A DNA stretch of 32,000 nucleotides from Raphidiopsis brookii D9 (GTDB lineage Bacteria; Cyanobacteriota; Cyanobacteriia; Cyanobacteriales; Nostocaceae). This document shows positions 1 to 32,000 of this stretch, one piece after another; position 1 is the first letter of the stretch; every line of letters begins with the position of its first letter. The stretch spans positions 95,753-127,752 of the forward strand of contig ACYB01000020.1 in NCBI GenBank assembly GCA_000175855.1, given 5' to 3'. A program made the position numbers and the translations under genes. A model generated the notes under the pieces. The model did no database searches. It worked only from the letters and a program-made list of their open reading frames with translations, and had not been told where the DNA came from.

Positions 1-14
1 ATCTCCATTGAGAA

Positions 15-989
15 ATGTTGCATAATGTAAAGATACCGTTAGCGAAAGAAATCATGCAGACCGTTACACTTGGCGACCGCGGACCTAGCGTTAGTGCTTT
101 AGGGATGGGGACTTGGGCTTGGGGAGATACGCTTTTTTGGGCTTATGGCAAATCCTTTGGAGAGTCGGAGGTAGCAGCAGCATTTCAGGCATCCTTGGCA
201 GCAGGGATTACCTTTTTTGATACGGCGGAGATCTATGGTTTTGGAGAATCAGAACGGCTACTCGGCCAGTTTTGTCAGCAAACCCAGCAGCCGGTTCAAA
301 TTGCGACCAAGTATTTTCCCTTGCCCTGGCGCTGGAATCGAGTCGCGATCGTCGATGCCTTAACAGCCAGTTTAGACCGCCTACGAATGTCGCGAATTTG
401 CCTGTATCAAATCCATTGGCCCTTGGAATTTTTGCTGAAAACCCAAGACTTTATGGAAGTGTTAGCGGCGGAGGTTAAAAAAGGACGCATCCAAGCCGTA
501 GGAGTTAGTAACTATGGGGCGAAACAAATGACCCTCGCCCATGAGTATCTGGCGGCAAAAGGTATTCCCCTAGCGACCAATCAAGTCCCCTATTCCTTAT
601 TGACGAGACAAATTGAGAGCAACGGCATTCTCGACCAAGCTCGTCAATTGGGCGTAACCATTCTCGCCTACAGTCCCTTAGCGCAAGGACTACTCACAGG
701 CAAATATACCCCCGAAACTGCTCCCAGTTTGCAAGGCGCACGCCGTCTTGATCCCCGCTTCAGTCCCCAAGGGCTGAAAAAACTAGCTCCCCTAATTTCT
801 GCCCTCCAACAAATTGGAGAAAAATATGACAAAACCCCGGCCCAGGTATCTTTAAATTGGTTGATTGCCCAGGGAAATGTCATCCCTATTCCTGGGGCGA
901 AGAATGCCAACCAAGCTAAGCAAAATGCGGGAGCTTTGGGATGGTTGTTGAGTCCAGAAGAGGTGGAAAGCCTAGGTACAATTGTTTGA
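15..989 (+). CDS. aldo/keto reductase family oxidoreductase
   Basis: 324-aa ORF with AKR-type blocks LGMGTWAWGD, FFDTAEIYG, LYQIHWP, GVSNY and IPIPGAKN. The true start may be the internal ATG at 54 (MQTVTLGDRG...). Confidence 0.85.
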   Translation: MLHNVKIPLAKEIMQTVTLGDRGPSVSALGMGTWAWGDTLFWAYGKSFGESEVAAAFQASLAAGITFFDTAEIYGFGESERLLGQFCQQTQQPVQIATKYFPLPWRWNRVAIVDALTASLDRLRMSRICLYQIHWPLEFLLKTQDFMEVLAAEVKKGRIQAVGVSNYGAKQMTLAHEYLAAKGIPLATNQVPYSLLTRQIESNGILDQARQLGVTILAYSPLAQGLLTGKYTPETAPSLQGARRLDPRFSPQGLKKLAPLISALQQIGEKYDKTPAQVSLNWLIAQGNVIPIPGAKNANQAKQNAGALGWLLSPEEVESLGTIV

Positions 990-1030
990 TTGTGCATATC
1001 AATCATAAACCTTGAGATAGGTTACACACC

Positions 1031-1922
1031 ATGAGCGAATACCAATACTATGAATTCCAAGCTATCGATCGCCCCCTAACCCCAAGACGAAAGAGCGGCC
1101 ATCAGCCAGCTATCGAGCCGCGTCAAGCCAACGGCGACGAGCGCCAGTTTTACCTACAGTTACGGCGATTTTCATGGCGATCCCAAACAAGTGCTGGCTC
1201 AGTATTTCGATATTATGTACTACATCGCCAACTGGGGGACGCAGCAATTAATGTTTCGTTTTCCCAAATCCCTCATTTCCCAAAAAGCAATTGAACCTTG
1301 CTGTATTGATAATTGTATCAGCTTATCTTTTGTGGGAGATTGGGCAATTTTAGATTGGGAGTTTAGTCAAGAAGAAGGTTTTGATTACTGGATAAAAGGA
1401 GAAGGGATTCTGTCCGAATTGATAGGATTACGCCAAGAAATTCTCCAGCAAGACTATCGAGGATTATATTTAGCCTGGCTTAAAGCTATTGCCTTATCTG
1501 AGGAATATATAGACATCGATAATACCCAACTAGAACCTCCTCTACCCCCGGGGCTAAATCAACTTTCTCCATCTCAAAAAGCTTTTGTAGAAATCTTTGA
1601 TTTGGACGAAAACTTATTAAATGTTGCTTGTGCATCTAGTGGTCAGCCAACAACTATCTCTGAGCAAGTTTGGCAACAAGCTATTACCAAATTATCGGCT
1701 TCTGAATGCCAAGATTTCTTATTGCGATTGTTGAAAGAAGAATCTAATTTATCCGCTAAATTTAAACGAAGGCTATCTCAATTAATCCCTCCTTCTCCTG
1801 CTTCTAACCAGCCTCGACGCACAATCCAAGAACTTCTTGAGGCTAGTTCTGAAGAAGGAAAAAAGGCAGAAAAACGGCAACAAAAAAGAAGCAGAAGCCA
1901 ATTCAGGAAGTCGAGTCCCTAA
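1031..1922 (+). pseudogene. conserved hypothetical protein (MSEYQYYEFQAIDRPLT... type), frameshifted and probably 3'-truncated
   Basis: Two overlapping ORFs (1031-1294 and 1191-1922). The second frame stays open upstream to a stop at 1077-1079 and reads PQDERAAISQLSSRVKPTATSASFTYSYGDFHGDPKQVLAQYF. Removing one C from the C4 run at 1080-1083 joins MSEYQYYEFQAIDRPLT to QDERAAISQ... in a single frame. The Lys/Glu-rich C-terminus stops abruptly at 1922 with no recognisable continuation. Confidence 0.7.
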
Positions 1923-2126
1923 TTCATAAAGGTTCACGGGAAGCTCAACGGGGCGATCGCTCTGTGAAAGCCGAGTCTCGCTGAGAGCGACAATCCCATC
2001 ATTGACCTCAAAACCAAAAGGACTCCCAAAACCACGAAACCCTTCCGTAATCAACAAAACTTTTATCATTTATCTAAGATAATTCCGAATTTTAGTCTAG
2101 CCTGAAATCGGAAGCCTTGAAAACAG

Positions 2127-2200
2127 GGCGAACGATGGGACTTGAACCCACGAGTGGTGGAACCACAATCCACTGCCTTAACCACTTGGCTACGCTCGCC
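2127..2200 (-). tRNA. tRNA-His (anticodon GUG) with genomically encoded G-1
   Basis: The reverse complement folds as a cloverleaf. It has G-1 plus acceptor GCGAGCG/CGTTCGC (one G-U) and a D arm GCC/GGC. The anticodon stem is GTGGA/TCCAC with loop TTGTGGT (anticodon GTG = complement of 2164-2166). The T arm is GTGGG/CCCAT with loop TTCAAGT, and the discriminator is C. The extra 5' G pairing with C73 is the tRNA-His hallmark. CCA is not encoded. Confidence 0.9.
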
Positions 2201-2304
2201 ACTAACTCTTCTAAATTAACACGACCAGATGAAAAAGATCAAGTTCCTTAGTAAAAATTCATCTTTTTTGTTAAATTAATCGGAAAGTACCTATTTTCCT
2301 TGAT

Positions 2305-2685
2305 ATGAAACTCTCTGTGATCATCACATCTCTAAGTGTACTGGCAATAGCCGGTTTGGGAGTAACTATGGCCCATAGCAATCCTAGGGAAGTAACTTAT
2401 CAGGAATACGCAGTGAAAAAAATAACTACTGTCCTCAAGACTGATGGTTGTCAGAAAGTGCCGATTTTCTTGCGCAACCTGGTTAAGTTTGACTGTAACC
2501 AGCTGGTTGATTCCGCTAAGTCACAGATTAGGGATGTGGTGGTTTCTACTACAAAAAGACAAAACTATGTTTTGATGAGTATATATATCACCAACTTAAA
2601 AATTCATGACTCCCTACCAGGTTACACTTTTGAGACCCTAGGGGCCTTCAATAGTTTTTACACTTACAGAGTAAAACAGGAGTAG
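2305..2685 (+). CDS. small hypothetical protein with N-terminal signal/anchor (DUF4359-like by memory)
   Basis: 126-aa ORF with an N-terminal hydrophobic segment LSVIITSLSVLAIAGLGV. It has no catalytic motifs. It resembles small conserved cyanobacterial proteins, but the family assignment is unverified. Confidence 0.5.
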   Translation: MKLSVIITSLSVLAIAGLGVTMAHSNPREVTYQEYAVKKITTVLKTDGCQKVPIFLRNLVKFDCNQLVDSAKSQIRDVVVSTTKRQNYVLMSIYITNLKIHDSLPGYTFETLGAFNSFYTYRVKQE

Positions 2686-2696
2686 GAAGAAATAAT

Positions 2697-2885
2697 TTAT
2701 ACATTTACGGTGATGCTCTCAATTTGTTTAGCCGCTTTTTCCCATTGTTTAGCAGTATCTTCATCTTGCCAGTGAGTGCGGAGGTTTTCCGCTTTTTTAT
2801 GGCAAATTCGTTCTAAGATCTCTAAAACTGCCGCCAGTGTGAGTTCATCAACCAAATGTTCTATAGCGTGGGTTGGTTCATTCAT
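2697..2885 (-). CDS. small helical hypothetical protein (62 aa)
   Basis: Non-overlapping ORF lying between convergent and divergent neighbours. Its composition is charged and helical, and it has no recognisable motif. Confidence 0.4.
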   Translation of the reverse strand: MNEPTHAIEHLVDELTLAAVLEILERICHKKAENLRTHWQDEDTAKQWEKAAKQIESITVNV

Positions 2886-2922
2886 AAAAACCTCTTGTAA
2901 AGTATAAAATCTATAAGATCTA

Positions 2923-3654
2923 ATGTCATCTGCTTACCTTTTAGTATCCCACGGTAGTAAGGACTCTCGACCAAACTTAGCCACAGAAGAACTGGCAAGG
3001 TTATTGTTTGAGAAACTAACCGCTGGAGAAGATCCAGAAAAGCACCTAGTAGGTGTAGGCACTTTAGAATTCAATAGTCAGCCATTAAGTGGACAAATAA
3101 AGGACTTTGCCCAAAGGGCTGTGGTTTGTGATTGCAAGTCTATTAAAGTCATACCTTTGTTTCTCTTACCGGGAGTCCACCTGATGTCAGATCTTCCCAT
3201 GGAGGTGAAACTGGCTCAAGATTCTCTGGGGAATGACCGCCCCATTAAAATTAAACCATATTTAGGTAGTCATGCCATGATGGGGAAATTATTGGCTCTG
3301 GGAATGGCTCAAATATCAGCAGAAGCATTCATTCTTTTAGCCCATGGTAGTAGGCGTGCAAATTCTCATCACCCCGTAGAAACGATTGCCAACCAGTTAG
3401 GTGCATTTAGTGCCTACTGGTCAGTTCCCCCCAGCTTGGAAGCTAGAGTCATAGACCTGGTGAGTGCTGGTTATCAACATGTTGGCATCTTACCATACTT
3501 TCTCTTTTCCGGAGGGATTACGGATGAGATTGCCATTATGGTGGAAAGGTTAACATTAAAATTTCCAGAAATCAAGTTAGAGTTGGCCTCACCTTTGGGA
3601 GTAACTTCCCAATTAGTTGATATAATCTGGGACTTAGCAACACAAGAGGAATAA
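2923..3654 (+). CDS. cbiX: sirohydrochlorin chelatase, CbiX/SirB type (two half-domains)
   Basis: The CbiX signature is duplicated: LLVSHGSKDSRP near the N-terminus and ILLAHGSRRANSHHP in the second half, together with PLFLLPGVH and PYFLFSGG blocks. The gene sits directly upstream of cobA. Confidence 0.85.
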   Translation: MSSAYLLVSHGSKDSRPNLATEELARLLFEKLTAGEDPEKHLVGVGTLEFNSQPLSGQIKDFAQRAVVCDCKSIKVIPLFLLPGVHLMSDLPMEVKLAQDSLGNDRPIKIKPYLGSHAMMGKLLALGMAQISAEAFILLAHGSRRANSHHPVETIANQLGAFSAYWSVPPSLEARVIDLVSAGYQHVGILPYFLFSGGITDEIAIMVERLTLKFPEIKLELASPLGVTSQLVDIIWDLATQEE

Positions 3655-3658
3655 ATTT

Positions 3659-4411
3659 TTGGGTAAGGTGTATTTAGTTGGTGCTGGACCTGGTGATCCA
3701 GGACTGATGACTCTCAAGGGTAAGGGTTTATTAGAACGTGCTAACGTGGTTGTCTATGATGCGTTAGTTAGTCCACAGGTTTTGGACATGATTAGTCCCC
3801 ACGCGGAAAAAATAGATGCTGGTAAGCGAATGGGAAGACATTCACTCTTACAAGAGGAAACTACTCAACTACTGATAGAAAAAGCCCAAGAACATGAAAT
3901 TGTCGTGCGATTGAAGGGAGGCGACCCTTTTATTTTTGGGCGTGGTGGCGAGGAAATGGCTGAGTTGATAGCTGGGGGAATTAGCGTAGAAGTTGTTCCA
4001 GGGATTACCGCTGGTATTGCAGCACCAGCTTATGCTGGCATTCCCTTGACCCATCGTCTTTATAGTTCTTCTGTGACATTTGTTACTGGACATGAAGCCA
4101 TGGGTAAGTACAGACCAGCGGTCAATTGGCAAGCAATTGCCCAAAGTTCGGAAACTATTGTAATTTATATGGGTATACACAATCTTCCCTATATCCTGGA
4201 ACAGTTGATGGGGGTAGGAATGAGTTCACAAACTCCTATTGCTTTAGTTCGCTGGGGAACTCGTCCGGAACAGGAGGAATTAATCGGTGAGTTGGGAACT
4301 ATTATTCAACAAGTGGCAAAAACGGGATTTAGCGCTCCAGCTATAGCTGTTATTGGCTCAGTAGTAAAAATGCACGGTGTTTTATCCGTTCTCCAGGGAG
4401 TTTTAAATTGA
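3659..4411 (+). CDS. cobA: uroporphyrinogen-III C-methyltransferase (SUMT)
   Basis: Tetrapyrrole-methylase motifs VYLVGAGPGDPGLMTLKG, VVRLKGGDPFIFGRGGEE and VPGITAG. The start is either TTG 3659 or GTG 3668. Confidence 0.9.
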   Translation: MGKVYLVGAGPGDPGLMTLKGKGLLERANVVVYDALVSPQVLDMISPHAEKIDAGKRMGRHSLLQEETTQLLIEKAQEHEIVVRLKGGDPFIFGRGGEEMAELIAGGISVEVVPGITAGIAAPAYAGIPLTHRLYSSSVTFVTGHEAMGKYRPAVNWQAIAQSSETIVIYMGIHNLPYILEQLMGVGMSSQTPIALVRWGTRPEQEELIGELGTIIQQVAKTGFSAPAIAVIGSVVKMHGVLSVLQGVLN

Positions 4412-4448
4412 CCGGGTTCTAGAAGGACTAAAAACTTGCAAACAGCTA

Positions 4449-5420
4449 TTGGTAGAGTTATTGGCAATTTTCACTAAATATACTAAATTATTGTGGATTG
4501 TGGTTAAAATTCATCTTTCTATTACCCAAAAAACCCAACGATTAGACCGTTATTTGTCATCTGTAATACCAGACCTATCTCGTTCTCGAATCCAAGACCT
4601 AATTGAACAAGGTTATGTTCAGGTAAATGGAAAAGTCTGTTACTCCAAGAACATTACCTTGGATGGGGGAGAGTATCTGGAAGTAGAAGTTCCCCCAGTA
4701 CAAGCTGCTCAACTAGTAGCACAAGATATTCCCCTAGATATTCTCTACGAAGATGAACAATTACTAATTCTCAATAAACCCGCAGGTTTAGTGGTTCATC
4801 CAGCACCTGGTCATTTAGAAGGTACGTTGGTTCATGCTCTGTTGGCTCACTGTCCCAATTTACCAGGAATTGGAGGTGTGCAGCGTCCAGGTATTGTACA
4901 TAGGCTTGACAAAGATACCACAGGGGCAATTGCCATTGCAAAAACAGACATTGCTTACAAACAATTACAATTACAATTACAATCTAAGACGGCAAGAAGG
5001 GAATATTTAGGAGTAGTTTATGGTGCGCCTAAAAGTGAAAGTGGGACAATGGACCTACCCATTGGTCGTCACCCTCAGCAGCGGAAAAAAATGGCCATAG
5101 TTCCAGTAGAGCAGGGAGGTAGAAATGCAATTACTAACTGGTACATTAAAGAAAGATTAGGTAATTATACACTAATTCATTTTCAACTAGAAACTGGGCG
5201 TACCCATCAAATTAGAGTGCATAGTGCCAAAATGGGTCATCCTATAGTCGGGGATCCGGTATATAGTTCTGGTCGTTCCGTGGGGGTAAACTTGCCAGGA
5301 CAAGCGTTGCATGCTTGGCAACTGAAACTACAACATCCCACTTCTGGAAAATGGGTAGAAGTGACCGCTCCACTTCCTGATAGCTTGACAAAATTAATCG
5401 AGGTTTTACGTCGACGCTGA
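4449..5420 (+). CDS. rluD: RluA/RluD-family 23S rRNA pseudouridine synthase
   Basis: S4-like N-terminus (RLDRYLS...SRSRIQDLIEQGYVQVNG), the catalytic block HRLDKDTTG, and GRTHQIRVH. The start is uncertain: TTG 4449 in the track, with GTG 4500 equally plausible. Confidence 0.88.
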   Translation: MVELLAIFTKYTKLLWIVVKIHLSITQKTQRLDRYLSSVIPDLSRSRIQDLIEQGYVQVNGKVCYSKNITLDGGEYLEVEVPPVQAAQLVAQDIPLDILYEDEQLLILNKPAGLVVHPAPGHLEGTLVHALLAHCPNLPGIGGVQRPGIVHRLDKDTTGAIAIAKTDIAYKQLQLQLQSKTARREYLGVVYGAPKSESGTMDLPIGRHPQQRKKMAIVPVEQGGRNAITNWYIKERLGNYTLIHFQLETGRTHQIRVHSAKMGHPIVGDPVYSSGRSVGVNLPGQALHAWQLKLQHPTSGKWVEVTAPLPDSLTKLIEVLRRR

Positions 5421-5589
5421 AAGATTGGCTAAAGATGAAGGAATATGGCGAAATATCTCGAAATGTAAAATTTATAATGTCTAGTTCACATTAGTTAATA
5501 ATGATCACCCTATCCAGGCAAGCCAGGAACATCAATCCAGTTCAGTCTTGGTAGATTTTTGCAGAATTCTTAAATTATTATGAAGAGGA

Positions 5590-5624
5590 CAGAGTTTGTC
5601 AAACTCTGGAAACTTCATGAAGTT
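5590..5624. promoter_or_regulatory. two adjacent perfect palindromes upstream of the cpc operon (candidate operator)
   Basis: CAGAGTTTG-T-CAAACTCTG (5590-5608) is followed 2 nt later by AACTTCATGAAGTT (5611-5624). They lie about 370-400 nt upstream of the cpcB ATG, inside the 575-bp rluD-cpcB spacer. The sequence observation is certain; the regulatory role is inferred. Confidence 0.3.
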
Positions 5625-5995
5625 GTGTAACAAACTCGAGAAACTTTTAGGGTATCTAAGACTTGTAGATAAAGGATTTCAGAGGTTTTCTCTCTCCTGA
5701 CTCATTTTATTCATAAATTGTAACAAATAAAGTATCTATGGCATTGTATAAACTAATCAGAAAGGGGTTCAAAACCAGAGCAAAGTTAAATAAGACAACC
5801 AATCGGGTTGAGTTAGCTGGCTTCTCATAAAATTCCCTGTGGTTCTCAGAATTTCAGTCTAGAGCTAGATGAAACACCAAGACACAGGAGATAGAGAGTA
5901 AGGTTAGCACTAATGAGCTTAAAGTTTTTGATCATTCATCCCCGGTTGTTCTGATCAGCCCATCTCTCAACTAAGTAATTAGGAGATTAGAGTCC

Positions 5996-6517
5996 ATGAC
6001 ATTAGATGTATTTTCCAAGGTTGTTTCCCAAGCTGACGCCAGAGGCGAATTTTTGAGCACTGAACAGTTAGACGCTTTGACAGCAGTTGTAGCTTCCGGC
6101 AGCAAACGTCTAGACACTGTTAACCGTATTACAAGCAATGCTTCTGCTATCGTTACCGATGCTGCTCGTGCACTGTTTGAAGAACAGCCCCAACTAATTG
6201 CTCCTGGTGGTAATGCTTACACCAACCGTCGCATGGCTGCTTGTCTGCGAGATATGGAAATCATCTTACGCTATGTTACCTACGCTGCATTAGCTGGTGA
6301 CGCTAGTGTTCTCGATGACCGTTGCTTGAATGGCTTACGCGAAACCTATATAGCTTTGGGTACTCCTGGTGCATCCGTAGCTGTTGGTGTTGGCAAAATG
6401 AAAGAAGCTGCAATCAAGATAGTTAACGATCCCAATGGTATTACCAAGGGTGATTGCAGTCAGATAGTTTCTGAATTGGCTGGCTACTTTGATCGTGCAG
6501 CAGCAGCTGTTGCATAG
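5996..6517 (+). CDS. cpcB: C-phycocyanin beta subunit
   Basis: [21 protein letters not shown]..., the chromophore Cys in [10 protein letters not shown], and the second Cys in KGDCSQ. It is 173 aa and is preceded by a TAGGAG RBS. Confidence 0.97.
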
Positions 6518-6630
6518 TCCATTACCTATTCAGTCAACTAGTCAACTACAAGTAGTTCAGAAGCTAGAAATCCTAGTTCTGCTTTATTACTCCCAATAAG
6601 ATACGAAACCAATCAAGGAGAAAATTAACC

Positions 6631-7119
6631 ATGAAAACCCCCATTACCGAAGCTATTGCAGCTGCTGATACCCAAGGACGCTTTTTGAGCAATACTGAAT
6701 TACAAGCAGTTAACGGTCGTTTTGTACGTGCTGCTGCCAGCATGGAAGCCGCCCGTGGTTTAACAGCTAATGCTCAAAAATTAATTGATGGTGCTACTAA
6801 CGCCGTATACCAAAAGTTCCCCTACACCACTTCCACCCCCGGCGCTCAGTATGCTGCTGATGCTCGTGGTAAATCCAAGTGCGCTCGTGACGTTGGTCAC
6901 TACCTCCGCATTGTTACTTATAGCTTAGTTGCTGGTGGCACAGGTCCCTTGGATGAGTTCCTGATTGCTGGTTTGGCTGAAATTAACGGTGCTTTTAACC
7001 TATCTCCCAGCTGGTATGTGGAAGCTTTAAAATATATCAAAGCTAACCATGGATTGGGTGGTCAAGCTGCTAATGAAGCTAATACCTACATTGACTACGC
7101 TATCAACGCTCTAAGCTAG
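6631..7119 (+). CDS. cpcA: C-phycocyanin alpha subunit
   Basis: [21 protein letters not shown]..., the chromophore site KCARD, and a C-terminal [10 protein letters not shown]. It is 162 aa with an AAGGAG RBS upstream. Confidence 0.97.
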
Positions 7120-7289
7120 ATAGATCCTTGCCCGGAGAGGGGTACAAGTGCTGGATGAGAAGATCCCTTTGGGGTTTATTCAGTTGTGCGTAGGGAAGTG
7201 AGATTCCTGCGGGTAGACTGAATCACCTAGCAGTTGAATCTCGCTCCGGGCATAGCTTTATGTGTAGATGTGTAACCAAGGGGAAAACA

Positions 7290-8150
7290 ATGGCAATTAC
7301 AACAGCAGCGTCTAGACTGGGAACAGAACCATTTAGTGAAGCGCGTCGGGTTGAGCTGCGCCCCAGTGCCAGTCGCGAAGAGGTGGAATTGGTTATTAGA
7401 ACGGCCTATCGGCAAGTATTAGGCAATGACTATATACTGGCATCAGATAGACTTGTCAGTGCGGAGTCGCTTTTGCGTGATGGCAATTTGACCGTTCGTG
7501 AGTTTGTAAGAGCGATCGCTAAATCTGAACTTTACAAAGTCAAGTTCTTCTATAACAGTTTTCAGACCAGACTGATAGAGCTGAACTATAAACATCTGTT
7601 GGGTAGAGCTCCATTGGATGAGTCAGAAGTGGTATACCACTTAGACTTGTATAACAACAAGGGATACGATGCAGAAATCGACTCTTACATAGATTCAGTG
7701 GAGTATCAAAACAACTTTGGAGAAAATATAGTTCCCTACTATAGGGGGTTTGACTTTCAACCAGGGCAAACCAGTGTGGGATTTACACGGATGTTTCGAT
7801 TATACCGTGGATATGCCAACAGCGACACAGCCCAGGTAGAGGGGAGCAAATCCAGATTAGCCAGGGAACTTGCTGGTAAGAAAGCATCTTCCATAGTTGG
7901 TCCATCAGGGAGTAATGACAACTGGTCATTCCGTCCATCAGCAGACAATGCTCCCAAACAGAATTTGGGTAATGCTGTGGGCCAATCTGATCGCGTTTAC
8001 CGAATTGAAGTAGCAGGCATTCGCAGTCCAGGATACCCCAGCGTGCGCCGCAGCAGCACAGCCTTTATAGTACCTTACGAGCGTCTTTCTGACAAGATCC
8101 AGCAAATTCACAAACAAGGTGGAAAAATTGTCAGTATTACAGCCACGTAA
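7290..8150 (+). CDS. cpcC: phycocyanin-associated rod linker (PBS-linker domain plus C-terminal CpcD-like domain)
   Basis: Starts [15 protein letters not shown] at ATG 7290 (the track ORF begins 30 nt earlier). It has a linker domain (YRQVLGNDY...NYKHLLGR...VPYYRGF) and a C-terminal RVYRIEVAG...GGKIVSI CpcD-type domain. Confidence 0.93.
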
Positions 8151-8193
8151 GATAAGTAGTTGATATTACCCATCAAGAGGAGATAGAGAGGTA

Positions 8194-8436
8194 ATGTTTG
8201 GTCAGACAACACTAGGTGCTAGTAGCGTTTCTTCATCTGCAAGTCGTGTATTTCGTTACGAAGTTGTAGGGTTGAAACAAAACCAAGAAACGGACAAGAA
8301 CAAATTCAGTATCAGACGCAGTGGTAGTGTGTTTATTACCGTGCCCTACAGTCGGATGACAGAGGAAATGCAGCGGATCAACCGACTGGGTGGCAAAATC
8401 GTCAAAATTGAAGCCCTGACAGCAGCAGAATCCTAA
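8194..8436 (+). CDS. cpcD: small rod-capping linker (L-R 8.9 type)
   Basis: 80 aa with the CpcD domain RVFRYEVVGL...ITVPYSRM...GGKIVKI. It occupies the canonical position after cpcC. Confidence 0.93.
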   Translation: MFGQTTLGASSVSSSASRVFRYEVVGLKQNQETDKNKFSIRRSGSVFITVPYSRMTEEMQRINRLGGKIVKIEALTAAES

Positions 8437-8446
8437 AGTCCTGGTG

Positions 8447-9271
8447 ATGATAGAACCCAGTATATCCGAAGTATCTCCGGAAAGTGGGGCACAGTTGACA
8501 CCAGATCAAGCCATAGCTAATCTGCAATCATCGGATTTAAGTCTCCGCTATTATGCCGCCTGGTGGTTGGGTAAGTTCCGTATTAATCGGACAGAAGCTG
8601 TAGAGGCGCTAATCGAAGCCTTAACAGATGAAGCTGATAGAACGGAGTTGGGGGGGTATCCACTCCGACGCAATGCAGCCAGATCCCTAGGCAAATTAGG
8701 GAGTTCCCAGGCCATAGAGGGATTGATTAGTTCCTTAAACTGTGAAGACTTTTATGTGCGAGAAGCAGCAGCTGAGTCCTTAGCCATGCTTAACGCCAAA
8801 ACCGCAGTACCAGAACTGATAAAAATGCTAGATGGGGGTTTGGCCCAAGCTGTGCAAGTGCCAGGTCGTCCCCATCTAGTTCAACCTTATGAAGCAGTAT
8901 TAGAGGCTTTAGGTTCTCTTGGTGCGACTGAGGCCATTAGTCTAGTTGAACCCTTTTTAGAGCATTCCGTTCCCCGGGTAAAATGTGCCGCTGCTAGGGC
9001 CATGTATCAACTCACCCAAGATTCCCAATATGGGGAATACCTGGTGGAAATGCTAGGAAGCAGCGACCTGAAATTGCAAAGGGTGATTTTGGGTGATTTG
9101 GGGGCAATTGGCTATATGGGTGCTGCAGAGGCAATTTTCCAAGCCAAGGCGGAAAATAGCTTTAAACTCATGGCATTGAAGGGATTGTTGGAACATCATT
9201 TAAAAGATGTGTCACAAAGTATTTCTGAGTCAGCAATTCTAGTCATGAATCTTATGGACTCGCTTTTATAA
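8447..9271 (+). CDS. cpcE: phycocyanobilin lyase subunit CpcE (HEAT repeats)
   Basis: HEAT-repeat protein (LRYYAAWWLGK, RRNAARSLGKLG, VREAAAESL) in the canonical position. The start is ATG 8447, or GTG 8444. Its stop overlaps the cpcF ATG (TAATG). Confidence 0.9.
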   Translation: MIEPSISEVSPESGAQLTPDQAIANLQSSDLSLRYYAAWWLGKFRINRTEAVEALIEALTDEADRTELGGYPLRRNAARSLGKLGSSQAIEGLISSLNCEDFYVREAAAESLAMLNAKTAVPELIKMLDGGLAQAVQVPGRPHLVQPYEAVLEALGSLGATEAISLVEPFLEHSVPRVKCAAARAMYQLTQDSQYGEYLVEMLGSSDLKLQRVILGDLGAIGYMGAAEAIFQAKAENSFKLMALKGLLEHHLKDVSQSISESAILVMNLMDSLL

Positions 9272-9921
9272 TGACCCAGGAATTAATTGGTGAATTGGGT
9301 GGGATGGGTCAATTAAATCAGTTAATTGACGCAGTTAATCAGGCTCAAACGCCACTTGAAATGGTAACAGCAGTCAAAAACCTAGCTGCTGCCAAAAGTC
9401 CCGCTGCTATTGCCACCCTAATTGCCGTCTTTGGCTATAATAACCCACCAGCAGCAGGACTAGCCCTAGCCGCACTTACCGACTTAGGAACAGTAGCAGT
9501 TCCCAGCCTGCTCGCACAAATAGATGATTATAACTATGGCGCACGGGCTTATTCGATTCGCACTCTAGCAGCGATCGCAGATCCCCGTGCTTTAGACGTA
9601 TTGATCACTGCTGGGGTGACAGATTTTGCACCCAGTGTACGTCGTGCTGCGGCTAAAGGGCTAGGAAACTTAAACTGGTCCCAATTGGGGGATAATGAAC
9701 GTGATTTAGGTATAGAACGAGCTTTGGAGGCACTATTGTTAATTTACCAGGATACAGACTGGTCAATTCGGTATGCAGCCATTGTAGGACTGGAATACCT
9801 AGGAAAAACCAGGAGGGAGACAGTTTTGAACAAATTCCGAGAAATGATAGCTAATGAGGAAGAAAAAAGCATCAGGATCCGGATTCAATTGGCGACCAGT
9901 AAGGTAACTAGAGATAATTAA
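9271..9921 (+). CDS. cpcF: phycocyanobilin lyase subunit CpcF (HEAT repeats)
   Basis: HEAT-repeat protein (VRRAAAKGLGNL, IRYAAIVGLEYLG). It is translationally coupled to cpcE and sits in the canonical operon position. Confidence 0.88.
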   Translation: MTQELIGELGGMGQLNQLIDAVNQAQTPLEMVTAVKNLAAAKSPAAIATLIAVFGYNNPPAAGLALAALTDLGTVAVPSLLAQIDDYNYGARAYSIRTLAAIADPRALDVLITAGVTDFAPSVRRAAAKGLGNLNWSQLGDNERDLGIERALEALLLIYQDTDWSIRYAAIVGLEYLGKTRRETVLNKFREMIANEEEKSIRIRIQLATSKVTRDN

Positions 9922-9943
9922 GGACGATTAAAAAGGTAAAAAG

Positions 9944-10783
9944 ATGTCAATACCATTGTTAGAATACTCACCTTCGTCACAAAATCAGCGTGTAGAAGGG
10001 TATGAAGTTGCAAATGAAGACACGCCCATAGTCTATAAGCTAAATTATGCCACATCAGATCAAGAAATTGATGAGATTATTTGGGCATCATACAGACAAA
10101 TTTTCAGCGAGCATCTGATTTTAACCAGCTATCGGCAAAAGTTTTTAGAATCTCAACTACGGAATCGGGCAATTAATGTTAGAGACTTCATTAGAGGTTT
10201 AGGAAAATCCGAAGTTTTTCGTACTCAAATAGCAGAAGTTAACTCTAACTATCGGTTAGTAGATATTATTCTGCAGAGATTTTTAGGTAGAAAAGCCTAC
10301 AATAGGGAAGAAGAGATAGCCTGGTCCATAGTAATTGGTACCAAAGGTGTACATGGATTTATTGATGCCCTATTAGAGTCTGAAGAGTACATAAACAACT
10401 TTGGTGATGACATAGTACCCTATCAACGGAGAAGATTTGGGTCACGTCCCTTCAACCTAGTGAATCCTCGCTATAGCTCCTATTGGCGAGATGCCCAAAG
10501 TATGCGTGTCCTAGATTATCGTTCCTTCTACAGTGCTCGCACTTATGGTACTGCTACCTCCGAGGATATTCGGAAAGCGATTCCAGCTAACTTCTTTGCC
10601 ATGGCGGGAAAAATCATTACTCCCGAGCGTAATTACCAAAGAACAATTGCTTCGGTTACTACCCAAATTGGATCCCTGGAAATTCCGGATACATCTAGGG
10701 AAGTTTCCACCTCGGAGGTGACTATTAAACCAGTAGCAGTGTCTCTACCCTACAGCTATATCCCACCCATCTCCAAAAATTAG
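9944..10783 (+). CDS. cpcG: phycobilisome rod-core linker, CpcG paralogue 1 (279 aa)
   Basis: [17 protein letters not shown]..., a PBS-linker domain ([41 protein letters not shown]). The C-terminus is hydrophilic. Confidence 0.9.
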
Positions 10784-10821
10784 TCATTAGTTAACCAACA
10801 TCTGAAAAACAACCCCCTAAT

Positions 10822-11565
10822 ATGGCCATACCCCTACTTGAATACAAACCCAGTTCTCAAAATCAAAGAGTACCTGGTTACGAAGTACCTAATGAAGACA
10901 CCCCCAGAATTTACCGCATAGAAGATTATGCTTTTACTGGCGAAGTGGAAGAGTTAATTTGGGCAGCTTATAGACAATTGTTTAGCGAACATGTAATTCT
11001 CAAATTCTACCGTCAAGGCAATTTAGAATCCCAGTTAAAAAACAAAGCCATCACCGTGCGGGACTTCGTTCGAGGTTTGGCCAAATCCCAAGCTTTTGAC
11101 GATTTAGTCATTAAGACCAATTCCAATTATCGGTTGGTAGAAATTGCACTGAAACGGTTATTAGGTCGTGCTCCCTATAACAAGGAGGAAGAAATCGCTT
11201 GGTCGATTAAAATTGCCACCAATGGTTGGGATGGTTTTGTAGATGCTCTGGTAGATTCAGAGGAATATCAAAACAGTTTCGGTGAAAACATTATTCCTTA
11301 CCAAAGACGGCGCTACAAAGATAGACCCTTTAATTTAGTCACACCTCGTTACGCCAACTACTGGCGTGATAAAATAGAAGCAGGACGTTACAAGCCTGGT
11401 AGCATTAGTGACTTTATGAAAATGGCTGCTTCGGTGAGTATCAGAACTGTCACCTATACACCTGTGAACACAGCTAACATCGCAATTCCTAAGACTACTA
11501 GGGAAACAGTACCTACAGGTATACCTGTGTCTATTAGCCCCAGTGCTAACTTCCCCGTCAAATAA
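10822..11565 (+). CDS. cpcG: phycobilisome rod-core linker, CpcG paralogue 2 (247 aa)
   Basis: [17 protein letters not shown]... with the same PBS-linker blocks ([31 protein letters not shown]). It has no hydrophobic tail. Confidence 0.9.
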
Positions 11566-11634
11566 ATCCCCTAGGTGTGTAACCTAATGGGGGAAAATAA
11601 TTAAAGTCAAATTTATCAATCAGAGGAATACAGC

Positions 11635-12396
11635 ATGGCACTGCCATTACTTCAATACAAACCTACTACTCAAAACCACCGTGTTAGCAGTTTCGGTGTT
11701 GCTGATCAAAATGAGGATACACCTTACATCTACCGCTTGGAAGATGTTAGTTCTTATACTGACATTCAATCTATTATCTGGGCATCCTATCGCCAGATTT
11801 TCAGCGAGCACGAGATTTTAAAATTTAACCGCCAAATCACCTTAGAATCTCAGCTCAAGACGGGTTCTTTGTCCGTTAGGGATTTTATTCGTGGGTTAGC
11901 TAAGTCTGAAGCTTTTTATCGTCTGGTTGTTTCTGTTAATAATAACTATCGTTTAGTAGATATTACTCTCAGACGCCTACTAGGTCGTTCTGCTTACAAC
12001 AAAGAAGAGGAGATAGCTTGGTCAATTGTCATTGGTACCAAGGGATTTGGTGGTTTTGTTGATGCTTTAGTTGATAGTGAAGAATATACTTCGAGTTTTG
12101 GTGACAATACGGTACCTTACCAGCGTAAACGGATGGAAGGTCGTCCCTATAATTTAGTCACACCCCGTTATGGTGAGGACTTCCAAGAAACTGCGGGCAC
12201 GGTCAGAACAGATTGGCGCTTTGTTTTGGCAAATTTCTACACCGAGAAAGCCAAATTAAAACGTCTCAAAGAAGGCGATCCAGGCAGATTTGCAGCTATG
12301 GCGGCTTCTGTGTCTCGTAAGGGCAATTATGCTCAAAGAATCTCTTCTTTTGATATTGATTATTTGAGTGCTGTTCCCTATCGCGGTAGACGCTAA
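11635..12396 (+). CDS. cpcG: phycobilisome rod-core linker, CpcG paralogue 3 (253 aa)
   Basis: [17 protein letters not shown]... with the same linker blocks ([30 protein letters not shown]). The C-terminus is basic (PYRGRR) with no hydrophobic tail. Confidence 0.9.
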
Positions 12397-12415
12397 TATC
12401 AGCTGGTTGTCTCTG

Positions 12416-12491
12416 GGGGTGGGTTTTTACCGTGATAAAACATTGGCGATTTGTTCGTGAATTAGTTATGATGTTTGGTAAATACCACCCC
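12416..12491. terminator. imperfect long-range inverted repeat between the convergent cpcG and ABC-permease genes (possible bidirectional terminator)
   Basis: GGGGTGGGTTTTTACC (12416-12431) pairs with GGTAAATACCACCCC (12477-12491). That gives about 14 bp with one bulge and one mismatch. The first arm carries a T5 run. The loop is long (45 nt), so this call is tentative. Confidence 0.3.
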
Positions 12492-12518
12492 TATTATTAA
12501 ATGTTTTTAAATAAACTT

Positions 12519-13347
12519 TTACGGTGTTCGTTTCAGAGAACTTTCATGCCATTTTCCTAAAAGTAAATTTGAGAAGGCGGTCAAAATCAAAAATATCAAA
12601 ATTCCTAGCGCACTAATCATTATTAAAGCCGCAAACATACGAGGAATTTGTAAATTATAACTAGCCATGAGCATTTGATAAGCTAATCCCGAATTAGTAC
12701 CTCCACTTCCAGCAACAAATTCCGCAACTACAGCACCAATTAATGATAACCCACCGCTAATCCGCAAGGCAGATAAAAAATAGGGTAGTGCACTGGGTAA
12801 TCTTAAATAAACCATAGTTTGCCAGGGATTCGCTTTATAGAGACGAAATAGATCCCGCAAGTTTGGATCAATGCTATTCAGTCCAAAAGTGGTATTAGAA
12901 ATGATGGGAAAAAAGGCCACAATCCAAGCACAAAGTACCAAAGCAGCAAAGGTATTATTTCTCAGCCAAATAATAATTAAAGGCGCGATCGCCGCTATTG
13001 GCATTGTTTGCAGAATTACCGCATAGGGATATAAGCTTTTTTCAATCCATTTGCTCTGAGCCATAATCATAGAAATTAATAACCCTAAAACTGCTGCATA
13101 AAAAAAAGCCACGACGGTAATTTTTATGGTAATCAGCAAAGCGGGAAATAAAATAAACCAGTCACTAATTAAGGTTTGTATAATTCGACTGGGAGAGGGT
13201 AGAAGATAGGGAGGTATACCAGTAATTTTTACCAAAATCCCAGGTAAATATGGCGAAAATTCCTACTCCAATTGGGGCGATAATATCTGGAGATAGTAAA
13301 TTTTTAATTTGGAGTTTTTCAGAGAATAATTTTTTCAACCAACTCAT
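12519..13347 (-). pseudogene. ABC transporter permease (NitT/TauT family), N-terminus separated by a frameshift
   Basis: The main ORF 12519-13235 (TTG start) begins VKITGIPPYLLPSPSRI, the conserved block that normally follows TM1. The ORF 13165-13347 encodes MSWLKK...LLSPDIIAPIGVGIFAIFTWD, which is the missing TM1. Deleting one T from the coding-strand TTTT run (plus-strand A4 at 13234-13237) gives ...FTWDLVKITGIPPYLLPSP in one frame. Confidence 0.8.
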
Positions 13348-13391
13348 ATAATTCTTTCTTCAGTTGTTTTAAATAAACACGAAATCTGCTC

Positions 13392-14162
13392 TTAACCCAT
13401 GATTCCGGAGGATAATTCATGGGCTACTTGCTGACAATATTGGGAATAGACAAGGGAAGTACGAAATTCTTCCGAACGGGGATAGGGTTGGTCGATCACA
13501 ATATCCGCCACTACTCGACCGGGACGAGGTGCCATGACCACCACCCGATTGGATAAATAAACTGCTTCATAAATATTGTGAGTGACAAAAATAATTGTCC
13601 AACTTTGTTGACTCCATAAATTAAGTAACTCCACATTTAATTGAGTGCGGGTAATATCATCTAAAGACCCAAAAGGTTCATCCATAAGTAATACCATGGG
13701 AGAGGTGACTAAAGTTCTGGCGATCGATACCCGCATTTTCATCCCTCCAGAAAGCTGACGGGGATAAGATTGAGCAAACTTTTCTAACCCAACCAATTGT
13801 AGGGATTTGTTAATTGCCAGATCCGCCATATTTTTCGGGATTCTAGCTAATTTTAAGGGTAAACGAACGTTTTCCTGTACTGTAGCCCAGGGCATCAATG
13901 CCGGTTCTTGGAAGACAAAAGAGAGATTTTTTTGAGCAGTGAGATTGTGCCATTGAACTGTTCCTGAATTGTGATTAGTCAGTCCGGCAATAATCCTAAG
14001 TAAGGTACTTTTCCCACAGCCGGAAGGCCCTACCAAACTAACAAATTCACCAGCATTAATCGTCAAATTTAAGTTAGTCAGAGCAAGGATATCATTGTCA
14101 AAAAACTTATTTATCTGACTTAAGGTAATCAAAGGTTGAGAATTCATCAGTGATTTTTTCAT
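13392..14162 (-). CDS. ABC transporter ATP-binding protein (NitT/TauT family)
   Basis: Walker A GPSGCGKST, ABC signature LSGGMKMRVSIAR and Walker B VLLMDEPF. It lies between the SBP and permease genes on the same strand. Confidence 0.92.
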   Translation of the reverse strand: MKKSLMNSQPLITLSQINKFFDNDILALTNLNLTINAGEFVSLVGPSGCGKSTLLRIIAGLTNHNSGTVQWHNLTAQKNLSFVFQEPALMPWATVQENVRLPLKLARIPKNMADLAINKSLQLVGLEKFAQSYPRQLSGGMKMRVSIARTLVTSPMVLLMDEPFGSLDDITRTQLNVELLNLWSQQSWTIIFVTHNIYEAVYLSNRVVVMAPRPGRVVADIVIDQPYPRSEEFRTSLVYSQYCQQVAHELSSGIMG

Positions 14163-14237
14163 TCTATCTATTTGTTGACTCTCCCCACGCCTAAAGGGGA
14201 TGCTCTGGTATATAATGGCTACATTAATTATATTAAG

Positions 14238-15278
14238 CTAGGAGTTTTTATAATAATCCATTCCCTTATTCACAAACCTGAGAGTATAAGCCTGTTTGTA
14301 ATTTGTCTTGGCATCAACAATACCCACGGACACTAAATCTTTAAATAAAGTTTCCCAGCGTTGGTCGTTCATTGCCCCAATTCCCAAAGTTTTAGCATCT
14401 CCTGACATAATTACCTCATAAGCTTTTAGTTGATTAAGTCCATAATCCATCAAATCTTCAGTCATTTCTGGGTTATCTTTTTTAATCAGTTTATTGGCGG
14501 GTTGAGGATTTTCCAGATAACTATACCATCCCTTAATTGATGCATCAACAAACTGTTGCACTAAGTCTGGATTGGTTTCGACTAATTTTTTAGTAGTTTC
14601 TATGGTAAAAGCATAGGGATTATACACTGCATCAGCTAAGAGTAATATATTAGGTTTAAATCCACCTTCTTTTTCAATTGTATAAGGTTCGGATGTTAAT
14701 AAACCTTGTTGGGCGGAATTTTTATCCAATAAAAAGGGGCTTACATTAAAATTATAAGGGCGTTTTTGGTCATCACTTAACCCATATTTTGCTTTGATTA
14801 TCGGCCAATAGTCTACCCCGATACTGAGATAAATTGGTTTGCCTTTTAAGTCCTCAAACGAATCATTACCAACTCCAGGATGGGTTAATAAAACTTGGAT
14901 TTCTTTTTGAAAAATAGAGGCAACAGTTATTTTTGGAATCTCTTGTTCTACGGCTTTAATGGCATTAAGACCGCCCCCAATTATGAAATCAACAACCCCT
15001 CCCATCAATAGTTGGGTTCCATTCGTTTGGGGACTACCCGGTTGAATGGTGACATCTAGTCCATATTGGCGATAAATTCCCTTTGCTACTGCTTGATAAA
15101 ATCCACCATATTCTGCTTCCGCTTTCCAAGAAAGCAGAAGTTTAATAGATTCGGCAGATTGTGAACTTGAAAATGTAGAACTTGACTGACTGCAACCGGT
15201 AGAAATGCTACCAGCCAAAGCTAAAGAACTCAGTTTGATGAATTGACGACGTTTGAGTTGATAATATTTTTCCATCAT
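14238..15278 (-). CDS. ABC transporter substrate-binding lipoprotein (NMT1/THI5-like, NitT/TauT family)
   Basis: Tat-like/lipoprotein signal KRRQFIKLSSLALAGSISTGC. The protein is about 346 aa with a periplasmic-binding-protein composition and is the first gene of the three-gene importer. The substrate is unknown. Confidence 0.8.
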   Translation of the reverse strand: MMEKYYQLKRRQFIKLSSLALAGSISTGCSQSSSTFSSSQSAESIKLLLSWKAEAEYGGFYQAVAKGIYRQYGLDVTIQPGSPQTNGTQLLMGGVVDFIIGGGLNAIKAVEQEIPKITVASIFQKEIQVLLTHPGVGNDSFEDLKGKPIYLSIGVDYWPIIKAKYGLSDDQKRPYNFNVSPFLLDKNSAQQGLLTSEPYTIEKEGGFKPNILLLADAVYNPYAFTIETTKKLVETNPDLVQQFVDASIKGWYSYLENPQPANKLIKKDNPEMTEDLMDYGLNQLKAYEVIMSGDAKTLGIGAMNDQRWETLFKDLVSVGIVDAKTNYKQAYTLRFVNKGMDYYKNS

Positions 15279-15506
15279 TTTTTATGGTTTGAGTTGGATC
15301 CCATAAACTTTTACAGATTTACACAACTATTATTAATGATTTAGGGTATTTTTGGCAATATGGCGGTATGCAGCCAGATTGATTGTATAATTAGGAAGTT
15401 AACTAACTAGACAATGGGTGAAATTGTTCACGACTAGACCAAGACTAATATAAATAATTTAAATAGATAGTATAAGATTCAACCATTATTAAAAACAATA
15501 ATAAAA

Positions 15507-16157
15507 ATGAAAAACACATTAACACAGGAAGAATTAAATCAAATTATTCGAGAGGTGCAATCCTTAGAATTACGTCAGGAGTCAGAATTTGATCGAGAAC
15601 AGATTCAGGAAATATTGAGGGAGTTGAACTTACCACCAGAATTATTAGATCAGGCCTTAATTGGACTACATAATCGTCAAAGACTAGAAGTGAAAAAGCG
15701 CCGCAACAAATGGATAGTTATGGGTACAGTTAGTGTAGTTAGCGTAATTGTTCTTGCCATAGGATTTTTTAATCAAAAACAGGCTAACTTGCTAACCAAG
15801 GTTTCTGTCCAACAGGATAAAATTGTTCTAAGTAGTCAACTAGATGCAAAAAATGTTACCATGGAGAAGATTATTCCCAAAGACGCTATTAATCCTCAAT
15901 CCAACAGTGAGATTTTATATGTCGTAACCTTAAAAGATGCACCCCTGGGGAGAAAATTATCTATGAGCTGTAATTGGATAAATCCCCAGGGCGAAATTGT
16001 CAAGCAGAATAATTATCAAACTCGGGAAATTAAAACCTCTGTTTGGGAAACCCGCTGTCGTTATTCAGTGGATACTGATGTATCCACTGGTAATTGGCAA
16101 GTAGAGATGTTTCTGGAAAATCGAGAAATTAGCCAGGAACAGTTCGTCATTAAATAA
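15507..16157 (+). CDS. hypothetical single-pass membrane protein
   Basis: 216-aa ORF. It has an N-terminal charged helical region, one TM segment (WIVMGTVSVVSVIVLAIGFF) and a C-terminal beta-rich domain with 2 Cys. I recognise no family. Confidence 0.55.
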   Translation: MKNTLTQEELNQIIREVQSLELRQESEFDREQIQEILRELNLPPELLDQALIGLHNRQRLEVKKRRNKWIVMGTVSVVSVIVLAIGFFNQKQANLLTKVSVQQDKIVLSSQLDAKNVTMEKIIPKDAINPQSNSEILYVVTLKDAPLGRKLSMSCNWINPQGEIVKQNNYQTREIKTSVWETRCRYSVDTDVSTGNWQVEMFLENREISQEQFVIK

Positions 16158-16196
16158 TTTTAATTAAATTAAATAGATGTGAACTCACTTTTTCTG

Positions 16197-16226
16197 TTGA
16201 CAGTTTATATGGTGAGATGCTAGAAT
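16197..16226 (+). promoter_or_regulatory. candidate sigma-70-type promoter for the AsnB-like/decarboxylase-like operon
   Basis: TTGACA (16197-16202), an 18-nt spacer, then TAGAAT (16221-16226). It lies about 38 nt upstream of ATG 16264. Confidence 0.4.
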
Positions 16227-16263
16227 AGCAGCGCGGCGAAGGCTTGGTATATCAGGTAAATGT

Positions 16264-18099
16264 ATGAACAGGGAATCCCTTAAGGAAGGAAGCGTCAACA
16301 ATCATATTATTGGATATTGTAGTGACAAGCAACAAGAAAAGCTAACCAGAAAGATCCAGGGTAGAAAAAAAACCATCAAAAATGGCAAATTTATTTGTGA
16401 AGTAATTGACATTGGATACAAAACGGTAGCTAGAAGAGGGAAAAAAACCGCCAGAGGAGAGAATATTGATCATGTTATTGTCAGCATTTGTGCAGGGAGA
16501 ATTGGCAATGCTGACATTTGGGTAAAGTGGGAACATAACAAGTTAATTTTGGGTAGAGAAATATTTGGCAGAGTTCCCTTATTTTGGACCTGTACAAAAG
16601 ATGTTATTTGGTTTAGCTCCCAGTTACAATTACTTTTACAGATTCTGGATAAATGGGAAATTTATCTTCCTAGTTTATATAGTTATTGTTGTTTCTCATA
16701 TATAACTAATCCCCTAATGCCCGTGGAGGGAGTATTCTCTGTAATTGCGGGTCAAGAGATAGTTTTTAGTCTGGATAATCACTTTAATGAAGCAGGAAAT
16801 ATTCCCCCTAAGATTAATTCTCCTCAAGTTAGAACAACTTATCAATGGCGGGAAAATCCAGAGAAGATAACCGATGAAACAGTGGCAATTTACCAATTGC
16901 AGAACTTATTGAAAAATGCCATAGAAAACCAAGTTCAGGATTTAAATCATGAACCTGTAGGAGTTTTTTTATCTGGTGGTTTAGACTCTTCTATAGTTGC
17001 TGCTTTGTTGGTAGAATCTGGAGTGAAAGTTCGTGCTTATGCTTTAGACTTTGGTGAGTTTGGCACTTCTGAATATCCATACGCGCAAAAAGTAGCAGAG
17101 TTTTTGAACATACCTCTTGTGAAAGTTGATGTGAGTCCTAAAAATATTAAAAAAGCCATTATTCCTACAGTTAAAGCCCTAGATTTACCCTTCGGTGATG
17201 GTGTTACCGTTCCCCTATATTTAATCAATCAAATTGCCTCACAAGAAACTCAAATTGTTTTTAATGGCGAAGGGGGAGATCAACTGTTTGCAGGTTGGAC
17301 AAATAAACCCCTAATTGCTGCTGGCGTTTATCAAAATCAATATTCCCAACATCCTGAAAATGCCAGTTTTATTCAACAATATCTACACACCTTTCATCGT
17401 CTATGGGGTTATGAATCCAAAGTATATCAGGCAGAAACTTATGACCAGATTCGGCAATTAAATGCCCAAGAATGGCTATTAGATGCTCTCGATAGTCATT
17501 TTTGTCCTTCCTTGTTACATCGTCTGCGTCGTGCCAACTTAATGTTAAAAGGATCCCAAAATATTCACCCCCGTGCTACAGCCATTAGTTTTGCAAATGG
17601 TTTAAATGTGCGATCGCCATTTTGTGATTTAGCCCTAGCTGAATGGACATTTCAGCTATCCGGAGAATTGTGTTTACAAGGTGCTTGCGAGAAGTATATT
17701 CTCAAACGTGCTGTAGAAAATTGGCTACCAGCAGAAATTGTATGGAGACAAAAGCGGGGTATGGGGGTTCCCCTGACTTCCTGGTGTTTAAATGATTTAT
17801 GGTATGATCTGGGTAACTGGCTAAATCCAGGTATTCTAGGAGAAGAAAATATTTTTTATCCCGATATAGGGATAAAAGTTATCACAGGAAAATTAGGAGG
17901 AAACATCCATGGGAGACGGATAGGTGAGATACTTTGGTTACTAATTATGTGGCAACTTTGGTACACTCACGTTTTTGGTGTTAACCCGACAGCAACGTCT
18001 AGCAAAAAGTCCAGCAATCATCCATTTTTACTACCCTATTGGTTATGGAAAGGATACAGAAAGTTCACCGAAAATCTGATGGAGAGTCTCCCGGTTTAG
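16264..18099 (+). CDS. asparagine-synthetase-fold (PP-loop) ATP-dependent amide/lactam-forming enzyme, no N-terminal Cys nucleophile
   Basis: PP-loop VGVFLSGGLDSS (SGGLDS = 16972-16989), FNGEGGDQLFAGW and RQKRGMGVPL. A residual Ntn-domain block GREIFGRVPLFW is present. The N-terminus is MNRESLKEG... rather than MCG, and the N-domain is short and Lys/Arg-rich. Confidence 0.8.
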   Translation: MNRESLKEGSVNNHIIGYCSDKQQEKLTRKIQGRKKTIKNGKFICEVIDIGYKTVARRGKKTARGENIDHVIVSICAGRIGNADIWVKWEHNKLILGREIFGRVPLFWTCTKDVIWFSSQLQLLLQILDKWEIYLPSLYSYCCFSYITNPLMPVEGVFSVIAGQEIVFSLDNHFNEAGNIPPKINSPQVRTTYQWRENPEKITDETVAIYQLQNLLKNAIENQVQDLNHEPVGVFLSGGLDSSIVAALLVESGVKVRAYALDFGEFGTSEYPYAQKVAEFLNIPLVKVDVSPKNIKKAIIPTVKALDLPFGDGVTVPLYLINQIASQETQIVFNGEGGDQLFAGWTNKPLIAAGVYQNQYSQHPENASFIQQYLHTFHRLWGYESKVYQAETYDQIRQLNAQEWLLDALDSHFCPSLLHRLRRANLMLKGSQNIHPRATAISFANGLNVRSPFCDLALAEWTFQLSGELCLQGACEKYILKRAVENWLPAEIVWRQKRGMGVPLTSWCLNDLWYDLGNWLNPGILGEENIFYPDIGIKVITGKLGGNIHGRRIGEILWLLIMWQLWYTHVFGVNPTATSSKKSSNHPFLLPYWLWKGYRKFTENLMESLPV

Positions 18100-19334
18100 T
18101 TACAGATCCAACTACGAGTCCCACCATACCTTTTTCCTTAGAATTGGCTGAGGAATTGTTAGGTACTTATGGCTCTCCTCTGTACGTTTACGATAGCGAC
18201 ATTTTAAATCAAACCATTGCCCATATTACCAAGTCCTTTAAATATCCCGAAACCAGATTTTATTTTGCCACTGTCACCAATGGTAATATTGCCCTGTTGA
18301 AAGTTTTTAAAAATGCCCATTGGGGACTACATGCGAACACACCGGGAGATATTTATTTAGGGTTAAGTGCAGGGTTTGCACCCGATAGCATTATATATAG
18401 CGGTACTAACTTAAATCGGGAGGAGATAGAGCAGGTATTAAGTTGGGGTGTAACTACCCTAAATTTGGATAGTCTTGCCCAAGTGCAATTGTTATGTGAA
18501 GTTTGTTCATCTCTTAAAAATACAGCAGGAAAAGGGAAAAACTTAAATACATTTAGTCGATTAAACCAGTTAGATATTGGACTGCGGTTAAATGTTGGAG
18601 GAGAGAGTCGAATTGGGGTGAGATTACAAGACTTTAACACAGCGATTGCTATAGCCAAAAATGTGGGATTGGAGATTTCAGGTTTACATTTTTATCGAGG
18701 TACAGGAACTAATGCGACCAAAGCATTCACCGATGCAATTGATGAAGTTTTAGTAGCTGCTCAAAATTTACCACACTGGAAATATATAGACTTTGGTGGT
18801 GGTTTTGGTTATCCCTATAATCACCAAGGAATTGCTTTTGATTGGGAATTATTTGGAGGAGAGATCATTCAAAGAATTAGTAACTTAGATAGAACAATCA
18901 AATTAATCATTGAACCAGGACGTGCTGCTATAGCTAGTTGTGGTACTTTACTGGCCAAAGTTGTTTCAGTCAAATGGCAAGATAACAAGCAAATTTTAGG
19001 AGTAGATTCCACAGTTGGTAATATTGCTGTCCCCTCCGTTTATGGAGGTTATCGAGAAATTATTAGTTGGAAAAATCACAGTCCTAAATATATCACAGAT
19101 ATTTGTGGAAATACCACCTACTCACGGGATTATCTGGGTAAAAATTGCCAACTTCCCTCTCTAGAGATGGGAGATATTATCGGTATTTTAGACGTAGGTG
19201 CTTATGGTTATGCTATGTCCTCTCATTTTTTACATCGTCCTAAACCAGGAGAGGTATTATTGGAGAATAGTCAACATCGTCTAATTAGAAACCGGGAGGA
19301 CTACAGTGTTTTATTGACTAATCAGATATGGTAA
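18045..19334 (+). CDS. Orn/DAP/Arg-decarboxylase-fold (LysA-like) protein with apparently substituted catalytic residues
   Basis: Fold-type III blocks GSPLYVYD, IDFGGGFGYPY, EPGRAAIASCG and GAYGYAMSS. The ATG at 18045 (TTG 18039 in the track) overlaps the end of the upstream gene by about 55 nt. The expected yAxKAN lysine reads FATVTN (Val codon at 18273-18275). Confidence 0.75.
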   Translation: MERIQKVHRKSDGESPGLVTDPTTSPTIPFSLELAEELLGTYGSPLYVYDSDILNQTIAHITKSFKYPETRFYFATVTNGNIALLKVFKNAHWGLHANTPGDIYLGLSAGFAPDSIIYSGTNLNREEIEQVLSWGVTTLNLDSLAQVQLLCEVCSSLKNTAGKGKNLNTFSRLNQLDIGLRLNVGGESRIGVRLQDFNTAIAIAKNVGLEISGLHFYRGTGTNATKAFTDAIDEVLVAAQNLPHWKYIDFGGGFGYPYNHQGIAFDWELFGGEIIQRISNLDRTIKLIIEPGRAAIASCGTLLAKVVSVKWQDNKQILGVDSTVGNIAVPSVYGGYREIISWKNHSPKYITDICGNTTYSRDYLGKNCQLPSLEMGDIIGILDVGAYGYAMSSHFLHRPKPGEVLLENSQHRLIRNREDYSVLLTNQIW

Positions 19335-19360
19335 TAGTTATTATTTTCAAGTGTTGGGCT

Positions 19361-19400
19361 AGATTACTGTAGATTACTTTAGATCAATCAAGATTACTAA
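19361..19400. repeat. four tandem 10-bp units (consensus AGATTACTnn) immediately upstream of ATG 19405
   Basis: AGATTACTGT AGATTACTTT AGATCAATCA AGATTACTAA occupy 19361-19400 head to tail. Three units share 8/8 core bases; the third unit is degenerate. Confidence 0.85.
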
Positions 19401-19404
19401 AACC

Positions 19405-20709
19405 ATGAAATGTGTAAACTGCGGAACTGATAACAAGCTAAGGGACAGAAAAGAAAGGAATGGAAGATGTAAACAATGTCATCACCAGTTCACTTTTGAA
19501 CCAACAGATATGGGAGCGGTAAAAATTACAGATGCCATGTTTTCTAAAACGTTGGCTGATATCTCTGTCAATCATACGTTACATTTTACAAATAAACAGT
19601 TTTTATATTTTTTAGATAGTCGTCTGAAGAAGAAAGCATTTAAATCCTCTGGTTTTTGGATACTGTACTTTTCGTTGAGTATTTTCCTAGCATCTATTTT
19701 TGGAATAGTGGGCAATTTAATTTTGCAAGTGTTATTTGTTACTTACTTATTTCTCCTTGCTCAGTCCAATAAACTTGATAGTTTTACTCGCAGAAATAGT
19801 GCCAAGAGATTGGTGTTTGTTGGCGTATTCATCTTAATATTTAGCACATTATTGTGGTGGTCATCTTACAATGTAAACTTGATTTTTTATTCCTTCACCT
19901 TTTTAGGAATCTTGTCAGTATTATTGGGAATACTCCAATTAGTCAGGATTAAAAATTCACGAGACTTAGGATATGATAGTCAAGAATTTTTAATTACTCA
20001 GTCAAATGTCAATGATTGGTTAGCAAGATGGCAATTATTGAATGGCAAAGTTGATAAAATCTTACCGGAAACACCAACCGAAATTGAAGCAGCATCTATT
20101 AATCCAGAAATAACCGCTTACAGTTTTGATAGACTAGTGGTTTGTAGTAGTCCCAGTATAGCTCAAGTGTTAATTGCTAATAACTTACATTTTGAGCATA
20201 ATTGTGCAATTTTAAGTATGAATGGTTATCCTGAAAATATTTTTGGGATAACCATGGAAATGTTAAAAAGAAACCCTAATTTACAGATTTTTGCTTTACA
20301 TGATTGTAGTCCTGAAGGTGTGAGTTTAGTAAATTATATTCGCACCGATGAAAATTGGTTTTTAAATAGTCAACTCCCCATTATTGATATTGGGTTATTA
20401 CCAAGACAAATTCTAGGCAATAAGGGAGGAATGTTTATACAAAATACAGCTACCTCAGCGGAAAAATCCAAGAACTTACCCATGGAAATTCGTCAAACTC
20501 TATCTGCTCAAGAATTAGCTTGGTTAGATGCTGGTAACTTTATCGAGTTAGAATCCTTTTCACCACAAACATTGATTCAAGTGATTAGAAATGCTATTTC
20601 TAGAAGTTTTGATTTAGTACCTGATAGTAATGGTTTATTAGTAATCAGCGATCCAGTTAATTATGTTGATACTAATAATAGTATTTACATGATTGAAAGT
20701 TTTGGTTAA
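19405..20709 (+). CDS. Zn-ribbon / polytopic membrane protein with uncharacterised C-terminal domain
   Basis: N-terminal CxxC...CxxC (MKCVNCG...GRCKQCH) and about 4 hydrophobic segments (FWILYFSLSIFLASIFGIVGNLIL..., LVFVGVFILIFSTLLWW, LIFYSFTFLGILSVLLGIL). The roughly 210-aa soluble C-terminal domain contains RLVVCSS...ILSMNGYPEN...FALHDCSPEGVSL. Confidence 0.6.
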   Translation: MKCVNCGTDNKLRDRKERNGRCKQCHHQFTFEPTDMGAVKITDAMFSKTLADISVNHTLHFTNKQFLYFLDSRLKKKAFKSSGFWILYFSLSIFLASIFGIVGNLILQVLFVTYLFLLAQSNKLDSFTRRNSAKRLVFVGVFILIFSTLLWWSSYNVNLIFYSFTFLGILSVLLGILQLVRIKNSRDLGYDSQEFLITQSNVNDWLARWQLLNGKVDKILPETPTEIEAASINPEITAYSFDRLVVCSSPSIAQVLIANNLHFEHNCAILSMNGYPENIFGITMEMLKRNPNLQIFALHDCSPEGVSLVNYIRTDENWFLNSQLPIIDIGLLPRQILGNKGGMFIQNTATSAEKSKNLPMEIRQTLSAQELAWLDAGNFIELESFSPQTLIQVIRNAISRSFDLVPDSNGLLVISDPVNYVDTNNSIYMIESFG

Positions 20710-20724
20710 GTTTATACATAAAAT

Positions 20725-22455
20725 TCATCGTTGGGATTTATTGACCTGTAACCAAATTTCTAAACTAACCAACAACCATAATTTCACACCATATCTTCCC
20801 CAAGTATCACCTTGAAAATCCAACCAGTTACGGATAATATCCTGATTTATATAGTTGGCAATTTCACCGTTTTTGTTCAATAACAATTTTCTGGCTTGTT
20901 TTTGCCAATATTTTCTAAACCCTAATTGTACGGGAACCATCATACCACTTTTAGGACGCTGAATGATTTCCTTAGGCAAAATATTACTGACCGCGTTTTT
21001 AAAAACGGCTTTTTCCTCAACTCCTGAAAGTTTATACTCCGGAGGAATTTGCATACTAAAATCAACTATACGCCGATCAAATAGAGGTGATAACCCTTGC
21101 AAACCAGCTCCTTGAGTGAGATTATTAACCTTGGTTAAAATATGGTCTGCTCCCTTAAATTTGATATTTAATATCATTAATCTGTTGAGATAATTTATCT
21201 TAGCATTTAAATCATCAACAAATACACAGGGTTGGTTTACTAGAGTCTGCCAAACTTCAGTTTTTAGCAGTTGCGGTAGGTCTAGAGCGCATTTTTGAAA
21301 AGATATTAAATAGGCTTTTAAAGAATCTTGATGATTAATTCTACTATATAAACTATTAATCAACATTGGTTGATTTTTGGGTCCACCAAAACAGGGATCT
21401 CCCCCTTCTCCATTCAAGATAATTTGCACATTTTCTCTAGCCAATTTGCCCAACAATAAATTTGGTACTGTCAATGGGTCACCTATAGGGTTATCCAGAT
21501 ATAACATAGTTTGTGGTAAAAGTTCCCACATTTGTTTAAATGTAATTTCTAAAATGTGATGTTCGGTTTGACAATGTTGGGCAACTAAACTAGAAAATTC
21601 GAGTTCGTTAGGTGTTTCGGTGCCAAAATGAATGGAATATGTATGAACTGGTGAATTATGAAATTTTCTGGTCAATGCTGTAATACTACTAGAATCCAAT
21701 CCACCGGAGAGAAATACTCCCACGGGTTGATTTTCAGGTAAATATTCTTTGACAACTTGTTCCAGTAAACAACGTAATTTTTCACCATACCATTCCAGAG
21801 GTTGATATGGTTCTATAATATTCTCTTTTAATTGCCAATAATGAGTAATTTCATGGGATGGAATTTTTAAAAATGTCCCTTGAGCAATTTCTTGCACATT
21901 TTGCCAAAGTGTCTTTGTTCCGGGAACAAATGCACAACATAAATAATCTCGTAATGCAATTAGATCCAACTGATGGTAGTGGTAAGGTGCAAGAGTTGTT
22001 AATTTAGGAGCTATGTAATATGTGCCACGATCAAGAGTGTAATATAAATTCTTTTTCCCTATGGCATCCCTAATCAAGTATAATTCTTGTTGGTTCCTAT
22101 CCCAAATGACAATATTAAACATTCCCAATAACATGGTCAATGATTGATGGTTGTATTTTTCCCACAGTTGGGCTACTATTTGTTGATCACTAATTTCAGT
22201 ATGATTATCAAGACATAACTTTTCTAAAAGTTGCCAGCGATTACTCAACCATATATCACCCATGATAATAAATCTTTGCTTGGGACTAACACTGAAATTC
22301 TCTGAGGAAACAAAGGCGATTTTTCGATCTTGCCAAATTATCTTCTCCCTTGATTTATTGATCTCATCCAGGTTACCATAGACCACAAACCAACTGGGAA
22401 TTAAGTCAAGATGTCCCGGTGGGAATTGACGATTTGGTCCAAGTTTAAAAAACAT
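20725..22455 (-). CDS. asparagine-synthetase-fold (PP-loop) enzyme, second paralogue, no N-terminal Cys nucleophile
   Basis: PP-loop VGVFLSGGLDSS (complement of 21691-21708), LNGEGGDPCFGGP and RPKSGMMVPV. An Ntn-like domain is retained (IIMGDIWLSN..., LGMFNIVIWD, IRDAIGKKNLYY), but the protein starts MFFKLGPNRQ. The preferred start is ATG 22455, with AAGGAG (22461-22466) 5 nt upstream; the track starts at GTG 22461. Confidence 0.8.
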   Translation of the reverse strand: MFFKLGPNRQFPPGHLDLIPSWFVVYGNLDEINKSREKIIWQDRKIAFVSSENFSVSPKQRFIIMGDIWLSNRWQLLEKLCLDNHTEISDQQIVAQLWEKYNHQSLTMLLGMFNIVIWDRNQQELYLIRDAIGKKNLYYTLDRGTYYIAPKLTTLAPYHYHQLDLIALRDYLCCAFVPGTKTLWQNVQEIAQGTFLKIPSHEITHYWQLKENIIEPYQPLEWYGEKLRCLLEQVVKEYLPENQPVGVFLSGGLDSSSITALTRKFHNSPVHTYSIHFGTETPNELEFSSLVAQHCQTEHHILEITFKQMWELLPQTMLYLDNPIGDPLTVPNLLLGKLARENVQIILNGEGGDPCFGGPKNQPMLINSLYSRINHQDSLKAYLISFQKCALDLPQLLKTEVWQTLVNQPCVFVDDLNAKINYLNRLMILNIKFKGADHILTKVNNLTQGAGLQGLSPLFDRRIVDFSMQIPPEYKLSGVEEKAVFKNAVSNILPKEIIQRPKSGMMVPVQLGFRKYWQKQARKLLLNKNGEIANYINQDIIRNWLDFQGDTWGRYGVKLWLLVSLEIWLQVNKSQR

Positions 22456-22530
22456 TCTCACTCCTTACTATTGCTTAACCTGTTGGTGTAACCTTTAGTA
22501 TAACTAATCAAACTAATCATTTAACCTAAA

Positions 22531-23268
22531 ATGAATGATCAAAACATGATCAAAACAATTTTCGTTCCCCAGGGATCAGAGTACCAAGCTGTTTATCGTG
22601 GATTAAATTCTGTGTTCAGGAATTCTGTCTCTAATTCAAAGATACAAGTCATTGGCATACCTATGGGCATTTCATCACTTCAAGAATTCCTCACAAGGAA
22701 ATATCAACACCTAAAGCAATCAAATCAAAGAATATTACTTATGGGACTATGTGGTAGTCTCCACGGAAGTTATCGTGTGGGTGATACTGTATTATATGAA
22801 AAGTGTATATATGATAAAAAACAATTAGATAAGACAAATCCAGTAAACTCAATAAATCAAATAAACTGCGACATTAGTTTAACTCAAGATATATATGAGC
22901 GTATTGGAAATAGGGTATCGTTAGTGAGGGGAATAACAAGTGATACAGTAGTTTTTAAATCCTCTGAAAAACGGAGTCTACATCAAAAATTTGGTGCTGA
23001 TGTGGTGGACATGGAAGGATTTGGGTTCCTAGAGTTTTTCCAGGGAACAGGGATATCCACCGCAATACTAAGAGTTGTTAGTGATGATTCAATTCATGAC
23101 ATACCAGACTTGACCAAAGCTATCAACTCCCAAGGTTTACTGGAGATCTTACCTTTAGTAATCACTTTAACTCGACAACCTATAGCTGCTAGTCACTTAA
23201 TTAGGGGTTCACTATGCGGATTAAAGCAATTAGAGACAGTAACTAGGTGTTTAGCAATTCAGGAGTAA
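22531..23268 (+). CDS. PNP_UDP_1 (MTA/SAH-nucleosidase-like) phosphorylase-family protein
   Basis: ILLMGLCGSL, GADVVDMEGFGF and ILRVVSDD blocks typical of the nucleoside phosphorylase/MTAN fold. An alternative start is ATG 22546. Confidence 0.7.
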   Translation: MNDQNMIKTIFVPQGSEYQAVYRGLNSVFRNSVSNSKIQVIGIPMGISSLQEFLTRKYQHLKQSNQRILLMGLCGSLHGSYRVGDTVLYEKCIYDKKQLDKTNPVNSINQINCDISLTQDIYERIGNRVSLVRGITSDTVVFKSSEKRSLHQKFGADVVDMEGFGFLEFFQGTGISTAILRVVSDDSIHDIPDLTKAINSQGLLEILPLVITLTRQPIAASHLIRGSLCGLKQLETVTRCLAIQE

Positions 23269-23297
23269 GTCCCTGAAATACCCAACAAATCAGGGAC
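23269..23297 (+). terminator. stem-loop directly after the nucleosidase stop codon
   Basis: GTCCCTGA (23269-23276) pairs with TCAGGGAC (23290-23297), giving an 8-bp perfect stem and a 13-nt loop. No T tract follows, so intrinsic-terminator function is uncertain. Confidence 0.35.
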
Positions 23298-23349
23298 AGG
23301 CAAAATTGAAGCAAATTCAGTTCTTTAACAATCACTATTAAATGAATCA

Positions 23350-23481
23350 TCAAATTGCTGATAGTAGTATTTGAGAATCAAAAAACATTTTAAAAGAATC
23401 ATTAGGGACAAGTTGACGCAGATGCTGAATATAGCCATCCATATCTGACTTACTGCGAAAGCGAGCAACAATACGCTGCAT
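23350..23481 (-). CDS. candidate small protein, 43 aa (below the ORF-track cutoff)
   Basis: Hand translation of the minus strand gives MQRIVARFRSKSDMDGYIQHLRQLVPNDSFKMFFDSQILLSAI*. It lies 72 nt downstream of hlyD on the same strand. From memory it resembles a small conserved cyanobacterial protein family (xRIVARFRxRxDAE...), which is unverified. It has no strong SD. Confidence 0.4.
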   Translation of the reverse strand: MQRIVARFRSKSDMDGYIQHLRQLVPNDSFKMFFDSQILLSAI

Positions 23482-23552
23482 TAGGTTAAGTAAGAAATAG
23501 GCGTTCAGTCTAGCACTAGTTGCCAAAAGTTAGCAAGTGGATAACTAGTTAA

Positions 23553-25118
23553 TTACCTTACTTTCTGTAAGCTCTCAAATTGATTAGTAAACACATCCGT
23601 AAACAAACTCATAACGCTCCTTTCCTCACGCACTTTGATATTGGCAGTAATGGCCATACCAGACTGTAAAGCAATAGTTCTACCTTGAGATTCTATAGTT
23701 TGTTTATTTAAACTAACCCGCGCTGGAAAGCGATAAAACTGATGGGTCTGGTCAGGAGGTAAAGCATCTGAACCGATATTAGTTACTTTACCTTTGATAT
23801 CGCCAAACTCAGTAAAGGGGAAGGAATCAATTCTCACATCCACCTTCATTCCCTCCTTCACAAATCCAATATCCTTATTGGTGATAAATACCTCTGCTAT
23901 ATATTTATCATTGGGGACAATCTGGAGTAACTTTTGTGTTGGGTTAGCCACAAAACCTGGGTTTTTTGCCTGCATATCAAATATTATACCTGACACGGGA
24001 GCACGAAGTTCTTGATATTTGACGTTTAATTTTGTCTGGGAAATTTTACTGTTAATGTCTGACAATCTCTGTTCATTTTCTAAAATTATTCTCATAAATT
24101 GGCTGTCTATTTCCGCCATTCGCTTTTTGTTAGTAGCTATCTGTTCCAACACGTTCTTATCGGTGACTGCTACAGTGTTAGCTACCTCTTGTTGTGCCCT
24201 TTGAATATCAAACTGTAGACGCTTTTCTTCTTCCAACAACTGAGCTATTTCCGCTTTCAAGTTTTGCACCTGCTGTTGCTGATTGAGATATTGCAGTTGA
24301 GAAATACCTCCCTCTTTGGCGAGGACTTCTACCCTATGTAAGATTCCTTGTTGAATTGATAGACTGTTCTGTGTATCCTTTCTCTTCACTATTGTTTGAG
24401 ATAGTTGTTTCTTAATTTTTTCTACCTCGAATTTGGCCGCATTGGAGCGAGATTCTAATTCTTTTCTAGCTACAATTAGTCTTTGTTGCTCATCAATTCC
24501 TCCTCCTACTTGCGCGTTGGAATTTCCCAGTTGTGAACGTAACAATTGATTTTCTTCTACTAGAGAAATCCGACTTTTTAATAGAAATGCTGCTTCTGCT
24601 GGTAGACCACCACCCAGAAAATTCAATTCTGAACTGACAGCACTACTTGCATTCATCAAACGACGATAGATGTCATTCTCCCTGATTAAAACAGCACGAA
24701 CGTTATTGAGAGATCCGAGCTCAGCTCGGGTAGCAATGGATTCAAATGTTAATAGTAGATCTCCCTTTTTCACCTCCTGTCCATCCTTGACATGAATAGA
24801 CTCTACCACACCACTAATAGGTGCTTGTACATCCTTTACCGTACCCTCTGGTTTTAATTGTCCTGTAGCGGGAACTACTTGTTCAATTTTTGCATAATAA
24901 GCCCAACCCACGCCAAAACAGGCCACAAGCATCAAGGTAATCATGATTGTGCGTGACCAAATGGGTGATTGTCGTAAAACTATGGATTGTTCAAAGCTGT
25001 CTTGATAAGCATGACTTAAATTCCCTGCTTTGGCTTTTGATAGGGTTTGAAGTACCCCCAGATTAGTATTTTTACCATTACTATTGCCTATTGGATGATC
25101 GTTATTAAATTGAGTCAT
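23553..25118 (-). CDS. HlyD-family membrane-fusion/periplasmic adaptor protein
   Basis: N-terminal TM (TIMITLMLVACFGVGWAYY), a lipoyl-like hairpin (APISGVVESIHVKDGQEVKKGDLLLTFES), a long Gln/Glu-rich coiled coil and a C-terminal barrel (APVSGIIFD...). It is immediately downstream of the ABC exporter. Confidence 0.9.
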   Translation of the reverse strand: MTQFNNDHPIGNSNGKNTNLGVLQTLSKAKAGNLSHAYQDSFEQSIVLRQSPIWSRTIMITLMLVACFGVGWAYYAKIEQVVPATGQLKPEGTVKDVQAPISGVVESIHVKDGQEVKKGDLLLTFESIATRAELGSLNNVRAVLIRENDIYRRLMNASSAVSSELNFLGGGLPAEAAFLLKSRISLVEENQLLRSQLGNSNAQVGGGIDEQQRLIVARKELESRSNAAKFEVEKIKKQLSQTIVKRKDTQNSLSIQQGILHRVEVLAKEGGISQLQYLNQQQQVQNLKAEIAQLLEEEKRLQFDIQRAQQEVANTVAVTDKNVLEQIATNKKRMAEIDSQFMRIILENEQRLSDINSKISQTKLNVKYQELRAPVSGIIFDMQAKNPGFVANPTQKLLQIVPNDKYIAEVFITNKDIGFVKEGMKVDVRIDSFPFTEFGDIKGKVTNIGSDALPPDQTHQFYRFPARVSLNKQTIESQGRTIALQSGMAITANIKVREERSVMSLFTDVFTNQFESLQKVR

Positions 25119-25146
25119 AAGGATTTTTCGGGTTGATGATTGAGTA

Positions 25147-27153
25147 TTAAAGATTGACTTCCTGTTGCTGGTAAAGGTAGAAATAGTGTCCTTTAGCAGT
25201 CATTAGTTTTTGGTGACTACCCTGTTCCACAACTCTACCGCCATCCATGACTACAATTGTATCTGAATTGCTCACAGTATTGAGACGGTGAGTGATAAAG
25301 AAAACAGTTTTGCCCTGGAATGCTTTAGCCAAGTTCAAGCATATTTGCCTTTCTGTGGGATAGTCTAGGGCACTTGTGGCTTCATCTAAAACTAATATTT
25401 TAGGTTTTTGCAGTATGGAACGAGCAATGGCTATTCTTTGTCTTTGTCCTCCAGACAGGTTCGACCCTTTTTCCCCAACTTTGGTGTTATAACCATTGGA
25501 GAGATTCATGATAAATTCATGAGCAACTGCTATTTGAGCTGCTTCCACCACTTCCTCCGTGGTGGCGTCAGGATTGGTTAGGGCTATATTATCGAATACT
25601 GTTCCATCAAATAATAGAGTATCTTGGGGAACCACACCGATTTGTCTTCTGACGGAATAAAGCTCAACCTTGCTGATGTCGTAACCATCAATAAAAATTC
25701 TCCCAGACTCAGTATTATAAAGTCTCAGGAGTAATTTCATCATGGTACTTTTTCCTGACCCACTTTGTCCCACAATGCCCACAAATGTGCCCGCTGGAAA
25801 ATCTAAACTGACGTTATTTAGTTGCAGGGATCCGTTTGTCGCAAAGCGGAAGCAAACATTTTCATATTTGACTGCACCAACAACACTGGGTAAGGGAATA
25901 TTATCTTTGTCTACTTCTGCTTCCTGAGGTGTGTCCACAATATCACTCAATCTCTCCAGGGATAATCCTGTTTCTTGGAAGTTTTGCCAGATTTGTGCCA
26001 GTCTCAATATGGGACTGGTAACATAACTAGAAATAATTCTAAAAGCAATTAATTCCCCTAGAGTTAATTCTCCTTGTAAAACTAAATAAGCTCCTACCCA
26101 TAATACTAACAAGCTACTTAGTTTATTGAGAAACTGACTAGTAGAATTAGCTAATGTTGATGTAATAACTGTTTTAAAACCTGCGGAAACAAACTTAGCA
26201 TAACGCTCTTGCCAAGAAAAGCGCGATCGCAGTTCAATATTTTGGGCCTTTACCGTTTGAATACCAGACATTACCTCCACTAAATAGGACTGGGTAGTGG
26301 CATTGCGTTCTGCTTTTGTGCGCAATTGTCGGCTAACAGTAGGAGCAGCAATTAATGTAATCACGACAAAGAGGGGAATAGTTCCCAGTCCCACCAAGGT
26401 TAGTTCCCAACTATAAAACACCATAACGACGATATAGATCACAGAAAATATCGCATCCAGTCCAACTGTCAAAGCTGTTCCTGTGAGAAACTGGCGAATA
26501 TTTTCTAACTCATTCACCCGAGTAGCTAATTCCCCCACGGGTCTGCGTTCAAAATAACGCAGTGGCAGTCTGAGTAAATGATCAATAATTTGTGAACCCA
26601 ACCCCATATCAATGCGGTTAGTGGTATCTACGAATAAATAGGTTCGTAAGGTAGTTAATATGGCTTCAAACACACCAACCGCTAATAGTAATACCCCCAA
26701 AACATTCAGGGTACTAATACTATTTTGTACTATGACTTTATCGATAATTAACTGAATAACCAGTGGATTTGCCAATGCGGCCAGTTGTACAAAAAATGAA
26801 GCAATAAATACTTCTATTAAAACCCGGCGGTAACGTGATAAGTAGGGGAGAAACCAACGTAGTCCAAAGCGCTCTTGAGGGGTTTCGGAGGTGGGACTAA
26901 TCTGGAGGACTTTGATTTGAGATTCCGGATTAGTATCATCAGTTGGTATTTGCTCTAGCAGTTTGGTGGGTTTATAGTTGATTATTCCCTGGGATGGAAT
27001 AGCTACAACTATTCTACTTGCATCTGCTTCATAAACCACAGCATAACCATCCCGGTGTTGGATAATAGCTGGTGTCTGAATCTCCGCAATTTTATTGGGA
27101 TGAATATCTACTAACTGGGATTTTAACCCAATAACTTCCCCACATAGGCGCAA
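25147..27153 (-). CDS. ABC exporter, 3' fragment: C-terminal half of the C39-like domain, ABC transmembrane domain and NBD
   Basis: Six-helix ABC_membrane region, Walker A GQSGSGKST, signature LSGGQRQRIAIAR and Walker B ILVLDEATSALD. The track start is TTG 27153, but the reading frame continues the upstream 344-aa ORF after a 1-nt frame change. Confidence 0.9.
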   Translation of the reverse strand: MRLCGEVIGLKSQLVDIHPNKIAEIQTPAIIQHRDGYAVVYEADASRIVVAIPSQGIINYKPTKLLEQIPTDDTNPESQIKVLQISPTSETPQERFGLRWFLPYLSRYRRVLIEVFIASFFVQLAALANPLVIQLIIDKVIVQNSISTLNVLGVLLLAVGVFEAILTTLRTYLFVDTTNRIDMGLGSQIIDHLLRLPLRYFERRPVGELATRVNELENIRQFLTGTALTVGLDAIFSVIYIVVMVFYSWELTLVGLGTIPLFVVITLIAAPTVSRQLRTKAERNATTQSYLVEVMSGIQTVKAQNIELRSRFSWQERYAKFVSAGFKTVITSTLANSTSQFLNKLSSLLVLWVGAYLVLQGELTLGELIAFRIISSYVTSPILRLAQIWQNFQETGLSLERLSDIVDTPQEAEVDKDNIPLPSVVGAVKYENVCFRFATNGSLQLNNVSLDFPAGTFVGIVGQSGSGKSTMMKLLLRLYNTESGRIFIDGYDISKVELYSVRRQIGVVPQDTLLFDGTVFDNIALTNPDATTEEVVEAAQIAVAHEFIMNLSNGYNTKVGEKGSNLSGGQRQRIAIARSILQKPKILVLDEATSALDYPTERQICLNLAKAFQGKTVFFITHRLNTVSNSDTIVVMDGGRVVEQGSHQKLMTAKGHYFYLYQQQEVNL

Positions 27154-28157
27154 AGTTGAAAAGATACATTACCTTGACGTTTAAGGTTATCACTTAAAAT
27201 CCGACGAACTACTTCCTTACGCAGGGGAATTTGTAAGTGCTTGGCCAACATCTGAAAGCAAGCCAATGTGGAATTTAGCTCACCCCACCCCGCAAAAAAT
27301 GGATATTTCTGACGATTTTTACTCGATTTTGCTTTTCTATTTTCCTGGGGAGAAAATTCTGTCGTTATGGCAAAGGGAATATCTATAACATCAACATCTG
27401 TTTTTTTACGTGGATCTTCTATCTTTTCTGGTTCCCTATTCTCTTGTTGTTCCAGCAACAATAACGCTTCACAACTAATACCCAATAACCGGGCTGGAAT
27501 TTTTCCTTTAACCTGTAAAACCTCTCGATTGTTGCTTGACACTATCTGGGAATTCACGGGGAAATTTGTAATCTGACCGCTACTCACAAACCAAGTTCTA
27601 TCACTTCCTAGTTGGTCTAATGGAGTTTTTCCTGGGGGTAGATATTGGATTTTAGACTCTGGTAAAATATCTCGGGTTATATCCTTCAAATTCAGATTTC
27701 CATAGGCTTTTTGAGCTACATGATGGCTAATCACATCAAAAACCTCTATGATGTGATTTTTTTCTTGACGCTCCTTGGCAAAATCAGAGTTTTGGGAAAA
27801 TACTGACAGATAATCTACTGGGTTCCAAGTTAAACATACTACCTCCGTCGATGCGATCGCCGTTTCGCAGGCTATCTGTCGCAGATAACTAATTTCCCCA
27901 ATTATTGCTCCTGGTTCCAACATTTGGAGGGTAATTGGCAATTGACTTTGGAGATGATATGCCAATAATCTCACCTTTCCTTGGTACACAATTACTATCC
28001 GCTCTGGTAGTTTTTCCTTACCAACAATTTTCTGACCCAACCGGTAACGTAAAGGTTGTTGTTTTGACAGCAAATGGTTGATTTCTGTTGCGGATAGCCT
28101 TTCAAACCCTGGAATTTTATGAAGAAATTCCGACAACTCCTGACTACTGTAGCTCAT
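27123..28157 (-). CDS. ABC exporter, 5' fragment: cyclic-nucleotide-binding domain and N-terminal half of the C39-like domain
   Basis: cNMP-binding-type block (IVIVYQGKVRLL...GAIIGEISYLRQIACETAIAS) is followed by YPFFAGWGELNSTLACFQMLAKHL, which aligns by eye to the C39 Q...DCGxACL region. The fragment overlaps the 3' fragment by 31 nt in another frame. Confidence 0.8.
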   Translation of the reverse strand: MSYSSQELSEFLHKIPGFERLSATEINHLLSKQQPLRYRLGQKIVGKEKLPERIVIVYQGKVRLLAYHLQSQLPITLQMLEPGAIIGEISYLRQIACETAIASTEVVCLTWNPVDYLSVFSQNSDFAKERQEKNHIIEVFDVISHHVAQKAYGNLNLKDITRDILPESKIQYLPPGKTPLDQLGSDRTWFVSSGQITNFPVNSQIVSSNNREVLQVKGKIPARLLGISCEALLLLEQQENREPEKIEDPRKKTDVDVIDIPFAITTEFSPQENRKAKSSKNRQKYPFFAGWGELNSTLACFQMLAKHLQIPLRKEVVRRILSDNLKRQGNVSFQLCAYVGKLLG

Positions 28158-28225
28158 ATTTGTGTTCTTTGTTATACATTCTAAGGGTTTTTGGTCATAA
28201 TTTGGTTATAAACAGGAAACAACGA

Positions 28226-28993
28226 TTAATTTTCTGACTCCTTGATTTGCCAGTTTTGGGGTGAAACTTGTGCTTTTAACCAGGACTGAAACCGCTCATT
28301 GATTAATCTTTGACGCATCCCAGAGTCTAATTGAGCAGGTAGCATTTTTTCTAACCGCACAATTACTATCCAATCTTCTATAGCAGTTGGTAGTGACAGT
28401 TGCTGCGGTTGACTTGTTGATAGGATTCTCACTAATAGAGGATGGAGGGACTGTAATTCCACCGGACCAACCAATCCACTGGTTTTAGCTTCTGGTCCTT
28501 GAGAGTATTCCTGGGCAAGTTGGGCAAAGGACTGCTCCCCCTCTTGAACACGAAAATATATTTCTTGAGCAACACCCCTATCATTGGTGGTGATTAGGGA
28601 GTATATAACTCTGTCCAGTTGGGGTTTACGTTGGTAAAAGTAGGAGTCTATGTCTTTTGCCCAGGTTACTTCCTTAAACCTTTCCAGTTTTAGTTGACGA
28701 GTCGCCATATTTTGTAACTGTTCTTGACTTATTCCCTGTTCTTTTTGTCCCTGATATTCTTGGGTTAACTGTTCATAGGCCAATCGCTCCTCTTCTGGTG
28801 TACACGAAATCTGGGCGATCGCCTGTTCCATAATCACCTCTTGAAGAAACATTGGTATTAATTGGTACTTATTCAATAATTTTAGTACTTCCGGGGCGGT
28901 TAGTGTATGATAACTTTCCCGCCCAGAAAAATTCCTGAATTGCAGAACTGGATTCATATCATTAAGATCAGCAGATTTACTTATGGTTGCCAA
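28226..28993 (-). CDS. PpiC/parvulin-type peptidyl-prolyl isomerase domain protein
   Basis: SurA-like helical N-terminal part, then FAQLAQEYSQGPEAKTSGLVGPVELQSLHP, a parvulin-type rotamase block. It is the first gene of the PPIase-ABC-HlyD string. Confidence 0.7.
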   Translation of the reverse strand: MATISKSADLNDMNPVLQFRNFSGRESYHTLTAPEVLKLLNKYQLIPMFLQEVIMEQAIAQISCTPEEERLAYEQLTQEYQGQKEQGISQEQLQNMATRQLKLERFKEVTWAKDIDSYFYQRKPQLDRVIYSLITTNDRGVAQEIYFRVQEGEQSFAQLAQEYSQGPEAKTSGLVGPVELQSLHPLLVRILSTSQPQQLSLPTAIEDWIVIVRLEKMLPAQLDSGMRQRLINERFQSWLKAQVSPQNWQIKESEN

Positions 28994-29224
28994 AATAAGC
29001 TCAAACTTCTTGTCAGAAATTTATGTGTTAAGTTTATTGTCAGGTTATTGCATGATTTTATTTGATGTTTATTTGGTGTTTATTACTCAAGTTGTAGTTT
29101 TAGCCATAAGGCTGACTGTAGGCAGTTTGGCCCCTTACACGTGGCTAGGGCTATATATGCAGCTACTTAGGTTTAATAGGCACATATAGTCTGTTATTTT
29201 TAAGTAACAGATACACCAGTGTTA

Positions 29225-29238
29225 ATGAAGTACTTCAT
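29225..29238. promoter_or_regulatory. 14-bp perfect palindrome ATGAAGTACTTCAT in the spacer upstream of the exporter operon
   Basis: Perfect dyad located about 235 nt upstream of the PpiC start (28993) and about 100 nt downstream of the GGDEF-like stop (29334). It could be an operator or part of a terminator. Confidence 0.25.
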
Positions 29239-29333
29239 CAACTTATCACAACTTAGTGAAATTGTCAGCTAGATTTGGCATTTTGTCCCAAAATGCTGCT
29301 TAGCGGCTAGTCTTAAATAACTTCGTTGTTGGT

Positions 29334-29774
29334 TTAACCAGGATAAAGACAAAAGGTATTACCACCATGTCTTTGAGCTCCTGTCAGTGCCTGATTAGCA
29401 GTATTTAATAGTTTTTCAACCGTGGAGCTAGACCTGGGAAATGTACCAGTAATACCAAGGCTAAATGATATTTCTACCGTACTGACCACAGTTTCATGAA
29501 GATCATGGGCAAGACGCACCGCAGCATCCAAAGACATATTTGGCAATAGAACACCAAAATTACCCTGTTTATAGTAAGCAAAGCAACTAGGTGGGTAAAG
29601 GCACTTGCGTATAACTAGGGCAATTTGACGAAGGTTAGAAGTATTTTTTGTTGTCTCTTGATTTGGATCAAAGTTATCAATAGCACAAAAAATTAAACTT
29701 AATGGCAGACCGTCAGAACTTAGCATTTGCCATTCCCGATCAACAACAGCAAGGAAATCCTCAGGTTGAACCAT
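29334..29774 (-). CDS. stand-alone degenerate GGDEF-like domain protein
   Basis: GGDEF-fold blocks PLSLIFCAIDNFD, GVLLPNMSLDAAVRLAHDL, SFSLGIT and ANQALTGAQRHGGNTF. The signature reads YKQGNFGVLLP instead of GG(D/E)EF, and the N-terminal DxLTxLxNRR segment is absent. Confidence 0.7.
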   Translation of the reverse strand: MVQPEDFLAVVDREWQMLSSDGLPLSLIFCAIDNFDPNQETTKNTSNLRQIALVIRKCLYPPSCFAYYKQGNFGVLLPNMSLDAAVRLAHDLHETVVSTVEISFSLGITGTFPRSSSTVEKLLNTANQALTGAQRHGGNTFCLYPG

Positions 29775-29784
29775 ATAGGGAATA

Positions 29785-30882
29785 TCAGAAAAAATGCTGA
29801 AATTGTGATCTATTTTTTCTCTTTTTTGGGTTAACTTCCCACTCTAAAGCATGGATGAGGGAATCAATTGCCTGAATGTCTACATTAGTCAAAGATTCCT
29901 TCACCAAAATATTCTCCATTTTAGCTGCTACTTGGGAACACTGGGGATAGCCGAAAGTACCTAAGCTACCTAATAAACTGTGGGTCATTCTCATCAGATA
30001 TTGCTGTTGTTGACCATTAGTTATTTCTGTTTCCAATTTAACAAGTCCCGCTCTTATGTCCGCAATTTTCTTAGGTAGGGACATTTCAAATTCTAATTTG
30101 ATCTGCTCCATTAGGACCAGTCCTTCACTTACACTAGAGTCTGTTATTGGTGAACTTGCTTGAGTTGGTATAGTTTCTACTACTTCCCGTTCTAATTCCC
30201 TTTTGCTTGTAAGACGATAGCCCAGTCCGTGAACAGTTTCAATCAGTTCTTCTTGCATCCCGGCTTTTTTAAGTTTATGTCGCAAATCCTTAACCAAATT
30301 AGTCACTGCACCATCCGTAGGAGAATCATCTATTGACCATAATTTGTCTATGATCTGACCCCGGGTGAAGATTTTTTGTGGGTAGCGCAAAAATAATTCT
30401 AAAAGCTGAAATTCCCTACGACTAAGGTTAATACTTGCTTCATCATATTTTACTTCTATTAGTTCGGGATCAAGCGAAAGACTGTTATAAACTAGTGTAT
30501 TCAAAGTCAATTGACTACCTATTCTTCTAGAGCAAGCCCTAATCCGTGCTAGCAATTCATGAATATAGTAGGGTTTAATCAAATAGTCATCCGCCCCAGC
30601 ATCTAGTCCGATAATAATATCTTCCTGTGTAGTTTTTGCGGTTACCATAATAATTTGACCCTGATAACCCTTATTACGCAGTGTGTGACACAAACTTAGC
30701 CCATCTAATTTAGGCATGAGTATATCCAGTAGAATCAGGTCATAATTGAACTGATATCCCATTTCTAGACCCATTTCACCATCATTGGCTACATCCACCA
30801 CATAGCGATGGGCAACCAGTGAGGTTTTAACAAGTTGACATAGGGATGTATCATCATCTACAACCAGGATTTTCATAATCAA
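29785..30882 (-). CDS. OmpR-type response regulator with an additional C-terminal HPt-like domain (REC-wHTH-HPt)
   Basis: REC (KILVVDDD, LILLDILMP, MVTAK, LIKP), a winged helix (LSRREFQLLELFL...VHGLGYRL) and a C-terminal helical domain with MTHSLLGSLGTFGY, resembling the HPt HxLKGS motif. Confidence 0.8.
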   Translation of the reverse strand: MIMKILVVDDDTSLCQLVKTSLVAHRYVVDVANDGEMGLEMGYQFNYDLILLDILMPKLDGLSLCHTLRNKGYQGQIIMVTAKTTQEDIIIGLDAGADDYLIKPYYIHELLARIRACSRRIGSQLTLNTLVYNSLSLDPELIEVKYDEASINLSRREFQLLELFLRYPQKIFTRGQIIDKLWSIDDSPTDGAVTNLVKDLRHKLKKAGMQEELIETVHGLGYRLTSKRELEREVVETIPTQASSPITDSSVSEGLVLMEQIKLEFEMSLPKKIADIRAGLVKLETEITNGQQQQYLMRMTHSLLGSLGTFGYPQCSQVAAKMENILVKESLTNVDIQAIDSLIHALEWEVNPKKRKNRSQFQHFF

Positions 30883-31041
30883 GATTAAACTATTGAATTA
30901 AACGAGATTTAACAAGAATTTTTTAGTTCTGCTTTTGCAGTACGTTTTATTAAACACTACTACTCCAGTAGTTTATCAGGCTACCATAGAGGGGTGCAAG
31001 ATACACCTTTCATCCCGTGACCAATTTTTCGGATTATCTCT

Positions 31042-32000
31042 ATGAATGCAATATGCCAAGATAAAATGACAATAAACAAGATTTTTGGAAAAATTCCTCT
31101 AAAAATATTACTGAGTATATTTTACTTAATACCAATTATCACCAGTGTGGGAGTAGTCAGCTATGTATCCTATCGTGCTGGAGAAGAATCAGTAAATGAG
31201 TTGGGTAATAATTTGATGACATCGACAACAGAACGGGTTAAAGATCACCTCAATAAGTATTTACAAATACCACAAAGAATAGTAGCTATAAATCGCCAGG
31301 GAATAGAAAACTCCTATCTTGACCCGGAAAACTGGGAAGCATTGAGATTATACTTTTTCAGTCAACTTAAATTATACAAAACCCCAGCAGCGATTTATTT
31401 CGGTGGTATTAATGGTGTATATACAGTATCTGGTCAAGACCAAATGGGCATAATTTCACCCAAAAATTCCTACTTGGGCGGTGGTACACACCCATCCCAT
31501 CTTGGTCAACGACGGCTTTATATTGTGGATGAAAGGGGAAAATATGTCAGAATTATTCCTGAACAAAGTAAACCCTATACACCCATTAACCTCCCATGGT
31601 TTAAAACTGCTCAAAATCAAAATAAACAAACATGGACATCAGTATACCCCTATCTTTATATTCCCACAGCTGCCATTTCCGCTGTTAGTCCTGTTTATAG
31701 TAATAACAAATTTATTGGCGTTGTAGGTTGTGATTTGGCTCTCACTCACATTAATTTACACTTACAAAAATTGCAGTTTTCACCATCAGGAAAGTTATTC
31801 ATTATAGAGAGGTCAGGAAATATAGTCGCTACTTCTACCAATGAAAACTTTTTACAAGAATTATTAGTAATAAAAAACAGATAAAAATATAGAATTAACA
31901 CGGTTAGCTGCCACAAAAAGTAGTAACCCAATAGTCTCAAGAACAGCAAAAGTATTATTTGAGCGTTGGAGAGACTTGCATAAAAATTCGGCAAGCGACT
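31042..32000 (+). pseudogene. membrane sensor protein with periplasmic Cache-type domain (5' part; frameshifted; continues beyond the window)
   Basis: N-terminal TM (ILLSIFYLIPIITSVGVVSYV) plus Cache-like blocks (AISAVSPVYSNNKFIGVVGCDLAL, LFIIERSGNIVATS). The frame stops at 31882-31884. From 31874 the +1 frame is open to the window end (TDKNIELTRLAATKSSNPIVSRTAKVLFERWRDLHK...). The switch maps to the A6 run at 31872-31877. Confidence 0.75.

Follow-up and report, generated by a model that had tools for sequence, protein, structure and literature searches.

The window analyzed here is a 32,000-nucleotide stretch of Raphidiopsis brookii D9 (contig ACYB01000020.1, positions 95,753 to 127,752) and contains the following genes and features.

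15507..16157, plus strand: DUF3859 membrane protein of 216 aa, encoded by the gene that opens the conserved block
16197..16226, plus strand: sigma-70-like promoter match TTGACA-18-TAGAAT, TG-extended, 11/12 positions
16264..18099, plus strand: AsnB1, 611 aa, AsnB-family adenylating (PP-loop) synthetase (PF00733, E=5e-58)
16972..16992, plus strand: AsnB1 PP-loop SGGLDSS (ATP pyrophosphatase motif), intact (sequence and alignment)
18045..19334, plus strand: Lys-less DAP-decarboxylase-fold (LysA-like) protein, 429 aa from ATG 18045 (PF02784 and PF00278)
18273..18275, plus strand: Val codon (residue 77) where aligned solved DAP decarboxylases have the PLP Schiff-base lysine
19405..20709, plus strand: ORF4, 434 aa, zinc ribbon, helical domain, ~4 TM segments and Toprim-like domain
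20695..20706, plus strand: extreme C terminus of ORF4, ESFG ([E/Q/D][S/N/T]FG-COOH, nearly invariant)
20725..22455, minus strand: AsnB2, 576 aa from ATG 22455 (PF00733, E=2.4e-69; GATase_7, E=6e-16)
21688..21708, minus strand: AsnB2 PP-loop SGGLDSS, intact (sequence and alignment)
22531-23268, divergent from AsnB2: PNP_UDP_1 gene
Minus strand: exporter string comprising PpiC, cNMP-binding/HlyB and HlyD

All of the features that an earlier note on this DNA had described were present at these positions, including the PNP/MTAN-fold gene diverging from AsnB2 and the PPIase/ABC/HlyD exporter string, whose HlyB and HlyD models scored above the NCBIfam cut-offs. AsnB2 converges on ORF4 across the 15-bp gap already pointed out (20710-20724). 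Its start is likelier to be ATG 22455, positioned 5 nt after the strong SD proposed for this gene (AAGGAG), than the listed GTG 22461.

AsnB1 and AsnB2 are 26% identical, and the synthetase-domain motifs SGGLDSS and GEGGD are present in both. The N-terminal domain of AsnB1 is degenerate and variable in length, with a GATase_7 trace below the cut-off, and the family N terminus (M..HFIGYWG) contains no Cys. AsnB2 has a recognizable yet Cys-less glutaminase-like domain; its family begins with MLFNxFK..., and the Cys1 equivalent, which varies (C/R/F/L), lies behind an extension of ~25 residues. Thus, the residue needed for glutamine hydrolysis is missing from both proteins, as the earlier note had recognized. 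E. coli Arg325, which we take to be the Asp-binding residue, has no counterpart in aligned AsnB2; AsnB1 displays the same PFGDGVTVP-type motif at this place, in a region located outside any direct alignment of AsnB1 with 1ct9. Among PDB matches, AsnB and the hydroxyamidotransferase 7ylz were closer than CarA and β-lactam synthetase, which were distant. AsnB1 was rejected as an asparagine synthetase B (TIGR01536, 175 bits versus a cut-off of 267).

The LysA-like open reading frame was listed as 18039-19334. Since homologues begin with ME..., ATG 18045 is the likely start, and the overlap with AsnB1, previously estimated at about 55 nt, is then exactly 55 nt. The two genes overlap elsewhere by 43 nt (L001) or 13 nt (L004), and a fused AsnB/LysA-like protein (P0378) is present in the database. 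Replacement of the PLP lysine by Val (FATVTN versus YAVKAN) was invariant in 13/13 family members. Both the Cys-less and the Lys-less assignments hold across the whole families. The family-invariant motifs of the LysA-like protein are FA[ST]VTNGN, HANTPGD, HFYRGTGTNAT and CGNTTYSRDYLGKNC. The Lys of the Schiff base, the stacking His, the Cys and Glu of the catalytic pair and the Arg for the distal carboxylate are all missing from the protein, which keeps all residues that hold the cofactor phosphate and the pyridine ring. Since the residues by which true LysA recognizes DAP (RP-motif Arg and Cys-Glu pair) are replaced, recognition of DAP is an analogy only. LysA itself was rejected as an assignment (TIGR01048, 246 bits versus 298). 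The protein is a member of a broad, unnamed Lys-less clade in which the cofactor pocket is retained; 36 to 39 of 39 representatives keep the GGG loop, EPGR and the Tyr of GAYG. Elsewhere, members of this clade occur as fusions with a spermidine-synthase domain (P0478) or with a SAM methyltransferase (P0386).

ORF4 had been described as a Zn-ribbon polytopic membrane protein, which was accurate for the CxxC pairs (invariant C3, C6, C22 and C25) and the ~4 TM segments; the Toprim-like domain and the invariant C terminus had been missed. According to the TM scan, the zinc ribbon and the Toprim-like domain both face the cytoplasm. None of the 1523 homologues bears a name. The Topo-VI-A/Spo11-type Toprim model PF21180 matched 27/27 members (best E=8e-07), and the best Foldseek matches, obtained with a low-confidence model, were Topo VI A (E about 2e-3; pLDDT of the structure models, 54 and 58). 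ORF4 shares the GYP and D-x-x-P-x-G motif pattern with these proteins, but its Toprim-like domain is degenerate and its metal ligands are altered, the catalytic Glu being replaced by Cys (VVCDS) and DxD by HDC(S/N)P (here HDCSP). In addition, unlike Topo VI A and Spo11, it has no 5Y-CAP/winged-helix DNA-cleavage domain, is membrane anchored and is encoded in an enzyme operon. The FG ending was found in 120/120 database homologues and in 83/87 locus homologues, at the end of a tail that is acidic or Gly/Ser rich and predicted to be disordered (pLDDT below 50). Distant homologues end in GFG (contig L085) or EVG (contig L086); the latter has no TM segment, indicating that membrane anchoring is not universal. 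On the basis of Table 4 of PMC2821919 and the gene order in Raphidiopsis L002, ORF4 is probably the orthologue of all2344, which is listed as filament specific and uncharacterized (PMC2821919, PMC12669612).

The DUF3859 assignment (PF12975, 24/26 family members) agrees with the source annotations. The protein has a cytoplasmic helical N terminus, one TM helix in the TM scan (residues 67 to 90) and a C-terminal β-rich domain with two invariant Cys residues (C155 and C184), the latter domain being probably extracytoplasmic. The near-consensus promoter proposed at 16197-16226 is the best promoter-like site between 15000 and 24000, in a total of 41 such sites versus 35 ± 5.8 expected by chance, i.e., no excess. 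It is located within the 106-nt gap separating the DUF3859 gene from AsnB1. Most other genomes have less than about 20 nt here; the gap is hence lineage specific, and the site is at best internal. Raphidiopsis L002 keeps the -35 element with a weaker -10 (CAAAAT). The site is possibly an internal promoter limited to this lineage.

The Lys-less LysA-like protein was found in 444 species genomes, and synteny was scored at the best 80 loci, some tallies being made over 50, 71 or 75 of these. In 71/71 loci, the DUF3859 gene preceded AsnB1 in collinear order, and AsnB1 and ORF4 were each collinear in 74/75, the order of the first four genes being kept across Nostocales and Oscillatoriales although the flanks change between cyanobacterial orders. 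AsnB2 was less than 10 kb away in 32/50 loci and missing from the 10-kb flanks in the other 18. The module proteins are 60 to 72% identical among filamentous cyanobacteria, and base composition revealed no island signature in the window. The region is a vertically inherited five-gene module consisting of the DUF3859 protein, AsnB1, the LysA-like protein, ORF4 and the convergent AsnB2. The boundaries drawn in the earlier note require revision, since the DUF3859 gene belongs to the unit, whereas the PNP gene (near the module in 4/50 loci) and the HlyB/HlyD exporter (0/50) are, on the same synteny evidence, incidental neighbors. No further gene family recurred in more than 26 of the 80 loci, and neither a peptidoglycan or envelope gene consistently adjoining the module nor a conserved transporter, tailoring-enzyme or precursor-supply gene was detected across them.

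The four cytoplasmic or membrane components also recur together, in a different order, in high-GC metagenome contigs of non-cyanobacterial origin. Contig L085 carries LysA-like, AsnB1-type, ORF4-like and AsnB2-type genes on one strand, L086 carries LysA-like, ORF4-like and AsnB2-type genes, and L087 carries an AsnB2-type and a LysA-like gene. In L085, the orthologues of AsnB1 and of AsnB2 can be told apart, indicating that the two paralogues have belonged to the module since ancient times. The place held by the DUF3859 gene in cyanobacteria is occupied in L085 by a gene for a secreted SH3b-domain protein.

As the earlier note had held, the four-gene combination matches no characterized pathway, but several known systems share components with it. 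The meso-DAP amidotransferases described in PMC5485061, PMC8554201 and PMC7920481 (B. subtilis AsnB, L. monocytogenes AsnB and C. glutamicum LtsA) are of the same family and adenylate a diamino acid of a peptidoglycan precursor at a carboxylate, LtsA acting at the membrane on lipid intermediates. These enzymes are glutamine dependent and possess the N-terminal Cys that is missing from AsnB1 and AsnB2, and they work alone, without a LysA-like, ORF4 or DUF3859 partner. Lasso cyclases (McjC type), β-lactam synthetase and CarA resemble AsnB1 and AsnB2 in having the AsnB fold without the glutaminase nucleophile; in these enzymes, the adenylated carboxylate is captured by an amine of the substrate and not by glutamine-derived ammonia. 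The fold of the LysA-like protein is found in BtrK, the N-citrylornithine decarboxylase FslC and MccE, decarboxylases of ligated or tethered substrates whose genes are linked to that of an ATP-dependent ligase. BtrK and FslC were among the solved relatives retrieved as PDB matches, and PMC8503589 lists the other activities. To our knowledge, all three keep the PLP lysine and the catalytic residues, whereas the LysA-like protein has Val in place of the lysine and has also lost the His, Cys and Glu. The antizyme inhibitor (weak PDB match, 4zgz), an ODC-fold pseudoenzyme and thus of the same fold, is no longer active as a decarboxylase and works through binding. It is not known to bind PLP. Since the Lys-less clade keeps the cofactor-binding set, its members are more likely repurposed enzymes or ligand binders than antizyme-inhibitor-like proteins. 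An AsnB-family and a DAPDC-family protein are also co-encoded in the envelope-related (exopolysaccharide) exosortase-A-associated locus. That pair was rejected (TIGR03108, 147 and 230 bits versus 817; TIGR03099, 116 versus 478), and no exosortase or PEP-CTERM gene was found in the 80 loci.

We tentatively propose, at somewhat below an even chance, that the five proteins may form a membrane-tethered, ATP-dependent machine for amide bond formation. Each AsnB paralogue would adenylate a substrate carboxylate, and the acyl-adenylate would then be captured by an amine of non-glutamine origin. The LysA-like protein, as the translationally coupled partner of AsnB1, would bind or present this amine, of the amino acid type, rather than act as a classical decarboxylase, and ORF4 would organize the enzymes on the cytoplasmic side of the membrane. 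AsnB-family enzymes are reported to amidate the meso-DAP of peptidoglycan (PMC8554201, PMC5485061), with LtsA amidating it on lipid intermediates (PMC7920481). By analogy with this amidation, the most likely target, itself doubtful, would be a diamino-acid-bearing envelope precursor such as a lipid-linked peptidoglycan stem peptide. The C-terminal tail of ORF4 itself, as substrate or carrier, ranks next, as a clearly less probable target. The synteny in cyanobacteria, the recurrence of the module outside them, the pattern of catalytic residues, the AsnB1/LysA-like overlap and fusion, the membrane topology, the meso-DAP precedent, the SH3b-domain protein of L085 in the DUF3859 position and the filament link of the named genera and of all2344 speak for the proposed machine. 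The lack of a consistently adjacent envelope gene, the replaced DAP-recognition residues, the ORF4-like protein without TM segment in L086, the absence of AsnB2 from the 10-kb flanks in 18/50 loci and the low confidence of the ORF4 structure models speak against it, and the retained cofactor pocket and the spermidine-synthase and methyltransferase fusions point to soluble small-molecule chemistry.

Such chemistry, which we consider unlikely, would have the AsnB-type ligases build an amide-linked conjugate of the amino acid or polyamine type, which the Lys-less protein, as a non-canonical PLP enzyme that binds the cofactor without an internal aldimine, would decarboxylate or transform in another way, the membrane proteins regulating or localizing the pathway. 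The GGG loop, EPGR and GAYG Tyr indicate that this protein is not dead in the manner of the antizyme inhibitor, the two clade fusions and the solubility of the L086 protein fit, and there are known DAPDC-fold enzymes whose step follows an ATP-dependent ligation, with BtrK and N-citrylornithine decarboxylase among the PDB matches and others listed in PMC8503589. However, the joint loss of Lys, His and Cys-Glu makes classical decarboxylation unlikely, no transporter, tailoring-enzyme or precursor-supply gene is conserved nearby, the exporter of the window is unlinked elsewhere, and a near-universal, vertical distribution is unlike that of a specialized-metabolite cluster. Modification of a protein C terminus has a still lower probability: an AsnB paralogue would adenylate the FG-COOH end of ORF4, which would next be amidated or joined to an amine that the LysA-like protein holds. 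No other non-enzyme partner than ORF4 accompanies both AsnBs and the LysA-like protein across phyla, and the disordered, acidic or Gly/Ser-rich tail of ORF4 conserves an FG end that persists in L085, with a terminal Gly in L086. Comparable cases, by analogy, are the LysX/LysW amino-group carriers, RimK with its target, ribosomal protein S6, and the amidation of the thiostrepton tail by an AsnB-like amidotransferase. LysW/AmCP is a zinc-ribbon protein with a flexible acidic C-terminal tail served by an ATP-dependent (LysX-type) ligase, and ORF4 likewise has a zinc ribbon. LysW is, however, small and soluble and its ligase is of the ATP-grasp rather than the AsnB type, attachment to ORF4 being hypothetical. 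The reading is purely inferential, ORF4, as a large membrane protein with several domains, differs from the known carriers, its conserved end could be a simple docking motif, and the residue at -4 can be E, Q or D, which leaves no conserved side chain for attachment.

A lasso-like or other RiPP macrolactam, or a pathway of the β-lactam-synthetase or tabtoxin type, is highly improbable. As in those enzymes, the Cys nucleophile is missing from the two AsnB paralogues, AsnB2 partially matches the lasso cyclase model NF033535 (178 bits), and CarA and β-lactam synthetase are among the distant PDB matches. These matches are nevertheless weaker than those to AsnB and 7ylz, and the NF033535 scores (178 and 44 bits) are far below the cut-off of 525. 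The absence of NRPS/PKS, lasso B-protein (B-protease), RRE and precursor peptide or short precursor gene, reported in the earlier note, was confirmed, with no conserved extra family in the 80 loci. The tabtoxin cluster likewise combines an AsnB-fold enzyme (TblS) with a LysA homologue (TabA); compared by description, that cluster differs in that the module has no other tabtoxin-type genes and a housekeeping-like, universal rather than patchy distribution. As claims of membership, the analogies with β-lactam synthetase, lasso peptides and tabtoxin are thus largely refuted. Chance synteny of functionally unrelated neighbors in one lineage, to which the 32/50 adjacency of AsnB2 and the differing flanks might point, has next to no probability and is refuted by the collinearity of the first four genes (71-74 of 71-75 loci) amid changing flanks, the recurrence of the gene set in another order in high-GC non-cyanobacterial contigs and the AsnB1/LysA-like overlap.

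The genes therefore form a real co-localized functional unit, as the earlier note had proposed, their homologues being decidedly not scattered. The label of an orphan cluster in the style of secondary metabolism has to be replaced, since the unit is a conserved, vertical module of filamentous cyanobacteria, the genera named among the best 80 loci being all filamentous. Judged from its near-universal, vertical and highly conserved distribution, the module resembles a housekeeping module, which may serve as a membrane-tethered machine for amide bond formation.

A region spanning positions 16197 to 23268 was described in the earlier note as an orphan enzyme cluster, and every feature listed there was recovered in the window (promoter site, AsnB1, LysA-like gene, ORF4, intergenic gap, AsnB2, PNP_UDP_1 gene, and PpiC/HlyB/HlyD genes). 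Comparison of homologous loci led to a module with other limits, consisting of the following five genes.

15507-16157, plus strand: DUF3859 gene, encoding a membrane protein.
16264-18099, plus strand: AsnB1, asparagine-synthetase-like; PF00733 match with E = 5e-58, glutaminase domain detected as a sub-threshold trace.
18045 (likeliest start, ATG), plus strand: LysA-like gene, encoding a Lys-less protein of the diaminopimelate (DAP) decarboxylase fold; overlaps AsnB1 by 55 nt.
19405-20709, plus strand: ORF4, membrane protein with an invariant CxxC...CxxC zinc ribbon, ~4 transmembrane (TM) helices, and a Toprim-like C-domain.
22455 (likeliest start, ATG located 5 nt past AAGGAG), minus strand: AsnB2, paralogue of AsnB1, convergent with ORF4 across a 15-bp gap.

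The start of the LysA-like gene was assigned to ATG 18045 because its homologues begin with ME..., and this start accounts for the 55-nt overlap that had been described; the 15-bp gap was likewise correct.

The ORF4 and LysA-like proteins are 93% and 99% identical, respectively, to proteins of Raphidiopsis-type assemblies. The same block, comprising a gene for a hypothetical protein of ~206 residues, AsnB1, the LysA-like gene, one or two copies of ORF4, and a convergent AsnB2 gene, was found in Anabaena azotica, Raphidiopsis, Limnoraphis, and Aerosakkonema, with flanks that differ across these four (phycocyanin operon, glycosyltransferases, or a periplasmic binding protein). One genome per species was scanned with the LysA-like motifs WGLHANTP and D[VI]CGNTTY, and relatives of the LysA-like gene were recovered in 444 species genomes. 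The 80 best loci all originate, where a genus is named, from filamentous cyanobacteria, among them Nostocales and oscillatorian genera, for example, Microcoleus, Lyngbya, Limnoraphis, Coleofasciculus, and Aerosakkonema. These loci were searched by tblastn with the window proteins, the denominators being the loci with enough flanking sequence. The upstream DUF3859 gene was collinear at 71/71 loci, as were AsnB1 and ORF4, each at 74 of 75. AsnB2 was present within 10 kb at 32 of 50 loci, in a convergent downstream position at 26 of these and upstream at 6. The PNP gene was found at 4 of 50 loci, cpcG at 7, and HlyB or HlyD at none. When all ORFs of the 80 loci were clustered all against all, no other family occurred at more than 26 loci. 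Together, these counts indicate that the unit comprises the five genes, including 15507-16157 and excluding the PNP gene and the exporter. The earlier note had thus omitted the DUF3859 gene, extended its range over the PNP gene, and drawn a link to the adjacent exporter that none of the 50 loci bears out. Its proposal of an undescribed system was right in spirit, but not in these boundaries, in the exporter link, or in its secondary-metabolite framing.

Several interpretations of the block were eliminated. A horizontally acquired island was rejected since base composition is flat across the region, and so were a defense system and a cluster making a secondary metabolite in conjunction with the neighboring exporter. 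A scan with PADLOC defense models returned nothing relevant. A literature search for a paper on this gene block, including the combination of AsnB and LysA in cyanobacteria, found none.

Upstream of the module, the annotated locus L002 of Raphidiopsis suggests that the ORF series at 5996-12396 (plus strand) is the phycocyanin (cpc) operon; its last ORF (11635-12396), the one compared by sequence, is cpcG, 99% identical to its L002 counterpart. Three minus-strand ORFs (12519-15278) lie between this gene and the DUF3859 gene; two encode an ABC-importer ATPase and a substrate-binding protein, recognized by sequence, and the third (12519-13235) a protein of 238 residues. Since the phycocyanin operon directly abuts the module in L002 and in the Anabaena azotica locus L001, the three ORFs represent a local insertion or rearrangement. 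Adjacency of the cpc operon and the module, limited to 7/50 loci that all belong to close Nostocales relatives, reflects lineage synteny and not function. On the other side, the PNP_UDP_1 protein (22531-23268, plus strand) scored best with the hopanoid-associated phosphorylase HpnG (64 bits versus a cut-off of 187), and its gene lies next to the module at 4/50 loci, all from relatives of the Aphanizomenon/Anabaena type. The HlyB and HlyD models score above their NCBIfam cut-offs (729.3 versus 725.55 bits and 223.7 versus 208.65 bits, respectively). The HlyB-type ABC exporter (25147-28157, minus strand) is split by an apparent frameshift inside a C39-like domain: ORF 27123-28157 covers the cNMP-binding domain plus the beginning of the C39-like domain, and ORF 25147-27153, which overlaps it by 31 nt in a different frame, covers the remaining C39 segment together with the TMD and NBD. 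Joining the two ORFs lifted the Peptidase_C39 match, which spans the junction, over the cut-off, from 17.1 to 25.9 bits. The split exporter is either a pseudogene or the product of a sequencing error.

All components of the module fall in known superfamilies, and membership of characterized families was evaluated for each. Neither AsnB paralogue reached the cut-off of TIGR01536 for asparagine synthetase B (174.6 bits for AsnB1 and 232.8 for AsnB2 versus 267.1) or that of PRK09431 (96 and 142 bits versus 499). The nucleophile Cys1 is missing in both proteins, which begin with MNRES... (AsnB1) and M(RM)FFKL... (AsnB2). A Met-Cys start was sought among the listed homologue N-termini and found in none: those of AsnB1 read M..HFIGYWG and those of AsnB2 MLFNxFK..., followed by an extension of ~25 residues before a variable C/R/F/L position. 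Alignment of AsnB2 with the E. coli enzyme (1ct9) placed the segment IGDPLTV, devoid of Arg, opposite TTIRAS, which contains Arg325, the Asp-binding residue of asparagine synthetase B. This region lies outside the AsnB1-1ct9 alignment; the pairwise alignment of AsnB1 with AsnB2 placed PFGDGVTV at that position. The SGGLDSS PP-loop and the NGEGGD motif of the synthetase site are intact in both. As the motifs are kept but the AsnB tests failed, the sequences identify AsnB1 and AsnB2 as superfamily members outside the AsnB equivalog, which was rejected for the sub-cut-off scores, the absent Cys, and the lack of a counterpart of Arg325.

The N-terminal domain of AsnB1 is highly variable in length (loci L018, L021, L023, L026, L041, L044, and other Nostoc loci), and in many Nostoc proteins it contains low-complexity or repeat insertions, such as NLSPNLSPTRGEALNFPPSL, sometimes duplicated. 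This variability fits a domain freed from catalytic constraint.

The LysA-like protein can be aligned over its full length with solved DAP decarboxylases but falls below the TIGR01048 (LysA) cut-off (246.1 versus 297.9 bits). The PLP lysine of true LysA (YAVKAN) is replaced by Val (FATVTN), the stacking His (HxHxGS) by Tyr, the Cys-Glu pair of CESGD by Thr-Tyr, and the Arg of the RP motif, which binds the distal carboxylate, by Val. The window protein retains the phosphate and pyridine ligands of the cofactor (GGG loop, EPGR, and the Tyr of GAYG). Across 13 family members sharing 67 to 73% identity, neither these motifs nor any of the four replacements vary. LysA membership was rejected on the score and on the replacement of four catalytic positions. 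The "Cys-less" and "Lys-less" calls of the earlier note were thus accurate, and the residue comparisons across homologues (AsnB homologue N-termini and the 13 LysA-like members) establish them as properties of whole families.

When the LysA-like protein was used as a HMMER query against the full library (matches P0365 to P0510), the cyanobacterial family fell into a single 50%-identity cluster, the next tier displaying 39 to 41% identity. Among 126 full-length representatives that were aligned, 39 lack the lysine, which is replaced by Met (23), Val (7), Phe (6), Ser (2), or Gly (1). In this Lys-less set, Tyr occupies the stacking-His position in 35/39, the Cys-Glu positions are neither Cys nor Glu, and 36 to 39 of the 39 proteins keep the GGG loop, both the Glu and the Arg of EPGR, and the Tyr of GAYG. 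The 87 Lys-bearing representatives retain K, H, C, E, and R at the replaced positions in 81 to 87 cases. An NCBIfam scan of ten distant Lys-less relatives provided no family name beyond LysA matches, sub-threshold in nine and above the cut-off in the tenth, P0368 (324.8 versus 297.9 bits), and a PDB search with a Lys-less outgroup member yielded no solved structure of the clade. Some members are fusions, such as P0478 with a spermidine-synthase domain and P0386 with a SAM methyltransferase; a literature search for a Lys-less DAP decarboxylase fused to spermidine synthase returned nothing relevant. In database protein P0378 (543 residues), an AsnB synthetase domain is joined to the C-terminal sheet domain of the Lys-less protein, with 62% identity to the window protein; the fusion is either natural or an artifact of a frameshift across the overlapping gene pair.

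The search for ORF4 homologues returned 1,523 proteins, for which no source provided a functional name; one is labeled only "toprim domain-containing protein." The Toprim model of topoisomerase VI A/Spo11 (PF21180) was matched by 27 of 27 family members (best E = 8e-07), ORF4 of the window itself scoring 18 bits versus a cut-off of 24.1. The full-length AlphaFold model (pLDDT 53.6, <50 in the C-domain) was left unused. In a model of the C-domain only (pLDDT 58), the seven best PDB matches by Foldseek were all topoisomerase VI A, at weak scores (E of ~2e-3, TM of 0.37 to 0.41). Unlike topoisomerase VI A/Spo11, which contains a metal-binding Glu (VVEK) and DxDP, ORF4 displays VVCDS and HDC(S/N)P; HDADWEG is retained in the distant homologue from the metagenome contig L086. 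The predicted topology, with ~4 TM helices, places the zinc ribbon as well as the Toprim-like domain on the cytoplasmic side. All 120 database homologues of ORF4 and 83 of the 87 homologues from the loci end with ...[E/Q/D][S/N/T]FG, and this terminus is preceded by a predicted disordered tail. Tandem duplicates of ORF4 were observed in L001 (8626-11299), L004 (11293-13735), L011, L017, L046, L062, L067, and L077; in Aerosakkonema, one of the copies is shorter (372 residues) and still contains the Toprim-like domain.

The first gene of the module belongs to a family for which DUF3859 is the name given by the sources. PF12975 is matched by 24/26 family members (best E = 8.8e-06), the window copy falling below the reporting threshold, and a literature search for DUF3859 returned no match. 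The N-terminus of the protein is helical and conserved, and the protein further contains a single TM helix and a beta-rich domain in which two cysteines are invariant; this organization suggests that the beta-rich domain is located outside the cytoplasm. In most genomes, the DUF3859 and AsnB1 genes are separated by less than ~20 nt, and the 106-nt gap observed here is lineage-specific. It holds a promoter-like sequence at 16197-16226 (TTGACA-18-TAGAAT with a TG extension), which is the best match in 15000-24000, in a set of 41 such matches that does not exceed chance (shuffled expectation, 35 +/- 5.8). The closest relative (Raphidiopsis, L002) conserves the -35 element and has a weaker -10 element. 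An Rfam scan of 12300-24000 returned no match, hence no riboswitch clue.

Metagenomes were scanned with the closest Lys-less outgroup protein, and three non-cyanobacterial contigs were retrieved. L085 (62% GC) encodes, on one strand, a secreted SH3b-domain protein, a LysA-like protein with Val, an AsnB1-type protein, an ORF4-like protein, and an AsnB2-type protein. The ORF4-like protein of L085 shares the zinc ribbon and the motifs of ORF4, has two TM helices, and finishes with an acidic Gly/Ser tail whose last residues are GFG. L086 (71% GC) contains a LysA-like gene, an ORF4-like gene specifying no TM helices (terminus DDEVG), and an AsnB2-type gene, and in L087 a LysA-like gene adjoins an AsnB2-type gene. 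The two AsnB genes of L085 pair reciprocally, one with AsnB1 and the other with AsnB2, indicating that both paralogues have long belonged to the module. The co-inherited set consists of two AsnB-fold adenylating enzymes lacking the glutaminase nucleophile, a Lys-less protein of the DAP decarboxylase fold coupled translationally to AsnB1, and the membrane-anchored ORF4, the DUF3859 membrane protein being an addition in cyanobacteria. The AsnB1-type protein of L085 begins with MSGICGFVG (9170-9200), in which a Cys occupies the expected place of the Ntn nucleophile after four extra residues. This start hints that the ancestral AsnB1-type enzyme may still have had its nucleophile and been a true glutamine amidotransferase.

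According to Table 4 of Stucken et al. (PMC2821919), all2344 corresponds to CRD_00085 and belongs to some ten "core" genes restricted to filamentous cyanobacteria; CRD_00077 appears there as a HEAT-repeat PBS lyase. The gene cpcE is located exactly eight genes upstream of ORF4 in Raphidiopsis L002. From this gene order, ORF4 is probably the orthologue of all2344. A 2025 study (PMC12669612) describes all2344 as still uncharacterized and as present in most filamentous lineages, and a literature search for all2343 to all2347 and alr2343 found all2344 mentioned only as an uncharacterized gene, in addition to one paper naming all2343. No PCC 7120 name was present among the sequence-cluster members of the Trichormus DUF3859 protein. 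Two other regions of PCC 7120 were rejected as the block: alr0538-alr0543, downstream of cpcG4, is unrelated (alr0540 is putA), and the middle genes of all1765-all1770 are glycosyltransferase-like.

The module was also compared with known systems built from similar enzymes. A lasso cyclase was rejected, as the NF033535 scores (178.1 bits for AsnB2 and 44.3 for AsnB1) are below the cut-off of 525, and no B protein, RRE, or short precursor gene was found in the Pfam annotation of the window neighbors or in the 80 loci. The exosortase-A-associated pair was rejected on scores for TIGR03108 (146.9 and 229.6 versus 816.9 bits) and TIGR03099 (116 versus 478.45 bits), and an exosortase context, sought in the window neighbors and the 80 loci, was not detected. 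The tabtoxin analogy drawn in the earlier note receives no support from neighborhood or distribution, as TabB/TabC/TabD-type neighbors were sought in the window and the 80 loci and nothing of the kind was found.

We consider it possible, well short of probable, that the module is an unrecognized kind of enzyme system marking filamentous (multicellular) cyanobacteria, in which two glutaminase-dead AsnB ligases and a member of a new, Lys-less branch of the alanine-racemase-fold decarboxylases, with its cofactor pocket retained, act on or through the ...FG C-terminus of ORF4 (probably All2344) to introduce a covalent change in the envelope or in ORF4 itself that filament biology requires. In the reading we favor, the AsnB paralogues would adenylate a carboxylate, which would be captured by an amine not derived from glutamine, the LysA-like protein would bind or present an amino-acid-type ligand, and ORF4 would organize the complex at the membrane. 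As the target, we rank first, tentatively and by analogy, an envelope precursor, for instance the stem peptide of peptidoglycan, because of the AsnB precedents, the partner derived from a DAP enzyme, the membrane-bound nature of the system, and the SH3b neighbor in L085. In three reports (PMC5485061, PMC8554201, PMC7920481), meso-DAP is amidated by AsnB-family enzymes, in one case on lipid intermediates; a literature search combining AsnB, Anabaena, and peptidoglycan amidation returned only non-cyanobacterial precedents. A soluble amino-acid or polyamine-type metabolite, ranked second and in our view unlikely, would be consistent with the cofactor pocket retained in the LysA-like protein and with the fusion of Lys-less clade members elsewhere to polyamine and methyl-transfer enzymes. 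Less likely still, the C-terminal tail of ORF4 would be the substrate or carrier, to which its invariant FG ending points.

In hundreds of genomes, genes of the module are currently annotated as "asparagine synthase" and "diaminopimelate decarboxylase"; these names are very probably incorrect, and reconstructions of metabolism can be misled by them. The Lys-less clade is broad, unnamed, and structurally unsampled, with Lys, His, Cys, and Glu exchanged for hydrophobic residues or Tyr and the cofactor pocket kept, and it represents either a new PLP chemistry in which no internal aldimine is formed or a fold put to new use in ligand binding. The module is among the most tightly conserved uncharacterized gene blocks of filamentous cyanobacteria (at least 444 species genomes, 60 to 72% protein identity), and this conservation implies an important, unstudied function. 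If ORF4 is All2344, the module would provide an enzymatic context for one of the approximately ten filament-specific genes, as these are presented in PMC2821919 and PMC12669612, and the old question of what such genes do would become testable.
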